Shown here: positions 1 to 64,000 of the stretch, piece by piece | Position numbering within the stretch: position 1 is the first letter of the stretch | How the letters are laid out: each line of letters opens with the position of its first letter | From: Escherichia phage EscoHU1 | Length of the DNA stretch: 64,000 nucleotides | Reading direction: 5' to 3' (one strand) | Sequence record: NC_133119.1 | Program-made: the position numbers and the translations under genes | The notes under the pieces: generated by a model | Seen by the model: only the letters and a program-made list of their open reading frames with translations | Databases searched by the model: none | Told to the model about the DNA's origin: nothing

Positions 1-61
1 GCCCAGAGGTTCCCTAGATGAGAATGAGTCTCATTACCGCCCCGGTACTTAGCAAGCTAAT

Positions 62-96
62 AGTCACACCATGTTATCATTACACAGTGTGACTAT
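62..96. other. Hairpin at window left edge (8-bp stem AGTCACAC/GTGTGACT, 15-nt loop) followed by T-run on plus strand
   Basis: Inverted repeat read directly; function unknown. Confidence 0.3.
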
Positions 97-110
97 TTTA
101 TTTTTAATTG

Positions 111-845
111 TTAGGCAACTTTTAATTTATCAATGAATTGTTGCGGCGTGGTACTATATTCCGCGCGTTCTTCCTCGGTCATACCTTCCCAACACATTTT
201 TAAACGTTCGGCTAGGAATTGATAATCGTTATCATCATCTAACGATTCATCAATAAAGGTTTCACCGATCAATGTTACCCCGATTGATAGGATATCGTTA
301 ACGGCTTGAGCGTCCAGCGTTTTAAATCCAGCATTTGCCGCCGCCGATAATACACCTTTATGATCATCAATCATTGTAAAATCAGCGTTCGGGTATAGCT
401 GTTTAAACAGTTCAAAGTAATAAGATTTATATACAGCGTCTTTGCTGTGGTATATTTCGCTAACCTTATCCGCATCAAAGTATTTATGCAAAGTATCGCG
501 GGAAAATACGCGAATATTACTATTTCCGCGCCCTCTTAGACTTTGTTTACGCAAGAAATAATAATCAGATTTACCCATTAAGCGAGCGGTACAAATAAGG
601 TTTAAGGTATTGGGATCATTCATACATTGGCGCATATATTCAACCAATGGTAATAAGGAATCCTGCATAATTAATTCATGTTTGCAGGCTTCGCGGGAAT
701 ACTTAACTAAATCTAAATTCCCGTTATCGTCAAAGCAAGGCGCTACACGATGGAAAGAATTTATAATCGTTCCGTCTAAATCCCAAATCATAACGCGGGA
801 AATATGCGGGAAAGTGTGGGTAATATTCATGTTGACTTGATTCAT
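111..845 (-). CDS. dmp: 5'-deoxyribonucleotidase (HAD-family phosphatase), T5 dmp-like
   Basis: 244 aa ORF; HAD motif IWDLDGTI near N-terminus; size and leftmost position match T5 dmp. Confidence 0.75.
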   Translation of the reverse strand: MNQVNMNITHTFPHISRVMIWDLDGTIINSFHRVAPCFDDNGNLDLVKYSREACKHELIMQDSLLPLVEYMRQCMNDPNTLNLICTARLMGKSDYYFLRKQSLRGRGNSNIRVFSRDTLHKYFDADKVSEIYHSKDAVYKSYYFELFKQLYPNADFTMIDDHKGVLSAAANAGFKTLDAQAVNDILSIGVTLIGETFIDESLDDDNDYQFLAERLKMCWEGMTEEERAEYSTTPQQFIDKLKVA

Positions 846-932
846 TTGTTACATTCTCCATTTAAGGGATTTAGGTTAATTCAATCTTGCCAGCTAATTA
901 TATTAGATTAGCTGGCAATGTTCAATTAACTA

Positions 933-1325
933 TTAGAACGCCAGACCAAAAGCGAGAGCATCGGCGATAAAGCTAAGATCTTCACCATGTACACTAGAGC
1001 GAATCCCCGCGCAAGTGTAAACCATCGCGCTAGCTTCGGGATTGCAAACCGGACACGGCTTAACAACCGCAAACGCTAGACCGGATTTAAGCGCATCAAT
1101 AATAATTGTTTGCACTGTCAAAGTATCAGCGTAAACGCCTTTTGCTTTTGTATGGCTTGCCACTTTGCCGGTATCATAAGCAAAGGTAGTAACCTGCAAA
1201 GCGTCGTTATAATTCAGCAAATCAAAATTAACTTGCCCCGCTTCGACGTGGTAACGTTCGCCATTAGAATAAACTAGAACGATGGAAGAAGTAGCACGAT
1301 CAAAAGGAATGTTTTGGTTTTTCAT
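933..1325 (-). CDS. hypothetical pre-early protein
   Basis: 130 aa ORF, no overlap. Confidence 0.5.
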   Translation of the reverse strand: MKNQNIPFDRATSSIVLVYSNGERYHVEAGQVNFDLLNYNDALQVTTFAYDTGKVASHTKAKGVYADTLTVQTIIIDALKSGLAFAVVKPCPVCNPEASAMVYTCAGIRSSVHGEDLSFIADALAFGLAF

Positions 1326-1359
1326 GTTTATGACTCCAGATTATTTATATTTACGGGAT

Positions 1360-1638
1360 TTATTGAAAAAATACGTTTAAAGATAAATCAATTTTACGAA
1401 AGTATGTTTCGTCGCCGTCTTTCCTTTCTTGATTAAGGTAATCGCCTGTCATTACCTGAATAGAATCTTTTCCGAAAAAGATCATATTTTCGCCAATATT
1501 ACTATCCCATACGGCATACATTCCCGCGTACATCCCACGGGTAACTAAATAAACGAAACTATCAAAAGACATTTCAGACCATGCAATATCTTCTAAACAA
1601 TTGCTATCGGGGATAGATATATTAATTTTACTAGCCAT
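1360..1638 (-). CDS. hypothetical pre-early protein
   Basis: 92 aa ORF. Confidence 0.45.
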   Translation of the reverse strand: MASKINISIPDSNCLEDIAWSEMSFDSFVYLVTRGMYAGMYAVWDSNIGENMIFFGKDSIQVMTGDYLNQERKDGDETYFRKIDLSLNVFFQ

Positions 1639-1690
1639 TTAATAAACCTTTTATTAATGGCGGTATATTTCAACCGCCGATTAAATTTAA

Positions 1691-3355
1691 TTATGCAAAG
1701 AATTTACCGTTTTTGAAATCAATCAAAGTACGTTGCCCGTTTGCATAGGTAATTAAATGCGTTTGCGTCCAGCTTGACGCGCCCACGTTGTAACCCATAT
1801 CAAGCGACCCCGCCACGCCAGCGGTATAAACGCCGCCGTAAATGCTAGCCGTATGAGTATGACCAGTGTTAAGGCGTCCAAGTTTCTTAAACTGCTTAGG
1901 ATTGCCCCGACTGCCGTTAATGCCATTGTGACCATGTACGCCGCACTCAATGCCAGCGATTTTAAATGACTGGTCAGTAGTCAGGAAAATAGCGTTAAAT
2001 TCGCAACCTGCAACGTTTCTAAGCGCGTAATCTAGCACGTTAAAGGTATCATCCTTTTCAGCAATAGCGGCGTAAATCGCAGCGTTTAGACGGTGATACA
2101 ATTCCGCGTTTGCGGGATCGTCTTTAATGTTAGCGTTACGATCATCAAGCCAGCGTGAAAGAGCTAAATCATGGTTAGATTCCACAATGATTGTTTGAGA
2201 GAAATCACGCTCCATTGATTCTAATACGCGTCCAGTATCGATAAGATCATCAATAACTTTATCACGTCCTGCGGCGTACTGTTTAGCAAGGAATACACCA
2301 CTAGCGCGGTTGTGATGGTTGCGCGATGTAAAATCATGCACATCATGAATAAACTGATATTTAGGCTTGAGAATATCAAGCAAGCTGTTTTCACTAGCCC
2401 ATGATGCAACGGCGCAATCATCATCTAATTTTTCGGCGTGAATATCGCCATATTGCAAGCCTAGAACATGATCGGACGTTTTATAACATCCGGTAGGAGT
2501 AGCGCAAACATTCAAATCATAGAACATTCCGCTTTCATCCATTGTTTCAAGCTGGCGAACGAAAAATTCTCCGTCGTCGTCGAACTCCACCAGCAAAGCG
2601 CCGAAATTATGCAGAGCCTCAGCTTTTTGACCTGCTTTCTGCTGAATGTAGTTTTTAAGCGTAGCCGTTCCGGTTGAATACATACGGCGCACTACTTCAC
2701 CTTTTAACGCTGGCACACTTTCAGCGGTGATTTTAGCGTGACCTATTGCCAGCCCTTCAATATTTAAAGCCGTGGCGGTTTCTGCGAATCCTGAAAGCGG
2801 ATAATCTGCCGTTGGTAAAACGTTAATTTCAGCCATGAAAGCAAAGCGGCGGTTATTCAGGAAAACATTTTTATCGCAGATATATTTATCAAATGCGGGA
2901 TCGTATTTGATTCCTTCTGCACCTTCCCCGTTCTGGAATCCATTTTTATTATAAATGAATTTACTAATCAGCAATTCAGCACCGATATATTCAGCAAATT
3001 TTTCCAGACTTGCTAAAAAGTTTTTATGCGGGAAAGTATTATTTTGAATCGACGTTAGAATAAAACGGCGACCGGATTTAACTTCCCATTGTTCAACGGT
3101 ACTAGAAACAATTCCCGCCGCTTCGGGGCGATCATCATTTTTAATCGCCTTTTCAGCTTTTGCCGCTTTCGGTTTCGCTGGCTTGTTTGCTTCCAGCCAA
3201 TCACAAATCGCGGTTGAATGTTTCGGCGTATCATAAACAGCTTTTGAAATATCGTCGCAAACTTCCAATTTAGTAGCGCGTAAACGCTTACCGTAGAAAT
3301 TAAAATCAGCGGCCATTTTCAAAATTTGAGCTTGTTTTTCTGCGGAAATATTCAT
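1691..3355 (-). CDS. A1: A1-like pre-early protein (calcineurin-like metallophosphoesterase motifs)
   Basis: 554 aa ORF; GDIHAE and ESNHDL motifs; size and position match T5 A1. Confidence 0.7.
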   Translation of the reverse strand: MNISAEKQAQILKMAADFNFYGKRLRATKLEVCDDISKAVYDTPKHSTAICDWLEANKPAKPKAAKAEKAIKNDDRPEAAGIVSSTVEQWEVKSGRRFILTSIQNNTFPHKNFLASLEKFAEYIGAELLISKFIYNKNGFQNGEGAEGIKYDPAFDKYICDKNVFLNNRRFAFMAEINVLPTADYPLSGFAETATALNIEGLAIGHAKITAESVPALKGEVVRRMYSTGTATLKNYIQQKAGQKAEALHNFGALLVEFDDDGEFFVRQLETMDESGMFYDLNVCATPTGCYKTSDHVLGLQYGDIHAEKLDDDCAVASWASENSLLDILKPKYQFIHDVHDFTSRNHHNRASGVFLAKQYAAGRDKVIDDLIDTGRVLESMERDFSQTIIVESNHDLALSRWLDDRNANIKDDPANAELYHRLNAAIYAAIAEKDDTFNVLDYALRNVAGCEFNAIFLTTDQSFKIAGIECGVHGHNGINGSRGNPKQFKKLGRLNTGHTHTASIYGGVYTAGVAGSLDMGYNVGASSWTQTHLITYANGQRTLIDFKNGKFFA

Positions 3356-3463
3356 AACTAAATCAACTCCTATAAAGGGATAAATATTAATACTGGCAAT
3401 ATTGCCAAATATAACGCCTTGCCTGAAGTGAGGACAATTTAAAAGGCGTTATAATTTGCAATA

Positions 3464-3709
3464 TTATTCTAGAATTGGCATAAGACTAGAACTAAACCCG
3501 CAACTAATAGCCAGCGTTAAAAATATAATCGCCAGATATTTTTGTTTATTAGCTTGACGTTTAAACATATCAGCGGCATAAGCTGAATTAATGCCGATAA
3601 TAGAGATTATATATTTGCCGTAATTAAATATAAATATAGCGGCAACTATAAATAAACCTAAAATAAACGCTTCACTAGGAAAGAAAATCATTTTAATAAC
3701 TCCGGTCAA
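3464..3709 (-). CDS. small hydrophobic protein
   Basis: 81 aa ORF with two hydrophobic segments. Confidence 0.4.
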   Translation of the reverse strand: MTGVIKMIFFPSEAFILGLFIVAAIFIFNYGKYIISIIGINSAYAADMFKRQANKQKYLAIIFLTLAISCGFSSSLMPILE

Positions 3710-3720
3710 AGGGAAATTAT

Positions 3721-3740
3721 AGCGGGGAATATTCCCCGCT
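3721..3740. terminator. hairpin AGCGGGGAATATTCCCCGCT between minus-strand genes
   Basis: Perfect palindrome; same motif family as 7003-7023. Confidence 0.4.
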
Positions 3741-3749
3741 AATTAAAAT

Positions 3750-4166
3750 TTATTCACCTGCGGCCTGTTTCACTTCCTCCGCTACGCCTAACAATTGCGC
3801 CACGGCTTCCAGCGTTTCCAGTTTTGCACTTTCCAGACTTGCCAGATCATCAGCGTCTTTAATAACGCCAGCATCAATGGCATGTTTAGCCATAACGCGC
3901 ACATAGTGAGCTTTACGGACACTAGACCCGCCGCCAACTTTACGCGGTTTATCGCTTTTCTGGTACGCTTTTGCGCTTGTCAGTTTAGAACGTACAGACA
4001 CCGGACTAGCAGCGCCAACGGCGGCGGCAATTTCTTTTAAGCCGTCACTATTCGCAAACTCAATCCCGCTTTTAGCGACCATTTCAGAATACATAGAAAC
4101 AGCCTTTTCGGTGTTTTCTTCGTTCCAAGAAAATTTTGCGGTTTTTTCGGTTTTAACGTTAGACAT
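3750..4166 (-). CDS. A2: A2-like pre-early protein
   Basis: 138 aa basic/acidic ORF directly downstream of A1; size matches T5 A2. Confidence 0.55.
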   Translation of the reverse strand: MSNVKTEKTAKFSWNEENTEKAVSMYSEMVAKSGIEFANSDGLKEIAAAVGAASPVSVRSKLTSAKAYQKSDKPRKVGGGSSVRKAHYVRVMAKHAIDAGVIKDADDLASLESAKLETLEAVAQLLGVAEEVKQAAGE

Positions 4167-4266
4167 AATTTAATACTCCATTCAATTATTAATTAAGGGA
4201 TTATGATTAACTAATGTTAATCCATATATTCCCCATATTTCAGGGGAATATAAAAGTAACACTAAT

Positions 4267-4518
4267 TTATGCTATGGCTTGCCATTTATCATCTTTCTGA
4301 ATGACCTTTACAACGTCGCCAGATTTAACACGGACGTTATAAATCGGCTTGCCGTTGTTGCTACGTTCCGTTTCCGCGTAAACCGCTTCGATTTTATCGA
4401 AAGGATCAAGCGCCGCACCTTTGATACGTTCGGCTTTTCCGGTTAATTCATCAGTTTTAGTTACAAAAGGAATGAAAACAGATTGACCTACTTTCGGCGC
4501 GGTAATAACGTTTTGCAT
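4267..4518 (-). CDS. hypothetical protein
   Basis: 83 aa ORF. Confidence 0.45.
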   Translation of the reverse strand: MQNVITAPKVGQSVFIPFVTKTDELTGKAERIKGAALDPFDKIEAVYAETERSNNGKPIYNVRVKSGDVVKVIQKDDKWQAIA

Positions 4519-4682
4519 TTTTAATACTCCGGTTTATTGGGGATTATTCCACAATAGCGCCTCGATACTTTGAAACGCTATTAGATTATAATCCGCTAGG
4601 AGTTAGCCTAAACATTACCGTTATCCAAATTTTTAAAGAGCAGTTACTACGGGGAACATCTTAAAACCTATCGGCTAGCGTG

Positions 4683-4901
4683 TCAAGCGTTTTTTAAACT
4701 TTTTTCGATTTGATGTGAGTTATATAAATCAATCATTATATTACGCCACACCATTTCCAGCCCTTGTTGCTTGCCTTTCTTGTATTGCTTGAATCTGTAT
4801 TTTACAGATCGTTGCGCTACTGTCAACAAATTTTTTGTTCTGCTATCCAGTGGGCTAGCAGGTTTCGCACTAATCACTAAAGCGTTTTTTGATTTGATCA
4901 T
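4683..4901 (-). CDS. hypothetical basic protein
   Basis: 72 aa ORF. Confidence 0.3.
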   Translation of the reverse strand: MIKSKNALVISAKPASPLDSRTKNLLTVAQRSVKYRFKQYKKGKQQGLEMVWRNIMIDLYNSHQIEKSLKNA

Positions 4902-5287
4902 TATCGTCGATTCCTTATATTATATAAGTTTACCGCCGATAGGCTTTAAGATATTCCCTAATTTTTAAAGAGCATGGCGGTAAACTTCCCCGCCGTTGTA
5001 GTCTGGCCTTTCGTTTCCGTCTTGCCGTCCTACGAGATAAATAATAGGTTATTCCCGAAAATGGCGCAAGCATATTTTTGTAAAGAAACGTAAAGAAAAC
5101 CACTACTCGCAAACGTCCAGCGGCGCACTAAATTTAATGAAACGGGCGCGCGAATAACACCAAAACAACCATTTTAGCAAGTAATTTTTTCATTTATATT
5201 TGCTTTGCCCTACTTGACAAAATCTAAAATCCTCGTGGTGAGGTTTTCTCGGTGTACCCCTTATGATTGCCTATCTTTTCCTTTGAG

Positions 5288-5319
5288 GCGCTTAGAATCG
5301 CTTACAGAGCGTTTTAGAC
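5288..5319. repeat. 32-bp repeat copy 1 (GCGCTTAGAATCGCTTACAGAGCGTTTTAGAC)
   Basis: Near-identical copy at 9065-9096. Confidence 0.6.
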
Positions 5320-5647
5320 CCTGTTAATAACTTATACAAAAAGCAAAAATGAAATTTAATGAATTATCCACTTGATTTTTCAAAAAAGTATTTTCTGCTG
5401 TTATTTTTCATTGACAAATAAGTTTAGGCGTGTATCAGACCCTTAGCAGACTAACAATCGCTAGGATGATAATCACGCTGGTGGATTGTAACAGCCGAAA
5501 CAGTTAGCAGACTATTAATACTCTAAAAACCTATTAGCCAACTAACTATTTCATATTATATAATATACTTATAAATTAAAGAGAAATAATAACTATAAGA
5601 AACTATCGGCTAAGTGAGAACCACTATCATTTAGGTTATTCACAAAG

Positions 5648-5656
5648 TTATCCACA
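5648..5656 (+). promoter_or_regulatory. DnaA box TTATCCACA
   Basis: Perfect 9-mer consensus. Confidence 0.5.
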
Positions 5657-5696
5657 GCACAAAATAACTTGACGCAATAGGCGACGTTTTGGCGAC

Positions 5697-5705
5697 TTAT
5701 CCACA
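5697..5705 (+). promoter_or_regulatory. DnaA box TTATCCACA
   Basis: Perfect 9-mer consensus, 49 bp from the first. Confidence 0.5.
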
Positions 5706-5725
5706 GACTTATGTACAGGTTATCC

Positions 5726-5745
5726 TACTGTATAAATATACAGGG
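5726..5745. promoter_or_regulatory. LexA-box-like palindrome (CTGT-N8-ACAG core)
   Basis: TACTGTATAAATATACAGGG; core CTGTATAAATATACAG fits the SOS box. Confidence 0.45.
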
Positions 5746-5992
5746 TAGAATGGTAGCAGTAACAACCGCAATCAAATTTAAGCGGCCTAAAACGCGTTCT
5801 AAGCGGTTTTTCAGCATTACCCCTTATTATAATAAAGCCTTGTGTACGCTTACAGAGAGCTAGAAATAGAAAACGCGCGGTTAGCACAAAAATAGGCAGT
5901 AGGCAAGGAATAAAAAACCTTTTCTTTTTTCTTGCCCCTAGCGAACAAATATCTATATCATTCACTCACCGATTAACGAGGGAGACAAAGAA

Positions 5993-6994
5993 ATGTCTAC
6001 TGTAAGAATTGCAGTACCAACAAACGCAACTATTATTAAAGGTAGTTTGCGCAACCTGCTAGATGGTAGTAGTGCGGCAAGTATTCAGCACACCGCCGCA
6101 ATGGTTGAAAAAATTCACGAGGATATTTTAGATAATAATGATACTCATTATTCAGTCGATGATTTCACGCTATTACTAGACCAGACAAGGGCGCTAGTAA
6201 TTTTCAACCGTGATTATCACATTTTCCGTAATAGTCGTGGAACTGATATTGATTTTATCATTGTTGGTTATAGTGAGTCTCATAATGGTTACATTGCGCG
6301 ATTATATAACGTGCAAGAAAAAGAGCAGGTAACAGCAACAAAAGTAAATAGTATCAGGCTTGATAGTGTCGGGTCGTTATTAAATAGTATCTGGCGCGAA
6401 TTATCGTCAAGCTATAAAGGCGCGGATAGTGACGCAATCGAAACAACTGGCGTATTGTGTTTTGAACGCGCTAGCGGTAACATGTTGATTCCTGACGATT
6501 ATTTAGGGTACGGGAATGAATCAAACGTTGCAAACGCTGGATTTACATTAAAACCGCTTGACAACGTAGCAAAACAGGCTGTAGAATCTCAAACTTCAAG
6601 CGCAAATGCGCAAACTACTGAAAATAAAGGAAATATTATGTCTAAAGTATCTTCTATCGTTGCTGCTAATAAATCCGCCGTTGTAAACGCTGCTAAATTG
6701 GAAGCGGGTAAAATTGCACTGACTCAAATCACAAAAGTAGCGGCGAAAAAAGCGCCGTTTATGATTAAAGGGTATATTGATACGCCGATTGGTCGCGTAG
6801 TGATCGCTAACCTGCTGAGTGTAGCGGTTGACCAGTACGCCCCGACTAATGCGAAAGCGAAAGCGGTAGCAGGCGCGGCAATGGAAGCGGCAATGTTGGA
6901 AATGGTACAGAGTTTCAATATTGCGGAAATGATCGATGAAATGGTAAAAGGTATTGACATTTCTACTTTTACCAATAACACCGAAAGCGAGTAA
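5993..6994 (+). CDS. hypothetical protein (plus-strand gene in terminal-repeat region)
   Basis: 333 aa ORF; GAGGGAGA RBS 8 nt upstream of ATG. Confidence 0.55.
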   Translation: MSTVRIAVPTNATIIKGSLRNLLDGSSAASIQHTAAMVEKIHEDILDNNDTHYSVDDFTLLLDQTRALVIFNRDYHIFRNSRGTDIDFIIVGYSESHNGYIARLYNVQEKEQVTATKVNSIRLDSVGSLLNSIWRELSSSYKGADSDAIETTGVLCFERASGNMLIPDDYLGYGNESNVANAGFTLKPLDNVAKQAVESQTSSANAQTTENKGNIMSKVSSIVAANKSAVVNAAKLEAGKIALTQITKVAAKKAPFMIKGYIDTPIGRVVIANLLSVAVDQYAPTNAKAKAVAGAAMEAAMLEMVQSFNIAEMIDEMVKGIDISTFTNNTESE

Positions 6995-7002
6995 TAATAA
7001 CT

Positions 7003-7023
7003 AGCGGGGATTATTTCCCCGCT
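7003..7023 (+). terminator. rho-independent terminator
   Basis: AGCGGGGA-TTATT-TCCCCGCT hairpin then TTTACTATTT. Confidence 0.55.
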
Positions 7024-7059
7024 TTACTATTTCCCTGCTAATTAATAGGAGACTAATTA

Positions 7060-7554
7060 ATGTCAGAAGAAAAATATGGCTTTTCGCTAGAAAGTGTGAA
7101 TGAAGCTAAACACGATATGATCGTTTTAGTTGATTGTCATACTGGTTATTGCGGGGAGGGCTGGACGGAAGAACATTTTGTTCCCGCTGGCTGTGATCTG
7201 GATGCTTTCGCAAACGAACACGCATATGATAATGCTTCTCGTTTCGGTAGCGATGGGGAAGAAGATGAAGAAACAGGGGAATGGATTGAAAATGATAATG
7301 TATATGCGAGTCTTTATCATTATCAATTGAGTAAGTCCGGTACTTATGTAAATGGCGGCGATCCTATTAATATCGTTATGAAACTAATTATTAAACACGG
7401 TGGCGCGGAAATAATTGGTAACAAGGCGTTATTATACGCAAACCGATTAAAACAGCTTGTTTATATTCCTGATAATTCCCGTTGGGATGAATATGCCGTT
7501 TTACAGAAAGAATTAAAACGCTGTTTCGGCGTGGAAGCATTAGAAATAGTCTAA
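7060..7554 (+). CDS. hypothetical acidic protein
   Basis: 164 aa ORF. Confidence 0.5.
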   Translation: MSEEKYGFSLESVNEAKHDMIVLVDCHTGYCGEGWTEEHFVPAGCDLDAFANEHAYDNASRFGSDGEEDEETGEWIENDNVYASLYHYQLSKSGTYVNGGDPINIVMKLIIKHGGAEIIGNKALLYANRLKQLVYIPDNSRWDEYAVLQKELKRCFGVEALEIV

Positions 7555-7663
7555 TGTAAAGTTTTGTAAAGGTCGCTTTAATCGGCGGCCTTTTTTGTTA
7601 TAATGCCTTTACACCGAAACGGTGGATTGAAAATTTTCCCAAAATTTTTTGGAGGCGTTAAAA

Positions 7664-7894
7664 ATGGTTGCTTTCTCTTCTTCTGACTCTCTTTTCACTG
7701 GTAAAGGTTGGGTATCTAATCGCTGGATCATTGATCAAATGGTTTCGGAATTTGGGATAGGTAAAACTTATGTTACTATTCAGGCGCTTTATGATAATGA
7801 TCAGATTGACCAGCAAACCGCCGGATTTTTGCTGGACACGTTGAAATCAGAACATTGCACCAAAAAGCAAGCGGCAAAAATCGTTTTAATGTAA
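7664..7894 (+). CDS. hypothetical protein
   Basis: ATG preceded by GGAGG; start trimmed from track ORF 7649. Confidence 0.45.
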   Translation: MVAFSSSDSLFTGKGWVSNRWIIDQMVSEFGIGKTYVTIQALYDNDQIDQQTAGFLLDTLKSEHCTKKQAAKIVLM

Positions 7895-7947
7895 TTAATA
7901 ACGGGGCGTTACTTTCGCCCCTCATTCCCTAACTAGGAGTTAAGCAA

Positions 7948-8160
7948 ATGTTAAAGAATGTTTCCCTTGCCCGTTCTAAAGGTTTTAAGCTGGTGGATGT
8001 TAACACGTTCGAGCGTCCAGATTGTAAAATCGAATATGTAGCACGCAACAAAAACGCTTTCCGTGTTACAGAAAAGAAATTTGACAAGCGCGGAAATTTG
8101 GTAGCCGAAACGGTTAAACACTTTGCCACCTTTTACGCTGCGTTTCGTGGGGTGTTATGA
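7948..8160 (+). CDS. hypothetical protein
   Basis: 70 aa ORF with AGGAG RBS. Confidence 0.45.
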   Translation: MLKNVSLARSKGFKLVDVNTFERPDCKIEYVARNKNAFRVTEKKFDKRGNLVAETVKHFATFYAAFRGVL

Positions 8161-8269
8161 GATCCTTATATATTGCTCTAGCGTTTGCTACCGTTGGCGT
8201 TGTATGTTCCGTCGCCGCATTTGTTTTAAAAATGTACCTGATATTTTCCCAGCTTTAGGAGCTTGACAA

Positions 8270-8617
8270 ATGGTTATTTACGAGGGCAATCGTTTTGTTG
8301 CTAATTGCCGTCCGGCATTATTAGCAAACTATTTAAATCAGCTTTCACCAGTTTATAAAGGTGTGGTTAATATCTATGAAGGCAAAGCACATTATAAAAT
8401 TTCTGCCGTTGTCGCTCGCGAGCTTGCCTTTCAGTTTCTTACTTTTAACTCATGCGATATTCAGGTTATGGGTGAGTCATTAGTAGCAGAAAATGAAAAT
8501 GAATTTATTGACATTTTCCGCAAAGTATGTACCGAGCGCCTGATTATGAAAGGCGCATATATTCAATCAACCGCTGATAGTATTGAAACAGCGTTTCGAA
8601 AAATTGCATATGAATAG
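8270..8617 (+). CDS. hypothetical protein
   Basis: 115 aa ORF with AGGAG RBS. Confidence 0.5.
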   Translation: MVIYEGNRFVANCRPALLANYLNQLSPVYKGVVNIYEGKAHYKISAVVARELAFQFLTFNSCDIQVMGESLVAENENEFIDIFRKVCTERLIMKGAYIQSTADSIETAFRKIAYE

Positions 8618-8740
8618 CTGGTGGCGTAAAACGCAAAGTCACAAATCTAATAATACCGCTGGGAAACATTCCCAGCGTTTACGATTTGGTAATGGCTTCA
8701 CAATGATATTGATAATCATTCTCATTCTAGGAGCAATGGC

Positions 8741-8980
8741 ATGGCTGTAAGAATTTTACGATATGTAGAACGTAAAGAAACCGATATTATGCAGCATCAT
8801 TTAACTGATGCGCAATATGCGCAATTTTTAGAAATGCAGAAAAGCGGAGCTAGTACGGCGGCGCTAGGGGCGTGGATCAATTCAGTTTCAATATGTACGC
8901 ATTTTGATTCATACGGATATACGCCAGCCGAAACCGTCCAGATCTTTGACGACTACGAGAAGGAATACATAGCAGACTAA
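8741..8980 (+). CDS. hypothetical protein
   Basis: 79 aa ORF with AGGAG RBS. Confidence 0.45.
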   Translation: MAVRILRYVERKETDIMQHHLTDAQYAQFLEMQKSGASTAALGAWINSVSICTHFDSYGYTPAETVQIFDDYEKEYIAD

Positions 8981-8986
8981 TAATAA

Positions 8987-9008
8987 CGGGGCGCAACTAC
9001 CGGCCCCG
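8987..9008 (+). terminator. rho-independent terminator
   Basis: CGGGGC-loop-GCCCCG hairpin then CCTTTTCT. Confidence 0.55.
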
Positions 9009-9064
9009 CCTTTTCTGGCCTTCCTCAAATTTCCCCTTGTAAAATACCTCCTCCAAAAATAAAC

Positions 9065-9096
9065 GCGTTAGAATGCGTTACAGAGCGTTTTAGAGC
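9065..9096. repeat. 32-bp repeat copy 2
   Basis: Matches 5288-5319. Confidence 0.6.
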
Positions 9097-9124
9097 TATA
9101 TTAGAGCTATTCACTACACAGGAA

Positions 9125-9144
9125 TACTGTATAAATATACAGTA
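9125..9144. promoter_or_regulatory. LexA-box-like palindrome TACTGTATAAATATACAGTA
   Basis: 20-mer one base from E. coli SOS-box consensus TACTGTATATATATACAGTA. Confidence 0.5.
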
Positions 9145-9152
9145 GAATAACC

Positions 9153-9173
9153 TGTTGATAAGTCTGTTGATAA
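9153..9173 (-). promoter_or_regulatory. tandem DnaA-box-like 9-mers (TTATCAACA x2)
   Basis: TGTTGATAAGTCTGTTGATAA on plus strand; one mismatch to consensus each. Confidence 0.4.
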
Positions 9174-9264
9174 CGCCTCAAAATCGCTAGGATTTTGTCA
9201 GGTCAAATCGTGCTGTTAATAAACCTGTGAATAAATTAAATAACAGTGTTTCTCACTTCACTTT

Positions 9265-9415
9265 GTAAATGCGAGTCATTCTCGTTATCATTCGCGTTTC
9301 CCTTCCTAAATGCAAATCATTCTCATTCGTATTCCGGTAGTCAAATGATAACCATTCTCATTCGCATTCAACTTCTCAAATGCGAATCAATCTCATTATC
9401 ATTCGCATTTTGGCA
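9265..9415. repeat. about 4 direct repeats (~38 bp unit, AAATGCGAATCATTCTCATT...CATTCGC)
   Basis: Units start near 9269, 9310, 9343, 9381; each has internal TGCGAAT/ATTCGCA inverted repeat. Confidence 0.6.
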
Positions 9416-9447
9416 GGCAGGGCATTTTCATTTTGCCCTGCGCTTTT

Positions 9448-10049
9448 GTGCAAATCCGACATTTGCCCCCACGGATTACGTGCCAGCGTGCATGTGCGAA
9501 TCCGACAATTTTTGGTAGTGTGCAAATCCGATGGCAAATATTTTTTATATGTGCGAATCCGACAATGAATTTTCCTAAAAACTCCAGCAATCACGAGTGC
9601 GGCTCGATTCCTGTGGAATTAGCTAGAATATGCGCAGAACCGACAAGCGTTAAGGTGTGCGAATCCGACAAGATTTTTGTGACTTCGATGAGAGGGTGTG
9701 TAATTGTGTGAGTTTGTGGGAGAGTTGATGCAGCGAGAGAAAATTAGAGGAGAAACTGGAGGGTGCAGCTGTGGTGGCGTGAAACGCCTGGTTTGCTGCG
9801 TTTTTGGGGATAATGTGGGATGTTTTGGGATAATTGGGCATGGAGCGAGATAAAGTGAAATTTTATTAGCAAAATGGGGCAAAATCGCTTGACAAGTGAA
9901 AATTCCTGTGGCTCTAAAAACTCAGGCAAACATGGGCCTTCGGCCCGAAATAATGCTGCTATTTTCAGTGTTCATAAAAACTTTGGAGACTCCTATCAAT
10001 GTGCAAATCCGACCATAAATTTCTAGAAACACAGTGTGCAAATCCGACA
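9448..10049. repeat. iteron array: 14-mer GTGCRAATCCGACA in at least 8 copies (presumed first-step-transfer / injection-stop region)
   Basis: Copies at 9448, 9494, 9519, 9551, 9633 (variant), 9657, 10001, 10036; irregular spacing. Confidence 0.65.
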
Positions 10050-10445
10050 GTAATTTCCAGACTGACAAGAGTCAATTATTTTTCCTAGAAATAACCGCCC
10101 TCCCTATAACCGCCCTGTATTAAACCGCCTATTGCTGGAGTTTCTAGGAACATGAAAACCGCCTGAGTTGGCGAGAGAAACAGATTTAAAGTTTAGTGTA
10201 AACTCTAGAGTTAGTGCTCAACTATTCCTAGAAACTTAGGAGTCTAGAGGAAAGTATTGTGCCATCCTAGCAGATGAGCGGCAACCGGTGTATCATCTTG
10301 AACACAAATATTGCCTTTAAATATTATAAGGTAAGTAAAAGTTAATATACCCCCATTTCATGAGAGTTAGCCCCTCTAGGCGCGTGCGATTTAGTACTAT
10401 CATTTTGGTTCTCGTGAGAAAGAACATATTCTAGAACCACTCCTG
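10021..10445. repeat. dispersed TTCTAGAAA-like palindromic motifs
   Basis: Copies near 10021, 10085, 10143, 10235, 10431. Confidence 0.35.
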
Positions 10446-10596
10446 ACGTCGGAACCTATCAATGTTTTTCTTTGAGAAATGCTATTATAATCTACGGCCT
10501 AGAGGTAAAAACAAGTTGATGTTTTTAATCTATGAGATTATTATAACACATTATTCTCACGAATGTCAAGCATATTTCGTTACTTTTAAATTTTTG

Positions 10597-11325
10597 TCAT
10601 GAGTTTGGAGTTGGGTAAATTTTTATGCAACCTTGACTTAATAGATATTCTTCTGCCTCCACAGCCTTAACGTTGAATATCTCTTTTGCTCCATCGAATT
10701 TATAATGGTTAGCAAATTTGTTCTCGAAGAATTTATGTGCTTGATGCTCTAGTTTATAAGCAAGTTCTTTCGATCCTTTCTTATATTGATAGATACCAAA
10801 TACTTCCATATCTTCGAAACCAGGCACACGCAGTTTATCATACTCTAGATTCTTAAACCTTTGATGTGGCTCTCTAGAAACTCCAATCTTTGTCTTTAAT
10901 TTCTTCCTAGACTGATCTTTATTAGAGAAAATATAGAGATATGTAGGAAACTGAACATCCTCTTCTATTTCAGGTTTCTCTATAGGTGTGTTGAGGTTGC
11001 TTTCTCTAGCACATTGTAAACAGCCGTGCCCCTCTAAGTGGGATCTAGCAGTTTGCATAAAATAACCTTTATGCTTGTAACACCATATCTCTACTAGTTG
11101 GGTGGCTGTTTTATACTTAACTCTTTCGTACCCATATTCTTCTTTCTGGACTTTCAAAGCTTTCTTAATAAAGATAAGGTTTAATGCTTCTTGCTGGAAG
11201 TCTGGGTGAAGTTGTCTAATCTTTGTTATATTGGTAGAACCATTTGACTTCAAAAAGTTTTTAAGAGGAAACTTCCTGGCTTCCTCTCGTAGCTTTTCAT
11301 TTATCTCACTGCGTAAATCATCCAT
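10597..11325 (-). CDS. GIY-YIG-like (T5orf172-type) domain protein with N-terminal Cys/His motif
   Basis: 242 aa ORF; PTYLYIFSNKD...KIGVS resembles GIY-YIG/T5orf172 core; HLEGHGCLQCA. Confidence 0.45.
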   Translation of the reverse strand: MDDLRSEINEKLREEARKFPLKNFLKSNGSTNITKIRQLHPDFQQEALNLIFIKKALKVQKEEYGYERVKYKTATQLVEIWCYKHKGYFMQTARSHLEGHGCLQCARESNLNTPIEKPEIEEDVQFPTYLYIFSNKDQSRKKLKTKIGVSREPHQRFKNLEYDKLRVPGFEDMEVFGIYQYKKGSKELAYKLEHQAHKFFENKFANHYKFDGAKEIFNVKAVEAEEYLLSQGCIKIYPTPNS

Positions 11326-12043
11326 CTTTATTAACCTTTAGAATAACTCCTTTTGATGTCATGAAAAGGAATGTCGCTAAATAAGACGCTTCAGAGTTAA
11401 GGGAGGAATAATCCACATTTCCCCTAGGTCTAGTATCTTGTTCAGAGTCAAGAATTGTTGATACATCAAACTTAACAGACTTCGCAATTATTAGGGCTTG
11501 ATCTTGATCACGTAAGATCTCATAATGAGCTGCTAGCAGTGTTGGAGTAGCCTCAACATTGCTATCGATTATACTTAAGTGTAATTGTGCAAGTGTAGAT
11601 ACTATTCCTAGCTTTAGCTCAGACAATGATGAATATGGAGCTGCTGTGAACTTTTGAAGTCTAGGAAGATGGTCATACTCACATTTCTTCGGTGGGATCA
11701 TTAAGATGTTAGGATAACATTCTAATGCTGTCTTTGCTGATCCTTCCTTAAAACGTGGGAGTTCTATATCTGCAAATACATGATATGAATTAGCCGAGAA
11801 TCCTTTAATAGTTGGATCTACTGTTTGGATTAGGCGACGTAAACTTATGTAAGAAGCTGCTAAGGTAACTTCTTCGCAATCTTTATTATACTTAGGCTGT
11901 CCACTGGCGTCTAAGTATGCTGGATAAAATTCTGAACAAAATGCTACTGCATGGGCTTCTAATTCATTAAGTTCAGAGACACGTTTGCCGTTACAGCCCT
12001 TTGCGAGGCTGATAATTTCTGCTAAGTTCTTTTTAATACTCAT
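11318..12043 (-). CDS. hypothetical protein
   Basis: 241 aa ORF, 8-nt overlap with downstream gene. Confidence 0.5.
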   Translation of the reverse strand: MSIKKNLAEIISLAKGCNGKRVSELNELEAHAVAFCSEFYPAYLDASGQPKYNKDCEEVTLAASYISLRRLIQTVDPTIKGFSANSYHVFADIELPRFKEGSAKTALECYPNILMIPPKKCEYDHLPRLQKFTAAPYSSLSELKLGIVSTLAQLHLSIIDSNVEATPTLLAAHYEILRDQDQALIIAKSVKFDVSTILDSEQDTRPRGNVDYSSLNSEASYLATFLFMTSKGVILKVNKDG

Positions 12044-12651
12044 TAACGACCTCTACCAGCTTTATCTGCATCAATAGCTTCGAACACTTTCGTTAACATT
12101 TCTTCAAGCTCTCCTTCTTTGCTAGGATTGCTCAAACGGATAGTGTATGAATTCCTAGAAACTCCGGAGTCTTCTTGTGCTCCGCGATCTTTTGCAAAGC
12201 TCATCATTGCAACGCCAGCTTTATTACACTCGTCTACGCTAGATGCTTCCCCAAACTTATATGATTGTGTATTGCTTACCACGCCACCACAAGGAACATT
12301 GTGCAAATCCGACATTAATCTTTTATCAGAATTAGTCAGAGCAGTAATATGCCAAGGATCAGTACGAGGAATAGTTGTAGTACTCGGGCGGTTCACCTCA
12401 GTCTTCACAAGTTTGTATCCAGCATCGATTAGTGCATTAATCAGATTATCAGCTGGGATGCGAGCCGTGCCGAAGATCTTACGAGCATTCATGAGCTTAG
12501 CCTGAAACTCTTTACAAGCCTGAATATCAATGTGCAAAAACGACAGTTGCATAGATTTAAACTGTACTGTAGCAGTCAGATCTTTAAAGCTGTAATCCCA
12601 TGTATCAAGTTCATGATCTGCAACTACTTTAATGGTTTGTTGTGTAAACAT
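12043..12651 (-). CDS. hypothetical protein (iteron-like 14-mers inside coding sequence)
   Basis: 202 aa ORF; GTGCAAATCCGACA at 12301 and variant at 12532. Confidence 0.5.
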   Translation of the reverse strand: MFTQQTIKVVADHELDTWDYSFKDLTATVQFKSMQLSFLHIDIQACKEFQAKLMNARKIFGTARIPADNLINALIDAGYKLVKTEVNRPSTTTIPRTDPWHITALTNSDKRLMSDLHNVPCGGVVSNTQSYKFGEASSVDECNKAGVAMMSFAKDRGAQEDSGVSRNSYTIRLSNPSKEGELEEMLTKVFEAIDADKAGRGR

Positions 12652-12836
12652 TATCTATTCTCCGGTTTATCTAATAGCTTACGAGCTGCGATATTATGTT
12701 GTTTAATTTCTCGGTTAAGAATCTCATTCTCACTATTCAATTCTAGATTCTTAACATTGAGGCGACTGCATACAATTATCAAGCCTAGAATGGTTAAGAG
12801 TGAGCCACCTAGTAATACAAGAAGTAGTGTTTCCAT
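12651..12836 (-). CDS. small membrane protein
   Basis: 61 aa ORF with N-terminal TM segment. Confidence 0.35.
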   Translation of the reverse strand: METLLLVLLGGSLLTILGLIIVCSRLNVKNLELNSENEILNREIKQHNIAARKLLDKPENR

Positions 12837-12866
12837 AGCTTATCCCTTATTTTAGTATACACGAAA

Positions 12867-12890
12867 GGCCAGAACAATTAAGTCCTGGCC
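12867..12890 (-). terminator. hairpin GGCCAG-loop-CTGGCC after gene stop
   Basis: Inverted repeat; weak T-run. Confidence 0.35.
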
Positions 12891-12897
12891 TCTAGGA

Positions 12898-13281
12898 TTA
12901 GTGAAGTTGCTTGCCGTTTAAGGCCATATCAGCAGTTTCCAGAAGAGATTCGGTAATCTCACGAGAAACTAGATATTCATCAATTGAGTGGCGGCGTTTA
13001 AAGGCATAAGCATTAACAATCAGATCTAGAGCACCAAGAACATCATGAACAGTTACTTCTTCATCATTATCTAGCTCTTCTTGGGTAATCTCGATTAACT
13101 GGCCAACTGCCATTAAAAGCCCAAGAATATCTGCTGTTTCACTTGCCACCAGCGGATTAGCACATCCTACTGTAAGATCGAAAGCATGATTGACAATTGA
13201 CTGCCCATCAACGCTTCCTTCCTCAATCTGCTTCTCCAACTGCTTCATCTGCTCTAGCACTGGATTTTTCTTTTGTGTCAT
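12898..13281 (-). CDS. hypothetical protein
   Basis: Start moved to internal Met (MTQKKNPV) to reduce overlap. Confidence 0.45.
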   Translation of the reverse strand: MTQKKNPVLEQMKQLEKQIEEGSVDGQSIVNHAFDLTVGCANPLVASETADILGLLMAVGQLIEITQEELDNDEEVTVHDVLGALDLIVNAYAFKRRHSIDEYLVSREITESLLETADMALNGKQLH

Positions 13282-13690
13282 GGTAAAGATTTCCTGTATC
13301 AGTGGGAAGGAATGCCGATTGTGCCTTCGGCGGATGTTGTTTAGCAATCCAGTTGAGGATCAGTACACGGCTAGGAACGATATCGGTGTTATACCAGAAG
13401 TCATGAACCCAATGTCGTGCATCTTCGAACTTACCGAACTTATACGCTTTCTTAAACAGTTCAAAACCAAAACAATCAGGTGCAAAATCTACATCACGAT
13501 AAGGAATTACCTTAGAACCGGTGAGATCTTGAATCGCTGCGTTAATCTCTGTATGTGAGAACTTCGTCTCATGGAAAGTATTAAAGAAGCGGTAGTTAAA
13601 ACGTCCGTTCGTTTCGACAAACAACTGGATGAATAAATCATTAAATTGGCCATCAAACCAGTAATTCTGTAATCTTTGCAGTGCTGTCAT
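13223..13690 (-). CDS. hypothetical protein
   Basis: 155 aa ORF. Confidence 0.5.
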   Translation of the reverse strand: MTALQRLQNYWFDGQFNDLFIQLFVETNGRFNYRFFNTFHETKFSHTEINAAIQDLTGSKVIPYRDVDFAPDCFGFELFKKAYKFGKFEDARHWVHDFWYNTDIVPSRVLILNWIAKQHPPKAQSAFLPTDTGNLYHDTKEKSSARADEAVGEAD

Positions 13691-13887
13691 TTACGAACTC
13701 CATTTATTGCTGCGATAACGCCTTCATACATGAAAGGAAGAACTTGTGAAATGTGGAAATCTTGAACTGTCCAACCAGCTTCTTGGTACATAATGTTAAT
13801 GATTGCACAACTTAACATAAAGGCTGGTAGAACTATAAAGTAATCCCACGTTGCTTTCTGCAAGTTAGGGTTATAAAAATTAATCAT
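13687..13887 (-). CDS. small membrane protein
   Basis: 66 aa ORF. Confidence 0.4.
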   Translation of the reverse strand: MINFYNPNLQKATWDYFIVLPAFMLSCAIINIMYQEAGWTVQDFHISQVLPFMYEGVIAAINGVRK

Positions 13888-13987
13888 CTATTTTTAAGTC
13901 TCCGTATTACTTTGGCCTGCTCAACGATTATGAAAACGGCAACCACTAAACCGAAGATTAGGATTGCCGTAACAGTTGTTAAATCAA

Positions 13988-14320
13988 TCAAGGTAGACGC
14001 CAAACGTAATGGGCTGTCCAAAGTGTTTCTGGTTCATCGTCATGATGCATCACTAGGGACTCTGGAGAATAACTATTAGCCAGTTCTTTACGAACCATTT
14101 CACGTTCTTCACCAGTTTCAATATTTTTAACAATCACTTTCATATTAAGAGGGGTTAGCTCAGAAAGCGGTCGCCATAAGTCTTCCAGATCTGTTTTAGT
14201 TTTATTCTGGATGGATTGCAGGACTTCTAGTGTCTGTGGGTCTACGTTAATAAACCCACGTTCAGTAACAAAACCTAGAAACTCGTCCAGCAGGGTTAGT
14301 TCACTAAAATTAAGCTTCAT
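13988..14320 (-). CDS. hypothetical protein
   Basis: 110 aa ORF. Confidence 0.5.
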   Translation of the reverse strand: MKLNFSELTLLDEFLGFVTERGFINVDPQTLEVLQSIQNKTKTDLEDLWRPLSELTPLNMKVIVKNIETGEEREMVRKELANSYSPESLVMHHDDEPETLWTAHYVWRLP

Positions 14321-14555
14321 CTTTCAGAATATCCTCGATCATGTCAGAAGATTGCTGTAGTTCGTCTACAATGTGTTTAACGTCAGTTTTTGTTACTTTA
14401 CCGGCCAACATCGTGAACAGCATAGCAACGATGATGATTGGAACTGGCAGAACAAACAGTGCTACTTTACCAACGTTCTTTGGAGTCCAGGTGTGATACT
14501 TAGTAACCAGAATACCAACAATAACCAGATAAAAAGCTAAGATAATTAACATCAT
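14310..14555 (-). CDS. membrane protein
   Basis: 81 aa ORF, two TM segments. Confidence 0.45.
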   Translation of the reverse strand: MMLIILAFYLVIVGILVTKYHTWTPKNVGKVALFVLPVPIIIVAMLFTMLAGKVTKTDVKHIVDELQQSSDMIEDILKDEA

Positions 14556-14833
14556 TTCTTAATCTCCGTGATTACCTGAGCGCGCAGGACTTTAATAGGA
14601 AGTTTAGTGTTACCAACAAGAGTTTCAATATTCGTTAGCTTTTCTTTAAGGAGATCTGAGCGTCTTTGCGTGTCCTCGATATCTTTTTCAGCAGCTATAT
14701 ATTTTTCCCAAAGCGCATTGTTGGTGGCCTTCATTGCTTCCATATTTTTATTAGCATTAAGAATGCCAATGATTCCACCAATTGCTGCTAAAGTAGTGAG
14801 AACCAGCAATCCAATTAAAATTTCTGTAATCAT
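14552..14833 (-). CDS. membrane-anchored coiled-coil protein
   Basis: 93 aa ORF. Confidence 0.45.
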   Translation of the reverse strand: MITEILIGLLVLTTLAAIGGIIGILNANKNMEAMKATNNALWEKYIAAEKDIEDTQRRSDLLKEKLTNIETLVGNTKLPIKVLRAQVITEIKK

Positions 14834-15228
14834 TTAAATACTCCGTTGCCACATTCAATATATGGGCTTATAGTTCTATAAAACGTGATTTTTTCTAAAG
14901 ATTGGTCAATTGATTTACAAAATCTTTTGGCCTCTTCAATTTGATGCTTTATTTCTTCCAAGTCTTTCATAACGTGTGCATCTTTTACTTCAGCACCGGA
15001 ATATTTTGAGAGAGCTATATCAAACTCTGCTTGATTAAGCACAAGGTTTGCTTCTGCGAGCATTTTATTACGTTTTGCTTGTTCTTTGATTTCCGGGCTA
15101 ATGTACACTTGTTCAAGAGCTTCTTTCTTCTCATGCTGATTAAGCATGATGTCACTAACACCGAGTGTGATAGCTAGAGAGACTAGGGCATTCAGCCCTA
15201 GTACAAGTAAGAATTTTCCATTAGTCAT
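14830..15228 (-). CDS. membrane-anchored protein
   Basis: 132 aa ORF. Confidence 0.45.
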   Translation of the reverse strand: MTNGKFLLVLGLNALVSLAITLGVSDIMLNQHEKKEALEQVYISPEIKEQAKRNKMLAEANLVLNQAEFDIALSKYSGAEVKDAHVMKDLEEIKHQIEEAKRFCKSIDQSLEKITFYRTISPYIECGNGVFK

Positions 15229-15497
15229 TATTTCTTACCTTTCAGTTGCTTAACTTCACGCTCAAAAGATGCTGCACGACGTTCGGCAGTTGCTTGATGC
15301 TCTTTCGCAAAACGTGCTTCCTGTTTTGCGAGGTTGAATGCCATAGCATTCTTGTTCAGAGAATCGTACATCTTTTTCATTGCCGGAATAGACATCTTCA
15401 TGAGCTGACCTTCAAAACCCTGCATATCGAGGAGAATTGCCAGAACGTTAGCCATTTCAGTTTTAGTCATGTTTTCCATTAGAATTTCCTCTCTCAT
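15228..15497 (-). CDS. hypothetical protein
   Basis: 89 aa ORF, first gene after promoter. Confidence 0.5.
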   Translation of the reverse strand: MREEILMENMTKTEMANVLAILLDMQGFEGQLMKMSIPAMKKMYDSLNKNAMAFNLAKQEARFAKEHQATAERRAASFEREVKQLKGKK

Positions 15498-15511
15498 TAA
15501 TTTATGAACTT

Positions 15512-15540
15512 ATTATACAGAATTTTAAAGCTAAAAGCAA
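15512..15540 (-). promoter_or_regulatory. early sigma70 promoter (-35 TTGCTT, 17 bp, -10 TATAAT)
   Basis: Hexamers read on minus strand; A-rich upstream; RBS and ATG downstream. Confidence 0.7.
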
Positions 15541-15557
15541 CTGAATTTTTTATTTAC

Positions 15558-15989
15558 TTACCAATCGTTAACGAAACCTGAGAACTCAGAAGCAAATACT
15601 AACTCAAATTTCTCAGCAATTTCAGGATGATCCTTACAGATCAGTTCGATGCACTTCTCAGGTTCCATACCATCTTCTTCAGGATCACCGTAATACTTGT
15701 CCCAAAGATCATCAGGAATAACTTGCTCAGCTAGATCTTGGAAGTTCACTAACTGATAGCGTGGAGTATCCTCATTAATAAAGATCTCATGCAATTCCTC
15801 AGATACTTCTCCCTTATAATCGGAAATTAGCAGAGCATTGCAAGCAAAACATTCCCACATCATCAAACGCTCAGAAATCGGGTTCGATTTGTCTTGAACA
15901 TAGGACTGAAAGACTGCCTTAAAAGTAGATTTAACTTGCTCAAACTTATCTGCTGTTGCGATTAAAAGTGCTTTATCAATCTTTTGCAT
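15558..15989 (-). CDS. hypothetical protein
   Basis: 143 aa ORF. Confidence 0.5.
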   Translation of the reverse strand: MQKIDKALLIATADKFEQVKSTFKAVFQSYVQDKSNPISERLMMWECFACNALLISDYKGEVSEELHEIFINEDTPRYQLVNFQDLAEQVIPDDLWDKYYGDPEEDGMEPEKCIELICKDHPEIAEKFELVFASEFSGFVNDW

Positions 15990-16019
15990 TTTGATTCCTT
16001 CTCATCAATTTATAAAGTA

Positions 16020-16048
16020 ATTATACAGAAAACTAAGCATTTTAGCAA
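16020..16048 (-). promoter_or_regulatory. early sigma70 promoter (-35 TTGCTA, -10 TATAAT)
   Basis: 17-bp spacer. Confidence 0.7.
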
Positions 16049-16150
16049 ATGAAGTTTTAAAATAAAAGGCCTAAGCCTAGGCCCGTAAAGAAAGAGATAA
16101 GAACTACTATCCCTATTGCTATAAATATCTCACGAGCCATGCCATCAAAA

Positions 16151-16741
16151 TCAAACATTGATATCTCCTCTCAATACCGCTGCCACATCTTCATCGATTT
16201 GGAGTACTTCACCAGTAGTGCAGTTAACCACTTTATCATAGCTTGTGAATTTGCCAGACACAATATCCTCTAGAGGAATAGGAGTCTTGCTCATCTCAAA
16301 AGAGACGTTGATATAACGTGGGTCACGCACAGAATTAGTGTGCACATGTCCGTGAATGTTTAGCCTACCACGAAGTTCTGCTTCGTGCAATGGACAATGT
16401 GACAGCCAAAACTTCTTGCCACCACCTGTTTGCTTACCTAGAGCCTGAATATCATCATAAACGTCTACAAGATCTTTAATATGCAGACCCTGACGCTCAG
16501 CATCGTGGTTTCCCATAATTAGTTGGTTAGGCACGTTGTGGATAACCGACTTCAACTTGGCCAACCCTTCTCGCCCCACGGCACTATCTCCTAGCAGCAC
16601 AAGTTTTGTACGCTTGCCAATGTGCTTGGACAAAGTATCTAGGATATACTCATCGTGCTCTTTCATGTTCTTAAACCAGGGGCGAAAACGAAGAATCCCT
16701 GGGTGGTCTAAGTGGAGTTCACTCCAGAATTTAACTTTCAT
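16151..16741 (-). CDS. calcineurin-like metallophosphoesterase
   Basis: 196 aa; GDSAVG, GNHD, HGHVH motifs. Confidence 0.65.
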   Translation of the reverse strand: MKVKFWSELHLDHPGILRFRPWFKNMKEHDEYILDTLSKHIGKRTKLVLLGDSAVGREGLAKLKSVIHNVPNQLIMGNHDAERQGLHIKDLVDVYDDIQALGKQTGGGKKFWLSHCPLHEAELRGRLNIHGHVHTNSVRDPRYINVSFEMSKTPIPLEDIVSGKFTSYDKVVNCTTGEVLQIDEDVAAVLRGDINV

Positions 16742-16947
16742 TATTTATTCCTTACACATGTGGATGTAATAGTATAACTATCGTAGAATATACCTTTTGT
16801 GAGTCCAATTTGAATACTGGAATAATCTAGCTCACCTCCAGCTACATCACATAAGTGTTTTGTATCTTCTGCAGTAAATCTCATATTATCGTCGTAGGAA
16901 TCACATCCAGCTAGTATTAGTACTGATAATAGTAGTAATCTCTTCAT
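16741..16947 (-). CDS. putative lipoprotein
   Basis: 68 aa; signal peptide with LAGC lipobox. Confidence 0.5.
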   Translation of the reverse strand: MKRLLLLSVLILAGCDSYDDNMRFTAEDTKHLCDVAGGELDYSSIQIGLTKGIFYDSYTITSTCVRNK

Positions 16948-17315
16948 TACAGAACTTCCTCCGCATATTTATTCCAACCCTGACAATAACTACTAATACC
17001 ACGAAGTTTGAATATTTCATCATAAACCTCATGGTGCTCTTTCGCTTCTTGGTAGCCTTTGTCAACCTCTTCCTGTCGTGCTTGTTCAAATTCAACACGA
17101 TTCTCTAGCATCTTCCAGACTTCTTCGTACTCTGGCCAATCATGCTCTACTACGACTGTTTTAAGATCCTCTTTACCACGTTGTGCTCGACTATACCATA
17201 GTTTGGACAAGATATGCTCCAAAGTAGTAAAGTTACTTTGAGTGATATGCCCTAATTCTATGGCTTTCTCAATATCAGATAGCTTTATAACTACATAACG
17301 TTCTTCACGTTCCAT
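16947..17315 (-). CDS. hypothetical protein
   Basis: 122 aa ORF. Confidence 0.5.
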   Translation of the reverse strand: MEREERYVVIKLSDIEKAIELGHITQSNFTTLEHILSKLWYSRAQRGKEDLKTVVVEHDWPEYEEVWKMLENRVEFEQARQEEVDKGYQEAKEHHEVYDEIFKLRGISSYCQGWNKYAEEVL

Positions 17316-18193
17316 TATAGAATCCTCTGTACACCACAGCTATCATTTTTATCTGTGGTAAATGTCATGATTTTACCGGCTTCATCATTAAGTTGCGCAA
17401 CCGTCAACTGCCCGTTGAAAACACCGCCAGTATCGAGATAAACACGGTTCTTGTACAGAATTGGGTAAGGAACACCAGTGTGACCATGGAATACGAAATC
17501 TACACTTTCAACTTCTGGCACTTCCACAGTCAGTTCATCTTTAAATCCTGCATAACGCTGGAAATAGGGGTGCTCTGCACCTTGCTTAGACAGATGAAAA
17601 CCAATTTCCTGAATTACATCACGATCCCATAGATATGGCTCAATGTAATAACTAGGATGATCATTAGGATCATTTTCACTTGCAGCGATATGATCAATAA
17701 TATCGTCCCAATTAGGTGTATGTACATCTAATCCCGCATCTTTATATCGGAATGGTATTCCACCATGAACAACACCATATTTCTTGCCACGATGGAGTAC
17801 AGTCATGAATACTGGCATTTTAACTGCCATATCTTCTGCGATACCTTTAATTGTATCGGTATCCAGATCATTCATTGCCCACATTCCACCATTATACATC
17901 CAGTTGGCATAATCCCCGGCAATCATAAACTGATCATGGTTGCCACGAACGCTACGGAAGCGTGGGTTATATAAGAATTTGGCTAGAACCTGTAAGTTCT
18001 GCGGGCCACGGTCAATTAAGTCGCCAACACAGACAACATAGTCACGCTTTTCTTTATATCCTGCTAGTTTAAGAGCATCTTCCAGCATATCATTACAGCC
18101 GTGAATATCTCCTACGAAGAACAGGTTAACATCGTCTGGTACTACTAACATTTCGTGCAGGTTAAATTCTTTTTTCATTATCGAGTCATCCAA
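17315..18193 (-). CDS. Ser/Thr protein phosphatase (PPP family)
   Basis: 292 aa; GDIHG, GDLIDRG, GNHD motifs. Confidence 0.8.
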   Translation of the reverse strand: MDDSIMKKEFNLHEMLVVPDDVNLFFVGDIHGCNDMLEDALKLAGYKEKRDYVVCVGDLIDRGPQNLQVLAKFLYNPRFRSVRGNHDQFMIAGDYANWMYNGGMWAMNDLDTDTIKGIAEDMAVKMPVFMTVLHRGKKYGVVHGGIPFRYKDAGLDVHTPNWDDIIDHIAASENDPNDHPSYYIEPYLWDRDVIQEIGFHLSKQGAEHPYFQRYAGFKDELTVEVPEVESVDFVFHGHTGVPYPILYKNRVYLDTGGVFNGQLTVAQLNDEAGKIMTFTTDKNDSCGVQRIL

Positions 18194-18558
18194 TTAGTGT
18201 GTTTTTCAGCTTCTGTATCATTTGGCTCAAAGACAACGTGACAGTCTACTGCTTCCCAGAAAGATTGACGGATGATAGCATTTTGTTCTGCAATATCCAA
18301 TTCTTCCCATTCTTCAAGTGTTTCTAAATCTGTATCAACTTCGGTATCACAGCCCACCAGCCCCAAAGTAACAACAATAGTAACACGGCCTTCACGTTCT
18401 TCGGGATAAGCCTCAGCATATTCCCAAGCAGCCTGTTCAACATAGTATTCTTGCTCCGATTTAGACAAAGAGTTATACTTTTCTTCTGTGATTCCCATCT
18501 CTACAGCTCGAGTACCACAGACCACGTTGTTATGTATTATAAGATATGCGTAATTCAA
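18178..18558 (-). CDS. hypothetical acidic protein
   Basis: 126 aa ORF. Confidence 0.5.
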   Translation of the reverse strand: MNYAYLIIHNNVVCGTRAVEMGITEEKYNSLSKSEQEYYVEQAAWEYAEAYPEEREGRVTIVVTLGLVGCDTEVDTDLETLEEWEELDIAEQNAIIRQSFWEAVDCHVVFEPNDTEAEKHTNWMTR

Positions 18559-18589
18559 TGTGATACTCCTCTCATCAATTTATACATAT

Positions 18590-18618
18590 ATTATATCAAA
18601 ATTTTTAGCAGAAAGCAA
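18590..18618 (-). promoter_or_regulatory. early sigma70 promoter (-35 TTGCTT, -10 TATAAT)
   Basis: 17-bp spacer. Confidence 0.7.
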
Positions 18619-18628
18619 GTAATAAAAA

Positions 18629-18652
18629 ACCCAGATCAGCTAAGATCTGGGT
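18629..18652 (-). terminator. rho-independent terminator
   Basis: ACCCAGATC-loop-GATCTGGGT then T-run on minus strand. Confidence 0.55.
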
Positions 18653-18660
18653 TAGATTTA

Positions 18661-18951
18661 TTAATCTTCTGGATTATCTTCCAGGAAGTTTTTGATTGCA
18701 TCGTGCATAGTTTCTTTACGGAGCTGACGACCAATCAGAATGTGGTTGGCTTCCACACGACCATTAGGGAGACGATCTGCTAGAACTACTACAGGAACCT
18801 GACGAACGCCAAATTTCTGCATAAGTTCTGTGTTATCAGTCTCTTTATGAACTTCTAGACTGTAGTCCTGTACTACTTTATCAAATACAGGCTCGAACAT
18901 TTTGCACGGATTGCAGGTAGATCCCTTTAATAGATATACTAATTTACTCAT
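18661..18951 (-). CDS. thioredoxin/glutaredoxin-like protein (CxxC)
   Basis: 96 aa; CNPC motif near N-terminus. Confidence 0.5.
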   Translation of the reverse strand: MSKLVYLLKGSTCNPCKMFEPVFDKVVQDYSLEVHKETDNTELMQKFGVRQVPVVVLADRLPNGRVEANHILIGRQLRKETMHDAIKNFLEDNPED

Positions 18952-19354
18952 GTTTATTAATGGCCTCCAAAAATGCCTTCATCACTTTAACAGTTGCAGT
19001 GCTAAGATCTAAGGTAGCACCTAAGCACTCAGATACAGCAGCCTGATAAGGGGCTTTTAGCCTGCCTTCCGGTACTTGTACTTTCTTATAGGTTTTCTTT
19101 TTGACTTTATCCAGCATCGTTTCAAGAACATTGAGAGGCAACTTCTGACCTTCAATATTCACGCCAAGCTCTTCCATTAGCATGGTATTTAAGTCAATAC
19201 GAGTAAGTTTCTTGCCCTTGCTAGACATACGAATTCCCGCCTTTTTCTCAAGTTTTGCACGCTCTGGTGAATCGAGGTCACGTAATGCGATGTTCAATTC
19301 ATACGGAGCCATATTGTAATGGTTAGCCATCTGAGTATAGTAACGATCTGACAT
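18944..19354 (-). CDS. hypothetical protein
   Basis: 136 aa ORF. Confidence 0.5.
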   Translation of the reverse strand: MSDRYYTQMANHYNMAPYELNIALRDLDSPERAKLEKKAGIRMSSKGKKLTRIDLNTMLMEELGVNIEGQKLPLNVLETMLDKVKKKTYKKVQVPEGRLKAPYQAAVSECLGATLDLSTATVKVMKAFLEAINKHE

Positions 19355-19397
19355 TTGTGAAACTCCTCTGATTCAATTTATACAAATATTATATAAA

Positions 19398-19426
19398 AAT
19401 TTCAGCGGAAAGTCAACTACTTTTTT
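19398..19426 (-). promoter_or_regulatory. early sigma70 promoter (-35 TTGACT, -10 TATAAT)
   Basis: 17-bp spacer. Confidence 0.7.
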
Positions 19427-19429
19427 ATA

Positions 19430-19846
19430 TTAGTGTGCTTGATGTGGGAATCTCTTCCTAACTAAGTACATAGTTATTGGATATATTGAATACATAAGTA
19501 TAGGGGAGAAAAGGGTGAAATAAGCCGTGACTCCCCCAGCTAACATTAGTGGTATCAATGCTAGAGTAAGGGCCATAAGAATCATACCGAATGAGACAGC
19601 CAGGGCTACTGTGATGCAGTTCTCTAACTCCATCCAAAGCCAACAATATTTCGTATTCCTCTGGCAGTTGCATTTGCAAACGCCGAATGTGCCCATAATT
19701 ATATACTCTAGCCCATGAACGACTTTCTTTAATGTATCATTTTGGGTAACTAGTGCGACAACAGTGAGAATTATCATTAAGATGAAAATTACTAGGCTTA
19801 TTTTCCATATTCCTAGTAATATCATGGTGAATAGTTCTGCAAACAT
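19430..19846 (-). CDS. multi-pass membrane protein (Cys-rich loop)
   Basis: 138 aa, 3-4 TM segments. Confidence 0.45.
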   Translation of the reverse strand: MFAELFTMILLGIWKISLVIFILMIILTVVALVTQNDTLKKVVHGLEYIIMGTFGVCKCNCQRNTKYCWLWMELENCITVALAVSFGMILMALTLALIPLMLAGGVTAYFTLFSPILMYSIYPITMYLVRKRFPHQAH

Positions 19847-19892
19847 GGCTTTCTCCTATCATTAAGTTTTTAAAGCCCCCTTTGCTTTAAAA

Positions 19893-19912
19893 GGCGGGAA
19901 TTACCCCGCCTT
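19893..19912 (-). terminator. rho-independent terminator after endolysin gene
   Basis: GGCGGG-AATTA-CCCCGCC hairpin then T-run on minus strand. Confidence 0.5.
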
Positions 19913-19921
19913 GATTTATTA

Positions 19922-20335
19922 TCAGACTAATTCTACGTGACCACCGTCGTAAGTACCACGATCGATCTCATCATGATAATCACCAGAACTATTCCAGTCG
20001 GCACCAAAACGAAGTTTGACACCAAGTTCCTTACCGGCTTGTTCAAAAGCCTTCTTAACAGCCCAAAATGCTTCCAGATCTTTCCAATCAATCTTTCCAT
20101 TAATATATGGTGCAAAATCGATAGCGTCTCCAGTTACATGCTTACTCTTGCTAGGGTCTTTCAAAAATGAAGTACCATTAGCAATGTTTTGGGCACTTTG
20201 TGCTACTGTACGAATACCCTGTACGATTGTGAAATCATATGGAGATAATTCTAAAGCCCTACGAGCTACCTTCTGTAGCTCGGGCTTAACAGTTGCTAAT
20301 TGTTTTTCGCTATTTTTACCAAATTTAAAACTCAT
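19922..20335 (-). CDS. lys: endolysin, L-alanyl-D-glutamate peptidase-like
   Basis: 137 aa; HVTGDAIDF and DGGHVE Zn-peptidase motifs; size matches T5 endolysin. Confidence 0.8.
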   Translation of the reverse strand: MSFKFGKNSEKQLATVKPELQKVARRALELSPYDFTIVQGIRTVAQSAQNIANGTSFLKDPSKSKHVTGDAIDFAPYINGKIDWKDLEAFWAVKKAFEQAGKELGVKLRFGADWNSSGDYHDEIDRGTYDGGHVELV

Positions 20336-20988
20336 ATAGATCTACCTAATGATCTTTGCTGCGGTGAGCAAAGCTTTGTTAAGTACTCATTAAATTGTTC
20401 CGAGTCAGCTGTATCTACGGGTTTATCCTTCCAGGCAATACCTATGTATCCAGCATAGATATTATTTAGGTTGAAATACGGACAAGTGTAGACGTAATTA
20501 AAAGTAACGTTCTTAAACGCGGGTATATTTGACCCCATATATTTATTTACTTTTACACTTAAATCCGAAGCATAGTTAAAGCCTTCCAGGTGACGTCTAT
20601 AAAGTTCAGACGTCTTGTTTACTGCTTTATCGGCCAAGTCAGCCCTATCCAATTGCGCATTGCTTTCCCATGCAATAATGTTCGAATAATCGTTTATAGC
20701 ATCGGGTTTATACTTGACTACAAAAACAGCATCCGCACCCGTCTGAGAGAAAAGAACCATGCTCTTTTCTCGTGCTACATTAGGAAAGTTATCTATCCTT
20801 TGGGTTTGAACATCCTGTAAAACCGCAGACGTGGAGAAAGTCTTTAAAAATGACATCACCTCGCTAGTGTTACTTACAAACAAGAAAATAATGACAGCAA
20901 CTAAGATAGTTAGCAGACGTTTTAGTAGCGAAGCTGGATCTTTCGCTTCTTGGAGCAGTACCGTTAATAGTTGTAGAAACTTTTCCAC
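20332..20988 (-). CDS. putative holin / membrane protein upstream of endolysin
   Basis: 218 aa with one TM segment; stop overlaps lys start. Confidence 0.45.
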   Translation of the reverse strand: MEKFLQLLTVLLQEAKDPASLLKRLLTILVAVIIFLFVSNTSEVMSFLKTFSTSAVLQDVQTQRIDNFPNVAREKSMVLFSQTGADAVFVVKYKPDAINDYSNIIAWESNAQLDRADLADKAVNKTSELYRRHLEGFNYASDLSVKVNKYMGSNIPAFKNVTFNYVYTCPYFNLNNIYAGYIGIAWKDKPVDTADSEQFNEYLTKLCSPQQRSLGRSI

Positions 20989-21112
20989 TTGTAACCTCCT
21001 CTAACCATTACCATTATACTAATTCTAGAGGAAAATTACAATGTGTTTTTAAAGATCACTTATGGAGCACAATTTTTTGTCGTTGTCAAGAAGAATTTTA
21101 GGCAAAAGAAAA

Positions 21113-21134
21113 GCCAGAGTCGTTAAACTCTGGC
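21113..21134 (-). terminator. rho-independent terminator
   Basis: GCCAGAGT-loop-ACTCTGGC then TTTTCTTTTG on minus strand. Confidence 0.55.
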
Positions 21135-21144
21135 TTAAAACTAC

Positions 21145-21744
21145 TTACACTTCTCCATGTTCTTCTGGGTGCGGAGCTTGAGCTTTACTATATTGCTCTT
21201 TGCGATAATTCGCCAAAATTTCAATACGCTTATTGATTTCTTTGCTGTTGAGGTAGATATTCTTATTCTCTTTTACCATGTCCTCGATCTCGTCAATAGA
21301 GAAGAACGGGAAGTAAACATCGAGCATCATATCTTCTACAAACTGGTTGTAAGATTCATAGGCTTTCTTGATTTCTTGACCTTTCTCACAGAATCCGCCA
21401 GAGAACGTATGCCCCATAAGCGTAGCATGTGGATGTACAACCCAACCGTGGCAAGACAGGAAGATTGTGCAGTAAGCAGAAGCACTAGGACCGAGCAGGT
21501 GTCCAATAACCGTTCCACGACAGTTAGCGATTAAGTTAGATAGTTGTGCAGCAGTATCAACGTAACCACCAGGCCCATTAATCATCAGATTAATTTCATC
21601 ATCTTCACCAGCCTGCATCAGTATCATGGATAGGTCACGATACTCATCCGGTGAGCCTAATTCTTCATCAAAGAAAAAGGTATATTCGTTAGATTGGCGA
21701 ACAGTGTGAAACAGGTTAGTCTTTTCTTCTTTCTTATTAGTCAT
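21145..21744 (-). CDS. ClpP-like serine protease
   Basis: 199 aa; GPGGYVD and GPSASA segments resemble ClpP/S14 fold. Confidence 0.5.
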   Translation of the reverse strand: MTNKKEEKTNLFHTVRQSNEYTFFFDEELGSPDEYRDLSMILMQAGEDDEINLMINGPGGYVDTAAQLSNLIANCRGTVIGHLLGPSASAYCTIFLSCHGWVVHPHATLMGHTFSGGFCEKGQEIKKAYESYNQFVEDMMLDVYFPFFSIDEIEDMVKENKNIYLNSKEINKRIEILANYRKEQYSKAQAPHPEEHGEV

Positions 21745-21756
21745 AGTGATCCTTAA

Positions 21757-22509
21757 TTATCCAACTAGTGGTTCTAGCTCTAAGTCACAGAAGTGATACA
21801 CATCGGTACGAAGTGCATCAAGTCCGTTGAAGGTATTCTCAAATTTATGAGAAATGTATTTTTCAGGAATACCGCTTTCAGACGGATGATCTGTCTCGAT
21901 GCGATACTTATTAGTAATACCAGATTCAACCTTAATAAGCATGGAATCCATATCTAGAGTATTGGTTTCCATGATTAGCTCTCCCTCATTGGGGAAACGC
22001 ACATCGGTAACGATTGCGACGTCTGGGTCGTCTTTATCGATGGATTGCTCCAGAATTATGAGCCAAATGCGTTCATGCACCAGCTGCCTTCCTAACTCAG
22101 TACCTACAAGCTGTAGCATTTTTCTTGGGGAGATAAACACGCTATACAGCGCATCATCAGCTTGCCCAATTAACTGCTGAGGATCAAGGTATTTTCCTTC
22201 AAAAATCGGCCAAACGTACGAGAAGTCCTCAAACTTATCGATACCATACTTAAACCATACGTCTCTAGCTCGCTCCAATTGAGATTGTGTGACCGTAAAC
22301 CATTGGTCAATCTCTTTTCCCCTGCGCTCTCCCAGAAACTCTGGAGTTACCCCGAGGATTACGGATGCAAGTTCGTAAACTGGTTTAGCAAAACTGTAAC
22401 GACGGGATAAACACGTTGGGAACGTGTCATTACACCAGTCAATCATTAATTCTGCAACGGTATCTTTTCCCGCACCAGCCTCACCATGTAAACCGACTAA
22501 TACTGACAT
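21757..22509 (-). CDS. dnk: deoxynucleoside monophosphate kinase
   Basis: 250 aa; P-loop GEAGAGKDT; size matches T5 dNMP kinase. Confidence 0.7.
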   Translation of the reverse strand: MSVLVGLHGEAGAGKDTVAELMIDWCNDTFPTCLSRRYSFAKPVYELASVILGVTPEFLGERRGKEIDQWFTVTQSQLERARDVWFKYGIDKFEDFSYVWPIFEGKYLDPQQLIGQADDALYSVFISPRKMLQLVGTELGRQLVHERIWLIILEQSIDKDDPDVAIVTDVRFPNEGELIMETNTLDMDSMLIKVESGITNKYRIETDHPSESGIPEKYISHKFENTFNGLDALRTDVYHFCDLELEPLVG

Positions 22510-22862
22510 TAATCTTTCCTATTTGTAATGGGTGGATAGTAAACTAAGCAACGTTTTTCTTGTAAATCTTGACGATAGAAGCAAACCATACCAGTCAGTC
22601 GTGAAATGTAAGAGTAAACTGCTTCCTCGCATTTTGCTTTTGCATTCCAATCTTTGTAAGGTACAACAACTACTACGCCATCTTCGCCATTTGTAGCTAA
22701 TTTCTTTTCGAATTTGAAATCAAAGCTACACGGCTGAAGTCCTTTAGGCCAGTCAACATGGGCTTGCTTTAACTCGTGTGAAGGCTCTGGTTTTATTTCT
22801 TCTGCACAGCCTGTGATTGTGATTGCGGCTGCGAGCAGTACTCCAAGTTTCCAGTTAAACAT
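22509..22862 (-). CDS. putative lipoprotein
   Basis: 117 aa; lipobox ITGC. Confidence 0.5.
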   Translation of the reverse strand: MFNWKLGVLLAAAITITGCAEEIKPEPSHELKQAHVDWPKGLQPCSFDFKFEKKLATNGEDGVVVVVPYKDWNAKAKCEEAVYSYISRLTGMVCFYRQDLQEKRCLVYYPPITNRKD

Positions 22863-23242
22863 GCTAATCTTTCCTCGAACTCCTTACTCTGCTTTTTAGC
22901 AATTAATGTAACCAATCCAGGCTTTGCAGCTATAATGTCTTGACGACTAAGTGCTTTATCAAGCTGACTAATTTTCTTGTCTAGATCTGCTTGGGAAACA
23001 TTATTCATTGTGAAATACTGATTCATACGAGTTTCACGAAGTTCACTCTCAGCTTTCACATTATTAAGGGAAGTCTCTAGGGACGTAATCTTTTTAGTAG
23101 CTACTGCAAGATCACCTGCTAGAGTCTCAACCTTATTTACTAAGTGATAAGCACCGAATCCGATGCCTATCGCTAGACCTGCTCCCAGGATATACCACTT
23201 ACCTTGCCATATTCCTGAAAGAAGTTTTTGTATCAAATCCAT
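22793..23242 (-). CDS. membrane-anchored coiled-coil protein
   Basis: 149 aa ORF. Confidence 0.45.
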   Translation of the reverse strand: MDLIQKLLSGIWQGKWYILGAGLAIGIGFGAYHLVNKVETLAGDLAVATKKITSLETSLNNVKAESELRETRMNQYFTMNNVSQADLDKKISQLDKALSRQDIIAAKPGLVTLIAKKQSKEFEERLACLTGNLEYCSQPQSQSQAVQKK

Positions 23243-23897
23243 GTGCTGCTAACCTGTCTTTATCTGATACGGTAATCATATCAGGCTCACCAGTTCCTAG
23301 TACACCGAAGATATACTGTTCGAGAACTTGGTGTAAACGGTATAAGTTACTTTCAATTTCCTGCCACGGAATACCTGACTGGTGGAAACGAATGTTTGTC
23401 TGAATTACGAAGTTACGAACATCATCGTTATCGTTCTTCTTAATACCTTTCACATATGCAATTGGTACGCGCAGTTCAGATAAGATACGTTCTGCTTTAG
23501 GTTTTGCTTCAACCAACATATCTCGCATGGTTTCACGAACATCACCACGATTCTTGTCTAGTAAGTAAGAACGGGCATGTAATCCCATTTCTTCCATTTT
23601 ATCAAATACAGCATCGATGTTGAACGTTTTGAAACTGAATGCCGGATGCCAGCAGGACAGCTCATGTAACCAGTAAACTTCACCTGCAATAAACAGCGGA
23701 TTTACTGAGTATTCGAAATCACCACGGAAGGATAAGGAACCTTCACGAAACACCTGACGATTATGAACAATATTCTTTTCTACATCGTCGGTTACTTTTA
23801 CTAGCAGCTCTTCAGTTTTACGCTCCCAGACACGATCTGGATCAAATAAACTATTCTGCAAATCGTATACATCATTGAACTTTGAAATGATTCTCAT
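23199..23897 (-). CDS. hypothetical protein
   Basis: 232 aa ORF. Confidence 0.5.
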   Translation of the reverse strand: MRIISKFNDVYDLQNSLFDPDRVWERKTEELLVKVTDDVEKNIVHNRQVFREGSLSFRGDFEYSVNPLFIAGEVYWLHELSCWHPAFSFKTFNIDAVFDKMEEMGLHARSYLLDKNRGDVRETMRDMLVEAKPKAERILSELRVPIAYVKGIKKNDNDDVRNFVIQTNIRFHQSGIPWQEIESNLYRLHQVLEQYIFGVLGTGEPDMITVSDKDRLAAHGFDTKTSFRNMAR

Positions 23898-23928
23898 AAA
23901 TTATCCTTTTGCCTCAATCTATAAACAT

Positions 23929-23957
23929 ATTATACAATACTTGTGGCATCTGAGCAA
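23929..23957 (-). promoter_or_regulatory. early sigma70 promoter (-35 TTGCTC, -10 TATAAT)
   Basis: 17-bp spacer. Confidence 0.6.
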
Positions 23958-23979
23958 CTGAAATTTTATTACAAAAATA

Positions 23980-24006
23980 GCCCAGTCGCAAAATTGCAGG
24001 CTGGGC
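23980..24006. terminator. hairpin terminator (GCCCAG-loop-CTGGGC)
   Basis: T-rich on both sides. Confidence 0.5.
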
Positions 24007-24042
24007 TTTGTCATTATTATTCTTGCTAGGAGGTGATTATCA

Positions 24043-24432
24043 TCACTCTTGTTTACTTAATTCTCTAGCACGACGTAGCGATCCAGCGGTTCTCCATAGT
24101 TTAATGTCGTCAACAACTTCTTTGTAGGGAGCAATAGTAAGACCTAGCGGCCCCGCTACCAACAGTCCAAAGAAACCAATTACACGCATGTAAAGCAAGC
24201 ATTCTTTGGGAGTCATTGACTGGACAGCCTGTCTTTCCTCAGCACTGTCGAACTCGTGTTCTTGATCGTCTAAACGTAGGTACTTAATAAACCATTCAGC
24301 AGAATATTCATCCAGATGACGAATAACTGCAATAGCATAGCCTAAACCAATAATAAACCATGCTGCTACAATGAATAAAATAAAGCTCATGATATCTCCA
24401 GTTAAAGTTGAGGTCAGCGACCAACTCACCAC
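24043..24432 (-). CDS. membrane protein
   Basis: 129 aa ORF. Confidence 0.45.
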   Translation of the reverse strand: MVSWSLTSTLTGDIMSFILFIVAAWFIIGLGYAIAVIRHLDEYSAEWFIKYLRLDDQEHEFDSAEERQAVQSMTPKECLLYMRVIGFFGLLVAGPLGLTIAPYKEVVDDIKLWRTAGSLRRARELSKQE

Positions 24433-24506
24433 TTACCGCACTAAGGGGCACGACTCCCTTATCCGTAACAGTTGCAGGTGACGCAACTCGGTCCTACGCG
24501 AGTTCT

Positions 24507-24791
24507 TTACTTGCTCTGCATTTCAGCGCGAAACTTTTTCATCTTACGAGTTTTACGGAAGAAGAAGTAAGTAGCTACTGGCCCGAACAAGGTGTCCATG
24601 ATAAGCATACCTGACATAATGAATTTGAACATCTTTTCATCGTCAAATTCTGCTAATTCTGGTGGACGATATTTGTTTATAACATAAAGAATAACATCTT
24701 TATTTTTAGAGATATACAGATCATCAATCAGGCTGTAAATCGCGACAACTGCACCAATAACAAACCACAAAGCAAATGGAGAGATAATCAT
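24507..24791 (-). CDS. membrane protein
   Basis: 94 aa ORF. Confidence 0.4.
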   Translation of the reverse strand: MIISPFALWFVIGAVVAIYSLIDDLYISKNKDVILYVINKYRPPELAEFDDEKMFKFIMSGMLIMDTLFGPVATYFFFRKTRKMKKFRAEMQSK

Positions 24792-25081
24792 TTAAGATCC
24801 TTTTCATCAATTAGAATAGTAACAAACAATGGTACACAACCTGGGCACAAATCTTTACCAAACTTTTCCATCACATCCCAAAGTGGTAAAGTAATCACAC
24901 CATTCTTAACTCTAGGATCTGTATACTCAGCTATTCGTTTATTTGCAAAATCAGTAGCTAAATCTGAGTTATGCTCGTAGCTATAATCAGTCCAGAATTT
25001 AACATGATCCTTTCTAAGATATTCTAGTACAGCATCAGTTGCTGGAATCTGTACTAGACTGTTGAGATTTAGCTCTTTCAC
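24788..25081 (-). CDS. hypothetical protein
   Basis: 97 aa ORF. Confidence 0.45.
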   Translation of the reverse strand: MKELNLNSLVQIPATDAVLEYLRKDHVKFWTDYSYEHNSDLATDFANKRIAEYTDPRVKNGVITLPLWDVMEKFGKDLCPGCVPLFVTILIDEKDLK

Positions 25082-25454
25082 GTTCTTCTCTCCGACGTTT
25101 GCGTTCTTTCATCATGTAAGCTGCTACAACTTCATGGTAGTAGTCGTTAATGTTACCTTCAGGCAAGAAATGCTTAATCGTTTCTAGCTGGCAGACAACA
25201 CGGTAAAGATGTTTATTTGGTAAACATAATTTCATGCCCATAACAAATCCAGAGAAGCCTGGAACACTGAACATGGGTTGGGCTTCTACGTTGCCCTCTG
25301 GATTGATACTAAGTTCAATCGAGATGCCCATTTTCATGCTATAAAGCTGACAGCCTTCACCCTTGCCAAATCTTGACCAAACAGTGAAGTCCTCATCTAT
25401 CTGATCTTGGATTTCTTCGACTGCATGTTTAATTCTAGGGTCTAAATTACTCAT
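25035..25454 (-). CDS. hypothetical protein
   Basis: Start moved to internal Met to limit overlap. Confidence 0.4.
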   Translation of the reverse strand: MSNLDPRIKHAVEEIQDQIDEDFTVWSRFGKGEGCQLYSMKMGISIELSINPEGNVEAQPMFSVPGFSGFVMGMKLCLPNKHLYRVVCQLETIKHFLPEGNINDYYHEVVAAYMMKERKRRREERERAKSQQSSTDSSN

Positions 25455-25812
25455 CTTCACCTTCAAAGCCGCAGTCATAACGGCAAGTAAAAGAATCAGA
25501 ACTATTAGTACGTTGAGTAGTGATTTCACCACGTTTACTAACAGTAATAGCCGGAGTAGAGAAGTTTTTATTAGTATAGATTTCTACTTTGCCATTACGT
25601 TCTTTAACATCACGTACTTTACCATATTCGGTGGTAATGCCGTTCTGCTGAACTTTAACATTACCATTTTTCATAGAAACTTTGGTAGATGCCAGAGAAC
25701 CGAAACTAACTGCTGAGATTACTAGAGCAATAATAAACTTATTCATCTTCATCGTCCTCTTTACAGTCACGGCATACATCATAATCATTGAAAGAATGTT
25801 CGTGAGCTTCAC
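25447..25812 (-). CDS. secreted protein (signal peptide)
   Basis: 121 aa ORF. Confidence 0.45.
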   Translation of the reverse strand: MKLTNILSMIMMYAVTVKRTMKMNKFIIALVISAVSFGSLASTKVSMKNGNVKVQQNGITTEYGKVRDVKERNGKVEIYTNKNFSTPAITVSKRGEITTQRTNSSDSFTCRYDCGFEGEDE

Positions 25813-26020
25813 ACCACCAAGAACAAGAATCGCACAAGAAAATTTCTGTTTTCTCTATTGCCTGTCCAAGCAGTTCGTCTGCTTCATCTTCTGTAATTTT
25901 CAAACTACAAACATCAGCAACACGTTTAACAATCATTTTACCTGCTTCATGATAAGACATACAAGTCCCAACAACATCATGCTCAAGTACGTGAACAGCA
26001 CAGTCTAGTCGAGTTTTCAT
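25739..26020 (-). CDS. Cys-rich acidic protein
   Basis: 93 aa ORF. Confidence 0.45.
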   Translation of the reverse strand: MKTRLDCAVHVLEHDVVGTCMSYHEAGKMIVKRVADVCSLKITEDEADELLGQAIEKTEIFLCDSCSWWCEAHEHSFNDYDVCRDCKEDDEDE

Positions 26021-26050
26021 TTCAAAGCCCTCTCATCAATTTATATAAAT

Positions 26051-26079
26051 ATTATATCAAAAGGAGAGGGTTTTAGCAA
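26051..26079 (-). promoter_or_regulatory. early sigma70 promoter (-35 TTGCTA, -10 TATAAT)
   Basis: 17-bp spacer. Confidence 0.7.
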
Positions 26080-26096
26080 ATGAATTATTTACGAAA

Positions 26097-26492
26097 TTAG
26101 TCGTAGCACCACCATAACCCACGCTTACGCAGATCATGATCGCGATTATAGTCGTAATTTTCTGGATCTTTCATCACACGATGAAGTTCGCGACGGTTTC
26201 CCTGACGAACCATTTTGTTAGAATGCCACTTAACATTCCTACTAACAGAATCCCACCAGTGCCCATCTTTCTTCTCGTTACGGATGATATTTTCCTGAAT
26301 CTCCTTCTCAATTTCATCCCAAGTTTTAGCCCATGCTTCATTGGATCGAACTTGATAATACTTCCACTGCTTACCATCCCTATCCGTGTAGATATACGGA
26401 ATACGGATATTAGTGCTATGAAAATTATAAGTAGAACGATGTGCATCACGCCAGTGACGATCACCAGATTGTTTACGATATGTACGGCTCAT
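26097..26492 (-). CDS. hypothetical basic protein
   Basis: 131 aa ORF. Confidence 0.45.
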   Translation of the reverse strand: MSRTYRKQSGDRHWRDAHRSTYNFHSTNIRIPYIYTDRDGKQWKYYQVRSNEAWAKTWDEIEKEIQENIIRNEKKDGHWWDSVSRNVKWHSNKMVRQGNRRELHRVMKDPENYDYNRDHDLRKRGLWWCYD

Positions 26493-26550
26493 ATTACCTC
26501 CATTAAGTCTTTTAAATTAACTTAATGTGGGCGAACTTCAAAATATAACA

Positions 26551-26736
26551 TCAGTAATCTCCGTTGTCGTTGTATACTACCCCACTGCTCGGGAGTTCTT
26601 CTACTGTCACATCCTCGAATTCTATAGAACTTCTATGGTTTCTAGCCAGTTCGATTGCTTCTTCTGCAGTTTCTGCAACGACAATAGCTGTACCACCTAA
26701 CCACAGGCCGCTATAGTTCACTTTAAAAATTTTCAT
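26551..26736 (-). CDS. hypothetical protein
   Basis: 61 aa ORF. Confidence 0.4.
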   Translation of the reverse strand: MKIFKVNYSGLWLGGTAIVVAETAEEAIELARNHRSSIEFEDVTVEELPSSGVVYNDNGDY

Positions 26737-26761
26737 TTCGAAAATCCTACATACAAGAAAA

Positions 26762-26789
26762 CCCCAGACTACTTATTCAATAGCTGGGG
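26762..26789 (-). terminator. hairpin terminator (CCCCAG-loop-CTGGGG)
   Basis: T-runs on both sides. Confidence 0.5.
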
Positions 26790-26800
26790 TTTATTATTAA

Positions 26801-27100
26801 TTAGATAATTTCGACAATATCCTGAGTTACAAAACCGTCGAATTCATCAGAGATACCACCTGTAAAGGTGATGCCCATAATCATTGCATCCATCTTTTTA
26901 ATCTCCGAGATTTTCATACCTGCTTTACTATTCTTATAGTATTTGCGAGGATTCCCACACATCCAACAAGAACAGATGCAAGGAGTGGTAGTGATAATGC
27001 CTAACCGCTTAGGACTTTCTTCATGTGGGAAGACTGTCCAATACTTTTTGCGATTGTTTTTCACACGTTGCCGGTGATGGCGTCTTAATGCTCGATCCAC
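26801..27100 (-). CDS. hypothetical protein
   Basis: 99 aa ORF. Confidence 0.45.
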   Translation of the reverse strand: MDRALRRHHRQRVKNNRKKYWTVFPHEESPKRLGIITTTPCICSCWMCGNPRKYYKNSKAGMKISEIKKMDAMIMGITFTGGISDEFDGFVTQDIVEII

Positions 27101-27181
27101 ACATTTCTCCTAAAACTTGGGAGATAAATGGAGTTTGCTCGACTACCTTGCGTAGCTGGGAGAAATCGTATCCAAACCCCA

Positions 27182-27550
27182 TTATATCGCCTGAGTAAAT
27201 GTACGACTAATAACGTCGTTCTGTTGTTCACGCGTCAATGCGTTAAATCGAACAGCATAGCCAGAGACACGGATGGTCAACTGAGGATATTTTTCAGGAT
27301 GTTTCTGTGCATCCAAAAGCTGATCACGGCTTAACACATTGACATTTAGGTGCTGACCACCCTCGACTTGAGGAACCACTTCCACATCTACAATGCGAAA
27401 GGCCTCAGGGTCAAAGTGAGGTGTGATACCTTCTAGATCTTCGACTAGAACTTTCTGTTTAAGTTCACCATCTTTAGAATATAGTTGAATGATCTGATTG
27501 TTATGAACAATGTTAATTACGCCAGACTTAAGACTTTGATATGCTTTCAT
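27182..27550 (-). CDS. grcA: autonomous glycyl radical cofactor (GrcA/YfiD-like)
   Basis: 122 aa; C-terminus [12 protein letters not shown]...[20 protein letters not shown] matches glycyl-radical domain; T4 Y06I is an analogous phage case. Confidence 0.8.
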
Positions 27551-27922
27551 TAGATCTCCCTGATGTTAGAATTTGGCTCAGCTTTTTGTTAACCCAGAAG
27601 CAAGATAAAAACTGGAAGGCAGGCTTGCTTATTATCTAATCACTAGCTACTGTTGGGGTGCTAGCATTCCGGTGAGATTGATGGTCTCGATTAGATAAAT
27701 AAGCACTGGAACTTTGATTTTAACGTTGCGATCTTCCAGGTCTGTTGCAACTACGTGATTGCTCACGCTAAGACAATGGCTATCTAAAGCCCTAGCTTCT
27801 ACATTTATACTCCTGGATAGCATGGAGTTGCAGTCTACTTCCTGCTGTCACGCCCGGCCATTTATAGAATGTGGACTCTCTTCTCAGCAGGATCTGGTAC
27901 AATGACCTGATCCTCTGTTTAG

Positions 27923-27995
27923 TAGTTAGTAGTGGATTTGAACCACTGTAGTCACTCCGTATGAAGGAGGTGCATAACCACTCTGCCAACTAACT
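27923..27995 (-). tRNA. tRNA, anticodon CAU (Met or Ile2); CCA not encoded
   Basis: Manual fold: acceptor AGTTAGT/ACTAACT, T-loop TTCAAAT, loop TTCATAC. Confidence 0.65.
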
Positions 27996-28001
27996 ATAAT
28001 T

Positions 28002-28077
28002 TGGTACTCCGACTTGGGATCGAACCAAGATTTGACGATTATCGGTCGCCTGTTCTAACCGTTTGAACTATCGGAGC
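28002..28077 (-). tRNA. tRNA-Ile (GAU), tentative
   Basis: Acceptor GCTCCGA/TCGGAGT, CCA encoded; loop CCGATAA (C33 unusual). Confidence 0.6.
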
Positions 28078-28078
28078 A

Positions 28079-28372
28079 TTACATCATTTCGTCTAAGTAA
28101 GAGGTATACTGGTATTTAGCTTCTCCAGTTTTATCTACTTCGACTTCTGTTCTAGGTACTTTTCGTACCAGACCATGAATCATCTTATAGTTAATAGACT
28201 TAGATGGTTCGTGATCTTTTGGAAATACTTGTTTAACCGTTACTACTTTGAAGCCTTCACGAGGTGTTAGCACAACAACTTGATCACCCTCTTTGATTTT
28301 CCAAGACTCAGGAAATTCGTAAGTGTAGCGTTGACCACCCGTTTGGAATACGACAGAAAGATAACGTTTCAT
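28079..28372 (-). CDS. hypothetical protein
   Basis: 97 aa ORF downstream of promoter. Confidence 0.45.
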   Translation of the reverse strand: MKRYLSVVFQTGGQRYTYEFPESWKIKEGDQVVVLTPREGFKVVTVKQVFPKDHEPSKSINYKMIHGLVRKVPRTEVEVDKTGEAKYQYTSYLDEMM

Positions 28373-28402
28373 TTGGTTTCCCTCTCATTAATTTATATAA
28401 AT

Positions 28403-28431
28403 ATTATAACAAGAAATAAGAGAGAAGGCAA
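28403..28431 (-). promoter_or_regulatory. early sigma70 promoter (-35 TTGCCT, -10 TATAAT)
   Basis: 17-bp spacer. Confidence 0.6.
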
Positions 28432-28446
28432 ATGAATTTTTAAATT

Positions 28447-28521
28447 TGGTGCTCCCACCAGGAATCGAACCCGGTTCAGATGCTTACAAGGCAACTGCAT
28501 CGCCAGCAATGCTTTAGGAGC
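28447..28521 (-). tRNA. tRNA-Thr (UGU)
   Basis: Full cloverleaf, loop CTTGTAA, CCA encoded. Confidence 0.7.
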
Positions 28522-28688
28522 AATAAACCCGTTATTTCAACGGAATTTCTTTTTCAAATACAGGAGACTTATCAGACATTACTGTCATAGCCAACTGTTG
28601 TAAGAATTCGAAGGAGAGTTTTAAACGTTCTTCACCCAACTCAACCTCAACGCACTTCATTTGTTTATCTACCTTTAGCTTTAGATTA

Positions 28689-28910
28689 TCAGCCATCTTC
28701 GGGTTCTCTTTGCTCAGCTATTGCTAGCCAGTCTGGTAAAAGAAACTTAGTACGAAATTCCTCATATGTTTCTTCTGGATGAAAACTATAGCCTTGCTTT
28801 TCATCATTTAATAAAACCGAACCATCTTCTTGCTCATAAGCTCGATATGTTTCACCAATAATTAAAACTCGTCTATTAGGGTTTTTATTACGAAACTCAA
28901 AAACGTGCAT
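28689..28910 (-). CDS. hypothetical protein
   Basis: 73 aa ORF. Confidence 0.4.
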   Translation of the reverse strand: MHVFEFRNKNPNRRVLIIGETYRAYEQEDGSVLLNDEKQGYSFHPEETYEEFRTKFLLPDWLAIAEQREPEDG

Positions 28911-28926
28911 AACGTTTCCTTATATT

Positions 28927-29001
28927 TGGTGCGGGATACGAGAGTCGAACTCGTGTCTACTGGTTGGAAGCCAGTTATTCTAGCCACTGAACTAATCACG
29001 C
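28927..29001 (-). tRNA. tRNA-Gly (UCC)
   Basis: Loop CTTCCAA, T-loop TTCGACT, CCA encoded. Confidence 0.75.
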
Positions 29002-29007
29002 ATAAAT

Positions 29008-29083
29008 TGGCTGGAGAAGGAGGAATCGAACCTACCATTAACGGAGTCAAAGGCCGTTGTGCTAACCGTTACACTACTCTCCA
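29008..29083 (-). tRNA. tRNA-Gln (UUG)
   Basis: U1:A72, G73, loop CTTTGAC. Confidence 0.7.
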
Positions 29084-29089
29084 AGTATT

Positions 29090-29165
29090 TGGCTGGGATG
29101 CCACGGATCGAACGTGGGACCTTCGGAGTCAGAGGCCGACGATCTGCCAATTGATCTACATCCCA
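29090..29165 (-). tRNA. tRNA-Gln (CUG)
   Basis: U1:A72, G73, loop CTCTGAC. Confidence 0.7.
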
Positions 29166-29172
29166 ATAATTT

Positions 29173-29373
29173 TTATTCTACAGGAACCGTGGCAATTGGA
29201 TCTGGTTCTTCTAGACGTTTACCATTATGATCAACACGAATAATACCACAACCTTCACAGATTACAACAGCACCATAGCCTTCTTTAACTTCAGCTTCTG
29301 TAATCAGACCAGAAAGATCACCAGTATCTTTGCCCCACATATCGATAGAGCATTCTTTGCAGAAATCAGCCAT
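29173..29373 (-). CDS. small Cys-containing protein
   Basis: 66 aa ORF. Confidence 0.4.
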   Translation of the reverse strand: MADFCKECSIDMWGKDTGDLSGLITEAEVKEGYGAVVICEGCGIIRVDHNGKRLEEPDPIATVPVE

Positions 29374-29397
29374 ATTTTAGTTCCTATATAAGTTAAT

Positions 29398-29472
29398 TGG
29401 TGCATCCTCAGGGAATCGAACCCCGATCGTAAAGTTCGTAGCTTTACATTCTTTCCATTGAAATAAGGACGC
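29398..29472 (-). tRNA. tRNA-Arg (ACG)
   Basis: Anticodon stem TAAAG/CTTTA, loop CTACGAA. Confidence 0.75.
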
Positions 29473-29478
29473 AATATT

Positions 29479-29555
29479 TGGGGTGGCTAGTGGAATTCGA
29501 ATCCACATAGGCCTGATTCACAATCAGGATCATTAACCAATTATGATATAGCCAC
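29479..29555 (-). tRNA. tRNA-His (GUG)
   Basis: GTGGCTATA...TAGCCACCCCA closely matches E. coli tRNA-His ends; loop TTGTGAA. Confidence 0.85.
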
Positions 29556-29588
29556 AATTGAAAACTCGCAGGGTTAGCGAAACCATCC

Positions 29589-29768
29589 TCAAATAGCATT
29601 TTCTAGAATACTAATCAAGTTATCTTCTATTGCACGAAGCTCAAGACGAGTACGAATTTTCAATTGTGGCGGCTCTCCGAAACTCATCACACTAACAACT
29701 AGTTGATTACACCTGTATTCTCGCCCAGGAAATTCTCTAGAAAGGTGCACCGTTACTCTTTGAGCCAT
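29589..29768 (-). CDS. possible small protein (59 aa, below ORF-track cutoff)
   Basis: ATG..TGA frame found by hand; weak RBS. Confidence 0.25.
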   Translation of the reverse strand: MAQRVTVHLSREFPGREYRCNQLVVSVMSFGEPPQLKIRTRLELRAIEDNLISILENAI

Positions 29769-29774
29769 TGAATA

Positions 29775-29905
29775 TCAAGAAGCAGAAGGACTTGAACCTT
29801 CACGAGATAGACCATTTATCTCAGCCTCGTTTTCGGGTATCTTATGAGGAGTGGATGTTCCCCTTACGCCCTTTAGGAAGCCCCGTCTACCGATTCCGGC
29901 ATACT
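29775..29905 (-). other. tRNA-like element (class-II-type D-arm and T-arm but no closable acceptor stem); pseudogene or stable RNA
   Basis: GCCGGAATCGGTAGACGG and GAAGGTTCAAGTCCTTC arms about 85 nt apart. Confidence 0.3.
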
Positions 29906-29913
29906 TCAAGATT

Positions 29914-30003
29914 TGGCAGAAGATAATGGAGTCGAACCATCACCATATCACTACAGCGGGCCGGTTTTCAAGACCGGTTACGTACCACTACGTCCTATCT
30001 TCT
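29914..30003 (-). tRNA. tRNA-Ser (UGA)
   Basis: 90 nt with long variable arm; ACCGGTCTTGAAAACCGG as in E. coli tRNA-Ser; G73. Confidence 0.8.
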
Positions 30004-30358
30004 ATTGTTCGTATATTACAAAGTTTACAGATTCAGAGTAATAACCATTACTAGAACCATGCCATTTAACGGTTACACAGCCTTTAGCTGTGGCAAACTT
30101 ATACCATGTATGGGTTACTGAATCCCAATCTTCTGTAGCGTGTGTGATTACTTCCTCTGCTTCTATGATTGGATAACCTAAAAGGTCATGTAAATCACCA
30201 ATAATATCATCTATATGAACATCTTCACAGCAGTCCTGCTCATGATAAAACTTATAGTTCTTACCATCAGTACAAATGAAGATAAGAGTATCTTGGTCTT
30301 GGCATACACTAGTAAAAATTTTGCCAAGCATTTCATTATAGATTGTCACTTCTGACAT
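30002..30358 (-). CDS. hypothetical acidic protein
   Basis: 118 aa ORF. Confidence 0.45.
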   Translation of the reverse strand: MSEVTIYNEMLGKIFTSVCQDQDTLIFICTDGKNYKFYHEQDCCEDVHIDDIIGDLHDLLGYPIIEAEEVITHATEDWDSVTHTWYKFATAKGCVTVKWHGSSNGYYSESVNFVIYEQ

Positions 30359-30380
30359 ATTAGTTTCCTAGTAAGTTGTT

Positions 30381-30470
30381 TGGCGGAAGAAGAGAGATTC
30401 GAACTCTCAAGCCGTTTTACCAGTCAGCCACTTTCCAAGCGGTTTTCGTCACCTATCGATTTGCTCTTCC
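30381..30470 (-). tRNA. tRNA-Ser (GGA), tentative
   Basis: 90 nt, T-arm GAGAGTTCGAATCTCTC, G73, CCA; loop TTGGAAA; D-arm atypical. Confidence 0.55.
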
Positions 30471-30644
30471 GTAGATCTCAGGATTAAATCATAAACTTCA
30501 TTAGCGGATACTGGAAGTATGAGATTATACATCTTTTGGTCATACCTCTGACCATACTCTATAAACACATACTCTTTAGTTAATGTATTAACAGCTAACC
30601 AGATATCAGTTATAGGAGTTTTCATCATGAGTTAATCCAATGTT

Positions 30645-30725
30645 TGGTAGGGATGGAGGGACTCGAACCCACACCCGAAGACTAGAACCTAAATCTAGCG
30701 CGTCTGCCAATTTCGCCACATCCCC
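30645..30725 (-). tRNA. tRNA-Leu (UAG)
   Basis: Leu-type D-arm GCGAAATTGGCAGACGC; stem CTAGA/TCTAG, loop TTTAGGT. Confidence 0.7.
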
Positions 30726-30732
30726 ATTTTAT

Positions 30733-30951
30733 TTAGTTAGAAATAAATAGTAACCCTGCAACAATGGAACCTATGCCACTGAATACCATTATCAGCATAG
30801 CTTCTAAGCTGATAAAGCGGACGTTATATGGAGCGCCCCAAGAATAATCAGTAAAGAAAGTTTTCTTTTCTTTAGCTAAATCTTTAATAGTTCTAAAATA
30901 GATAGCTAGTGCTAAAGCTGCAAGAACTACAGAGGCTGCTAAGAATACCAT
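30733..30951 (-). CDS. small membrane protein
   Basis: 72 aa, two TM segments. Confidence 0.4.
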   Translation of the reverse strand: MVFLAASVVLAALALAIYFRTIKDLAKEKKTFFTDYSWGAPYNVRFISLEAMLIMVFSGIGSIVAGLLFISN

Positions 30952-30969
30952 ATTATTTCCTTAATTTGT

Positions 30970-31045
30970 TTGGTGGAGTCACTCAGAATTGAACTGAGTT
31001 CCACTGCTTGCAAGGCAGTAAGTTTAACCAAATAACCTATGACCC
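30970..31045 (-). tRNA. tRNA-Ala (UGC)
   Basis: G3:U70 pair, loop CTTGCAA, 3' end GACTCCACCA. Confidence 0.8.
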
Positions 31046-31050
31046 CGAAT

Positions 31051-31129
31051 TTGGTGGAGAATAAGAGATTCGAACTCTTCTGATATCCTCGGTGCAAGCG
31101 AGGTGTCCACTCCAAGCAGACCCATTCCC
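31051..31129 (-). tRNA. second tRNA with anticodon UGC (Ala-like, enlarged D-loop)
   Basis: 79 nt; G3:U70; loop CTTGCAC. Confidence 0.55.
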
Positions 31130-31392
31130 CAAAATCTTTAAGTTTACTAAGGCTATTAGCTCGGTGTGCGTATTACCCTCAGACATTAGCCAGTAGAGGA
31201 TAACCGCTCTTCACAAACCCGATACACTATTCAGTTGCCGCTGAATCTAGTGGACTAATCTAGAACTTATTGCAAAGTATCCCCCGCCATTAGGGGTCTA
31301 ATTGCAATTGTGCTTTTTGGCAGCCAGTCCTAGGTCGAGCTAATACCTTAGTGAACTTTGATGAGGATTTCTCCTCATCAATTTATATAAAT

Positions 31393-31421
31393 ATTATAAC
31401 AAGAAATTAAGCATCAAGCAA
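31393..31421 (-). promoter_or_regulatory. early sigma70 promoter (-35 TTGCTT, -10 TATAAT)
   Basis: 17-bp spacer. Confidence 0.7.
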
Positions 31422-31773
31422 GTACATTTTTAGCGATTTCTTGTAGTTCCTTAACGTCGCTAACGAAAAGGTAATCAGAGCTTCCAGAGTGCATACTCTG
31501 CATAACCACACCATCCTCTGGTGCATCTTCCTTCAAAGTAAGTCCTAACCAGAACTTGGCAAAACTAGGTGTTACCTCACCTTGACTTGCCTTGAACACA
31601 TCGCCTTCTGTGATCTCTTGACCAGTAGAGAGTCCCATGTACGGTACGTTCAGATCAATATCTTTGTAGAATTCAGCTAGATCTTGTTCGAAGTCCCAAC
31701 CTTTAGAGATAGCGAACTCCATTGTTACATGACCGAAATAGCCTTGAACCTTGCTTGATAATTGCATTTGCAA
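31414..31773 (-). CDS. hypothetical protein
   Basis: 119 aa ORF. Confidence 0.45.
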   Translation of the reverse strand: MQMQLSSKVQGYFGHVTMEFAISKGWDFEQDLAEFYKDIDLNVPYMGLSTGQEITEGDVFKASQGEVTPSFAKFWLGLTLKEDAPEDGVVMQSMHSGSSDYLFVSDVKELQEIAKNVLA

Positions 31774-31792
31774 TTCCTTATTTTGAGTTAAT

Positions 31793-31866
31793 TGGTACTC
31801 GGTGATAGAATCGAACTATCGCAACCGCCGTGTAAAGACGGGGTTCTCCCATTAAACTAACCGAGC
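31793..31866 (-). tRNA. tRNA-Val (UAC)
   Basis: Stem CCGTC/GGCGG, loop TTTACAC, CCA encoded. Confidence 0.7.
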
Positions 31867-31999
31867 AAAAGACGTCCTATAATATAGGCTTCAACTACAA
31901 ATTCACAGAAACCTGCTAAAAACATACCTATTGTAAAATCGGCAGAGAATACATAGGAATCTTTTATTTTCTGCTTCATTAAGTAAAACCAGATAGTCA

Positions 32000-32317
32000 T
32001 TAAAATCTCTCCATTCTAAAGCCAATGAAGTAAGGTGCATTACATGGAACATGCTTAAGATCTTTAAGAGTAATTTTACGTCCTAAGCGTCGTTCCATAC
32101 AAGTGAAACATAGAACAATATCTTTGGGCTGCTCTTTTCTTATCTGATCCCATACCCAATCTTCAACCATACACATTTCATGGTATTGTTCACAGTCTCG
32201 ACAATAATGACACTGATGTTCTGGTACTTTTTGATTTTTAATACACAGTTCAGTAAAGCGTTTTCCTGCTCTGCCAGACATTTCTGATATTGTTTCTAGA
32301 ACTTTGTTAATATTCAT
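32000..32317 (-). CDS. Cys-rich zinc-finger-like protein
   Basis: 105 aa; CHYCRDC and CFTC motifs. Confidence 0.45.
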   Translation of the reverse strand: MNINKVLETISEMSGRAGKRFTELCIKNQKVPEHQCHYCRDCEQYHEMCMVEDWVWDQIRKEQPKDIVLCFTCMERRLGRKITLKDLKHVPCNAPYFIGFRMERF

Positions 32318-32334
32318 AACAAATTCCTTTAAAT

Positions 32335-32412
32335 TGGTTGACCGTCTGGGATTCGAACCCAGAACCTACGAGGTAAAAGCTCGGTACTCTTATCCAGTTG
32401 AGTTAACGGTCA
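32335..32412 (-). tRNA. tRNA-Lys (UUU)
   Basis: Loop CTTTTAC; T-arm CTGGGTTCGAATCCCAG. Confidence 0.7.
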
Positions 32413-32600
32413 ATTTAATACATGTATACTTCTTTAATAGAGTAGACTTTCAAGTAAGGATGATTAATACCAAATTCCGCCATCACTTCGTTTTCATCTT
32501 TACCGTAGTGCGCTAGTGGATACTTCTTACGATCTTTGCTAGAACGTAAATCACTTACCTTTAAACGAAATAATTTCATTTCGAAATCCTTCTATTAAAT

Positions 32601-32678
32601 TGGAAGCGGGTGCAGGAATCGAACCTACCTCTTTCTAGCTTATGAGACTAGCGATCTCTACCAGAGATCTAACCCGCA
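32601..32678 (-). tRNA. tRNA, anticodon CAU (Met/fMet/Ile2), 1:72 mismatch
   Basis: Loop CTCATAA; acceptor position 1 unpaired. Confidence 0.6.
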
Positions 32679-32684
32679 ATTATT

Positions 32685-32761
32685 TGGTCTCCAATGAAGG
32701 ACTCGAACCTTCAACCCCACCGCCCCAAACGGTGTACTCTAGCCAATTGAGCTAATCGGAG
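32685..32761 (-). tRNA. tRNA-Pro (UGG)
   Basis: C1:G72, stem CACCG/CGGTG, loop TTTGGGG. Confidence 0.8.
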
Positions 32762-32793
32762 AATATTCTTTGTTAACTCACTTTATAAAATAT

Positions 32794-32822
32794 ATTATAC
32801 AGACATTTAAGTATAATAGCAA
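32794..32822 (-). promoter_or_regulatory. early sigma70 promoter (-35 TTGCTA, -10 TATAAT) preceding tRNA-Pro
   Basis: 17-bp spacer. Confidence 0.7.
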
Positions 32823-32978
32823 ATGAGTTTTTAATAAATTTACTTATTGCGTAGGCCACCTGGAGGGTTCAAGCCCCACGGCTGACAAAGAAGTTTGCGA
32901 GACTTCTCTTAAATGCCAGAATAGACCCGCCGATCTATCGGAACCTACTCGATAAGTAAACTTTCATTTACTTACTTA

Positions 32979-33365
32979 TTATGTGCTGTGTATTTCTCGA
33001 TGACAATTCGCACACACTAAAATACATTTCTGTAATTCTTCTCTCAGCTTATCCCTGGAAATACCAGAGGATCTGAATTGACTAATATTATAGTCTTTTG
33101 AGTTTTCATCAATATGATGAAAATCCAGAGCTTGTTTGCATTTATTATACCCACAAATAGAACATTCTAATATAGGGAAGTATTCTGCAATAATAGAATC
33201 AACAGTTTCACGTCTTTTTGCATTTTCGCTAATCTTACATGTTGGCTTCCACTTTTGTTTACCCGAGGGATATATTCCATTAGTATAGAAATATTCCTTG
33301 GTTAGTGGGTGTTCCACACCACAGTTTTTACAAAACTTGTATTCCATAGCTCCTCGAACAGTCAA
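32979..33365 (-). CDS. HNH homing endonuclease
   Basis: 128 aa; DFHHIDENSKDYN...CANCHREIH. Confidence 0.7.
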   Translation of the reverse strand: MTVRGAMEYKFCKNCGVEHPLTKEYFYTNGIYPSGKQKWKPTCKISENAKRRETVDSIIAEYFPILECSICGYNKCKQALDFHHIDENSKDYNISQFRSSGISRDKLREELQKCILVCANCHREIHST

Positions 33366-33483
33366 TCTAGGCAGGACTTGAACCTGCTATCACTTGTGCG
33401 GATTTACGAGAACCATTCTTTCACTCGAATCGAACGAGCTTCTACCCTCGGCAAGCTGGTGCCCCCTCTCCACCACGCTAGAA
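33366..33483 (-). other. tRNA-like element with two T-arm-like hairpins, no canonical cloverleaf
   Basis: GCAGGTTCAAGTCCTGC and GCTCGTTCGATTCGAGT on minus strand. Confidence 0.25.
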
Positions 33484-33491
33484 TGTTTATT

Positions 33492-33567
33492 TGGTACACC
33501 CACTAGGACTTGAACCTAGAACCCTCCGCTTAAGAGGCGGTAGCTCTAACCATTGAGCTATGGATGT
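33492..33567 (-). tRNA. tRNA-Lys (CUU), tentative
   Basis: D-stem GCTC/GAGC, loop CTCTTAA, A73. Confidence 0.55.
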
Positions 33568-33678
33568 ATATTAGTCCATTGTACATCTACAAAAGAAACC
33601 CCATTTACCGCAGTGTGGACACTGTCCTCCAGAGTTTCTAGCAAAGGATTTGAACTTCATTCAACACTCCTTTAAAGT

Positions 33679-33755
33679 TGGCGCGACCGATGGGATTCGA
33701 ACCCACATTCTCTCCCGTGACAGGGGAGTACCATTACCAAGCCAGCCCCGATCGC
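33679..33755 (-). tRNA. tRNA-Asp (GUC)
   Basis: Stem CTCCC/GGGAG, loop CTGTCAC, G73. Confidence 0.8.
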
Positions 33756-33764
33756 ATAATTTGT

Positions 33765-33950
33765 TTACTCAGCTTTGAGTTTTTCGATAGCTTCCTTAAC
33801 CTCTTTTAGAGCTTCACGACGTGCATTCTGTTGCTGCATATCTTGTATTAACGTCAGTTTTTGGTTTTCAATTTCTTGATCCCAGACCTTAATATTATTA
33901 ATTAGATTATCACGATCAGCTTCTAGTCGAGCAATTGCACGAGTTGTCAT
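33765..33950 (-). CDS. small coiled-coil protein
   Basis: 61 aa ORF. Confidence 0.4.
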   Translation of the reverse strand: MTTRAIARLEADRDNLINNIKVWDQEIENQKLTLIQDMQQQNARREALKEVKEAIEKLKAE

Positions 33951-33977
33951 ATCTATTTCCTCAGTTGTTAATGAAAT

Positions 33978-34060
33978 TGGCGGGCCGTGTAGGATTCGAA
34001 CCTACGTTGTCTTTCGACATGGATTAACAGTCCACCGCCAAACCGCTTGGCTAACGACCC
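33978..34060 (-). tRNA. tRNA-Asn (GUU) with 13-nt variable arm
   Basis: Anticodon arm TGGACTGTTAATCCA as E. coli tRNA-Asn; G73; 83 nt. Confidence 0.65.
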
Positions 34061-34067
34061 TAAAATT

Positions 34068-34143
34068 TGGACGACCGCATGAGATTCGAACTCACATAAG
34101 GAGGTTTTGCAGGCCTCCGCCTAAGCCATTCAGCCAACGGTCG
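34068..34143 (-). tRNA. tRNA-Cys (GCA)
   Basis: Loop CTGCAAA, U73, 3' end GTCGTCCA. Confidence 0.7.
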
Positions 34144-34321
34144 ATTTATCTTGTTTTTCGAGATCAACGAACTCTAAATCGTTGAAGTCTCCTAGAGTAC
34201 GGGAGTAATAACCGTCTCCAGCATCATAGCCTGATTTACCACACTTACACATCTTAAACTCACGTAGACGTGTAAAGATATGTTCAGAGCCACAACACTT
34301 AAATTTAACTAACTTTTTCAT
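34130..34321 (-). CDS. small zinc-ribbon-like protein
   Basis: 63 aa; CxGS...CKC; 3' end overlaps tRNA-Cys by about 14 nt. Confidence 0.35.
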   Translation of the reverse strand: MKKLVKFKCCGSEHIFTRLREFKMCKCGKSGYDAGDGYYSRTLGDFNDLEFVDLEKQDKSTVG

Positions 34322-34560
34322 CCAACACGCTCCGGTAAATCTTCGAGTTTATATTGAGTAGCCACATTAGCAGCATCTAGTAACAAACCCATATGTTTAA
34401 GAATTCTAGTGATAGCCTCGCCTTCTGCTTCTTCTACAAAGCAACGTAGTTGCATGAAGTCAATACCACCATCCATACCAGAGAAAATGTTAAGTAAGCG
34501 AAGCATTACCAGCTTACGTTCTTTTAATTCTTGTTCTGTCATGTTGCTTCTCCAGTTCAA
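34318..34560 (-). CDS. hypothetical protein
   Basis: 80 aa ORF. Confidence 0.4.
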   Translation of the reverse strand: MNWRSNMTEQELKERKLVMLRLLNIFSGMDGGIDFMQLRCFVEEAEGEAITRILKHMGLLLDAANVATQYKLEDLPERVG

Positions 34561-34571
34561 TTTATGTAATA

Positions 34572-34600
34572 ATTATACAGAACTTTAAGCGGTTAAGCAA
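34572..34600 (-). promoter_or_regulatory. early sigma70 promoter (-35 TTGCTT, -10 TATAAT)
   Basis: 17-bp spacer. Confidence 0.7.
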
Positions 34601-34880
34601 CTACATTTTTCAGAAATATGATGCCTTTCTTTTTCTTCTTATATTTCCATGTTAATGGATTCTGTCGATTATGAACGCTTGAGATCTTTGTCTCGTCAAA
34701 GTTCTTCAGTACCATGTAATCACAGGCCAACTGTTCCAGTGGGATGTGATCTCCGTCAAAAGCATAAACATAAGGCTGTTGACTGGCACGATAATGATAT
34801 ACTTTGTTAATTCTGCGTTTCAGTGACTTATCCGCACAGTAAATAAAGAAGTTTTCAGGATGCATCAGCATCTCCTTCAA
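34593..34880 (-). CDS. hypothetical protein
   Basis: 95 aa ORF. Confidence 0.4.
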   Translation of the reverse strand: MKEMLMHPENFFIYCADKSLKRRINKVYHYRASQQPYVYAFDGDHIPLEQLACDYMVLKNFDETKISSVHNRQNPLTWKYKKKKKGIIFLKNVVA

Positions 34881-34882
34881 AT

Positions 34883-34957
34883 TGGTGCACCCCGTTGGTA
34901 ACGATCCAACCTCTCAAGCTCTTCAGGCAAGCGCTAATCCATCTCAGCTAAAGGTGC
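34883..34957 (-). tRNA. tRNA-Phe-like (GAA), two U-U mismatches in anticodon stem, non-canonical T-loop
   Basis: Acceptor GCACCTT/GGGGTGC + ACCA; loop CTGAAGA; T-loop ATCGTTA. Confidence 0.5.
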
Positions 34958-34963
34958 AAATAT

Positions 34964-35043
34964 TGGCAAACCTACTAGGACTCGAACCTAGACCGTACGG
35001 TTTTGGAGACCGACATGCTGTCCAGTAACACTCTAGGGATGCA
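34964..35043 (-). tRNA. tRNA-Trp-like (CCA), 5' acceptor strand does not pair
   Basis: TCGGTCTCCAAAACCGT arm, T-arm, G73-CCA like E. coli tRNA-Trp; 5' half aberrant. Confidence 0.4.
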
Positions 35044-35048
35044 GAAAT

Positions 35049-35125
35049 TGGCGTCCTGTGCGGGGATCGAACCCGCAAATCCTACCTTGAAAGGGTAGTG
35101 ACTTTACCAGTTTGTCTAACAGGAC
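35049..35125 (-). tRNA. tRNA-Glu (UUC)
   Basis: GTCCTGT...ACAGGACGCCA ends, loop CTTTCAA. Confidence 0.8.
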
Positions 35126-35132
35126 TTAAATT

Positions 35133-35223
35133 TGGTGTTGGATGATGGAGTCGAACCACCCGAGACCCTTCCGAGTCGGCAGATTTACAGTCTGCTTCGC
35201 TACCTCTACGATACTAATCCAAC
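35133..35223 (-). tRNA. tRNA-Tyr (GUA)
   Basis: 91 nt; anticodon arm GCAGACTGTAAATCTGC identical to E. coli tRNA-Tyr. Confidence 0.85.
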
Positions 35224-35348
35224 ATATTTGAATGAAAAGTAAGTCGGTTAAACTCAAGGTGGAATATTTCAGGAAATCCTGACTTTACCCCTAAAAGCAA
35301 CTCGCTTAGTTACTTCTCATTCAGATATGTTTTCCAAATTAGATAACT

Positions 35349-35377
35349 ATTATACCAAGTTTTGAAGGACTGAGCAA
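35349..35377 (-). promoter_or_regulatory. early sigma70 promoter (-35 TTGCTC, -10 TATAAT) preceding tRNA-Tyr
   Basis: 17-bp spacer. Confidence 0.6.
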
Positions 35378-35413
35378 GTCAAATTTTAAAGAACTTGCTC
35401 AGTGCTATATCAG

Positions 35414-35689
35414 TTACTCGAAGCTAGGAGTGACACTCAGTTTGAATGGAAGCTCGAACACTTCTTCATAATCATCATTGAGCGTAATTACACGACCTTC
35501 TAGCTTAGTCATGGTGATTTCGATATCAGCCCTTGCATCAGGAGCCATACCAGCTTCCACACATTTAGCTTTGACTTCCGGCAGAAGTTCTACATCGTAG
35601 AAATAAAGCCATTCAATCTCACCCTCCCAGCCACCCCAGGATTTACAAACAGCACTTTCAACACCAGTTGCAGTAACACGTTTTGACAT
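35414..35689 (-). CDS. hypothetical acidic protein
   Basis: 91 aa ORF. Confidence 0.45.
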   Translation of the reverse strand: MSKRVTATGVESAVCKSWGGWEGEIEWLYFYDVELLPEVKAKCVEAGMAPDARADIEITMTKLEGRVITLNDDYEEVFELPFKLSVTPSFE

Positions 35690-35719
35690 TCGTTAACCCC
35701 TTCATCAATTTATATAACT

Positions 35720-35749
35720 ATTATATCAGAAATCTTAAGTAAAAAGCAA
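35720..35749 (-). promoter_or_regulatory. early sigma70 promoter (-35 TTGCTT, 18 bp, -10 TATAAT)
   Basis: Hexamers read on minus strand. Confidence 0.65.
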
Positions 35750-35779
35750 GTACATTTTTAAAATTTCTGCTTGGAGGAG

Positions 35780-36052
35780 TTAAACTCCTGATTCTTCAGC
35801 CAGATCAAGCCCAACCAACGTGATTGCCATAATAGCTGCGCCATGTTCTTTCTCTCCTAGCTCTTTGGCTTGAGTGAGAATATTGAGGAATTGCTTTTGA
35901 AAATCTGCAACTTCTTCTGTCATGCCTGCTTCAGCAATAATTCCTTTCAGCATAAAGCGTTGTGCTGTAATTTCAGGATTAGCCATTTGTTTTCTCCAGT
36001 TATTTAGAATGTAAGCCAAACTTAGGATCATAGCGATCGTAAGTCGTACCAT
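35780..36052 (-). CDS. hypothetical protein
   Basis: 90 aa ORF. Confidence 0.45.
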   Translation of the reverse strand: MVRLTIAMILSLAYILNNWRKQMANPEITAQRFMLKGIIAEAGMTEEVADFQKQFLNILTQAKELGEKEHGAAIMAITLVGLDLAEESGV

Positions 36053-36137
36053 TAGTTGAAGCCTTGATGCTATGAAAACGACAGTACATAAATTTACGTA
36101 GTGCTTTCTTAATAGCTTTCATTTTATTTCCTTAATT

Positions 36138-36214
36138 TGGTAGGGGTGGTGGGATTCGAACCCACAAAACCCGAATTTTAAGTCCGGTACCTATGCCAAT
36201 TCGATTACACCCCC
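36138..36214 (-). tRNA. tRNA with anticodon UAA (Leu by anticodon) in class-I frame
   Basis: 77 nt; stem CCGGA/TTCGG, loop CTTAAAA, 5-nt variable loop. Confidence 0.6.
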
Positions 36215-36223
36215 ATGTAATCT

Positions 36224-36571
36224 TTAGAGTTCGTAACCCTGAATATATCGAGCAAAACCAGTAATCTCGAACTGAATTGCCCATGCTACTTCCATATGCT
36301 CAATCTTACTAAAATGAGCGTCAGACTGTTCTAGGAAATAACGAGAGATTATAGGGAACTCAATGTCAAAATCTTCCTTATCCATACCATAGAAGAAGTT
36401 TCCAGAAATATTACGAACTTCACGAAAGAAATCCTCAATCTGAAAATCCATCAGAGGATAAGTATATTCCTCTTTGCTATCATCCGTTTGGAAGAAGCGG
36501 AAATGCACAAGGCAAGAGCCAATCAGATTTACTGCTGGAGTAGTGTAAATATCCATGTTAACCTCGATCAA
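36224..36571 (-). CDS. hypothetical acidic protein
   Basis: 115 aa ORF. Confidence 0.45.
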   Translation of the reverse strand: MIEVNMDIYTTPAVNLIGSCLVHFRFFQTDDSKEEYTYPLMDFQIEDFFREVRNISGNFFYGMDKEDFDIEFPIISRYFLEQSDAHFSKIEHMEVAWAIQFEITGFARYIQGYEL

Positions 36572-36743
36572 TATCTAGAGAAATTCCAAATTCTGGATTA
36601 ATACCAGAACCATTACATGCTGCACATTCCCACTCTTCAAAACGCATATCGCCAGGTTCAGCATCATTAATAGTACCTGTTCCATGGCAGTGAGCACACA
36701 TGCACTCTTCTAGTTCTTGTTTAAGCTCTTGAAACTTAGACAT
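36558..36743 (-). CDS. small Cys-rich protein
   Basis: 61 aa; CAHCHGTG...CAACNGSG. Confidence 0.4.
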   Translation of the reverse strand: MSKFQELKQELEECMCAHCHGTGTINDAEPGDMRFEEWECAACNGSGINPEFGISLDIDRG

Positions 36744-36760
36744 ATAGTCTCCTAGTTAAT

Positions 36761-36838
36761 TGGTGGCTCCCGGAGGATTCGAACCTACCTACCTTTCGCT
36801 TATGAGGCGACGGCTCATACCAAATGAGCTTGAGAACC
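36761..36838 (-). tRNA. tRNA, anticodon CAU (third CAU species)
   Basis: Acceptor GGTTCTC/GGGAGCC, loop CTCATAA, CCA encoded. Confidence 0.65.
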
Positions 36839-36843
36839 AAATT

Positions 36844-36915
36844 TGGAGGAAGATGCCAGACTCGAACTGGCACACCGTGTCTCCACAGCTACTGGCTGTT
36901 TAGCAAACAGCTCCC
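36844..36915 (-). other. tRNA-like element (T-arm, acceptor, CCA) with truncated anticodon region
   Basis: GCCAGTTCGAGTCTGGC + ATCTTCC-T-CCA; only about 16 nt between D-arm and T-arm. Confidence 0.3.
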
Positions 36916-36951
36916 TTACCTTTAGGGTTAATCTTCCAAATTTATGAATAT

Positions 36952-36980
36952 ATTATATTAGAAATTTAGCTTCATGGCAA
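36952..36980 (-). promoter_or_regulatory. early sigma70 promoter (-35 TTGCCA, -10 TATAAT)
   Basis: 17-bp spacer; overlaps stop of upstream gene. Confidence 0.6.
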
Positions 36981-37431
36981 GAAAATTTTTCAAGTTTTCT
37001 GTATTCATTTCATCTAAATCCATGAGGGAAGTAAACCCATTTAGTTTTTTAGCAAACTTCTCACCAGCAGAATCATTATCGCCTACGGCTACTACTTTAA
37101 AAGGTTGTAATTTTAGCTGCTTTAGCAATGCTTTGCTAGGGGAAGATCCTAGCATTGCTAGTGCGGGATATCCCGCGTTGTGTAGTGCCACAGCTTTAAA
37201 TACAGATTCTGCAACTAATACTAGGTCTTCATTACCTGTAAGAGTTTCTAAACCCCATAGACATTGAGTAGAAGAATGCGTAAAATATTTAGCTTCAGAA
37301 GGACATTTTCCATGACCTTTAGCTGCACTAGGGTTATATGTTTGATATCCACGTAACATGCCAGAGAAATCATACAGTGGAACTGTTAACCATCCATGTG
37401 GAGAGCCAACAGTGATACTTACCACTATCAA
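36958..37431 (-). CDS. hypothetical protein (possible Toprim-like fold)
   Basis: 157 aa; LVLVAESV...VVAVGDNDSAGEKF. Confidence 0.4.
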   Translation of the reverse strand: MIVVSITVGSPHGWLTVPLYDFSGMLRGYQTYNPSAAKGHGKCPSEAKYFTHSSTQCLWGLETLTGNEDLVLVAESVFKAVALHNAGYPALAMLGSSPSKALLKQLKLQPFKVVAVGDNDSAGEKFAKKLNGFTSLMDLDEMNTENLKNFLAMKLNF

Positions 37432-37505
37432 AGCCCCTAGATAAAAGATGTTGTTTTAACTCGTCAACAGTCATATATGACTCCTATCTATAATTTATAG
37501 AATAT

Positions 37506-37534
37506 ATTATATAGAAAATTTCGGCATTAAGCAA
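37506..37534 (-). promoter_or_regulatory. early sigma70 promoter (-35 TTGCTT, -10 TATAAT)
   Basis: 17-bp spacer. Confidence 0.7.
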
Positions 37535-37542
37535 GTGAAATT

Positions 37543-37839
37543 TTACTGAACACTGCACTGATACACTTGTTTGATACGTGTCACTGACTTCTTAGTTGGA
37601 TTGATAGAAGAACCTTGCCACCAACGTGATTCTGAGCTGAGAACAGCACCAGGAACAGCTTGTTCTTTTGGCAGAACAATATCAAAACATTGCTCACCCA
37701 TATTATCTTTAATGTGTGACCAAATATCCAAAGTAAATCGTTCTAACTTATTACAAACCTGAACTTGACAAAGTTCCTGTTGCGGAGCAGCAAATACAGA
37801 AGTAGATACTAGAGTCAATGCAAGTACAATGCGTTTCAT
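37543..37839 (-). CDS. secreted protein (signal peptide)
   Basis: 98 aa; MKRIVLALTLVSTSVFAAP. Confidence 0.45.
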   Translation of the reverse strand: MKRIVLALTLVSTSVFAAPQQELCQVQVCNKLERFTLDIWSHIKDNMGEQCFDIVLPKEQAVPGAVLSSESRWWQGSSINPTKKSVTRIKQVYQCSVQ

Positions 37840-37869
37840 GTTTGATTCCTCTCTCGAATTTATAAATAT

Positions 37870-37898
37870 ATTATACAGAAATTTTCTATATTAAGCAA
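37870..37898 (-). promoter_or_regulatory. early sigma70 promoter (-35 TTGCTT, -10 TATAAT)
   Basis: 17-bp spacer. Confidence 0.7.
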
Positions 37899-37916
37899 GT
37901 GAAAATTTCTGTATAA

Positions 37917-37937
37917 TAGCCCTCGCTTAGAGGGCTA
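37917..37937 (-). terminator. hairpin terminator (TAGCCCTC-GCTTA-GAGGGCTA)
   Basis: Directly after PnuC-like stop. Confidence 0.45.
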
Positions 37938-37945
37938 TAACTACT

Positions 37946-38638
37946 TTATTTGTTAACGCGTACAAAGTATCCTTTATAGGCTCCAAGAATGGAGTTACCT
38001 AAGAATACTAGCCACATTGCTAGGATTGCATAAGATGCACCTGTAGATTGAGCAGTTACAAGCCAAATGTATACAGTACCAATGTTAATAGCAATCCAGA
38101 TCAGCCATTGTTCAGCATATTGCTTGACCATAAGCCACATAGCAATCACACTACCAACCGCAGTAAATGCATCGAGCATCGGGAATGGATCAGCTGTAGT
38201 AGCAAGGAAGCTACCGTAACCTAAAGTAGCTACTGCTAGAACCCCTAGAGTCAGCAAAGCTTGGGCTTTAGTCAGAATCTTAGTTGGAACATCTGGCAGA
38301 TTACTTGGCTTATTTTTATGCCATAAGTACATTCCGTAGAACTGCATAGGAACGTAGTACAATAGGTTTAATGCTGCGTTACCATAAAGATCTGCATTTA
38401 AAGCTGTAATACCATAGGTAAGAACACCAACTAAGCCCCAAATATAGTTGGAAACGCGTCCTTTTGCAACCAAAATAACACAAACTACGTTGGTTATCGC
38501 AGTAGCCCAATCTAGAGGTGTACCATTATAGTTAGCTAAACTAATGAAGGCAACCGCTATGAACAGCCACAGATATTCCAGAGGTTTCCAGTTTTTAAAG
38601 TCATTTACGAGATAGTTAGTCATATTAAAACTCTCCAA
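37946..38638 (-). CDS. pnuC: nicotinamide riboside/NMN transporter PnuC-like
   Basis: 230 aa multi-TM; family resemblance (WLFIAVAFISL...YGMYLW). Confidence 0.65.
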   Translation of the reverse strand: MESFNMTNYLVNDFKNWKPLEYLWLFIAVAFISLANYNGTPLDWATAITNVVCVILVAKGRVSNYIWGLVGVLTYGITALNADLYGNAALNLLYYVPMQFYGMYLWHKNKPSNLPDVPTKILTKAQALLTLGVLAVATLGYGSFLATTADPFPMLDAFTAVGSVIAMWLMVKQYAEQWLIWIAINIGTVYIWLVTAQSTGASYAILAMWLVFLGNSILGAYKGYFVRVNK

Positions 38639-39680
38639 CGTTAAAGTGATGAATCAGCCAGTCTACTGCGTTTACTGCTTCGTCCATACGAACTTTGTAG
38701 TCCGGGGAGTCGATGTAAACAGTACGCCCTTCAGGGAACTGATTTGGAAATTCTTTCTTCATCTGCTCGAACAGTTCAGAAGTAATTGAACGATCGGAGT
38801 TAATACGTAAACCATCATCTACCCACTTGACAGTAGGCGCTAGAACAATTACTAAATCGTAATGTTCTTCTTTTGCAATTGCTGTAACCACAGGGTTCTT
38901 ACGATGTTCATAAAGTCTGTGGTAGAACTCAGTAATAAAAGCATTTGTATCCACAAACATGATCTTATTTGCAGTACGTTCTGCTTCAAATTCTAGCTCT
39001 TTGTGTCTGAACGCAATTTTACTATAATCTTCGCTGGTAAGCAGATTTTCGTTACCAACTAGATCAACTTCACAATACGTTCGGCCATATTCTTCTACCC
39101 ACGAAGTGTTGTATAGCTTCGCAAGGTATTTTGTTAAAGTAGTCTTTCCCGAGCTTTCAGTCCCAATGATTACAACCTTACGCACGTAATCTTTACGAAC
39201 TACGCTAGGAAGAAACTCCCAATACTTCATAAGATCATTACGAATCATTGTAGCTGAGATTGGAACACGAGTCCGATCAGAATCTACAATATAATGACCA
39301 AACTTCGGCAGATATTTCTTATATTCTGCATCATAGTCTAGTTCGCTAGAGAAAATGGTGATCTCAGGCAAATGTCCATAATTTTCATTAAGGATTCTAG
39401 CATATTCCGGCCAACCATTCGGATATTCAGGAATATCATCTTCAATAATGTACTCTACCGAAACGTGCTCAATATCCGCGTAAGTTTGTTCTAACCAACG
39501 AAGTCGATTCTTTAACTGTAATACTTCCTGATCACGTGTGTTCTGCTTATCCAGCCAACGATTATCATGACTAACTACAACAATAACTCGTTCACACATA
39601 GTTGCTGCTGTGTTTATTAGGTTAATATGACCACGCGTTAATGGTGCGAACTTACCAATTACTAGACCAGTCTTAATCAT
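38625..39680 (-). CDS. nadR: NadR-like bifunctional NMN adenylyltransferase / ribosylnicotinamide kinase
   Basis: GKFAPLTRGH nucleotidyltransferase motif + P-loop GTESSGKTT; start set at MIKTGLVIGKF after GAGG RBS. Confidence 0.7.
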   Translation of the reverse strand: MIKTGLVIGKFAPLTRGHINLINTAATMCERVIVVVSHDNRWLDKQNTRDQEVLQLKNRLRWLEQTYADIEHVSVEYIIEDDIPEYPNGWPEYARILNENYGHLPEITIFSSELDYDAEYKKYLPKFGHYIVDSDRTRVPISATMIRNDLMKYWEFLPSVVRKDYVRKVVIIGTESSGKTTLTKYLAKLYNTSWVEEYGRTYCEVDLVGNENLLTSEDYSKIAFRHKELEFEAERTANKIMFVDTNAFITEFYHRLYEHRKNPVVTAIAKEEHYDLVIVLAPTVKWVDDGLRINSDRSITSELFEQMKKEFPNQFPEGRTVYIDSPDYKVRMDEAVNAVDWLIHHFNVGEF

Positions 39681-39710
39681 ATTTGATTCCTCTCTCAAAT
39701 TTATAAATAT

Positions 39711-39739
39711 ATTATACAGAGAATTTAGCATTCAAGCAA
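39711..39739 (-). promoter_or_regulatory. early sigma70 promoter (-35 TTGCTT, -10 TATAAT)
   Basis: 17-bp spacer. Confidence 0.7.
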
Positions 39740-39855
39740 TCGAATTTTTTAACTTTTTAGAGGAAAATCGCAGGGCACTTAAGGGTAGCAGATGAGTGGT
39801 GAGGACCAGAAATTGTTACCCCAATAAAAATCCGGGGGCAATTTTTAAAGACCCC

Positions 39856-39884
39856 TTGACATTTTCGCTGGGATAGGATAAAGT
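39856..39884 (+). promoter_or_regulatory. candidate plus-strand promoter (-35 TTGACA, -10 TAAAGT)
   Basis: 17-bp spacer; -10 is weak. Confidence 0.3.
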
Positions 39885-39945
39885 ATATGTTATGGATGAG
39901 TGATCAAAGAGACACACATTTTCTATATACTAGGAGGTGTCAAAA

Positions 39946-40974
39946 ATGACAGAAGAAGTAGCTAAGAAACCTGAATCTCTAAGTGAAGTAGCAGCAGAAC
40001 TGCATCGTCACGAAGAATCAGACAAGAAAAAGTGGGAAAAGCTTAAAGCTCAAGAGCGAGCTGACGAGCATCATTATCATCATCACCATCATGAACACTA
40101 TGAGGAAGATGATGAAGACGACGAAGAAGAAGATGAACATGAACATCATGGTTATCACAAATATGGAGAAAGAAAAATGCAAGAACCAGTAAACGTATTC
40201 ACTAACGGCTTCCCTGGCCTGATGGGTGGTTACCCAGCTAACGCAGGTGCTTTCGGTGGAGAAGGTATGGGTCTATTCGGAGCTATCCTAATCGGTGCTC
40301 TATTAACAGGCGGATTCGGTGGATTTGGTGGATTTGGCGGACGTGGAGCAGGTGCTGTGGCTGAATTAACTGGTGTAGAAACTGTTCTGAGTAACCAAAA
40401 TACGTCAAGTATCCTATCTGCAATCAATACTGCTCGTACTGAAGCTAACCAGGGAACTGGTGCTGTTCTAAGCGCAGTAAATGGTGTAGGTGCTGCAGGT
40501 GCTGCTAGCACTCAGCAGATTCTGACTTCTCTGTACGGTACTGGTGCTAACCTGTCCAATCAGATCTGTCAGGAAACTCGTAGCGTTATTCAGGGTCAGT
40601 TTGACCTGTCTCGCCAGATCGATCAGTCCTTCGCGGCTAACCAGATCGCTCGTGCTCAAGACAAGTTTGATGCTGCTCAGATCGCTTTCCAGCAGACTAT
40701 TCAGACTAACAACCAGTTCGCTGCTGTAGCTGCACAGGCGTGCGCTAACCAGAACGCTCTGGAACGTCAGATCGCTGAATGTTGCTGTGAACTTCAGACT
40801 GCAATCGCTGGTGTAACTACTGCGCGTATTCAGGATGAATTAGATGAATGCCGTCTGCGTGAAGCAATCGCTGCAGGTAATGGTGCTAATGGTCAGGTAA
40901 TCAACCAAATCGCTGTAAGTCTTGGTGCTATCACTCAGACTCTAGCTGGTCTGCAGGCTAAACTGCCGGCTTAA
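39946..40974 (+). CDS. low-complexity protein: His/acidic-rich N-terminus, Gly-rich segment, Q/A-rich C-terminus
   Basis: AGGAGG RBS then ATG (track's GTG start at 39937 trimmed); HHYHHHHHEHYEEDDEDDEEEDEHEHH; GGFGGFGGFGG. Confidence 0.55.
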   Translation: MTEEVAKKPESLSEVAAELHRHEESDKKKWEKLKAQERADEHHYHHHHHEHYEEDDEDDEEEDEHEHHGYHKYGERKMQEPVNVFTNGFPGLMGGYPANAGAFGGEGMGLFGAILIGALLTGGFGGFGGFGGRGAGAVAELTGVETVLSNQNTSSILSAINTARTEANQGTGAVLSAVNGVGAAGAASTQQILTSLYGTGANLSNQICQETRSVIQGQFDLSRQIDQSFAANQIARAQDKFDAAQIAFQQTIQTNNQFAAVAAQACANQNALERQIAECCCELQTAIAGVTTARIQDELDECRLREAIAAGNGANGQVINQIAVSLGAITQTLAGLQAKLPA

Positions 40975-40996
40975 TAATTAAGGGGAGGAGCCCATT

Positions 40997-41431
40997 ATGA
41001 GTAAATATGGTTTTGTGAACAACGGATTTAATCAACAAATGGGCTCCCAGCAGCCCGTTCCGGGTCTAGATAACCCTTACTTACAACAGTTGCAACAGCG
41101 TTTGGCAGAAGCACAAAATATGCAACAGCAGTTCCAACAACCTGGAACTGCTAACCCTATGCAGATGATGCAACAGCAAATGGTAGGGCAGCCGCAAATG
41201 CCTCAACAAATGCAGCCTCAGATGCAGCAAATGCAACAAATGCCTCAACAGCAGCAAGTTCAACAACTCCAACATCCGCAGGTATCTGCGGAAGGACAGG
41301 CTGTTCTAGCCCTTTTCGAAGACTTCGCTAAAACAGAGGATGGGAAGCAACTTGTATCGCTTATGGGTAAGTTTAACAGCTTCTGTCAGAGTCAGGTTGC
41401 AAAAGCTCAGAATGGGGGTAATAACTCCTAA
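40997..41431 (+). CDS. Gln-rich protein
   Basis: 144 aa; GGAGG RBS; long Q/M/P repeats. Confidence 0.5.
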   Translation: MSKYGFVNNGFNQQMGSQQPVPGLDNPYLQQLQQRLAEAQNMQQQFQQPGTANPMQMMQQQMVGQPQMPQQMQPQMQQMQQMPQQQQVQQLQHPQVSAEGQAVLALFEDFAKTEDGKQLVSLMGKFNSFCQSQVAKAQNGGNNS

Positions 41432-41440
41432 GGAGAAATT

Positions 41441-41635
41441 ATGTGTTGTAGAAAACCTGTGTCATGCTGTCCTATGCCTGTAGCACGTTGTTGCTCTCCA
41501 GCAATGTTTACACAAATACCGGTGTTCAATCCCTTTGCCTTTAAGCCTACTCTTATCCTGCCCCCTAGAGTAGATTTTCAGTCAAGATTGGTCTCCCGTA
41601 TGGGTGGTTGCTGTACACCGAGAGTATGGTTCTAA
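41441..41635 (+). CDS. small Cys-rich protein
   Basis: 64 aa; AGGAG RBS; 9 Cys. Confidence 0.4.
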   Translation: MCCRKPVSCCPMPVARCCSPAMFTQIPVFNPFAFKPTLILPPRVDFQSRLVSRMGGCCTPRVWF

Positions 41636-41648
41636 ACCAAAAAACAAA

Positions 41649-41673
41649 AGCCCCTACGTCTTTTGACTAGGGG
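41649..41673. terminator. bidirectional rho-independent terminator
   Basis: GCCCCTA-loop-TAGGGGC with T-runs on both sides. Confidence 0.65.
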
Positions 41674-41682
41674 CTTTCTTGT

Positions 41683-42213
41683 TTATAAATTTAAGTAATC
41701 TAGAGAAGGTATCACACCATCAAATTCTTCTAGGATAGCAAACTCTCCAGCAAATTCTTTCCTCATTTCGTTAGCTTTTGCTATCGCACTTCCAAGATCT
41801 TCGTAACCAAAAGATCCTCCTGATCTTTTAATACCTTCCTTATCTCTTATTAATACTCTCCATTTTTGCCTGTTCTTCTCCCAGCATACATTAGCATACC
41901 CAGACTTAGACTTTAATTTCTTATTTCTTTGATTTTGAGAATCTGTAGATTCTCTTAGATTGTCCCATGCATTATTATTTCTAATCCTATCTTTATGATC
42001 GACCATGCTAGGTAGGTATCCTTTTACATAAAGGAATGCTAGAACATGGGCTAAGTACATTTTTCCAGAGATCTGAATTCTGATATATCCATCAGATGTT
42101 AGGCTTCCCGCAATGCTGCCGGCCTTCTTGTTTCCTCTACTAACCTTATATGTAAACAATCCAGTTTCTTGATCATAGTCAAAAAGCTCTTTCAATTTTT
42201 CTTGAGTTAACAT
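41683..42213 (-). CDS. HNH endonuclease with AP2-like DNA-binding domain
   Basis: 176 aa; YLAHVLAF...VDHKDRIRNNNAWDNLR; C-terminal GYANVCWEK...RSGGSFGYEDLGSAIAKANEMR. Confidence 0.7.
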   Translation of the reverse strand: MLTQEKLKELFDYDQETGLFTYKVSRGNKKAGSIAGSLTSDGYIRIQISGKMYLAHVLAFLYVKGYLPSMVDHKDRIRNNNAWDNLRESTDSQNQRNKKLKSKSGYANVCWEKNRQKWRVLIRDKEGIKRSGGSFGYEDLGSAIAKANEMRKEFAGEFAILEEFDGVIPSLDYLNL

Positions 42214-42287
42214 AAGTTCCTTAAATACAGAAAAGCCCTGCGCTCTCCAGGGAACGCAGGGCTTACTTCAGAGATTACATGCTGGTA

Positions 42288-43232
42288 TTACTTATTACGC
42301 ATATCCATGATCATCTGGCCATCGTAACCAGTTCCCACTACTGTTTGCGGTACACCACCTTGGTATTTTTCAGCACGAAGCATTTCAACTTCCAGCTGCT
42401 TCCAACGAATCATTTCAGGAGTAATGGTACGTTGCAGAGCGGCGTTAGCTTCAGCTTCTTTCTTAGCTGCGTACAGTTTAGCATCTGCGTCACGTTCGTT
42501 AGCTACTGCCATGTTTTCACGAGCAGAGCGATCTGCTTCAGCTTGCTTAACTTTCTGCTGTGCTTCTTGTTCAACACGAGCCAGTTCAGCTTTTGCTGCG
42601 TTAACTTGTTCTTCACGAACTTTTGTGTTCTGTACCTGTTCCATAATTACCGGTGGCAGAGTAATATCCTGAAGGAATACTTGCTTAACGGTGTAACCAT
42701 AAGGGCGCGCATACTCTTCTACTTCTTGCTGAATAGCAGTTTGCAGTTGAGCCTGAATCTTAGCGTCGAACAGATCTTGTGCTTTTGGTACAGACTTACC
42801 AAACTCACGAATCGTAGATAGCATCTTCTCTTCAACGTATTTGTTAAGAGCTTGATCCTGAGTACCTGCGTTAACACGGTTCATAGGAGCTTTAGCTCCA
42901 TCAAACTGTAACATAACGGTAATGTCAACAGTAGACTTAAACTTATCCTGGCTAGGAACCTGAAGTTTATCCAGTTTCATAGAAATATCTTTCGTACTAA
43001 AAGTATCAAAAGAGGCTAATGGGTTAACAATATGGAAGCCTGGCAATACAGGATTCGGGCTAACTTTACCCAGGAAAGTTTGAGTCTTAACAGTACCATC
43101 CTGAACAACTGTATAGGAATTGAGAGCCAGAATAAGAGCACCAAGACCAACAGCAGCACCAACACCCCAACGTTTAATAGTACGAATTACTTTTTGCTCA
43201 GAAGTCAGTTCTTTAGTGTTTTTAGTAAACAT
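42288..43232 (-). CDS. SPFH/band-7 (stomatin/prohibitin/HflK-like) membrane protein
   Basis: N-terminal TM then SPFH-like core and long coiled coil; start moved to MFTKNTKEL to clear the tRNA. Confidence 0.65.
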   Translation of the reverse strand: MFTKNTKELTSEQKVIRTIKRWGVGAAVGLGALILALNSYTVVQDGTVKTQTFLGKVSPNPVLPGFHIVNPLASFDTFSTKDISMKLDKLQVPSQDKFKSTVDITVMLQFDGAKAPMNRVNAGTQDQALNKYVEEKMLSTIREFGKSVPKAQDLFDAKIQAQLQTAIQQEVEEYARPYGYTVKQVFLQDITLPPVIMEQVQNTKVREEQVNAAKAELARVEQEAQQKVKQAEADRSARENMAVANERDADAKLYAAKKEAEANAALQRTITPEMIRWKQLEVEMLRAEKYQGGVPQTVVGTGYDGQMIMDMRNK

Positions 43233-43265
43233 ATATTTCCTTTGTTTAGTTACAGTTAATAAAAT

Positions 43266-43340
43266 TGGCCGAGGTGACAGGATTCGAACCTGCATAAAGG
43301 AATTTAGAAGACTCCTGCCTATCCCTTAGACTACACCCCG
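43266..43340 (-). tRNA. tRNA-Arg (UCU)
   Basis: Loop CTTCTAA, T-arm GCAGGTTCGAATCCTGT, G73-CCA. Confidence 0.75.
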
Positions 43341-44199
43341 TTTAGGTATTTTTAAGAACTCTCGTAAAAGTCCATAAAAATACCCGACGGTAGGTAGGGT
43401 CAGCCCCCTCAGATTAAGCTCTGCAGCCCTTCCGTCAGACAATATCTTCCAGTTTAAGTCAGGGTGACTTTGTGGTTATGTTCTCCGTATGTGAAGAACT
43501 CGGTTAGGCTTAGGTCATGACTCCCAGCCTGCTGCTGCCGCTCAACAGGAATTATCGCGAATTACCTGTACTATTGGGCACCATTAGTGACATCTCTCAT
43601 GTCAGCATTTCCCACTCTCATATTCACGCGGTCTGTTAGAATCGCACCTCCGATTTTCGATGCGAAGCTGGATGCCTAGTCTCTAGGTTAAACGGGGCAC
43701 ACACTAGGCAGTGATCCCGAGTTCCGAGTTTGGTTGAGGCCGTCAGGTTTCCTCGTGGTTTAGCTGTTTCGATTCTAACCTAATACTGATCAGGCGGTGT
43801 ACCTCCTGAACCGTCATAGTATGTACTACAGCAGCGAATGCTTATCCGGTATAAGCCCGAGTTATCTGATTCTTTCCGACCGCAGGATTCGAACCTGCAT
43901 CTTCCACCAGTTACGGTTTGATATTACCGTTTATACTAGGACGGCAGTGTTATCACATAAGTCAGTTCGACACCCCACTAACATAAACTAGAGAAGAGTT
44001 TACGAGATTTCGGGACAGCTCCCGAGTTTTCCGCAGATTTTCAGTTCCCTATCAATAGCAATAAGCGTTAGCTCGTAGCCTCTCTCAGAGTACTTACTAG
44101 TCTCCAACTCACCGACTCTATTCAGTGGAATAGCTATCCTAGTAGGAATCACTAAACTCACTCAGCGTAATCGGCTCGCTGTTCTCTAATTTATGAATC
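43341..44199 (-). ncRNA. candidate structured non-coding RNA / long leader (GC-richer ORF-free island)
   Basis: About 860 nt with no ORF of 60 aa or more on the transcribed strand; immediately downstream of promoter 44200-44228; T-arm-like hairpin at about 43875-43895. Confidence 0.35.
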
Positions 44200-44228
44200 T
44201 ATTATACAGAATTTTGAAGCGTTTAGCA
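44200..44228 (-). promoter_or_regulatory. early sigma70 promoter (-35 TTGCTA, -10 TATAAT) reading into the ORF-free island
   Basis: 17-bp spacer. Confidence 0.7.
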
Positions 44229-44237
44229 AATCAATTT

Positions 44238-44681
44238 TTAATTAAATTCGCCAGCAACCTGAGCAGCAATGCCACCATCGTAACGACCAGGAAACTCTTC
44301 CTTAATCGCTTTCATCAGCATACCCTTTGTAATCCCAGGATTCAACTTAACTAATTCTGCAAAGTATTTGCGAATCTCAGAATCAGATAACTGAGGCGGC
44401 AGATACTGTTGTAGCCATTTGTTCAGTATATATTCATACTGAGCAGACTGCAAGCTATAATTATCAAGGTCTTGACCGTGAAGTTTAGCTTTCGTCTGAT
44501 TAATGCTTTTCAGTTGAGCTTTTAGATAAGATACAAACTGTTCAGAAGTAATGAAGTCTTTATCAACACGCTGAAGATCTCCGATTATGGTCTGGTAGCT
44601 TTTAGCTACTTCTTTATCAGAACCATCAACCTTAGATTCCTGCAAAGCCCTACGCAAAACATCTAGAATATTCTCTTCCAT
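44238..44681 (-). CDS. GatB/YqeY-domain-like protein
   Basis: 147 aa; C-terminus GMLMKAIKEEFPGRYDGGIAAQVAGEF. Confidence 0.5.
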   Translation of the reverse strand: MEENILDVLRRALQESKVDGSDKEVAKSYQTIIGDLQRVDKDFITSEQFVSYLKAQLKSINQTKAKLHGQDLDNYSLQSAQYEYILNKWLQQYLPPQLSDSEIRKYFAELVKLNPGITKGMLMKAIKEEFPGRYDGGIAAQVAGEFN

Positions 44682-44689
44682 TATTTAAT

Positions 44690-44851
44690 TCCCAGTGCTT
44701 GGTTAAAAGATTGTTCTGTCATAACTGCCGAGACTTTGGCGAAATCAAACTTCTTAGGGTTTGTAGTAATTTCAGCAACGTTAGTAGTTTTAACTGTTTT
44801 CGTAGTACGGATACCACGAGTATTAACACCAATAATTACAACTGATTTCAT
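44690..44851 (-). CDS. possible small protein (about 55 aa)
   Basis: ATG after GAGAGG RBS downstream of promoter 44883-44911; below ORF-track cutoff. Confidence 0.35.
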
Positions 44852-44882
44852 ATTTCGCTTCCTCTCATTAATTTATGAAAGT

Positions 44883-44911
44883 ATTATACAGAAATTTAAG
44901 TCTTTAAGCAA
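44883..44911 (-). promoter_or_regulatory. early sigma70 promoter (-35 TTGCTT, -10 TATAAT)
   Basis: 17-bp spacer. Confidence 0.7.
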
Positions 44912-44919
44912 TCGAATTT

Positions 44920-45387
44920 TTAAGTTTTCTTAACCACAGGCTTATAGAACGTATGACCTTGAATCTTCGTTGTTTTCTTAAACTTCTTTGTCCAGTACGG
45001 TTTATCTTTACCACTATGAAAGTATAACGCTCCATGTGTTGGATCTTGTGGTAAATCAACGTAGTATATCACTCTAGCTAAATTCTTAGCAACTTGCCAA
45101 GCCTCATCGGTTTTATCAACTTTTGGTCTCTTGGCCACCCAAGAGAACTGGTTAGACTGATATACTACTTTACAGTAAGAATCAGGAAAAGTACCAGAGT
45201 TAACACGGTTTTTAGTAACCTGTGCAACTGCGATCATTCCTTTAGTGCCCTCACCTCGTGCTTCGAAGTAGATGTTTTTTGCAATGCAATCAATCTGCTT
45301 TGAGTCGTAGGTCGCATGACTATTGAAGCTATAGGTTAGGGCAGCTATTAAAAGCAAAGCTGCCTTCATTTTATTTACTCCGGCCAA
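44920..45387 (-). CDS. secreted cell-wall hydrolase (SleB/CwlJ-like)
   Basis: 155 aa; signal peptide; YFEARGEG...AVAQVTKNR. Confidence 0.55.
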   Translation of the reverse strand: MAGVNKMKAALLLIAALTYSFNSHATYDSKQIDCIAKNIYFEARGEGTKGMIAVAQVTKNRVNSGTFPDSYCKVVYQSNQFSWVAKRPKVDKTDEAWQVAKNLARVIYYVDLPQDPTHGALYFHSGKDKPYWTKKFKKTTKIQGHTFYKPVVKKT

Positions 45388-45692
45388 TCGTACTCAATAC
45401 GATTAGGGCTTTCTTGATACCCTTCGTCTAGGAGATCATTACGCATGGTCTCTTTAGCTACTGGGTTCGAGGTTACTAGTACCACTTTCTTGGGTCTCTG
45501 ACCAAATTCTAGGAGTAAACGAAGAATTTGATAACCTTCCATACCATCTACAGCCAGATCGTTATCCATATAAACGAAATGACCGGTGGTATCGGTTTTA
45601 TTCAGAAACTCAACAGCGGCTTCGGGGGTTCGAATGATAATGTCCATTCCATGAAGGTTACGCACATCATCAATCAGAATATGAAAAATCAT
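45375..45692 (-). CDS. hypothetical protein
   Basis: 105 aa ORF. Confidence 0.45.
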   Translation of the reverse strand: MIFHILIDDVRNLHGMDIIIRTPEAAVEFLNKTDTTGHFVYMDNDLAVDGMEGYQILRLLLEFGQRPKKVVLVTSNPVAKETMRNDLLDEGYQESPNRIEYDWPE

Positions 45693-45722
45693 AATAGCCT
45701 CGTCTCATCAATTTAAAAATAT

Positions 45723-45751
45723 ATTATACAGAAAACTAAACTAATTAGCAA
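45723..45751 (-). promoter_or_regulatory. early sigma70 promoter (-35 TTGCTA, -10 TATAAT)
   Basis: 17-bp spacer. Confidence 0.7.
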
Positions 45752-46131
45752 ATACATTTTTAAATTGAGAGACTAGTAAACCGATAAACAGCCTAGAGGC
45801 GCCACAGGCCATATCTTATGAGCCATGTACCTTTGATCTAGGGTTTGAATCATCAACGAATACTTTGCATCTTTTAGCTTTAGAAGGTTAGAAGTTTGAG
45901 TTCTTTTAACTTTTCAGCTTTCATACTTGAGCGTTGATCTTTGAAGTTGTGTTGGTACTACCAACGACCGTTTTTACAGTTCAGCTTAAGAGGCTGGTGT
46001 AATAAACATAATCTCCAATAGATTATACTTTATAGTATGGTCAGCGGTCTTATTTAACCTCGTATTTCAACCGCTGCTGCGAGGTAAGATGCTTGGGCTT
46101 TCGTCTACCGATTTACTAGTCTTTTAAATTA

Positions 46132-46770
46132 TTACTCTACTTCGATGAAAGTAGAGGCGTTGGACTCAGACAGAACAAAGTCAACGTTAGTTGCAAAGTC
46201 CTGGTATTCTTCGTCGTGTTGCTTGATCAGCTTTTCTAGCTCCAGCGGATCGATCAGGAACGGAGTGTTCTTGAGTTCCAGCAGGTTAAGCTGCATCTTA
46301 ACTTCATCCTCGGAAGTCTTCTTGTCGCGGGTAGCCATGGTATCCTGCAGACGCTCATACTTGGCGTCAAACTGAGCCTTCTGAGTGTTAAACTTAACAG
46401 TAGCAGCATGGAACTGCTTACGCATGTTAGCCAGCAACTGAGCTTTGAGTTCCATAGAACGCTTAGCTTCGATTGCTTCCGCAACAGTCATAGAGCGAGA
46501 ACCGATCTCTACAACAGTTTCAGCATTGCTCTTGATCAGCGCTGCTTTCAGATGATCACGCTGGGTCATCATATCCAGCAGAGACTGGAAATCAGTTTTA
46601 ATACGAGTAGACAGAGCATCTACTTCGATTGCAGCACCAACGACAACTTGATTCTTGTCTTTACCTTCACCAACAGCAATCAAAAGCTGTTGTTCAGTAG
46701 CTTTACGGATTTTAGCTTCCAGAGACTTGATAGTTGCCAGAGCACGAGTTTTAGAGATACGAGTAGACAT
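46132..46770 (-). CDS. hypothetical coiled-coil protein
   Basis: 212 aa ORF. Confidence 0.5.
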   Translation of the reverse strand: MSTRISKTRALATIKSLEAKIRKATEQQLLIAVGEGKDKNQVVVGAAIEVDALSTRIKTDFQSLLDMMTQRDHLKAALIKSNAETVVEIGSRSMTVAEAIEAKRSMELKAQLLANMRKQFHAATVKFNTQKAQFDAKYERLQDTMATRDKKTSEDEVKMQLNLLELKNTPFLIDPLELEKLIKQHDEEYQDFATNVDFVLSESNASTFIEVE

Positions 46771-46824
46771 TATTTGCTTCCTTATATGAAGTTTGAGATT
46801 TGAATTTGTTTTAAAAACGGTCTA

Positions 46825-47007
46825 TTACAGACCGATTGCCAGCAGAGTGCGCAGAACAGTATCAGAACTGTTATCAATATTCGGATTGGCGCGATTCAGT
46901 ACGTTAAAGATTTTCTGGATGCCGGACTGACGTTCAGCCATATGACGCAGACCCAGGTTACGTTTTGCTACTTTACCATTTTTACGGACGTTTTTAGATA
47001 CTGGCAT
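46825..47007 (-). CDS. small basic protein
   Basis: 60 aa ORF. Confidence 0.35.
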   Translation of the reverse strand: MPVSKNVRKNGKVAKRNLGLRHMAERQSGIQKIFNVLNRANPNIDNSSDTVLRTLLAIGL

Positions 47008-47047
47008 AATTGTTTTCCTTTTGTTGTTCTCTCAAATTTATGAATAT

Positions 47048-47076
47048 ATTATACAGGATTTTGGAGCTGAAAGCAA
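47048..47076 (-). promoter_or_regulatory. early sigma70 promoter (-35 TTGCTT, -10 TATAAT)
   Basis: 17-bp spacer. Confidence 0.7.
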
Positions 47077-47077
47077 A

Positions 47078-47779
47078 TCAAATTTTGATTTTTTCGATCA
47101 TGACGGCTACACAATAACTTTCAACTAAAGCATCGAATGCTGGATCATGCTTCACAGGATAGATTCCATAACGAATGGTGTCCATCTTTTCCATTTTAGC
47201 TTTTGCCCAGCTAGCACCTTCGGCTTCTAGATCTTTATAGCTATAACCAGCTTGCATCCACTGATTACGGAAAGATCGAACGTTACCTAAGTTCCAGAAT
47301 TTCCACGGAACTATTTCTTCATGGGTTCCGGCATGGAACGTATTTGCAGAGTAGATTGTCATATCAAACTCTGGGCCATTGCCGTAATACAGAGCATTAT
47401 CTCCTAGAGACAATTCCATAATGTTCTGAGCCATAGAGAAGGCAGCATAATTAGAGCCTACGTCATTAGTGCAGTGATGCTTACCATCACGGAAGGCAAT
47501 CAGTTTAGGATTACGACCATTTAGAGCCTCCATAATATGGAGCGCAGATGGACTGTTTTTAGCTTGATCCATCCAGAATGCAATAGTAGAGGCAGTTACC
47601 TTAGCACCCGCATTAAGCTGATCTTGAACGTCTAGAGTAACGAATACCAGATCAGGATCTTTATCAATTCCGTGCATCGCTACAAAAGCGAAAGAAGGCA
47701 TTGCAATATGAGTAGTACCGCAATTTCCTGGAGTACCTAGAGATTCAATGTCCAGCATACCAAAGGGCTTGAATTTCAT
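47078..47779 (-). CDS. hypothetical protein, possible DEDD-type exonuclease
   Basis: 233 aa; N-terminal MLDIESLG motif; assignment tentative. Confidence 0.4.
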   Translation of the reverse strand: MKFKPFGMLDIESLGTPGNCGTTHIAMPSFAFVAMHGIDKDPDLVFVTLDVQDQLNAGAKVTASTIAFWMDQAKNSPSALHIMEALNGRNPKLIAFRDGKHHCTNDVGSNYAAFSMAQNIMELSLGDNALYYGNGPEFDMTIYSANTFHAGTHEEIVPWKFWNLGNVRSFRNQWMQAGYSYKDLEAEGASWAKAKMEKMDTIRYGIYPVKHDPAFDALVESYCVAVMIEKIKI

Positions 47780-47809
47780 AATTATGTCCTTTATTGTTGT
47801 AGAAAGCTA

Positions 47810-48022
47810 TTAAAGAGCTGTCTCTTTAATAGAATCCCACTGTTTGGGGTCTTTCAGAGGAAGTTCCTCTTCTTCAAACAGGTCTGTTCCATTTTCGTTA
47901 ACATCCCAGTTTTCTTCCATGATCTCTTCTAGAAGCTCATGTTTAGAAAGACGAGTGTAGTCTCTAGCAGATTTATGAGTGCTAGCACGATTAAAATCAT
48001 TCTTTGCAACGAAGTTACGCAT
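47810..48022 (-). CDS. hypothetical protein
   Basis: 70 aa ORF. Confidence 0.4.
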   Translation of the reverse strand: MRNFVAKNDFNRASTHKSARDYTRLSKHELLEEIMEENWDVNENGTDLFEEEELPLKDPKQWDSIKETAL

Positions 48023-48039
48023 AGTTTCTCCAAATAAGA

Positions 48040-48053
48040 GGGGCTTTCGCCCC
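48040..48053 (-). terminator. short hairpin terminator (GGGGC-TTTC-GCCCC)
   Basis: After stop of gene 48064-48279. Confidence 0.4.
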
Positions 48054-48063
48054 CTGATTTAAA

Positions 48064-48279
48064 TTACTTGCCCAGCAGTTTAAGGATATTTTCCTTAATA
48101 GTTTGAGCAGATTTTTCACTCTTATTGGTTTCAGCCAGTTTCAGAGCGAGTTCTTCCTGCTGTTTCTGAATATCAGCAGCAGTTTTCTGGTCAGCTTCAA
48201 TACGAGCTTGAAGTTCATCAGTAATAGTGGTAAAGGAAGCAACGATTTCAGTAACGGAACGTGGTTTCTTAGAGAACAT
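48064..48279 (-). CDS. small coiled-coil protein
   Basis: 71 aa ORF. Confidence 0.4.
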   Translation of the reverse strand: MFSKKPRSVTEIVASFTTITDELQARIEADQKTAADIQKQQEELALKLAETNKSEKSAQTIKENILKLLGK

Positions 48280-48315
48280 AAAAATATCCTTAATTAGTCA
48301 GAGAAAGAGTTAATA

Positions 48316-48331
48316 TATGGGGCTTTCGCCC
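48316..48331 (-). terminator. short hairpin (TGGGGC-TTTC-GCCCCA)
   Basis: After stop of gene 48341-48856. Confidence 0.35.
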
Positions 48332-48340
48332 CATTAATCA

Positions 48341-48856
48341 TTACTTCGCTTTACGCTTACGAGCAGGTTTAGCGGATTTACGCTCAGAAGCACCAGTAAA
48401 CTTAATACCGATACCATAGCACAGAGCGCGAACGTTGTCACGGCTATACTCTACACCGAAAATATTCGGTTTAACGGAGCCAAACTGTCCACGGGATTCA
48501 CGCATTACGTCAGCCATTGGCTTACGCTTCTGATTGACTGCTTTTTCATAGTCTTTCAGAGCCATACCGTTGCGGGCGAACATCTCAGCACCGCCGTTAA
48601 AGCTCAGAGTTACTGGTACAGACTTATGACCTTCACCTTTTATGAACACAACCTGCTTAGCAGTTGCGCGAGTAGAGTTCTTGGCCTTCGGCTTCTGGCG
48701 AACCGGAGCCGGAGACTTCAGGGCAGTCTGAGCCTGAGCATCAGTAGGATGCTTACGCAGATGACGTTCCAGACGAGTCTTACGATTGGCTTCGGTCTGA
48801 GTGAAAGTTTTAACTGCCGGAGCTGCCTGAGTTTTTGCGTTTTTCTGCTTAGCCAT
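48341..48856 (-). CDS. basic, probably nucleic-acid-binding protein
   Basis: 171 aa, Lys/Arg-rich termini. Confidence 0.45.
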   Translation of the reverse strand: MAKQKNAKTQAAPAVKTFTQTEANRKTRLERHLRKHPTDAQAQTALKSPAPVRQKPKAKNSTRATAKQVVFIKGEGHKSVPVTLSFNGGAEMFARNGMALKDYEKAVNQKRKPMADVMRESRGQFGSVKPNIFGVEYSRDNVRALCYGIGIKFTGASERKSAKPARKRKAK

Positions 48857-48894
48857 TATTTGTTTTCCTTTTTGTTGATCAATTTATGAGATAT

Positions 48895-48923
48895 ATTATA
48901 CGAAATTTTGAAGCGTTTAGCAA
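48895..48923 (-). promoter_or_regulatory. early sigma70 promoter (-35 TTGCTA, -10 TATAAT)
   Basis: 17-bp spacer. Confidence 0.7.
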
Positions 48924-48939
48924 ATGAATTTTTTAAAAA

Positions 48940-49218
48940 TTATCTGCCGATCATCTTAGCTTGTTCCTCACTGGAAACGTACTGATAACCACCCTTGTTA
49001 TATGCAGGAGCAGTACACAGTTTCTTGCGCTCAATTTCTTCTTGAGCTTTGCGTTCCCTTTCGGCTAATTCTTCATCTAGGTAAACTAGACGTTGCTCCG
49101 GAGGTGGTGGAAGCCTAGTTTCTGGCTCACCAATATTTGCCTTTCTGATCTGACGCGGAGATTGTGCGCGTTTTCTCAAAGGTTTAAATCCTAATGAGTT
49201 TGAGTTGTAAATTCGCAT
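48940..49218 (-). CDS. hypothetical protein
   Basis: 92 aa ORF. Confidence 0.4.
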   Translation of the reverse strand: MRIYNSNSLGFKPLRKRAQSPRQIRKANIGEPETRLPPPPEQRLVYLDEELAERERKAQEEIERKKLCTAPAYNKGGYQYVSSEEQAKMIGR

Positions 49219-49245
49219 AAAGCCCTCCTCACTTTCAATACGAAT

Positions 49246-49274
49246 ATTATACTAAATTCGAGGGCTTTAAGCAA
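49246..49274 (-). promoter_or_regulatory. early sigma70 promoter (-35 TTGCTT, -10 TATAAT) inside a 9-bp inverted repeat
   Basis: AAAGCCCTC...GAGGGCTTT flanks the -10. Confidence 0.6.
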
Positions 49275-49294
49275 GTGAATTTTTAAATTATTTA

Positions 49295-49783
49295 TTACAT
49301 CTCAGCAAGTTCTTGCTCAGTAATTACAGTATTGCATAGAGCATCAACTTCTTCGTTACCACGAATACCTGAGTGACCTTTAACCTTAACAAAGGTTGGG
49401 TTAGTATCATGGAAATTAATATACTGTTGAGTTAGTTTAAACGCTTCTTGCCAGAGTTCTAGATTAAGAGGAGTTTCACCATCTCCTTTCTTCCATCCTT
49501 TCTTCTGCCAAGACCACATCCAGCTTTCCATACCATTTTTGCAGTAAGCAGAATCAGTGTAGATAATTACTGGACGATTATCTTTCTTAGTAGACCAACG
49601 AAGAACTTCAACAATTGCAGTAAGTTCCATTTCGTTATTAGTAGTTTTATGGCTGAAGCCAGATTTAGAGCCAATACGATCATCATTATCATTATAGACA
49701 ACGAATCCCCACGCACCTAAACCAGGATTGCCCTTACATGCACCATCTGTATATATGTGGAAAACCGACATTATTTGCTCCAA
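49295..49783 (-). CDS. rnh: ribonuclease H (RNase HI)
   Basis: 162 aa; TDGACKGNPG, ELTA, TDS, KGHSG..NEEVD motifs. Confidence 0.8.
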   Translation of the reverse strand: MEQIMSVFHIYTDGACKGNPGLGAWGFVVYNDNDDRIGSKSGFSHKTTNNEMELTAIVEVLRWSTKKDNRPVIIYTDSAYCKNGMESWMWSWQKKGWKKGDGETPLNLELWQEAFKLTQQYINFHDTNPTFVKVKGHSGIRGNEEVDALCNTVITEQELAEM

Positions 49784-50040
49784 TCAATTTCAAGCCAAAA
49801 ACCTTCACGCTGCTCATACTTAGCTTCCACAACATAACCTAGTTTGCTAAGTTTTTGCATGACGCTATTTCTAGCATTTTCTGAATATTCAGTCAATCCC
49901 TGGATGTGACAGTTAAATTCTTTATCTTTGATGGCTTTGTCAATCTCTACGGCAATAAGTGACTCTAAGTCAATTACTTCCTTTTTAATACTAGCAATAG
50001 TATTTTGTTTTGCTTCTAAAGCAGATAAAAGAATAGACAT
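49771..50040 (-). CDS. hypothetical protein
   Basis: 89 aa ORF. Confidence 0.45.
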   Translation of the reverse strand: MSILLSALEAKQNTIASIKKEVIDLESLIAVEIDKAIKDKEFNCHIQGLTEYSENARNSVMQKLSKLGYVVEAKYEQREGFWLEIDWSK

Positions 50041-50294
50041 TATTTTTCACCTTCTATAATGACCCTAGTCGCTGGTGGAACTGGCGGCATAGGTGGGATA
50101 CGTGGATGACCTCTCTGTGCATCATTTGGTGCTCTTGGTGGTTCAAGTCTAATTGCCCTTAATTCCTTTTCTAGGAATTGTTCTAACGCCCGTTCTATGA
50201 AATGATCGAAAGGTAAATGGTAATACTGAGACAGAGCTAAGAACCTGCGTTCTTGACTTTGTGTTAAATAAACTTTCTTTTTAAAGAGTCCCAT
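50040..50294 (-). CDS. hypothetical protein
   Basis: Start set at MGLFKKK after GGAGA RBS; track ORF extends into promoter. Confidence 0.45.
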   Translation of the reverse strand: MGLFKKKVYLTQSQERRFLALSQYYHLPFDHFIERALEQFLEKELRAIRLEPPRAPNDAQRGHPRIPPMPPVPPATRVIIEGEK

Positions 50295-50318
50295 AAGTGT
50301 CTCCAATTTATAAAATAT

Positions 50319-50347
50319 ATTATATTTTAATTTCACTCAGTAAGCAA
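50319..50347 (-). promoter_or_regulatory. early sigma70 promoter (-35 TTGCTT, -10 TATAAT)
   Basis: 17-bp spacer. Confidence 0.7.
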
Positions 50348-50364
50348 ATGAAATTTAAATATAA

Positions 50365-50380
50365 TAGCCCCGAAGGGCTA
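50365..50380 (-). terminator. hairpin terminator (TAGCCC-CGAA-GGGCTA)
   Basis: Directly after thyA stop. Confidence 0.45.
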
Positions 50381-50386
50381 TTTGAA

Positions 50387-51241
50387 TTAGACTGTGAATG
50401 GGTATGCAATAGCAGGATGGTGTTCATAGCCACGAACAGTAAAATCATCTTTATTTACCCACGTTAATACATCATCCAAAGTTTGGATATTTGGATTGAT
50501 TTCTAAAGTAGGAGATGCAAAAGGTTCACGATCGAATTGCTTGTGTTCCAGCAGAACATTATACTGATCTTCATAGATATGAAGATTAATAATCTTTTGA
50601 CGAGCAATACCTGGCTTAAGACCTGTAATCTGTGCCATAATAGCTAGAAGTGCATAGCATTGCACCATATTAAATACTTGGCCCAGCAAGAAATCATTAG
50701 ACCTCTGGAAAGAGTTTAGGTATAGTGTATCACCTAAAATAGAGAATTGATGGGTATGCATACACGGACGTAGGCATCCTTTACGAAATTCCCCAGGGTT
50801 CCAAAAAGTTAAAATTTCTCCACGATCGTCAATCCCTCTTTTCAAATTATGATAGACTTTGGCTAACTGATCAAATACCATACCATCAGAATTAGTCCAA
50901 TGACGTCCTTGAACACCATAGACTCGTCCCATATCATCCTCGCCTTTACGGAATGGATTACCTAGCCAGGCAATATTTTCATTTGCATTAGCATTCCATG
51001 TATTAACACCAATAGCGCGGAATTGTGCTGCTGAGTCGTACCCACGGAGATATCCGATCATTTCCATTATTGCTTGTTTAGCAAATGCTTTACGAGTAGT
51101 TACTAGCGGCAGTTCTCCTGCTCCTACGTTAAAGGTAAAGTCTGCATCAATAATGGTTAGGCAACGAACCCCTGTTCTAGGATTCGTTACCCATACACCC
51201 TCTTCAAGAATACGTTTTCCAGTTTCAATATATTGCTTCAT
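50387..51241 (-). CDS. thyA: thymidylate synthase
   Basis: 284 aa; [10 protein letters not shown] and PCMHTHQF active-site region. Confidence 0.85.
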
Positions 51242-51768
51242 TTAAATATCACCAATTCTTGTAAGAATGAAAGCGTTTTATCTGCATTCTGTCCTGCCAC
51301 ATAGTCCATTCTAGTTGCCATTGAATTAGTTAAAGTAATATGATGATGCAGATGTACATCAGCAGATAATGGTGTGGCTGAAGTAATAGTAGAGATATAC
51401 GCCATATCTAGATGATTTTTGACATACATTTCAAGAAGCAGAGTTGCTCCCCCTAATACTACAGTTACCTCTTCCTTGAGAAAATCAGGCAGACGGTATC
51501 CAATGTTGCTTATGCGTGTAGCTGATCTTATAGAGTTCGGTAGTGGTCTATTTGCATAAATAAATAGGTCAGAATCTCCTAGTATTCTTTTTTGCAGAGT
51601 CTCAGGGAATGCTAACCAAGTTCCTGCTCCTACAATAATATTGTCAGGTGCCAGAGAATCCAATGTAGCATAGAAGATATCTAGTTCTTCTTTGAAAGAA
51701 CCCCAGGGGAGCTTACCATTGAGGCCGAACTCCCCATTCGGCCCAGTTGCATAGATTGCTGTTATCAT
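51238..51768 (-). CDS. frd: dihydrofolate reductase
   Basis: 176 aa; [19 protein letters not shown]-terminus; overlaps thyA start. Confidence 0.7.
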
Positions 51769-52913
51769 TAGAACATATCCTCAAATTCGTTGCCAAGATC
51801 TTTCAGAGTATCAGCAGAGGTTTCAGTTACTTGACCTACACGGTACGCTGCACCAATCTGAATCTCTTGTGGAGCAGGTTGTAAAGATGTAGTATCCAAC
51901 CAGTTCATAATCCACGGAATAGGGTTCTTAGTAATTACAGGTAAGTGGCTTGGCCATTCTACACCAATGTGCATAAATGCGTTACGTCCTACAAAGTAAA
52001 GGTATTCTTCAAGCAATTCTGCGTTCAAACCAATCAGACTGCGGCCTTTAAAGATAAAGTGGCCCCATTCAATCTCAGTTTTCAGAGTTTTTAGGAGTTG
52101 TGCTGGTGCTTTAGCTAATGCTTCATCTACCAGATCTTTATCAAACTGCTGGAACATAATCTGGATGATAGCTTTAGACATTTGAGTATGTAGAGCTTCA
52201 TCTTTAGCGATTAATTGCAGGTTCTTAGCAATACCTTGCAGAATATCGTTCTCTGCTAGAGCAAAGGTACATGCAAAGGATGCGTAGAACTGCATTGCTT
52301 CCAGACCGTAGATTGCAAAGTAAGCATCTAACAGCTTAGCCTGAGTTTCACGTTTAACTTCAGGGAACTCAGTTTCTGGATAAGTATTATCACCACGATG
52401 ATCACGTACTGCAAGGAAATACTGACCTAACAGATACAATTCATCAAACAGTTCAACAGAATCTGCGATACGTGCAAATGCTTCTTGGTTTTTAGTTACA
52501 GAATCAATAAATTCTGCTGGATCAGTCAGAACGTTACGAATAATATTACTATACGCACGGCTGTGCAGATCTTCGAAGTAGCTCCACTGCTTGAGCATAC
52601 CCTCCAATTCAGGACGGCTTACAAGCGGCATAATAGCTGCTTCAGGAGCACGGCTAATGAAAGAATCTGTTTGGGTCTGCCATGCTAAGTTCAGGAGAGT
52701 AATTTCCTGAATATCACGCGGGAGGTTTGGCCATTGTTTCTTATCGGCTTCCAGACTGATTTCAGTTTCAGTCCAAAATTGAGAACGTTGCAGAAGTGCT
52801 AGACGCTCAAGTTCAGGATGTGCTACACGAACGTAATCTGCGATACCAAGAGAATCGCCCAGGAAAAGGTCAGCGTTAGTATGATCCCAATTCAGGTTTA
52901 GTAAAGTAGTCAT
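51768..52913 (-). CDS. nrdB: ribonucleotide reductase small subunit (class Ia beta)
   Basis: 381 aa; position directly downstream of nrdA and family resemblance. Confidence 0.8.
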   Translation of the reverse strand: MTTLLNLNWDHTNADLFLGDSLGIADYVRVAHPELERLALLQRSQFWTETEISLEADKKQWPNLPRDIQEITLLNLAWQTQTDSFISRAPEAAIMPLVSRPELEGMLKQWSYFEDLHSRAYSNIIRNVLTDPAEFIDSVTKNQEAFARIADSVELFDELYLLGQYFLAVRDHRGDNTYPETEFPEVKRETQAKLLDAYFAIYGLEAMQFYASFACTFALAENDILQGIAKNLQLIAKDEALHTQMSKAIIQIMFQQFDKDLVDEALAKAPAQLLKTLKTEIEWGHFIFKGRSLIGLNAELLEEYLYFVGRNAFMHIGVEWPSHLPVITKNPIPWIMNWLDTTSLQPAPQEIQIGAAYRVGQVTETSADTLKDLGNEFEDMF

Positions 52914-52944
52914 TGATTTTCCTCTTTCTCACTATTTCAGGAAT

Positions 52945-52973
52945 ATTATAGCAAATCTGGTAGCGATTAGCAA
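52945..52973 (-). promoter_or_regulatory. early sigma70 promoter (-35 TTGCTA, -10 TATAAT) before nrdB
   Basis: 17-bp spacer. Confidence 0.7.
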
Positions 52974-52991
52974 GTAAAATTTCAAAGAAAA

Positions 52992-53011
52992 AGGAGACCC
53001 GAAGATCTCCT
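52992..53011. terminator. hairpin terminator (AGGAGA-loop-TCTCCT) with T-runs on both sides
   Basis: After nrdA stop. Confidence 0.5.
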
Positions 53012-53019
53012 TGTTTTTA

Positions 53020-55350
53020 TTATAACTGACAGCCTCCTGATGCACAGCCTACTGCTTCTTCACCAGCTCCACCACCATTTTCAGTATTAAAATTAGCATA
53101 ATACCAAGTTTTTATACCATACTTAACAGCGATCATGAAGTCACGAACTACTACTGGGCCTGGAATGATTTCATTCTCGAATTTAGAGTAGTCATAATAC
53201 GACTGGAAGCTTGAAGACTGATTCAGGAACTTCTGGTAAACAGCATTCCACTTAATATACTCTACCCTATCAATGTCATAAGCCAGTTTATAGCTCATTA
53301 ATGTATCCCAATCAGTTGCACCTGGAGCAATTGCAATTACTTTATTCACTGCACTACCCTTGATAGATACAATCTTACGAGGCGGTTCAATAGAGTTAGT
53401 AACACCTAGCAGTACAGAGGAACTTTCACCCGGCATCTGAGCAGTCAGAACGGAGTTACGCATACCATATTTCAGGATATCTGCACGTAGAGATTCCCAA
53501 TCCATTTCTAGATCTACAGTTACCAGTTCATCAACAGTTTTCTTGTACGTGTCGATTACCAGAGTTCCTTGTGAAGGCTTAGTACGATTAAACCAGTCAC
53601 ATGCACCTTGTTCTTTAGCCAGACGTACAGAGGCTTTATGCAGGAAGTAGGACAGCTTTTCAGCTTCACGGTGAATCCAGTTACGGGCTTCAACACCTTC
53701 GTAAGCCAAACCTTCTGCTGCCATTGCACCTGCTGCGTTCATCAGGCCAATACCAACGTTTCGACGTTTCTTAGCCGTGTATTCCATAGTTGGGAATGGG
53801 TAATCCTGAATCTCGATGATTGTATCAACGAATTTCAGAAGAATGTAGCAAGTTTTCTCCCATTCAGCCAGAGATTCCATACGACCTAGTACAACACCAC
53901 CTAAGTTACACAGAGATACTTCACCAATATCTTCTGGACGCATATCGTCTAACTGATCTTGGGTCTTATACAGCTCCGTAATGTGATGGAATGGACGGGT
54001 TGGCTGAGTAATTTCAACACAAAGGTTGGTCATACGAATCGGGTCAAGGAAGTTACCATGACGGTTAGATTCACCAATGTGATGAGCATACATACGCCCT
54101 GTTTCCATACGGATACGTAACCAAGTATCTAGGATTTCTTTTGCAGAGATTCTAGGAGCTGCTGGAATTGTTTTTCCTTCGTGGTCGATCTTTGTAAGAG
54201 ATGCCACACGTTTCTCCGCTGCCACGTAGATTTCTTCAAACTTAGCCTCATCTTCTCCATAAAACGCTTCATGAACTTCTGGTGCGTAGAAGTAGGACAT
54301 TAGCGTAATATCTTCGTTTTTCAGGTAACGTTTTAACAGAAGGTTGTTAAAGCTCAGAGAGTAATCCATCTTATCGATTTTATTCTCGTCTGTAGCACGT
54401 TGCTGCTTAACCTGCATCAACTGAATGATTTCAGGATCGAAGTATGGGTAAGACACAGTAGCAGAACCACCACGGGTTTGCTGAGTGTTAGCTTTTACTG
54501 ATCGGTCAATGTGTCGATAATATGGCAGTTTTCCGGAATGCGGGAATGCCCCATTTCGCACCGGATCAGCAATTGATCGGCTTTCAAGATGATACCCGAT
54601 TCCCGCTCTGGCCGCGACCATTTTGAATACGATGTGCTCGGCTGTGTCGATGCTGTCCAGTGTGTCAGTGGAATCCACGAGGCAGCAACTAGCAAATCCA
54701 CGGTCACTAGAGCGCAGACCAACCAGTGGCGGCGTAGGAACGTTGATTTTGTGGAGTGACATTGCGTTGTAGAGGTCGATTGCATCTAGGATTGTCCAGT
54801 TAGGTTGAGATAACATCGCCATTGCCATACCCATGTAGGCAAACTGCGGGGTTTCATAAATTTCACCAGTTGCAATATTACGACGGGAATACTTGTCGAA
54901 GAACTGTTTCAGTCCACCACTAGTGAATAAACGATCGCGATCATGATCAATAACTTGGTTCAGAGCGTCAAACTGATCATCGCTAATCCATGCACTCATG
55001 TCTTCCCAAGCGCCGACACGAACCATATGATCGTGGAAGAAACGCAGAGAAGGAGGTTCAAAGGAATCATATAGGCGTTTACGCATCTGCGCAAGACGTA
55101 ATTCCTTTGCTACAGTATCATATGCTGGGTTGTCTTTGATAAGACCTTCAGCGGCTTTAATTAACACATCTTGGAGTGTATCGGAGTCTACAACACCTTT
55201 GGGCAGATTTTTCAGGGCAGCCATAACTACGGCAGACCAACTTACGTCAGTATCTTTACATGCCCACGCAGCCCAATCATTGAGTTTTTCAGGAGCAAAG
55301 TCCTGAACAGTACCGTCACGTTTAATTACTTTTTCGATACGATGGCTCAT
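53020..55350 (-). CDS. nrdA: ribonucleotide reductase large subunit (class Ia alpha)
   Basis: MSHRIEKVIKRDGT start aligns with E. coli NrdA N-terminus; AAGGAAAG RBS; track's 35-aa extension trimmed. Confidence 0.85.
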   Translation of the reverse strand: MSHRIEKVIKRDGTVQDFAPEKLNDWAAWACKDTDVSWSAVVMAALKNLPKGVVDSDTLQDVLIKAAEGLIKDNPAYDTVAKELRLAQMRKRLYDSFEPPSLRFFHDHMVRVGAWEDMSAWISDDQFDALNQVIDHDRDRLFTSGGLKQFFDKYSRRNIATGEIYETPQFAYMGMAMAMLSQPNWTILDAIDLYNAMSLHKINVPTPPLVGLRSSDRGFASCCLVDSTDTLDSIDTAEHIVFKMVAARAGIGYHLESRSIADPVRNGAFPHSGKLPYYRHIDRSVKANTQQTRGGSATVSYPYFDPEIIQLMQVKQQRATDENKIDKMDYSLSFNNLLLKRYLKNEDITLMSYFYAPEVHEAFYGEDEAKFEEIYVAAEKRVASLTKIDHEGKTIPAAPRISAKEILDTWLRIRMETGRMYAHHIGESNRHGNFLDPIRMTNLCVEITQPTRPFHHITELYKTQDQLDDMRPEDIGEVSLCNLGGVVLGRMESLAEWEKTCYILLKFVDTIIEIQDYPFPTMEYTAKKRRNVGIGLMNAAGAMAAEGLAYEGVEARNWIHREAEKLSYFLHKASVRLAKEQGACDWFNRTKPSQGTLVIDTYKKTVDELVTVDLEMDWESLRADILKYGMRNSVLTAQMPGESSSVLLGVTNSIEPPRKIVSIKGSAVNKVIAIAPGATDWDTLMSYKLAYDIDRVEYIKWNAVYQKFLNQSSSFQSYYDYSKFENEIIPGPVVVRDFMIAVKYGIKTWYYANFNTENGGGAGEEAVGCASGGCQL

Positions 55351-55471
55351 TTGGCTTTCCTTTTTGTAGTTATCAGGATTTAGGAAATAGTTTACTTTAT
55401 TCTCAGTCATTTGGCAAATAAAATTTTCTGATAGAAAAGGCCCAAGTATTTTCATACCCAGGCCTTCTATA

Positions 55472-55714
55472 TTACCAGTCTAGTTTTTCGGCTTGATTAA
55501 TTACTTTTGCTTTCGCATTTGCCCTCAAAAGAATATCTACTGATGTTGAAAGTTCATTATAATTAAAAGGCCGATTTGGATTAGAGGCTACAATTTTCCA
55601 CGCTAGGGTAGTCTTAGGACTTTCTTCCCCTTCCTTACGTGTAATCATATTAGCAGCACTCAGTGAAGTACGGTGGATCTTAGTTTTGCGGTGCAGATGT
55701 ACGACGTTTCCCAT
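55472..55714 (-). CDS. hypothetical protein
   Basis: 80 aa ORF. Confidence 0.4.
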   Translation of the reverse strand: MGNVVHLHRKTKIHRTSLSAANMITRKEGEESPKTTLAWKIVASNPNRPFNYNELSTSVDILLRANAKAKVINQAEKLDW

Positions 55715-55715
55715 A

Positions 55716-56477
55716 TTACACCTTCCCCATATCCTTAAAGATATCGTAGAATGCTTTAGACTCTGGTGAGCGAACGTTGTCGATCAGTTCGATCATAGAG
55801 AAAGGGGAGTTTTCGTACTTCTCATAGACTTCCATAAGAAGTGCTAGACCTGAATCACCCTTGATGTCTTTCTGAGCTATATCCCCACAGATAATTAAAC
55901 GACAATCTTGTCCTACACGAGTCAAGAGACAGACCATTGCTTCAACGGAGATATTCTGAGCTTCATCGACAATTACATAGGAGTTGTTGAAAGTTCGGCC
56001 ACGGGCGTGTTCGATAGCCAGGAATTTGATTTTCTGACGTTCGACATATCCTTTGTAGGCGTGATCACCGATTGCCCATTTCATGCCATCGGCTATTGGT
56101 TCCAACCAAGGCTCTAGCTTTTCTGCTAGATCACCTGGGAGCATACCAAGAGATTTACCTAGAGGTTCGTTCGGACGCACGAGGATCACTTGCTCAATAT
56201 CTGAGTGAATGTCTACGAGTTCCTGAGCTGCAAGAACGGATGGGATAAAGGTTTTACCAGTACCTGGTTCACCGATACCCACAGTCACTGTGTTATTCTT
56301 GATCATATTGATATATGATTTTTGCTCACAGTTTTTACCAACTAGGGATTTAGCAACTGGATTGGCATAATCACCAGAGAAATCTGCTTGAATTACGTTA
56401 CTCTCGTACTTGTTGCCACGCTTTCTTGAACCATTGCGGTTCTCTCTTTTTTGACGTGCTTTTCCCATAAATAACAC
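55716..56477 (-). CDS. phoH: PhoH-like ATPase
   Basis: 253 aa; P-loop GEPGTGKT and PhoH-type downstream motifs. Confidence 0.8.
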   Translation of the reverse strand: MLFMGKARQKRENRNGSRKRGNKYESNVIQADFSGDYANPVAKSLVGKNCEQKSYINMIKNNTVTVGIGEPGTGKTFIPSVLAAQELVDIHSDIEQVILVRPNEPLGKSLGMLPGDLAEKLEPWLEPIADGMKWAIGDHAYKGYVERQKIKFLAIEHARGRTFNNSYVIVDEAQNISVEAMVCLLTRVGQDCRLIICGDIAQKDIKGDSGLALLMEVYEKYENSPFSMIELIDNVRSPESKAFYDIFKDMGKV

Positions 56478-56541
56478 TCCTATAGTGTACTTCGCTAACA
56501 GAGGATCAACAAAAAGATCTTGTTTATCAACTTACAAATAT

Positions 56542-56570
56542 ATTATACCAATATATGTGGTAGAAAGCAA
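56542..56570 (-). promoter_or_regulatory. early sigma70 promoter (-35 TTGCTT, -10 TATAAT) before phoH
   Basis: 17-bp spacer. Confidence 0.7.
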
Positions 56571-56762
56571 CTACAATTTTAAATAAGCCTATGATATTGC
56601 ATTTAAATAAAAAATTTGCTTGCTTTTATTGGGAAATGTATGGTACTAGATAATCATTTTATATCGCGTACACGGGGGCGTGATTATACTATTTTTAGTA
56701 GAGGTTGGCAAATAAAATTTTTTGACTCAGATCAATTTACAGAATGTTATAGTAAAATATTG

Positions 56763-56791
56763 TTGACATCCGCCTTCGAATGAGTTATAAT
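56763..56791 (+). promoter_or_regulatory. consensus sigma70 promoter (-35 TTGACA, 17 bp, -10 TATAAT) before nrdD
   Basis: Both hexamers perfect; AAGGAGAG RBS and ATG at 56821. Confidence 0.8.
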
Positions 56792-56820
56792 AGTAGTCTT
56801 AGTTAGAGAAGGAGAGTATA

Positions 56821-58695
56821 ATGAATCGCAATGAAGAACTAAAGTATAAAGGAATGCAGTCCTTGATTAGAAACTGCAAAGAAATTATCGAAGGATCAGC
56901 AGATGAAGAGCTACTCTTTAATAATGCGAACAAACCAAGTGAACGTTTCCCTACACAAAGGGATATGCTTGCAGGGGAATTGAGTAAATATCTGATTCTG
57001 GAAGAAATGCCAATCCAGATTCGAAATGCTCACATGATTGGTGATATTCACTTCCATGATGCTGATTACGCTGCGTTAGGTATGACTAACTGTTGCCTGG
57101 TTGCTTTGGAAGATATGTTGAAGAATGGTATGAAGGTTGGTAATGCTGAAATCAGTACACCAAACTCTATTACTACTGCGGCTGCTATCACAGCTCAGAT
57201 TATCACTCAGGTTAGCTCCCATCAATATGGTGGTACTTCTGTAGACCGATTAGATGAAGTACTGGCTCCTTATGTTCGTAAGTCTTATGATAAGAATCAT
57301 GCGTTTGCAAAGCGTTGGACTAAGGATGAAGCCAAAGCATCTGTAATGGCTACGGAAATGACTGAGAAAGAAGTTTACGATGCCTGTCAAGGTCTAGAGT
57401 ATGAAATCAATACGATGTTCAACTCTAATGGTCAGAGTCCATTTATTACCTTTGGTTTTGGTCTAGGAACTTCCTGGGAAGCACGTCTTGTACAGAAAGC
57501 AATCTTAGAAGTGCGTATGGATGGTTTGGGTATCAATAAACGTACAGCTATCTTTCCTAAACTGGTATTTGTTTTGCGTGATGGCGTAAATATGAAACCT
57601 GGTGATGTTAACTATGATATCAAGAAGTTAGCTATGAAATGTACTGCTGAACGTATATATCCTGACTACATCAGTTATGATAAGGTTGTAGAAGTTACGG
57701 GAGACTACAAAGTCTCTATGGGCTGTCGTTCATTCCTGGCTGCTGCGGAAGATGGTGAAACTTCTGGTCGTAACAACTTAGGCGTTGTTTCCGTAAACCT
57801 TCCTCGAATCGCTATCGAAGCGGAAGGAAATATTGATATATTCTTCGATCTGCTTGAGCTGCGTGTGGATACCGCGTTAAAAGCATTGGAGTGGAGGGTT
57901 GATCGCTTAAAATACATTCAAGCTAAAGCTGCGCCCATCCTCTATATGTCAGGAGCCTTTGGATTACGTCTGGGGCCAGATGAATATGTATTTGATCATT
58001 TCTACAAGCGTGCTTCTGTATCTCTAGGATATATTGGTTGCCACGAAATGTTGCAGCTCATGTTTGGTAAAGATGTAGATACAATGTCTGAGTCTTGTAC
58101 CAAGTTCGTTCAACGTGTGCTACAATATATGCGTGATCGTGCTGATCAGAAGAAGGAAGAGACTCAACTAGGGTATAGTCTGTATGCTACACCATCTGAA
58201 TCTCTATGTGATCGCTTCTGTCGCCTAGACCGTGAGTATTTCCCAGAGCATGAAGATATTCTGGCTAAAGGATATTACACTAATTCCCATCACCTTGATG
58301 TGGAACGTAAGGTTGCTCCAAATGTGAAGTTTGATTATGAGTCTAACTTTACTCCTATTGCTTCTGGTGGGTGCATTTCCTATGTGGAATTACCGGATAT
58401 GAAACGATTCCCTGATGCACTGGAATGGGTTATTAACTATGCTGCAAGTAAAGTTCATTACTTCGGTATTAATACTCCAGTAGACTCTTGTGGGGAATGT
58501 GGGTTCTTGGGTGAAACTATAGCTTCTGAGGATGGTTTCAAATGCCCAATTTGTGGCAATCATGATCCTGAGACTCTTGAGGTAACTCGTCGAGTTTGTG
58601 GATATCTTGGAAATCCAGGTGCTCGTCCATTTAACCCAGGTAAACAACATGAGGTTATGGGTCGAGTGAAACATCAGGACATTCGCGCTAAATAA
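56821..58695 (+). CDS. nrdD: anaerobic ribonucleoside-triphosphate reductase (class III)
   Basis: 624 aa; C-terminal Cys cluster and glycyl-radical motif TRRVCGYLG. Confidence 0.85.
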   Translation: MNRNEELKYKGMQSLIRNCKEIIEGSADEELLFNNANKPSERFPTQRDMLAGELSKYLILEEMPIQIRNAHMIGDIHFHDADYAALGMTNCCLVALEDMLKNGMKVGNAEISTPNSITTAAAITAQIITQVSSHQYGGTSVDRLDEVLAPYVRKSYDKNHAFAKRWTKDEAKASVMATEMTEKEVYDACQGLEYEINTMFNSNGQSPFITFGFGLGTSWEARLVQKAILEVRMDGLGINKRTAIFPKLVFVLRDGVNMKPGDVNYDIKKLAMKCTAERIYPDYISYDKVVEVTGDYKVSMGCRSFLAAAEDGETSGRNNLGVVSVNLPRIAIEAEGNIDIFFDLLELRVDTALKALEWRVDRLKYIQAKAAPILYMSGAFGLRLGPDEYVFDHFYKRASVSLGYIGCHEMLQLMFGKDVDTMSESCTKFVQRVLQYMRDRADQKKEETQLGYSLYATPSESLCDRFCRLDREYFPEHEDILAKGYYTNSHHLDVERKVAPNVKFDYESNFTPIASGGCISYVELPDMKRFPDALEWVINYAASKVHYFGINTPVDSCGECGFLGETIASEDGFKCPICGNHDPETLEVTRRVCGYLGNPGARPFNPGKQHEVMGRVKHQDIRAK

Positions 58696-58701
58696 TGAAT
58701 C

Positions 58702-58726
58702 AGCCAGGTTGCTAGTCGACCTGGCT
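58702..58726 (+). terminator. rho-independent terminator after nrdD
   Basis: AGCCAGGT-loop-ACCTGGCT then TTTTATTTTATTT. Confidence 0.7.
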
Positions 58727-58793
58727 TTTATTTTATTTGCTTTCGAGCTAAAACTTATGTATAATTGATTTATAAATTTGAGAGGAGAAAGCT

Positions 58794-59075
58794 ATGAGCG
58801 AATTGCTTCCGAAAGTAGATGTTTCCCATCTTGGAGAGCCTAGTGAAGAACGTAAGGCTCTAGATTGGTTGGGCGGATTTGATTATCGTCGTGTTGTTGC
58901 AACATGGAATGATAAGAAAGTTAAGAAGTTTCGGATACATTATGTAGGTAAAGACAAGTGGCTCTGGATTGATTATGAAGAATCGAAGGGGTCTACTAAG
59001 GCTGTGAAAATTTATCGTATGTATGGGTATTATTATGCTCACTGTGATAAGAATGAATTTACAGTACAGAACTAA
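58794..59075 (+). CDS. hypothetical protein
   Basis: 93 aa; GAGGAG RBS. Confidence 0.45.
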   Translation: MSELLPKVDVSHLGEPSEERKALDWLGGFDYRRVVATWNDKKVKKFRIHYVGKDKWLWIDYEESKGSTKAVKIYRMYGYYYAHCDKNEFTVQN

Positions 59076-59084
59076 GGAACAAGA

Positions 59085-59288
59085 ATGAAAAACGTAAAAC
59101 ATCTTAAGTATCGCTTAATTTACAACGGACGTATGGAAACAGAAGATCTAGCTCAGCTAGCGATCAATTCAGATGAAGTTACAGTTCGTGCTTTGTCCAT
59201 CGAGAAGCTGCGTGCTTCTTACGAAAATCGTATTATGGAATTGGAGGAAAAACTTTATGGACTTCTTGAATCAGAATCTAAAAAGTAA
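59085..59288 (+). CDS. hypothetical protein
   Basis: 67 aa ORF. Confidence 0.4.
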   Translation: MKNVKHLKYRLIYNGRMETEDLAQLAINSDEVTVRALSIEKLRASYENRIMELEEKLYGLLESESKK

Positions 59289-59451
59289 TTTAGAAAATAT
59301 GCTTATGGAGCAGTGGAATGCTGGGTATAATGCTGGAGTAGCTACCTGTATTGCTGGTTTGGATATGCTTATTAAGCAAGAGAAGGTTCGCCCAGAAGAA
59401 GCAATTCTGCTCCAAAATATCATCGAAGGATTCAAGCAAGGAATCGTATAA
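59257..59451 (+). CDS. hypothetical protein
   Basis: GGAGG RBS then ATG; stop overlaps Sir2-like start. Confidence 0.4.
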   Translation: MDFLNQNLKSNLENMLMEQWNAGYNAGVATCIAGLDMLIKQEKVRPEEAILLQNIIEGFKQGIV

Positions 59452-60302
59452 TGCGTAGACTAATCGTTGTTAGTGGTGCAGGTTTGAGTGTAGATAGTGG
59501 TGTTCGTGCTTTCCGTACTGATACTGCTAGTGGGAAATCCTTGTGGGATGAGTACGATCTAGAGGAAGTATGTAGCTTGCCTAACTTTGAAGCTGGCTTC
59601 CGTCGCTTCTGTGGTGAAGATGACCCTAACTACTTCAGTGCTCGTTTCCCTGGCATTGATGAAGATGGTAACGATCTGTATCTCAAGACTCATGAGTTCT
59701 ACAACATGCGTCGTCAGGAATTACAGACTGTTGAGCCTAACATTGCCCATCTGCGAATTGCAGAATGGTTCCAGCGTTATGGTGCGGATAGCGTGAAGAA
59801 CTTCACTACTAACGTTGATGACCTTCTGGAACGTGCTGGTATCCCTCGTGATGAAATCATTCACGCTCACGGGTACTTGAAAGAGGTGATCTATCGTCAG
59901 GGTCGCAACCAAATCATCGAAGATGTTGGGTATACTGCGATTGCCCCTGAGGATTACGAATGGGTAAAACCAAACGTAACATTCTTTGGTGAGACGGCTC
60001 CGTGGTATATGGGTCAGATTAACCTGTTTGATACACTTACTAGCAATGATATGGTTATTGTAGTAGGTTGTAGCAACCAAGTAATCGACTTCAACTGGGA
60101 GCTATTTCCTGCTGTATGTCGTGGAACTAAGATGATGGTTGTTAACCCACAAGTTCGTTATGACGAACAGCTTGAGTATGAGAAACGTGGTGTTACTGTA
60201 TGGCGTGCTGGAGCTGCCGAAGTTTTTGGTAACAAACAATTCATTGGCCAAGTTGAAGCTTTTATGGAAGGAACTATTTATGCACCAGAAAAGCATAGGT
60301 GA
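59451..60302 (+). CDS. Sir2-like (sirtuin-family) NAD-dependent enzyme, no obvious zinc ribbon
   Basis: 283 aa; GAGLSVDSGVRAFR, TTNVDDLLERAG, HAHG, VTFFGE. Confidence 0.65.
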   Translation: MRRLIVVSGAGLSVDSGVRAFRTDTASGKSLWDEYDLEEVCSLPNFEAGFRRFCGEDDPNYFSARFPGIDEDGNDLYLKTHEFYNMRRQELQTVEPNIAHLRIAEWFQRYGADSVKNFTTNVDDLLERAGIPRDEIIHAHGYLKEVIYRQGRNQIIEDVGYTAIAPEDYEWVKPNVTFFGETAPWYMGQINLFDTLTSNDMVIVVGCSNQVIDFNWELFPAVCRGTKMMVVNPQVRYDEQLEYEKRGVTVWRAGAAEVFGNKQFIGQVEAFMEGTIYAPEKHR

Positions 60303-60442
60303 TCTTTTAGTATGGCCGGACGGTAGTTGGTGCTACCGTTTCGAATTTGCTACCGATGACTTCTCATGGAAGAGTGATGATTTCTGTGTTATCTACGAAG
60401 ATACAGCAGAATGGAAAGAATTCCTGATTAAGGAGGGAGAAT

Positions 60443-60628
60443 ATGGTGAAGAAGATTTTTAAGGGTATCTGGAAAGGTCTAGTATGGTTTGTCAACCTAA
60501 TTGGTGTGATTACCATTTATTCTCTGTTCCTATCTGTTATATGGGGTAAAGGTGAACTGAAGGTTCCAGTTCCTTTTACTGATGAAGTTAAAGTCTGGAC
60601 GTGGGATGCTACTGGTGGAAATAAGTAA
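60443..60628 (+). CDS. small membrane protein
   Basis: 61 aa with TM segment. Confidence 0.4.
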   Translation: MVKKIFKGIWKGLVWFVNLIGVITIYSLFLSVIWGKGELKVPVPFTDEVKVWTWDATGGNK

Positions 60629-61121
60629 TACTCCTGTGATTTTCCTGGATATTGATGGGGTGCTCAATTCGAGCATCTCTCACCATCATGCCCCAGATAA
60701 TGAAAAGCTGTTCTTTGGCAGTGATTGGGTTTATAAACCATTACTCCAGGCTTTTCAGAACTTCCTTAAACCTTCTCCAATAATGATTGTTGGGGTATCT
60801 TCATGGTTTTCTGTACGAAACGAGATGGAGAACGTTCAGATTATGACCGGGCTCGGTTTGATCGATCGTTTCCTTGGTACAACAGATTTTACTGGAGGTG
60901 GTTTATCTCGAGGTAATTCTGTCTTACGTTTCGTAGAAAAACATAAGCTCAAGCATTGGTGCGTCCTAGATGATGCTGGTGCTATGATGTACCAATTTCC
61001 TACTGTTATTGTAAATGGCAGGACTGGAATAAACCTTCAAGATTTAAATGCTATCAGCTATATGCTGGAATTTAGTCCAGATCTTGAAATGTGTAAGGCT
61101 CTTCAGAAACTTAAGGTATAA
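60582..61121 (+). CDS. HAD-like hydrolase
   Basis: FLDIDGVLN motif; true start may be the internal Met at 60606. Confidence 0.45.
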   Translation: MKLKSGRGMLLVEISNTPVIFLDIDGVLNSSISHHHAPDNEKLFFGSDWVYKPLLQAFQNFLKPSPIMIVGVSSWFSVRNEMENVQIMTGLGLIDRFLGTTDFTGGGLSRGNSVLRFVEKHKLKHWCVLDDAGAMMYQFPTVIVNGRTGINLQDLNAISYMLEFSPDLEMCKALQKLKV

Positions 61122-61123
61122 GC

Positions 61124-61552
61124 ATGTTCAATAATATTTTCATGAAAGAGGTAAATCCTATGCTTCTCAACTTCTGGTGCTCTCTCCCTAATGGTATGTA
61201 TAATGAAACCATCAATCTGCTCAAGATTTGGTGTGAGAATAACGATATCTTCTTATCCTTTAAAGGCCCGCTAGAGGAAGCTCCGTGTATTGGAGTTAGC
61301 GTGGATTTAGGGGAGGGAGTAGAAGAGATTGTAGACTGGAAAGAACTCGATGAAATGGGTCTGGTTTTTGCCTTGAACCATAAGCTGTTTATGCCTGCAA
61401 ATCACCGTCTTATTGTAAATTATCGCACTGGTGAAGCTCCTGCTTTCCAGGTAAATGAACGTGAGGGCTGGTCATATTCGCCCGAGGAAGTAAATGAGGG
61501 GATTCAGAAACTTCGTCGTTTCGGATATATGATCCCAGGTTTAACTGCTTAA
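61124..61552 (+). CDS. hypothetical protein, tandem paralog A
   Basis: 142 aa; C-terminal half similar to next ORF. Confidence 0.5.
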   Translation: MFNNIFMKEVNPMLLNFWCSLPNGMYNETINLLKIWCENNDIFLSFKGPLEEAPCIGVSVDLGEGVEEIVDWKELDEMGLVFALNHKLFMPANHRLIVNYRTGEAPAFQVNEREGWSYSPEEVNEGIQKLRRFGYMIPGLTA

Positions 61553-61561
61553 GGAGGCAGA

Positions 61562-61957
61562 ATGGAACAAGTATTTTGGCGTCAGATAGATCCTAGTTTG
61601 GTAGAGCGTGCTGAGGGGCTCCTTGCACGTTGGTTGGGGGTTGACAAGGTTAGTGTAACATTTCCGTTTACTTCTGTAACAGACCCTAGTGTAGGTGTCT
61701 TTGTGGACGAAAATGAAGATGATGGTTGGGAAGCTGACTGGAATGAATTGTCCAGCATGGGCTTGATTGTTGCCCTCAACTTCTCTATATTCCATCCACG
61801 TGGCTTAGCCATTACACGTGACCCCGAAACTGGTGAATCCCCTTATCTTTTGCAAGTAGAAGATGATATTTGGGAGTACACCGAAGATATTCTCGAAGAA
61901 GCTAAAGGTCAATTAAATCGCATTGGAATCTATGTCCCAGGCCTAAATGATGATTGA
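61562..61957 (+). CDS. hypothetical protein, tandem paralog B
   Basis: 131 aa; GGAGG RBS; shares ...GL[IV][FV]ALN...[IM]PGL with previous ORF. Confidence 0.5.
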   Translation: MEQVFWRQIDPSLVERAEGLLARWLGVDKVSVTFPFTSVTDPSVGVFVDENEDDGWEADWNELSSMGLIVALNFSIFHPRGLAITRDPETGESPYLLQVEDDIWEYTEDILEEAKGQLNRIGIYVPGLNDD

Positions 61958-61980
61958 TTTTCATTAGCTCAATCCTGATT

Positions 61981-62001
61981 ACCGAGTCAAAATGACTCGG
62001 T
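61981..62001 (+). terminator. rho-independent terminator
   Basis: ACCGAGTCA-AAAT-GACTCGGT then TTTCTCT. Confidence 0.65.
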
Positions 62002-62062
62002 TTTCTCTGTGCTCAAGGACACTGATAGCACCTTCGGAAAAATTTTACTTGCAGGATGCTCA

Positions 62063-62075
62063 AAATCTTGATATA
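62063..62075 (+). promoter_or_regulatory. candidate extended -10 promoter (TGATATAAT)
   Basis: TG-N-TATAAT read directly; no clear -35. Confidence 0.35.
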
Positions 62076-62573
62076 ATATTTATATTGAATTGAGAGACAT
62101 TAGTAAAAATTGATTTTGCTAATTTTTCTTGTTTACAATCCGCAATACGGAACAGTTAGGCTGCCCCATTAAGGGTTGTTTTAACTATTACTAGTGTTTA
62201 TACTGCATTAGTTAATTATCAATTAAGTGATCTGCGTACCCTGAATTCGGAAAGGTAAATCCAAACCGTGCATATTTAGCTCGTTATATAGGCAGAGTTT
62301 TATATGGGGGTGCGAACGAAAAGAGCAGCGAATGGTGACACGTCCAGTAGCCACCTACCAATAGGATAGTGAGGGCAATCAGAATCGGCTTAGCGGCCAA
62401 TGACCTAGGTTCTGATCTGGATAAGAGTTAAGAGAGCGCAGCACTGAGGTATGATAACTTATTCATACTGCTTGATGATGATTAATGTTTGTGTAAATGG
62501 TAGTAATAGTTGTTCTATTCTTCTGAATAGTCCTAAAGAAAGATATCCGAATAACCAACATAGGAGTATTGTT

Positions 62574-64000
62574 GTGTTCTCAATCCTACAAGGTCACGCA
62601 GGATTTTCCAGAGATAAAGCCACTGGCATCTGGAAAGAGATCAAAGTGGAAGATTACACCTTTGCAAAGCGATTCTCTAAAGAGCATCCAGAAGGTAAAC
62701 CAGCTTCCATGCCCTTCAAATTTGATGTACTTGAAGAACTTGACCCGCAAAACCTTGCTGAAATGTTACCTATCATGCGTCGTCTTACCAAAGACCCGCA
62801 TATTGTAGCTATTCGTGGTAAATGTTTAGCCCCAAAAGATAATGTGCGTCGTACCAGGGGAAACTTTAACGTATCCAATCCTAGTCATATTATTGCTATG
62901 GACGTGGATGGTATTGTAGATACTGGTGGTTATGACAAGTTTAATCTTGTTGGCATGGCACGTCATATTATTAAGATGTTGAATAGTATTAGCGAGGATA
63001 TGTTTCCTCTTGATGCAGGGTTTATTGCCCATGCATCGTCTTCGGCTGGATTAAAACCAGGTATCCGAATGCACTTAATGCTAGAATCTAATGTCAAGGT
63101 AACGCAGGGACAGTTAAAGTTCTTATTTACATCTATCAATGACAGTAGTAAGCAAAAGTATGGCTTTGATATTGCTGACTTAGCTTATTATTCTTCTGTT
63201 CAGCTTCACTATTTTGCAGATCCCTTATTTGATGATGGTATAGTCGATCCGTTTAAAGCGGAGAATAAACCACGTCTTGTATATGTTAAGGGTTCGAAGG
63301 TGAATCTACCTAATAACCTAGTTGACTTTGAAACAACTAGAGGTGAGTTTAAAGAAGAGTTCTACTCCTTACTTGATCAAATTAAAGGCAAGAAGGCTGC
63401 ATCTGATAAAGTGGAAGAAACCATCAGCGAACTAGAAGAAGCTGAGGATGGAGTGTACCTGCGTATTATCCCAAAACTTTATCACAGAGCGTTAGAAGAT
63501 GGTGTTGACTTTACGTGGTTAGAACGTGAGATTAAACCAGCTTTATCTGAGTATATTGCGACTAAAGATAATAGTCGTAATATTCAAGATTACTTTAATA
63601 ACGGTCGTAAGCAGGCTCTCAAAGCCTTTGTAAATAACTCCAAACGTGAGATTCCACCAAACTTAAAAGGTGTACCATTAAAACGTCTAGACACAGATTC
63701 TCCACCAGAAGTTCCGTACCTGAAAATTAACATTGTACCCCCAAAAGGACATTTAACATTTGTTAAGGCAAGTCTTGGTACGGGTAAAACTACAGCAGTA
63801 ACTAAGTGGCTAGATGCAGGTGTTCTTCCAGGAAACTTTATTGCAATCACAAATACTAGGGCACTTGTATCTTCTAACGCGAAGAAATTCGGTGCTGGTC
63901 AGTATGATAAGTCAGTTGATATGCTGAACTTCAAACGTGGTGCCATTGATCGTATGTCTTCAACTATTCACTCTATCCATAAGTTCAAGAGCTTTGTGGG
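62574..64000 (+). CDS. replication protein, primase-helicase-like, N-terminal part (runs off window)
   Basis: Open frame from GTG after TAGGAG RBS to window end; Walker A LGTGKTT near 63780; start uncertain. Confidence 0.5.
   Translation, partial: MFSILQGHAGFSRDKATGIWKEIKVEDYTFAKRFSKEHPEGKPASMPFKFDVLEELDPQNLAEMLPIMRRLTKDPHIVAIRGKCLAPKDNVRRTRGNFNVSNPSHIIAMDVDGIVDTGGYDKFNLVGMARHIIKMLNSISEDMFPLDAGFIAHASSSAGLKPGIRMHLMLESNVKVTQGQLKFLFTSINDSSKQKYGFDIADLAYYSSVQLHYFADPLFDDGIVDPFKAENKPRLVYVKGSKVNLPNNLVDFETTRGEFKEEFYSLLDQIKGKKAASDKVEETISELEEAEDGVYLRIIPKLYHRALEDGVDFTWLEREIKPALSEYIATKDNSRNIQDYFNNGRKQALKAFVNNSKREIPPNLKGVPLKRLDTDSPPEVPYLKINIVPPKGHLTFVKASLGTGKTTAVTKWLDAGVLPGNFIAITNTRALVSSNAKKFGAGQYDKSVDMLNFKRGAIDRMSSTIHSIHKFKSFV

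What the first reader, a model, noticed from the sequence alone, without database searches (positions are those of the whole stretch)
43341..44199. GC-richer ~0.86 kb ORF-free island transcribed from a strong early promoter, upstream of tRNA-Arg(UCU)
Everywhere else in this early region genes are packed with almost no spacing, yet here ~860 nt downstream of promoter 44200-44228 carry no ORF of 60 aa or more on the transcribed strand and look more GC-rich and more structured than the surrounding AT-rich DNA. The segment ends at tRNA-Arg(UCU) and contains a second T-arm-like hairpin (about 43875-43895, GCAGGTTCGAATCCTGC) nearly identical to that tRNA's T-arm but without a pairable acceptor stem. 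This fits a processed structured RNA (ribozyme-like, tRNA-derived, or regulatory) or a decayed mobile insertion. It is the best candidate in the window for an undescribed element.
Basis: partly seen in the sequence, partly recalled or inferred. Interest (0 to 1): 0.8.

Follow-up and report, generated by a model that had tools for sequence, protein, structure and literature searches.

The report
RNAX: large structured T5-phage RNA
This gene-free stretch encodes the phage's copy of RNAX, an ~850-nucleotide, intricately folded non-coding RNA made from a strong early promoter next to a tRNA gene; T5 reference annotation already lists it as a "stable RNA with unknown functions", but its fold and job have never been worked out.

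Summary
Window 43341-44194 (- strand) has no ORF over 53 aa, is 46.3% GC against 40.1% for the window, follows a consensus early promoter (44229-44201) and abuts tRNA-Arg(UCU).

It is not undescribed. It is the ortholog of rnaX/RNAX, annotated "stable RNA with unknown functions" in the T5 reference genome, BF23, Salmonella phage 5 and DT571/2. Homologs occur in 523 phage records (Tequintavirus, Epseptimavirus, Sugarlandvirus). None was found in 5,426 E. coli genomes, and the core motif is absent from 100,044 bacterial genomes.

No Rfam family matches except tRNA. Covariation is strong: 23 base pairs show compensatory double changes, against 0-3 in slid controls.

The RNA is modular:
- a 5' helix closes a swappable 5' domain;
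- a 12-bp helix carries a tRNA-like cloverleaf, replaced by a plain hairpin in two phages;
- a variable centre follows;
- the conserved 3' domain has invariant loops, one an 8-nt palindromic loop (AGUCAUGA) on covarying stems.

The layout parallels GOLLD RNA: phage-borne, beside a tRNA island, conserved 3' half, variable 5' half, tRNA in the linker. The GOLLD and ROOL models do not match, however.

Function is unknown. My best guess is an abundant trans-acting scaffold RNA released by RNase P.

The parts
44201..44229 (-). Sigma-70 early promoter (T5 'P16-17' equivalent): -35 TTGCTA, 17-nt spacer, -10 TATAAT
   Evidence: Consensus scan, 10 of 12 matches. One of 8 near-identical promoter copies in the window, 0 expected by chance. 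The homologous position is annotated as promoter P16-17 in BF23 and T5.
43341..44194 (-). RNAX transcript, about 854 nt. The 5' end at 44194 is inferred from promoter geometry; the annotated start in BF23/T5 maps to 44187. The 3' end is the RNase P site at the tRNA-Arg 5' end.
   Evidence: Homology to the annotated rnaX of BF23, DT571/2 and T5. No ORF over 53 aa. Substitutions show no 3-base periodicity. MFE z = -3.3 on this strand only.
44182..44194 (-). P1 helix, 5' strand (AUAAAUUAGAGAA, RNA positions 1-13)
   Evidence: A 13-bp duplex with 43983-43995. The same pairing closes a 36-nt hairpin in T5/DT571/2 and 170-215-nt domains in BF23-type and window-type RNAs. Compensatory variants are seen, e.g. 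AGAUG/CAUCU in L024.
43996..44181 (-). Variable 5' domain, inserted in the P1 loop
   Evidence: Present in window-type and BF23-type RNAs at about 72% identity. Absent in T5/DT571/2. Replaced by an HNH endonuclease ORF in phagemcphageface, bux and SE3.
43983..43995 (-). P1 helix, 3' strand (UUCUCUAGUUUAU)
43966..43982 (-). Conserved single-stranded leader GUUAGUGGGGUGUCGAA
   Evidence: The motif TGG[GT]GTG is present in 52 of 52 variants.
43952..43965 (-). Long helix carrying the tRNA-like module, 5' strand
   Evidence: Pairs with 43857-43870. 12 pairs, 100% of cells paired, 6 pairs with compensatory double changes.
43874..43945 (-). Embedded tRNA-like cloverleaf. It has an acceptor stem, a D arm with GG, and a T arm GCAGG-UUCGAAU-CCUGC. 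The 'anticodon arm' is non-canonical: a 3-bp stem with a 6-nt loop.
   Evidence: Rfam tRNA 29.3 bits here and 33-39.6 bits in relatives. ARAGORN makes no call here and gives inconsistent calls in relatives: Ser-ACT, SeC-TCA, '???'. T-stem, acceptor and anticodon-like stems all covary. Replaced by a plain hairpin in INF11 and SH9.
43857..43870 (-). Long helix carrying the tRNA-like module, 3' strand (contains GAUAACU)
   Evidence: G[AG]TAACT is present in 52 of 52 variants.
43840..43856 (-). Hairpin GCUUAU-ACCGG-AUAAGC
   Evidence: 5 pairs, 2 with compensatory changes (UA/AU/CG and CG/GC).
43619..43839 (-). Central variable domain
   Evidence: Shared with Epseptimavirus-type relatives and partly with Klebsiella Sugarlandvirus phages. 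Replaced in BF23/T5 types. Its structure was not resolved here.
43346..43618 (-). Conserved 3' domain. A multi-hairpin junction closed by GUGG/CCAC (43612-43615 with 43472-43475) is followed by the AGUCA-CCC-UGACU hairpin, a single-stranded UAAACUGGAAGAUA, a three-way junction with a CUUAAU joiner, and a terminal hairpin.
   Evidence: 33 distinct sequences, 60 pairs, 99.1% of cells paired. 11 pairs have double changes, against 0-3 in slid controls, and 0 of 500 shuffles reach the observed values.
43507..43529 (-). Hairpin presenting the invariant 8-nt loop AGUCAUGA (loop 43515-43522; palindrome UCAUGA)
   Evidence: AGTCATGAC is present in 52 of 52 variants, and this motif was not used to collect them. 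It folds as a hairpin loop on stems of different sequence in 20 of 20 distinct contexts. Stem pairs covary: CG/UA/UG and GC/UA/AU/GU.
43443..43470 (-). Hairpin AAGUCA-CCC-UGACUU followed by the invariant single strand UAAACUGGAAGAUA
   Evidence: Present in all variants. Caveat: the later database scans were seeded with this motif. The hairpin is 100% paired, with one C-G to U-G change.
43346..43383 (-). 3'-terminal AT-rich hairpin GUAUUUUUAUGGAC-UUUU-...GUUCUUAAAAAUAC
   Evidence: 16 pairs, 99.6% paired, changes on one side only. A T-A to C-G change is seen in the Klebsiella and L046/L056 variants.
43341..43345 (-). 5-nt linker CUAAA between the terminal hairpin and tRNA-Arg
   Evidence: Read directly from the sequence.
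43266..43340 (-). tRNA-Arg(UCU). Its 5' processing by RNase P would define the RNAX 3' end.
   Evidence: ARAGORN and Rfam, 49.3 bits. rnaX abuts the tRNA-Arg in the T5, BF23 and DT571/2 annotations.

Best explanation
The segment is the rnaX gene of a T5-like (Epseptimavirus-type) phage. It encodes a large, stable, highly structured non-coding RNA.

Biogenesis (inferred, about 0.8 likely):
- Host sigma-70 RNA polymerase starts at the early promoter 44229-44201.
- It transcribes about 854 nt of RNAX, then tRNA-Arg(UCU) and the SPFH/band-7 gene, up to the terminator at 42264-42233.
- RNase P cleavage at the tRNA-Arg 5' end releases RNAX.
- The ends of RNAX are buried in the P1 helix (5') and an AT-rich terminal hairpin (3'). 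That would explain why it accumulates as a stable species.

Architecture (shown by covariation): swappable peripheral modules hang on a conserved core. The modules are the 5' domain, a tRNA-like cloverleaf on a 12-bp helix, and the central domain. The core carries invariant unpaired motifs.

Function (inferred, about 0.25-0.3 likely): RNAX acts in trans as an abundant early scaffold or decoy RNA of the GOLLD/ROOL type. Its invariant loops contact a conserved partner. That partner may be another RNAX copy, through the palindromic AGUCAUGA loop. The tRNA-like elbow is an optional accessory. The role would be linked to the phage's tRNA and translation take-over programme.
For: - Identity: the window shares 82-84% identity with annotated rnaX over the tRNA-like module and the 3' domain. 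Promoter and tRNA-Arg lie in the same relative positions.
- Non-coding: no ORF over 53 aa, and variable columns fall 37/38/34 and 22/30/24 across the three codon phases.
- Structure: strand-specific folding, z = -3.3 against -0.15. In the 3' domain, 99.1% of cells are paired and 11 pairs show double changes. In the tRNA-like module, 99.8% are paired and 12 pairs show double changes. No shuffle of 500 reaches these values, and slid controls give 0-3 such pairs. Many conserved G-U pairs fix the transcribed strand.
- Modularity: RNAs range from 634 to 1290 nt with the same core motifs in 49-52 of 52 variants.
- Distribution: 523 phage records across three genera. None in E. coli genomes. The core motif is absent from 100,044 bacterial genomes.
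- Promoter: it belongs to an 8-copy family in the window, and no terminator lies before 42264.
- GOLLD parallels come from the literature: phage-encoded, near tRNA islands, universally conserved 3' region with a less conserved 5' region, and tRNAs sometimes in the linker (10.1101/2024.12.08.627333).
- The invariant palindromic loop sits on covarying stems.
Against: - I saw no expression or end-mapping data. 'Stable RNA' rests only on GenBank annotations, and I could not find the underlying paper.
- The transcription start is inferred. The annotated start in BF23/T5 maps 7 nt further downstream, which would shorten P1 to 6 bp.
- RNase P might also cut at the embedded tRNA-like element and split the RNA.
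- In relatives with a 169-aa ORF between RNAX and tRNA-Arg, the 3' end cannot be made by that RNase P cut.
- The GOLLD and ROOL covariance models do not match, so the functional analogy rests on context and layout only.
- The palindromic loop could instead pair within the molecule with the AGUCA...UGACU hairpin, or bind a dimeric protein.
- The sequence set contains only a few deep lineages, so some covariation counts are inflated by shared ancestry.
Confidence: 0.72

Rival explanations
1. It is only a long processed leader or spacer of the tRNA-Arg/SPFH operon. It would hold a decayed tRNA pseudogene and remnants of homing-endonuclease traffic, with no function of its own.
For: - The embedded tRNA-like element has a degenerate anticodon arm and two acceptor mismatches in this window.
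- HNH endonuclease and other ORFs insert at both edges in relatives.
- Domains are swapped or lost between phages.
Against: - Neutral spacer would not keep 99% base pairing with 23 compensated pairs.
- It would not keep invariant loops across Tequintavirus, Epseptimavirus and Sugarlandvirus.
- It would not have its own copy of the strong early promoter in every phage examined.
- The region is GC-richer than coding DNA.
Confidence: 0.1
2. It is a cis-acting regulatory leader (riboswitch, attenuator or processing platform). It would control expression or maturation of the downstream tRNA-Arg and SPFH gene.
For: - It is co-transcribed with tRNA-Arg, with no intervening terminator.
- The terminal hairpin sits 5 nt from the RNase P site.
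- The upstream gene is YqeY-like, a tRNA-related domain scoring 25.4 bits, just under the cut-off.
Against: - At 640-1290 nt it is far larger than known leaders.
- No terminator or anti-terminator pair, and no sequestered ribosome-binding site, was found.
- The downstream neighbour varies. It is tRNA-Arg directly, or a 169-aa ORF, or in Klebsiella phages two ORFs before tRNA-Arg.
- It is annotated as a separate stable RNA.
Confidence: 0.1
3. The region encodes one or more small proteins, as several GenBank records annotate (2-4 'hypothetical proteins' of 33-65 aa).
For: Seabear, HildyBeyeler, K7_rec1 and other records carry small CDS calls inside the homologous region. A 53-aa GTG ORF exists at 44000-44161.
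Against: - Substitutions show no codon periodicity.
- The ORF calls differ between records and are absent from most.
- Indels are not multiples of three.
- Changes are compensatory in RNA helices, including G-U intermediates.
Confidence: 0.03
4. It is a catalytic or mobile RNA: a self-splicing intron, another ribozyme, a retron-like or guide RNA.
For: It is large and ornate, with invariant unpaired nucleotides. Homing endonuclease genes lie beside it in relatives.
Against: - No Rfam intron, RNase P, tmRNA, HEARO, retron or other ribozyme family matches at E up to 10, in the window or in five divergent relatives.
- It interrupts no gene, so there are no exons to join.
- No reverse transcriptase or nuclease partner is conserved next to it.
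Confidence: 0.05

Closest known systems
RNAX (rnaX, T5s08) of phage T5; also annotated in BF23, Salmonella phage 5 and DT571/2
   Same: - Same locus: YqeY-like gene, promoter P16-17, RNAX, tRNA-Arg(UCU), SPFH/lipoprotein gene.
- Homologous sequence across the tRNA-like module and the 3' domain (82-84% identity).
- Same core motifs.
   Different: - The window RNA is about 854 nt, against 719 nt (T5), 784 nt (BF23) and 636 nt (DT571/2).
- Its 5' domain is only about 72% identical to BF23's and is absent from T5.
- Its central domain is unrelated to that of T5/BF23.
- T5 carries an extra 87-nt insert with a duplicated core motif.
- The annotation gives no structure, function or reference.
GOLLD RNA (Rfam RF01998)
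   Same: - Phage-encoded and beside a tRNA island.
- About 800 nt and very elaborately folded.
- Conserved 3' region with a variable 5' region.
- A tRNA (here a tRNA-like element) sits in the linker between them.
- Function is unknown (for GOLLD; for RNAX).
   Different: - The GOLLD covariance model finds no match at E up to 10.
- Hosts differ: Enterobacteria here, against Lactobacillales and aquatic bacteria.
- The phages here are strictly lytic T5-like phages.
- Multimeric nanocage formation is untested.
ROOL RNA (Rfam RF03087)
   Same: A large ornate RNA of phages and prophages near tRNA genes. It is abundant and of unknown function, and its quaternary contacts include kissing loops.
   Different: No covariance-model match. 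[quoted passage not shown]
tRNA-like modules inside larger RNAs (tmRNA tRNA-like domain, bacterial Y RNA YrlA, MALAT1 mascRNA; recalled from general knowledge)
   Same: An acceptor/T-arm/D-arm 'elbow' is kept while the anticodon arm is non-functional, and the module is embedded in a larger transcript.
   Different: - Here the acceptor stem continues into a 12-bp leader-trailer helix, so it has no free 3' end.
- No CCA is encoded.
- The module is dispensable in INF11 and SH9.
- ARAGORN calls no tmRNA in the window, and Rfam lists no match other than tRNA over this region.
Small stable RNAs of the T5 tRNA region (RNAI, RNAIII, RNAIV, RNA1, RNA2, RNA2H, RNA3)
   Same: They have the same annotators and the same label, 'stable RNA with unknown functions'. 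Several are noted as tRNA-like, and all lie in the same early tRNA region.
   Different: They are 73-172 nt; RNAX is four to ten times larger. Homology to RNAX was not tested.

Membership tests
RNAX (annotated misc_RNA of T5-like phages) | Sequence homology to annotated rnaX | tested here: met
   82-84% identity over query 625-975, plus the tRNA-like block, to BF23, DT571/2 and T5-type RNAs.
RNAX (annotated misc_RNA of T5-like phages) | Position between a P16-17-type promoter and tRNA-Arg(UCU), downstream of the YqeY-like gene | tested here: met
RNAX (annotated misc_RNA of T5-like phages) | Accumulates as a discrete stable RNA in infected cells | not testable with these tools
   Only the GenBank note 'stable RNA with unknown functions' is available. 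No paper was found.
tRNA (RF00005), for the embedded element 43874-43945 | Covariance-model score at or above the gathering cut-off | tested here: met
   29.3 bits against a cut-off of 29 in the window (borderline); 33-39.6 bits in relatives.
tRNA (RF00005), for the embedded element 43874-43945 | Canonical anticodon arm (5-bp stem, 7-nt loop) with a consistent anticodon | tested here: not met
   Covariation supports a 3-bp stem with a 6-nt loop. ARAGORN makes no call in the window and calls Ser-ACT, SeC-TCA or '???' in relatives.
tRNA (RF00005), for the embedded element 43874-43945 | Free acceptor end (single-stranded 3' tail / CCA) after processing | tested here: not met
   Leader and trailer form a covarying 12-bp helix stacked under the acceptor stem, and no CCA is encoded.
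GOLLD RNA (RF01998) | Match to the family covariance model | tested here: not met
   No hit at E up to 10 in the window region or in five divergent homologs.
GOLLD RNA (RF01998) | Phage-encoded, near tRNA genes, with a conserved 3' and a variable 5' region and a tRNA in the linker | tested here: met
   compared with the description in 10.1101/2024.12.08.627333.
GOLLD RNA (RF01998) | RNA-only homo-oligomeric nanocage | not testable with these tools
   Only an invariant palindromic hairpin loop was seen as a possible self-contact.
ROOL RNA (RF03087) | Match to the family covariance model | tested here: not met
   No hit at E up to 10.
Group I / group II introns, RNase P RNA, tmRNA | Match to any Rfam model of these classes | tested here: not met
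   No hit at E up to 10. ARAGORN calls no tmRNA in the window.
CsrB-type protein-sponge RNA | Enrichment of GGA motifs | tested here: not met
   19 GGA observed against 16.1 +/- 3.4 in shuffles; 4 ANGGA against 4.7.

The most novel reading that the evidence does not exclude
RNAX is a third, independent class of self-assembling 'ornate' phage RNA alongside GOLLD and ROOL. Copies would associate through the invariant palindromic AGUCAUGA loop and other invariant motifs into an RNA-only or RNA-protein assembly. That assembly would act on tRNAs or ribosomes early in infection. Because RNAX sits in T5, a classical and genetically tractable E. coli phage, the unknown function of this whole kind of RNA would become directly testable.
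Probability: 0.15. Interest if true: 0.85.

Novelty: new member of a known kind. Interest (0 to 1): 0.55.

Why it matters
T5 is a textbook phage, yet one of its most strongly promoted early transcripts is a 0.6-1.3 kb RNA that has no Rfam family, no published structure that I could find, and no known function. In most of the roughly 500 sequenced relatives it is either left unannotated or mis-annotated as 'hypothetical proteins' or odd tRNAs.

This analysis supplies a covariation-supported fold, a minimal core and a set of invariant loops to mutate. The shortest natural versions, T5/DT571-2 type at about 640-720 nt, approximate that core.

Large ornate phage RNAs next to tRNA islands (GOLLD, ROOL) are now known to form giant RNA cages, but their biology is a blank. 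An analogous RNA in an E. coli/Salmonella/Klebsiella lytic phage family, one used for phage therapy and defence-system screens, offers a practical route to that biology.

At the least, a family model would clean up annotation of hundreds of genomes.

Tried and rejected
- Rfam scans at a permissive threshold, on the window region and on five divergent homologs, gave only tRNA hits. Intron, ribozyme, GOLLD, ROOL, OLE, raiA and tmRNA readings were rejected as memberships.
- CsrB-like sponge: GGA motifs are not enriched.
- Protein coding: no long ORF and no codon periodicity.
- DNA-level element: rejected because folding and G-U covariation are specific to the transcribed strand.
- Host or prophage origin: no match in 5,426 E. 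coli genomes, and no exact core motif in 100,044 bacterial species genomes.
- Complementarity of the invariant motifs to E. coli 16S, 23S and 5S rRNA:
  - The best hit is 8 nt, AGUCAUGA against 16S 1478-1485. 19 of 200 shuffles do as well, so it is not significant.
  - Three weak 16S hits cluster in helix 44, but they are not collinear.
- A brute-force all-against-all covariation scan for pseudoknots was swamped by signal from the two dominant lineages and gave nothing usable.
- A constrained full-length fold gave no trustworthy model for the central domain.
- Eight literature searches found no accessible paper on RNAX, and no T5 transcriptome describing it.
- The T5Mos deletion (30661-38625) does not reach rnaX (40848-41566), so it says nothing about dispensability.
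- The SPFH protein search could not be used to count T5-like genomes, because T4-like phages carry the gene too.
Full report
**What is there**

The window is a T5-like phage genome segment. It is 98% identical to Salmonella/Escherichia Epseptimavirus phages such as Seabear, Stitch and beppo.

The flagged stretch, 43341-44199, lies on the - strand. It sits between a YqeY-like gene (44238-44681) and tRNA-Arg(UCU) (43266-43340).
- The longest ORF on the transcribed strand is 53 aa, and no ORF of 80 aa or more lies on either strand across 43296-44237.
- GC is 46.3% against 40.1% for the window, the 98th percentile of same-sized windows.
- A TTGCTA-17-TATAAT promoter sits at 44229-44201. Its -10 and initial transcribed region recur eight times in the window, where none is expected by chance. 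It is therefore a member of the phage's early promoter family. From memory it closely resembles the classical T5 PN25-type promoters, which places +1 at 44194.
- No terminator-like site occurs before 42264-42233, beyond the SPFH/band-7 gene.
- The RNA folds much better than shuffles on the - strand (z = -3.3) but not on the + strand (z = -0.15).

Two details need correcting.
- The 'T-arm-like hairpin' (43882-43898) belongs to a whole tRNA-like cloverleaf that does have an acceptor stem.
- The gap is not the only ORF-poor stretch in the window.

**Identity**

The homologous region is annotated as misc_RNA 'rnaX: RNAX, stable RNA with unknown functions' in four records:
- the T5 reference genome (NC_005859, T5s08, 40848-41566, 719 nt; it starts inside promoter P16-17 and ends exactly at the tRNA-Arg 5' end);
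- the BF23 tRNA-region record (784 nt);
- Salmonella phage 5;
- DT571/2 (636 nt).

The T5 record lists seven further small 'stable RNAs' in the tRNA cluster.

The element is therefore not undescribed, although I found no accessible paper that characterises it. Most other GenBank records leave the region blank. Others place two to four small 'hypothetical proteins' there, or a 'tRNA-OTHER/Sec/Pro/Ser'.

**Distribution**

BLAST finds homologs in 523 phage records: Salmonella, Escherichia, Klebsiella, Shigella, Citrobacter and other phages of Tequintavirus, Epseptimavirus and Sugarlandvirus. It finds none in 5,426 complete E. coli genomes. The exact core motif occurs in no contig of 100,044 bacterial and archaeal species genomes.

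I assembled 52 distinct versions from phage records, IMG/VR and metagenomes. They range from 634 to 1290 nt.

**Not coding, not a known RNA family**

Variable alignment columns are spread evenly over the three codon phases: 37/38/34 and 22/30/24.

Rfam 15 at E up to 10 gives only tRNA hits, in the window and in five divergent homologs. There is no intron, RNase P, tmRNA, GOLLD, ROOL, OLE, raiA or other family. GGA motifs are not enriched, so it is not CsrB-like.

**Structure**

*3' domain (43346-43618).* I used 33 distinct sequences.
- The RNAalifold consensus has 60 pairs, and 99.1% of cells are paired.
- 11 pairs show changes on both sides. Versions with partners slid by 1-3 columns give 0-3 such pairs.
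- None of 500 column shuffles reaches the observed pairing, double-change count or covariation score.

*tRNA-like region (43824-43982).* I used 23 sequences.
- There are 35 pairs, 99.8% of cells are paired, and 12 pairs have double changes, against 0-1 in slid controls. No shuffle of 500 reaches these values.

Many pairs are conserved G-U, or pass through G-U. That fixes the structure to the transcribed strand.

The caveat printed with the tool applies. The sequences fall into a few lineages, so cell counts overstate the number of independent events. The number of distinct compensated pairs and the slid controls are the stronger evidence.

**Architecture in this window** (RNA position i corresponds to window 44195 - i)

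- **P1.** The first 13 nt (44194-44182) pair with 43995-43983. In T5 and DT571/2 the same helix closes a 36-nt hairpin, while in window-type and BF23-type RNAs it encloses a 170-215-nt domain. L024 carries a compensated variant.
- **5' domain (44181-43996).** This is an insert in the P1 loop. In phagemcphageface, bux and SE3 it is replaced by an HNH_3 homing-endonuclease ORF.
- **Leader.** GUUAGUGGGGUGUCGAA is conserved.
- **Helix carrying the tRNA-like module.** Strands 43965-43952 and 43870-43857 form 12 pairs, six of them compensated. The helix continues into the acceptor stem of the tRNA-like cloverleaf (43945-43874).
- **The cloverleaf.**
  - It keeps a D arm with the GG dinucleotide, a UUCGAAU T loop and covarying T and acceptor stems. 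The T stem occurs as GCAGG/CCUGC, GUAGG/CCUAC and GUGGG/CCCAC. The acceptor stem occurs as GCCGUCC/GGACGGU and GCCGAUC/GAUCGGU.
  - Its 'anticodon arm' is only a 3-bp stem (ACC/GGU or GGC/GCC) with a 6-nt loop. In phB7 and some Klebsiella phages it is instead an extended hairpin.
  - ARAGORN does not call it here and assigns inconsistent identities elsewhere.
  - In INF11 and SH9 the whole cloverleaf is replaced by an unrelated small hairpin on the same helix.
  - It is thus an optional tRNA-shaped decoration, not a decoding tRNA and not the core.
- **Hairpin 43856-43840.** It covaries.
- **Central domain (43839-43619).** It is lineage-specific. I could not model it reliably.
- **3' domain.** It consists of:
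  - a junction closed by GUGG/CCAC that holds several covarying hairpins;
  - the AGUCA-CCC-UGACU hairpin;
  - the invariant strand UAAACUGGAAGAUA;
  - a three-way junction with a CUUAAU joiner;
  - a terminal AT-rich hairpin ending 5 nt before tRNA-Arg.

One junction hairpin stands out. The 8-nt loop AGUCAUGA (43522-43515) contains the palindrome UCAUGA. It is present in 52 of 52 variants, and this motif was not used to collect them. It folds as a hairpin loop in all 20 distinct sequence contexts, while the stem sequences differ completely between lineages.

**How it probably works**

*Shown:* a conserved, strand-specific, modular fold behind its own strong promoter, directly upstream of a tRNA.

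*Inferred with good confidence:* RNAX is released from a promoter-RNAX-tRNA-Arg-SPFH transcript by RNase P cleavage at the tRNA 5' end. It is stabilised by base-paired termini. This agrees with the annotated 3' end in T5, BF23 and DT571/2.

*Inferred with low confidence:* function. The combination of features resembles large ribonucleoprotein or RNA-only scaffolds rather than a regulator of a particular mRNA. Those features are:
- swappable peripheral domains;
- invariant unpaired motifs;
- an optional tRNA elbow;
- very high inferred expression;
- placement at the edge of the tRNA island.

The published description of GOLLD matches the RNAX layout point for point. GOLLD is described as encoded in phages and prophages, often near tRNA islands, with a universally conserved 3' region, a less conserved 5' region, and phage tRNAs sometimes in the linker. 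GOLLD and ROOL assemble into cages through kissing loops, which makes the invariant palindromic loop a natural candidate for self-contact.

This is analogy, not membership, because the GOLLD and ROOL models do not match. The loop could equally pair with the nearby AGUCA...UGACU hairpin or bind a dimeric protein.

**Rivals**

- Functionless spacer with a tRNA pseudogene: contradicted by covariation and invariant loops across three genera.
- Cis-regulatory leader: no terminator or RBS logic, a variable downstream neighbour, and too large.
- Small proteins: no periodicity and inconsistent ORFs.
- Ribozyme or mobile RNA: no model match, no interrupted gene and no conserved protein partner.

None is excluded by experiment.

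**Novelty and interest**

The existence of RNAX is on record, so this is a new member of a known but uncharacterised family. Relative to T5 it has variant 5' and central domains.

New here are:
- the covariation-supported fold and the modular anatomy;
- the finding that the tRNA-like module sits on an extended helix and is dispensable;
- the invariant palindromic loop;
- the parallel with GOLLD.

I score interest at 0.55. A specialist would not be astonished that T5 makes a stable RNA. However, a 0.7-1.3 kb ornate RNA that is absent from Rfam, sits in a model E. coli phage and occurs in about 500 relatives is a worthwhile, directly testable lead into the unknown biology of giant phage RNAs.

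Noticed in passing
L057 867-889 (JGI metagenome contig Ga0315885_101303, 1565 nt): The contig holds an exact copy of the 23-nt RNAX core motif AGTCACCTTGACTATAACTGGAA. It has no ORF over 73 aa, no Rfam hit and none of the other RNAX motifs. It is either a chance match (roughly 0.1-0.3 expected, by my own rough estimate of the size of that scan) or a very distant large non-coding relative.
   Followed up: partly
L038 115-597 (phagemcphageface); the same ORF occurs in bux, SE3 and L016: A 160-aa HNH_3 homing endonuclease ORF (E = 1.2e-11) replaces the RNAX 5' domain directly behind the same promoter. In these phages the RNA core is the 3' part of an endonuclease mRNA.
   Followed up: partly
L002 2475-2984 (beppo); also bux, bobsandoy, TrudiRoth, ende: A 169-aa ORF with no Pfam match is inserted between the RNAX terminal hairpin and tRNA-Arg. 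There the RNAX 3' end cannot be made by RNase P at the tRNA.
   Followed up: no
L062 (phage T5), RNAX positions about 548-672 of the extracted sequence: T5's own RNAX carries an 87-nt insert with inverted-repeat ends. The insert is flanked by a direct duplication of the 22-nt core motif AGTCACCTTGAC(T/A)TAAACTGGAA, which looks like a target-site duplication. The same occurs in metagenome locus L048.
   Followed up: no
L034 (INF11) and L036 (SH9), homologous to window 43874-43945: The tRNA-like cloverleaf is replaced by an unrelated hairpin of about 45 nt, while the flanking helix strands are kept. The tRNA mimic is therefore not essential to the RNA.
   Followed up: yes
window 43515-43522, 43468-43474, 43580-43587 against E. 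coli 16S rRNA 1409-1485: Three conserved RNAX motifs have 6-8-nt complements clustered in 16S helix 44: CACCAU at 1409, CUUUGUG at 1469 and UCAUGACU at 1478. None is individually significant (the best is matched by 19 of 200 shuffles) and they are not collinear.
   Followed up: partly
window 43901-43914 and 43444-43454: The anticodon-like and variable region of the tRNA-like element (AACUGGUGGAAGAU) resembles the invariant single strand of the 3' domain (AACUGGAAGAU). The resemblance is lost in the L038-type variants, so it may be coincidence.
   Followed up: no
window 44238-44681 (-): The gene immediately upstream of the RNAX promoter is YqeY-like (GatB/YqeY-type domain; 25.4 bits, just below the cut-off of 27). 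It is annotated 'tRNA amidotransferase' in T5. In Klebsiella Sugarlandvirus phages the upstream gene is an endolysin instead.
   Followed up: no
window 61958-63589, 4519-5719, 30359-31413, 33366-34317: These are other stretches with no ORF of 80 aa or more on either strand. The last two lie in the tRNA cluster, where T5 annotates small stable RNAs (RNAI, RNAIII, RNAIV, RNA1, RNA2, RNA2H, RNA3). The first two were not examined.
   Followed up: no
window 43232-43265 compared with L001 2535-2772 (Seabear): Close relatives carry an extra 201-nt ORF (VOG10019) between tRNA-Arg and the SPFH gene. It is missing from this window, which accounts for the ~200-bp difference in the first BLAST.
   Followed up: partly
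window, 8 sites: 15499, 37857, 39698, 44188, 44870, 45710, 47035 (-) and 58755 (+): A family of near-identical promoter and initial-transcribed sequences (TTCTGTATAATAKATTCATAAATT, up to 3 mismatches), where 0 are expected by chance.
   Followed up: partly
GenBank records of relatives (e.g. Seabear, HildyBeyeler, K7_rec1, bastian, Gostya9, phB7): The RNAX region is widely mis-annotated, as 2-4 small hypothetical proteins or as tRNA-OTHER/Sec/Ser/Pro. A family model would correct hundreds of records.
   Followed up: partly

What the first reader, a model, noticed from the sequence alone, without database searches (positions are those of the whole stretch)
45752..46131. ORF-poor intergenic segments of 0.4-0.55 kb (also 62002-62573)
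Two further stretches lack convincing ORFs. One (45752-46131) lies between a gene end and the next promoter. The other (62002-62573) lies between a terminator and the primase-helicase gene and carries an extended -10 element, so it could be a long regulated leader or a replication-origin-like region.
Basis: inference. Interest (0 to 1): 0.35.

Follow-up and report, generated by a model that had tools for sequence, protein, structure and literature searches.

The report
Undescribed structured RNA in T5-like phage
The first "empty" gap (45752-46131) encodes a roughly 355-base folded non-coding RNA that sits directly after the same protein gene in hundreds of phages and many Bacillota chromosomes and matches no catalogued RNA family, while the second gap is the long folded leader of the replication helicase mRNA.

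Summary
The window is a T5-like phage, about 99% identical to EPS7. Both stretches really do lack credible ORFs.

**Region 1 (45769-46123, minus strand).**
- It is a conserved structured RNA that begins about 8 nt after the stop codon of the T5.085 homologue (phrog_1491).
- It has a 21-bp terminal helix P1, an H-type pseudoknot, and heptamer-spaced AAAG repeats.
- It ends in a closing domain of the form AAAUCC-helix-GGCUG.
- Homologous RNA follows distant homologues of the protein (29-42% identity) in 74 of 79 viral contigs and 72 of 80 bacterial loci.
- All helices covary. P1 pairs 12/12 in 25 of 45 members, against 5 of 2250 shuffles. The closing helix is 97% paired, against 70% in shuffles.
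- G.U pairs fix the strand.
- A covariance model built without any T5-like sequence finds only this site in the window.
- Rfam 15, ARAGORN and the literature I searched have nothing on it.
- Its function is unknown. My best guess is that it works together with the protein encoded upstream.

**Region 2 (about 62084-62573, plus strand).**
- It is a leader of about 490 nt, running from a T5-type promoter with an extended -10 to the D2 helicase start at GTG 62574.
- A long-range helix encloses about 290 nt and is kept across genera.
- I found no iterons, and the GC-skew minimum lies elsewhere, so an origin role is unsupported but not excluded.

The parts
45769..46123 (-). Whole structured non-coding RNA of region 1, about 355 nt from the outer end of P1 to the outer end of P1
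   Evidence: P1 duplex. nhmmer core 45772-45952 is homologous in 74 of 79 viral loci. A covariance model built from non-T5 members hits 45788-45893 on the minus strand at 37.6 bits.
46101..46123 (-). P1 5' strand, AAGACUAGUAAAUCGGUAGACGA. It ends in the family-wide ...CG|A junction.
45769..45791 (-). P1 3' strand, CUGUUUAUCGGUUUACUAGUCUC. It follows directly on the conserved GGCUG (45789-45793).
   Evidence: 12/12 pairing in 25 of 45 family members against 5 of 2250 shuffles. 22% of the pairs are G.U.
46086..46100 (-). J1 linker, AAGCCCAAGCAUCUU, between P1 and the pseudoknot. It is A-rich and 17-22 nt long across the family.
46042..46085 (-). H-type pseudoknot: ACCUCG-cag-CAGCGGUU-gaaaua-CGAGGU-uaaauaa-GACCGCUG
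   Evidence: One search lists the equivalent pseudoknots, with different sequences, in other members; 20 of 30 members against 12 of 300 shuffles.
45951..46041 (-). Variable region with three local hairpins. It is not conserved outside T5-like phages. In Erwinia phage RAY this position holds a YrlA-like tRNA mimic.
45847..45950 (-). A-rich region of YAAAGNU heptamer repeats
   Evidence: alignment. AAAG occurs 178 times against 42.6 expected, with spacing peaks at 7, 14 and 21 nt.
45792..45842 (-). Closing domain (P-last). The helix CCUAG (45842..45838) pairs with CUAGG (45796..45792). It is preceded by the conserved AAAYCC and followed by GCUG. It encloses an inner hairpin at 45805-45827.
   Evidence: 97% paired against 70% in shuffles; covariation 0.72 against 0.19; 0 of 500 shuffles reach it. 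for the inner hairpin.
46132..46770 (-). Upstream partner gene: T5.085 homologue, 212 aa, phrog_1491. The 'tail fiber protein' label is untested. All-helical fold related to DIP1984.
45723..45751 (-). T5-type promoter of the next gene (T5.084 homologue, cREC_REC domain). It marks the 3' limit of the RNA.
61981..62001 (+). Intrinsic terminator of the preceding operon (region 2)
62049..62077 (+). Promoter: TTGCAG, 17-nt spacer, TGaTATAAT (extended -10)
   Evidence: Sequence. T5 annotation. It shares the promoter repeat found elsewhere in the window.
62084..62573 (+). Structured 5' leader of the D2 mRNA, about 490 nt. The start is inferred from the promoter position.
   Evidence: z -4.4 on the plus strand against -2.3 on the minus strand..
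62183..62203 (+). 5' strand of the long-range helix P3
   Evidence: The helix is kept with different sequence in variant-B T5-like phages, in Klebsiella L119 and in Providencia L122.
62491..62511 (+). 3' strand of the long-range helix P3. It encloses a 287-nt central domain.
62378..62416 (+). Hairpin with the conserved loop GGCUUAGCGGCC and a covarying stem
62562..62576 (+). Shine-Dalgarno AGGAG (62562-62566) and the GTG start (62574) of the D2 helicase / 'replication origin binding protein'

Best explanation
Region 1 is the gene for a structured non-coding RNA of about 355 nt on the minus strand.

Shown:
- The RNA starts about 8 nt after the stop codon of the T5.085-like gene.
- Its two ends pair in a 21-bp helix, P1. 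The inner end of P1 is the family-wide C-G, G.U, then unpaired A.
- About 17 nt further on lies a compact H-type pseudoknot, then lineage-specific hairpins.
- Next comes a single-stranded A-rich stretch of about 100 nt made of YAAAGNU heptamer repeats.
- The RNA ends in a closing domain, AAAUCC-helix-GGCUG, that runs straight into the P1 3' strand.
- The same RNA follows homologues of the same protein in T5-like, Vequintavirinae, Herelleviridae, jumbo and lactococcal phages, and in Bacillota chromosomes.

Inferred:
- The RNA is transcribed with the upstream gene from that gene's promoter. There is no room for a promoter of its own.
- It may be released by cleavage in or near the long P1 duplex.
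- It probably acts together with the co-encoded helical, DIP1984-like protein. The regularly spaced AAAG repeats would serve as a multivalent platform for an oligomeric binder, in the way (G/U)AG repeats serve TRAP or GGA repeats serve CsrA.
- The frequent position among tRNA genes, and the tRNA-like module in one member, point to RNA or translation biology.

Region 2 is the structured 5' leader, about 490 nt, of the D2 helicase mRNA. It most likely controls D2 expression.
For: Conservation:
- A single-sequence nhmmer search already finds the core downstream of proteins only 33-42% identical.
- Iterated, it finds 74 of 79 viral loci and 72 of 80 bacterial loci. All hits are on the gene's strand, 100-250 nt after the stop codon.
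- ORF-poor gaps of 300-500 nt follow the gene everywhere. They are unannotated in Bcp1, RAY, KB57 and AM5.

Structure:
- P1 forms from unrelated sequences in nearly every member. It pairs 12/12 in 25 of 45 members against 5 of 2250 shuffles, and 87 of 396 pairs are G.U.
- The pseudoknot is present in 20 of 30 members against 12 of 300 shuffles.
- In the closing helix, 4 of 5 pairs show compensatory changes. It is 97% paired against 70% in shuffles, and slid-register controls reach at most 58%.
- The inner hairpin also covaries.
- The minimum free energy z-score is -4.6.

Independent membership test: a covariance model built without any T5-like sequence hits only 45788-45893 on the minus strand in the 64-kb window, at 37.6 bits and E about 2e-4.

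Repeats: AAAG is enriched 4.2-fold with a 7-nt period.

Transcript ends:
- Intrinsic terminators follow the RNA in Bcp1, AM5 and Solibacillus, and in 41 of 71 bacterial loci.
- The homing-endonuclease insertion in phage bobsandoy sits exactly at the outer 3' edge of P1, at 45772.

Module: no third gene is conserved next to the pair.

Region 2.
Against: - I had no expression data, so neither the existence of the transcript nor its ends are shown.
- The partner protein is mildly acidic (pI 5.2-7.9 in 41 of 42 homologues) and has no recognisable RNA-binding domain. Direct binding is therefore a guess based on linkage alone.
- Co-location would equally fit a cis-acting 3' UTR.
- G.T pairs also form in single-stranded DNA, so the G.U argument alone does not exclude a strand-specific DNA structure.
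- The middle of the RNA (the variable hairpins) and any structure in the repeat region are not resolved.
- The E-value from the shortened calibration is rough.
- For region 2, the comparative depth is only three or four lineages.
Confidence: 0.72

Rival explanations
1. Region 1 is a cis-acting 3' UTR element of the T5.085 mRNA. It would act as a stabiliser, exonuclease block or translational feedback element rather than as a released trans-acting RNA or ribonucleoprotein component.
For: The RNA is always directly downstream on the same strand, with no space for its own promoter. The partner protein is acidic and has no RNA-binding domain. No third partner gene is conserved.
Against: A 300-390-nt RNA with a pseudoknot, a 13-28-bp terminal helix and 4-11 repeated motifs is far more elaborate than known bacterial 3' stabilisers. 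Several members have a hairpin between the stop codon and P1, which suggests the two parts are handled separately. One member carries a tRNA-like module.
Confidence: 0.18
2. Region 2 is, or contains, a replication origin. Transcription from the strong promoter through a structured, non-translated stretch would prime or open DNA next to the gene for the origin-binding helicase, as in ColE1 RNA II, T7 or the T4 R-loop origins.
For: The region lies directly upstream of the UL9-like D2 helicase (PMC3632103). In T5 it sits at 48.4-48.9% of the genome. A strong promoter is followed by about 490 untranslated nt. A long ORF-poor zone upstream of D2 is kept even in Vibrio phages: 712 nt in Brizo.
Against: No iterons or repeated boxes are present in the window, Brizo, D420 or PR1. 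The cumulative GC-skew minimum lies at 54-56 kb, where gene orientation switches. The covariation includes G.U changes and the fold is stronger on the plus strand, which points to an RNA-level constraint. The central 290 nt have diverged into two variants among close relatives.
Confidence: 0.18
3. Region 1 RNA is a degenerate member of a known RNA family: tmRNA, RNase P RNA or a Y RNA of the YrlA type.
For: It has a long terminal helix followed by a pseudoknot and an A-rich stretch, as in tmRNA. AAAUCC...GGCUG recalls the RNase P P4 strands AAGUCC...GGCUU, but I recall that resemblance from memory only. The RAY member carries a YrlA-like module scoring 44.5 bits. The RNA lies among tRNA genes.
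Against: Rfam 15 gives no hit at E<=5 on the window region and none at E<=1 on 22 other loci apart from that one sub-threshold module. ARAGORN finds no tmRNA. There is no room for an acceptor or T-arm domain outside P1. The AAAUCC/GGCUG helix encloses only about 45 nt rather than the body of the RNA. No SmpB or Rsr gene is adjacent.
Confidence: 0.05
4. The gaps are non-functional: decayed genes, remnants of mobile elements, or space accounted for by small ORFs.
For: A homing endonuclease is inserted next to region 1 in some relatives. A few annotators call small ORFs here.
Against: Nucleotide conservation extends across phages whose flanking protein is only about 35% identical. All helices show compensatory changes. 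The small ORFs are not conserved beyond close relatives. The endonuclease insertion spares the RNA.
Confidence: 0.02

Closest known systems
Bacterial Y RNAs (YrlA, Rfam RF02553) with the Ro orthologue Rsr
   Same: The non-coding RNA is encoded next to a partner protein gene. Its 5' and 3' ends pair in a long stem that encloses functional modules. The pair occurs in both bacteria and phages. The Erwinia phage RAY member holds a YrlA-type permuted tRNA-like module (T-arm, closed acceptor, D-arm) scoring 44.5 bits.
   Different: The neighbouring protein is a 212-aa helical DIP1984-like protein, not a TROVE/Ro protein. The RNA is three times longer. The pseudoknot, heptamer repeats and AAAUCC...GGCUG domain have no counterpart in YrlA. 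The YrlA model scores below its gathering cut-off (69 bits) in RAY and gives no hit in other members.
ROOL and GOLLD large ornate RNAs (and the skipping-rope RNA)
   Same: They are orphan structured RNAs carried by phages or prophages and Bacillota, and are often next to tRNA genes (PMC12286853; PMC5737381). A skipping-rope RNA lies directly 3' of the new RNA in Paenibacillus.
   Different: No sequence or model similarity. The new RNA is smaller (300-390 nt against about 580-800 nt). It is strictly linked to one protein gene. It contains a repeat array. Multimeric assembly was not tested.
tmRNA
   Same: The order of elements matches: long helix joining the ends, then pseudoknot PK1, then an A-rich single strand, then further structure. 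The size (about 350 nt) and the location among tRNA genes also match.
   Different: There is no tRNA-like acceptor and T-arm domain, no CCA end and no tag reading frame. ARAGORN and the Rfam tmRNA models are negative. No SmpB gene is present.
Repeat-array RNAs bound by oligomeric proteins: the trp leader (G/U)AG repeats with the TRAP 11-mer, and CsrB/RsmZ GGA repeats with CsrA
   Same: A short motif (AAAG) is repeated 4-11 times at a regular spacing (7 nt) in a single-stranded stretch. This is the layout expected of a multivalent protein-binding platform.
   Different: The motif and spacing differ. The array is embedded in a large folded RNA. No binder is known. This is an analogy of mechanism only.
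Region 2: transcription-dependent origins (ColE1 RNA II, the T7 primary origin, T4 oriF/oriG) and long autoregulated phage leaders (T4 gene 32)
   Same: A strong promoter is followed by a long structured untranslated RNA next to a replication gene.
   Different: No R-loop or DNA-unwinding element, no iterons and no skew signal were found. No operator for D2 is known.

Membership tests
New family: phrog_1491-associated RNA (defined here) | Lies directly 3' of a phrog_1491 / T5.085-like gene on the same strand | tested here: met
   Gene at 46132-46770 (minus strand) matches phrog_1491 at E 4.5e-81. The RNA starts about 8 nt after the stop codon.
New family: phrog_1491-associated RNA (defined here) | Terminal helix P1 with a ...CG|A junction on the 5' side and a GGC|UG... 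junction on the 3' side | tested here: met
   46123..46101 pairs with 45791..45769 over 21 bp.
New family: phrog_1491-associated RNA (defined here) | Compact H-type pseudoknot 8-40 nt after P1 | tested here: met
   46085..46042 scores 12.6. Family rate is 20 of 30 against 4% in shuffles.
New family: phrog_1491-associated RNA (defined here) | Sequence and structure profile of the 3' domain (repeats, AAAUCC helix, GGCUG), using a model built without T5-like sequences | tested here: met
   Model R1 gives 37.6 bits, E about 1.7e-4, a full-length match at 45788-45893 on the minus strand, and no other hit in the window.
Any Rfam 15 family | Covariance-model score at or near the gathering threshold | tested here: not met
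   Only tRNAs reach gathering thresholds in the window. No meaningful hit at E<=5 in either region. No family covers the RNA in 22 related loci or the leader in 4 loci.
YrlA / Y RNA | tRNA-like module plus a Ro-binding stem; adjacent rsr gene | tested here: not met
   Only RAY has the module, below threshold at 44.5 against 69 bits. The window has none. No TROVE/Ro protein is encoded next to it.
tmRNA | Acceptor and T-arm tRNA-like domain, resume codon and tag reading frame | tested here: not met
   ARAGORN finds 28 tRNAs and no tmRNA. The Rfam tmRNA models are silent. P1 starts within 8 nt of the stop codon, which leaves no room for an acceptor strand.
RNase P RNA | P4 pseudoknot joining CR-I and CR-V around the catalytic and specificity domains | tested here: not met
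   No Rfam RNase P hit. The AAAUCC/GGCUG helix encloses only about 45 nt. I recall the motif resemblance from memory only.
DIP1984 family (the partner protein) | Sequence or fold similarity to PDB 3KDQ | tested here: inconclusive
   Profile against PDB gives E 0.11. Foldseek gives probability 0.99, E 7e-3, TM 0.38-0.49. No Pfam or NCBIfam family passes its threshold.
Tail fibre protein (database label of the partner gene) | Structural role or fold of a tail fibre; location in the late structural module | tested here: not met
   The AlphaFold model (pLDDT 88) is a helical bundle with no fibre-like match. The gene lies in the early tRNA region. Homologues sit in bacterial chromosomes next to housekeeping genes.
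Replication origin (region 2) | Iterons or initiator boxes, an AT-rich unwinding element, a skew inflection | tested here: not met
   Only weak two-copy repeats are present. The GC-skew minimum lies at 54-56 kb. Actual origin firing cannot be tested with these tools.
Sigma-70 / T5-type promoter plus long leader (region 2) | -35 box, 17-nt spacer, extended -10; transcript reaching the start codon without an intervening terminator | tested here: met
   Sequence at 62049-62077. T5 annotation. No terminator lies between 62078 and 62573.

The most novel reading that the evidence does not exclude
The T5.085-like protein and the RNA downstream of it form a previously unrecognised two-component RNA-protein module. 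It is shared by Bacillota chromosomes and by at least 700 large virulent phages of Gram-negative and Gram-positive hosts, including the classic model phage T5. The RNA would be a new class: terminal helix, pseudoknot, heptamer AAAG array and closing domain. The module's function would concern tRNA or translation, or the host-phage conflict.
Probability: 0.45. Interest if true: 0.85.

Novelty: categorically new. Interest (0 to 1): 0.75.

Why it matters
T5 has been studied for seventy years, yet this RNA is unannotated in all of the roughly 450 T5-like genome records. It is also unannotated in Herelleviridae, Vequintavirinae, jumbo and lactococcal phages.

A covariation-supported RNA of about 350 nt, tied to a single conserved protein of unknown function and present in both phages and bacterial chromosomes, is a directly testable new RNA-protein system. 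T5, EPS7 and Bacillus or Lysinibacillus strains are all genetically tractable.

It would add to the small set of large orphan bacterial and phage RNAs (ROOL, GOLLD, OLE, raiA). It would also correct a widely propagated 'tail fiber protein' annotation.

The D2 leader gives a defined target for asking how T5 controls its replication initiator.

Tried and rejected
- **Rfam.** Gathering thresholds on the window, and permissive E-values on both regions and 26 related loci, gave nothing except tRNAs, one sub-threshold YrlA module and an adjacent skipping-rope RNA.
- **ARAGORN.** No tmRNA.
- **Extra copies in the window.** The only repeated part of either region is the T5 promoter. Region 2 is not a second copy of the region 1 RNA.
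- **Small ORFs.** They are not conserved beyond close relatives.
- **Homing-endonuclease remnant idea.** The insertion in bobsandoy lies beside the RNA, not inside it.
- **Partner protein.** Searches of Pfam, PHROGs, NCBIfam and PDB sequences gave no function. The fold search found only 3KDQ.
- **A conserved third gene.** None found.
- **Iterons and GC skew for an origin in region 2.** Negative.
- **Literature.**
  - There is nothing on T5.084-086.
  - The D2 paper gives no origin site.
  - The catalogue of 10,006 viral structured-RNA candidates (PMC10690425) may contain a fragment, but it describes nothing like this RNA and no supplement was available to me.
  - The Breaker-lab genome surveys do not mention it.
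  - The 1976 electron-microscopy origin paper was not available.
- **Alignment limits.** A MAFFT alignment could not resolve the inner part of the closing domain or the variable region.
Full report
**Identity of the window.** The window is a T5-like phage (Epseptimavirus). It is 99.1% identical to Escherichia phage EPS7 around region 1 and 99.6% identical to Salmonella phages around region 2. It carries 28 tRNA genes on the minus strand.

Region 1 corresponds to the T5.085/T5.084 intergenic space. Region 2 corresponds to the T5.107/T5.108 (D2) space of T5 AY543070.

**Check of the observation.** Both stretches lack credible ORFs.

- Region 1: the longest ORFs are 27 and 26 aa.
- Region 2: the longest ORFs are 43, 38, 32 and 33 aa.
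- Region 1 is bounded by the stop codon of the minus-strand gene 46132-46770 and by a T5-type promoter at 45751..45723. Related records annotate that promoter.
- Region 2 is bounded by a terminator at 61981-62001 and by the D2 start at GTG 62574.
- Region 2 contains the promoter TTGCAG-17-TGaTATAAT at 62049-62077 (T5 annotation).
- Both regions are strongly conserved in T5-like phages.
- Both fold much better than shuffled sequence.

**Region 1: discovery of a family.** The protein encoded upstream (212 aa, phrog_1491, no Pfam family) has distant homologues, 29-42% identical, in many IMG/VR contigs.

- In almost all of these contigs the gene is followed by an ORF-poor gap of 300-500 nt.
- A single-sequence nhmmer search with the window's gap already detects weak similarity at the same relative position in ten of them.
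- Three iterations raise this to 74 of 79 loci.
- tblastn finds the protein in 742 phage records. Of these, 306 are below 60% identity. Their hosts include Pseudomonas, Vibrio, Bacillus, Klebsiella, Erwinia, Lactococcus and Clostridium.
- In Bacillus phage Bcp1, Erwinia jumbo phage RAY, Klebsiella phage KB57 and Lactococcus phage AM5, the 381-502 nt after the gene are unannotated. Three of the four match the nucleotide profile; AM5 does not, but shows the P1 helix, GGCUG and a terminator by eye.
- The pair also occurs in bacterial genomes, mostly Bacillota such as Lysinibacillus, Solibacillus, Brevibacillus, Paenibacillus and the B. pumilus group. There, 72 of 80 loci carry the RNA core downstream on the same strand.
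- The bacterial neighbours are ordinary chromosomal genes, and no third gene is conserved next to the pair.

**Region 1: architecture.** All elements are on the gene's strand, which is the minus strand of the window.

(i) *P1.* A segment ending ...CG|A, starting 3-60 nt after the stop codon, pairs with the segment that begins right after a conserved GGC|UG. The helix is 13-28 bp long and is built from unrelated sequences in different phages.
- Ungapped 12/12 pairing occurs in 25 of 45 non-redundant members, against 5 of 2250 shuffled controls.
- 87 of 396 pairs are G.U. On the other strand these would be A.C mismatches.
- In the window, 46123..46101 pairs with 45791..45769.

(ii) *J1.* An A-rich linker of about 17-22 nt.

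(iii) *Pseudoknot.* A compact H-type pseudoknot with S1 of 4-7 bp, S2 of 6-9 bp, L2 usually 0 nt and an A-rich L3. It is present in 20 of 30 members with a clean P1, against 12 of 300 shuffles. The stem sequences differ completely between members. In the window it spans 46085..46042.

(iv) *Variable hairpins.* These are lineage-specific. In RAY this segment holds a permuted tRNA-like module that matches Rfam YrlA at 44.5 bits, below the 69-bit cut-off.

(v) *Repeat array.* An A-rich stretch (39% A) of about 100 nt made of YAAAGNU units. AAAG occurs 178 times against 42.6 expected, and the spacing peaks at 7, 14 and 21 nt.

(vi) *Closing domain.* AAAUC-CNNNG ... CNNNG-GCUG.
- RNAalifold recovers the 5-bp helix, and 4 of the 5 pairs show compensatory changes.
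- 97% of cells are paired against 70% in shuffles. The covariation score is 0.72 against 0.19, and 0 of 500 shuffles reach it. Slid registers reach at most 58%.
- An inner hairpin also covaries. In most members its stem is NNGU/RCNN with a G...AUUG loop. In the T5-like clade it is NNNU/GNNN with a CAYAAGAUAU loop.

**Region 1: independent test and limits.** A covariance model was built only from non-T5 members, with the T5-like, Av-05, L038 and KB57 sequences left out. In the whole 64-kb window it finds one significant hit: 45788-45893 on the minus strand, full length, 37.6 bits, E about 2e-4.

- The homing-endonuclease insertion of phage bobsandoy (537 nt) lies at window position 45772. That is the outermost 3 bp of P1, so the RNA is spared.
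- Intrinsic terminators follow the RNA in Bcp1, AM5 and Solibacillus, and in 41 of 71 bacterial loci.
- In T5-like phages the next promoter follows immediately.
- Because P1 begins a few nucleotides after the stop codon, or after a short hairpin, the RNA must be made by read-through from the gene's transcript. This step is inferred.

**Region 1: what it is not.**
- Rfam 15 has no family for it.
- ARAGORN finds no tmRNA.
- No small ORF is conserved. The 27-aa ORF matches only in the nearest clade, where the nucleotides themselves are conserved.
- The resemblance of AAAUCC...GGCUG to the RNase P P4 strands is something I recall from memory. The topology does not support it, because the helix encloses only about 45 nt.
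- The protein is predicted with confidence (pLDDT 88) as a helical bundle with a small sheet.
- Its only structural relative is 3KDQ, a DIP1984-family protein of unknown function (Foldseek probability 0.99; sequence profile E 0.11).
- The 'tail fiber protein' label has no support.
- The protein is mildly acidic. This weakens, but does not exclude, direct RNA binding.

**Region 1: mechanism.**

Shown: a conserved, strand-specific, covarying RNA structure strictly linked to one protein gene.

Inferred: co-transcription, possible release at the long P1 duplex, and joint action with the protein. The evenly spaced AAAG repeats would act as a multivalent platform. The frequent position among tRNA genes (T5, KB57, L038, L066, L075) and the tRNA-like insert in RAY suggest a link to RNA or translation biology. 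This link is speculative.

The main rival is a cis-acting 3' UTR role.

**Region 2.** Transcription from the promoter at 62049-62077 should give a leader of about 490 nt. The elements of its minimum-free-energy fold are:
- hairpin H1 at 62092-62130;
- hairpin H2 at 62135-62179;
- a 21-bp long-range helix, 62183-62203 with 62491-62511, enclosing 287 nt;
- a hairpin at 62515-62530;
- the Shine-Dalgarno sequence and the GTG start.

The plus strand folds better (z -4.4) than the minus strand (z -2.3).

Comparative evidence:
- Among T5-like phages the central domain exists in two diverged variants. Both keep the long-range helix through different sequences and G.U changes.
- Both variants keep a hairpin whose loop, GGCUUAGCGGCC, is invariant while its stem covaries.
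- Klebsiella (L119) and Providencia (L122) relatives form an analogous long-range helix. In PR1 the arms at 1518-1534 and 1813-1829 lie 278 nt apart.
- Vibrio phage Brizo has a 712-nt unannotated gap upstream of its D2 homologue, and D420 has about 860 nt with only tiny ORFs.
- The minus-strand small ORFs are not conserved in variant B.
- No Rfam family matches.

Against an origin role: no iterons are present, and the cumulative GC-skew minimum lies at 54-56 kb, where gene orientation flips.

The region's position next to the UL9-like helicase (PMC3632103), and at 48-49% of the T5 genome, keeps a transcription-primed origin possible. The evidence favours an RNA-level regulatory leader.

**Novelty and verdict.** I found no description of the region 1 RNA in Rfam 15, in annotated phage records, or in the papers I searched.

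A large automated catalogue of viral RNA candidates (PMC10690425) could contain a fragment of it. I could not check this.

I rate region 1 as a real and apparently undescribed RNA class with a dedicated partner gene. I rate region 2 as an ordinary-to-interesting long structured leader.

Noticed in passing
window 43341-44060 (minus strand): This stretch is homologous to the T5 feature 'rnaX, stable RNA with unknown functions' (AY543070 40848-41566), next to tRNA-Arg. It contains a borderline Rfam tRNA hit at 43874-43945 (29.3 bits, cut-off 29) that ARAGORN does not call. It is another unexplained RNA locus.
   Followed up: no
L001 (Salmonella phage bobsandoy) 1974-2510; insertion point = window 45772: A 537-nt insertion carrying a homing-endonuclease ORF sits exactly at the outer 3' edge of the P1 helix of the new RNA and leaves the RNA intact. 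Phage KKP_3822 has an insertion of about 180 nt in the same interval.
   Followed up: partly
window 45375-45692 (minus strand): The gene after region 1 (T5.084 homologue) matches PF20274 cREC_REC, the 'cyclic-phosphate processing receiver domain' (E 1e-14). That family is associated with RNA-repair systems.
   Followed up: no
L090 (Erwinia phage RAY) 2253-2316: Inside the RAY copy of the new RNA lies a permuted tRNA-like module (T-arm, closed acceptor hairpin, D-arm). It matches Rfam YrlA at 44.5 bits, below the 69-bit gathering score.
   Followed up: partly
L126 (Paenibacillus xylaniclasticus) 2528-2656: A skipping-rope RNA (RF02924, 54.1 bits, above threshold) lies directly 3' of the new RNA (core at 2264-2435). 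Two orphan RNAs sit in tandem.
   Followed up: no
L125-L205 (bacterial genome loci): The protein-plus-RNA pair occurs in chromosomes of Lysinibacillus, Solibacillus, Brevibacillus, Paenibacillus, the B. pumilus group and some Clostridia, next to housekeeping genes such as an MFS transporter and a RumA-like methyltransferase. It is therefore not phage-specific.
   Followed up: partly
window 61124-61552 and 61562-61957 (plus strand): Two tandem paralogous genes, each with two DUF7415 repeats (PF24187), lie just upstream of region 2.
   Followed up: no
window about 54000-56000: The cumulative GC skew reaches its minimum here, where genes switch from the minus strand to the plus strand. This is a divergent transcription point 6-8 kb upstream of the D2 leader.
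   Followed up: no
window 62204-62490, compared with L107-L115: The central domain of the D2 leader exists as two strongly diverged variants among otherwise close T5-like phages, while its flanks and closing helix stay conserved. Some phages (for example 26175II and DT571/2) carry an extra insertion of about 97 nt in the leader.
   Followed up: partly
window 46132-46770 (minus strand): The widespread database label 'tail fiber protein' for phrog_1491 members appears to be a propagated mis-annotation. The gene lies in an early tRNA region, the predicted fold is helical and DIP1984-like, and homologues occur in bacterial chromosomes.
   Followed up: yes
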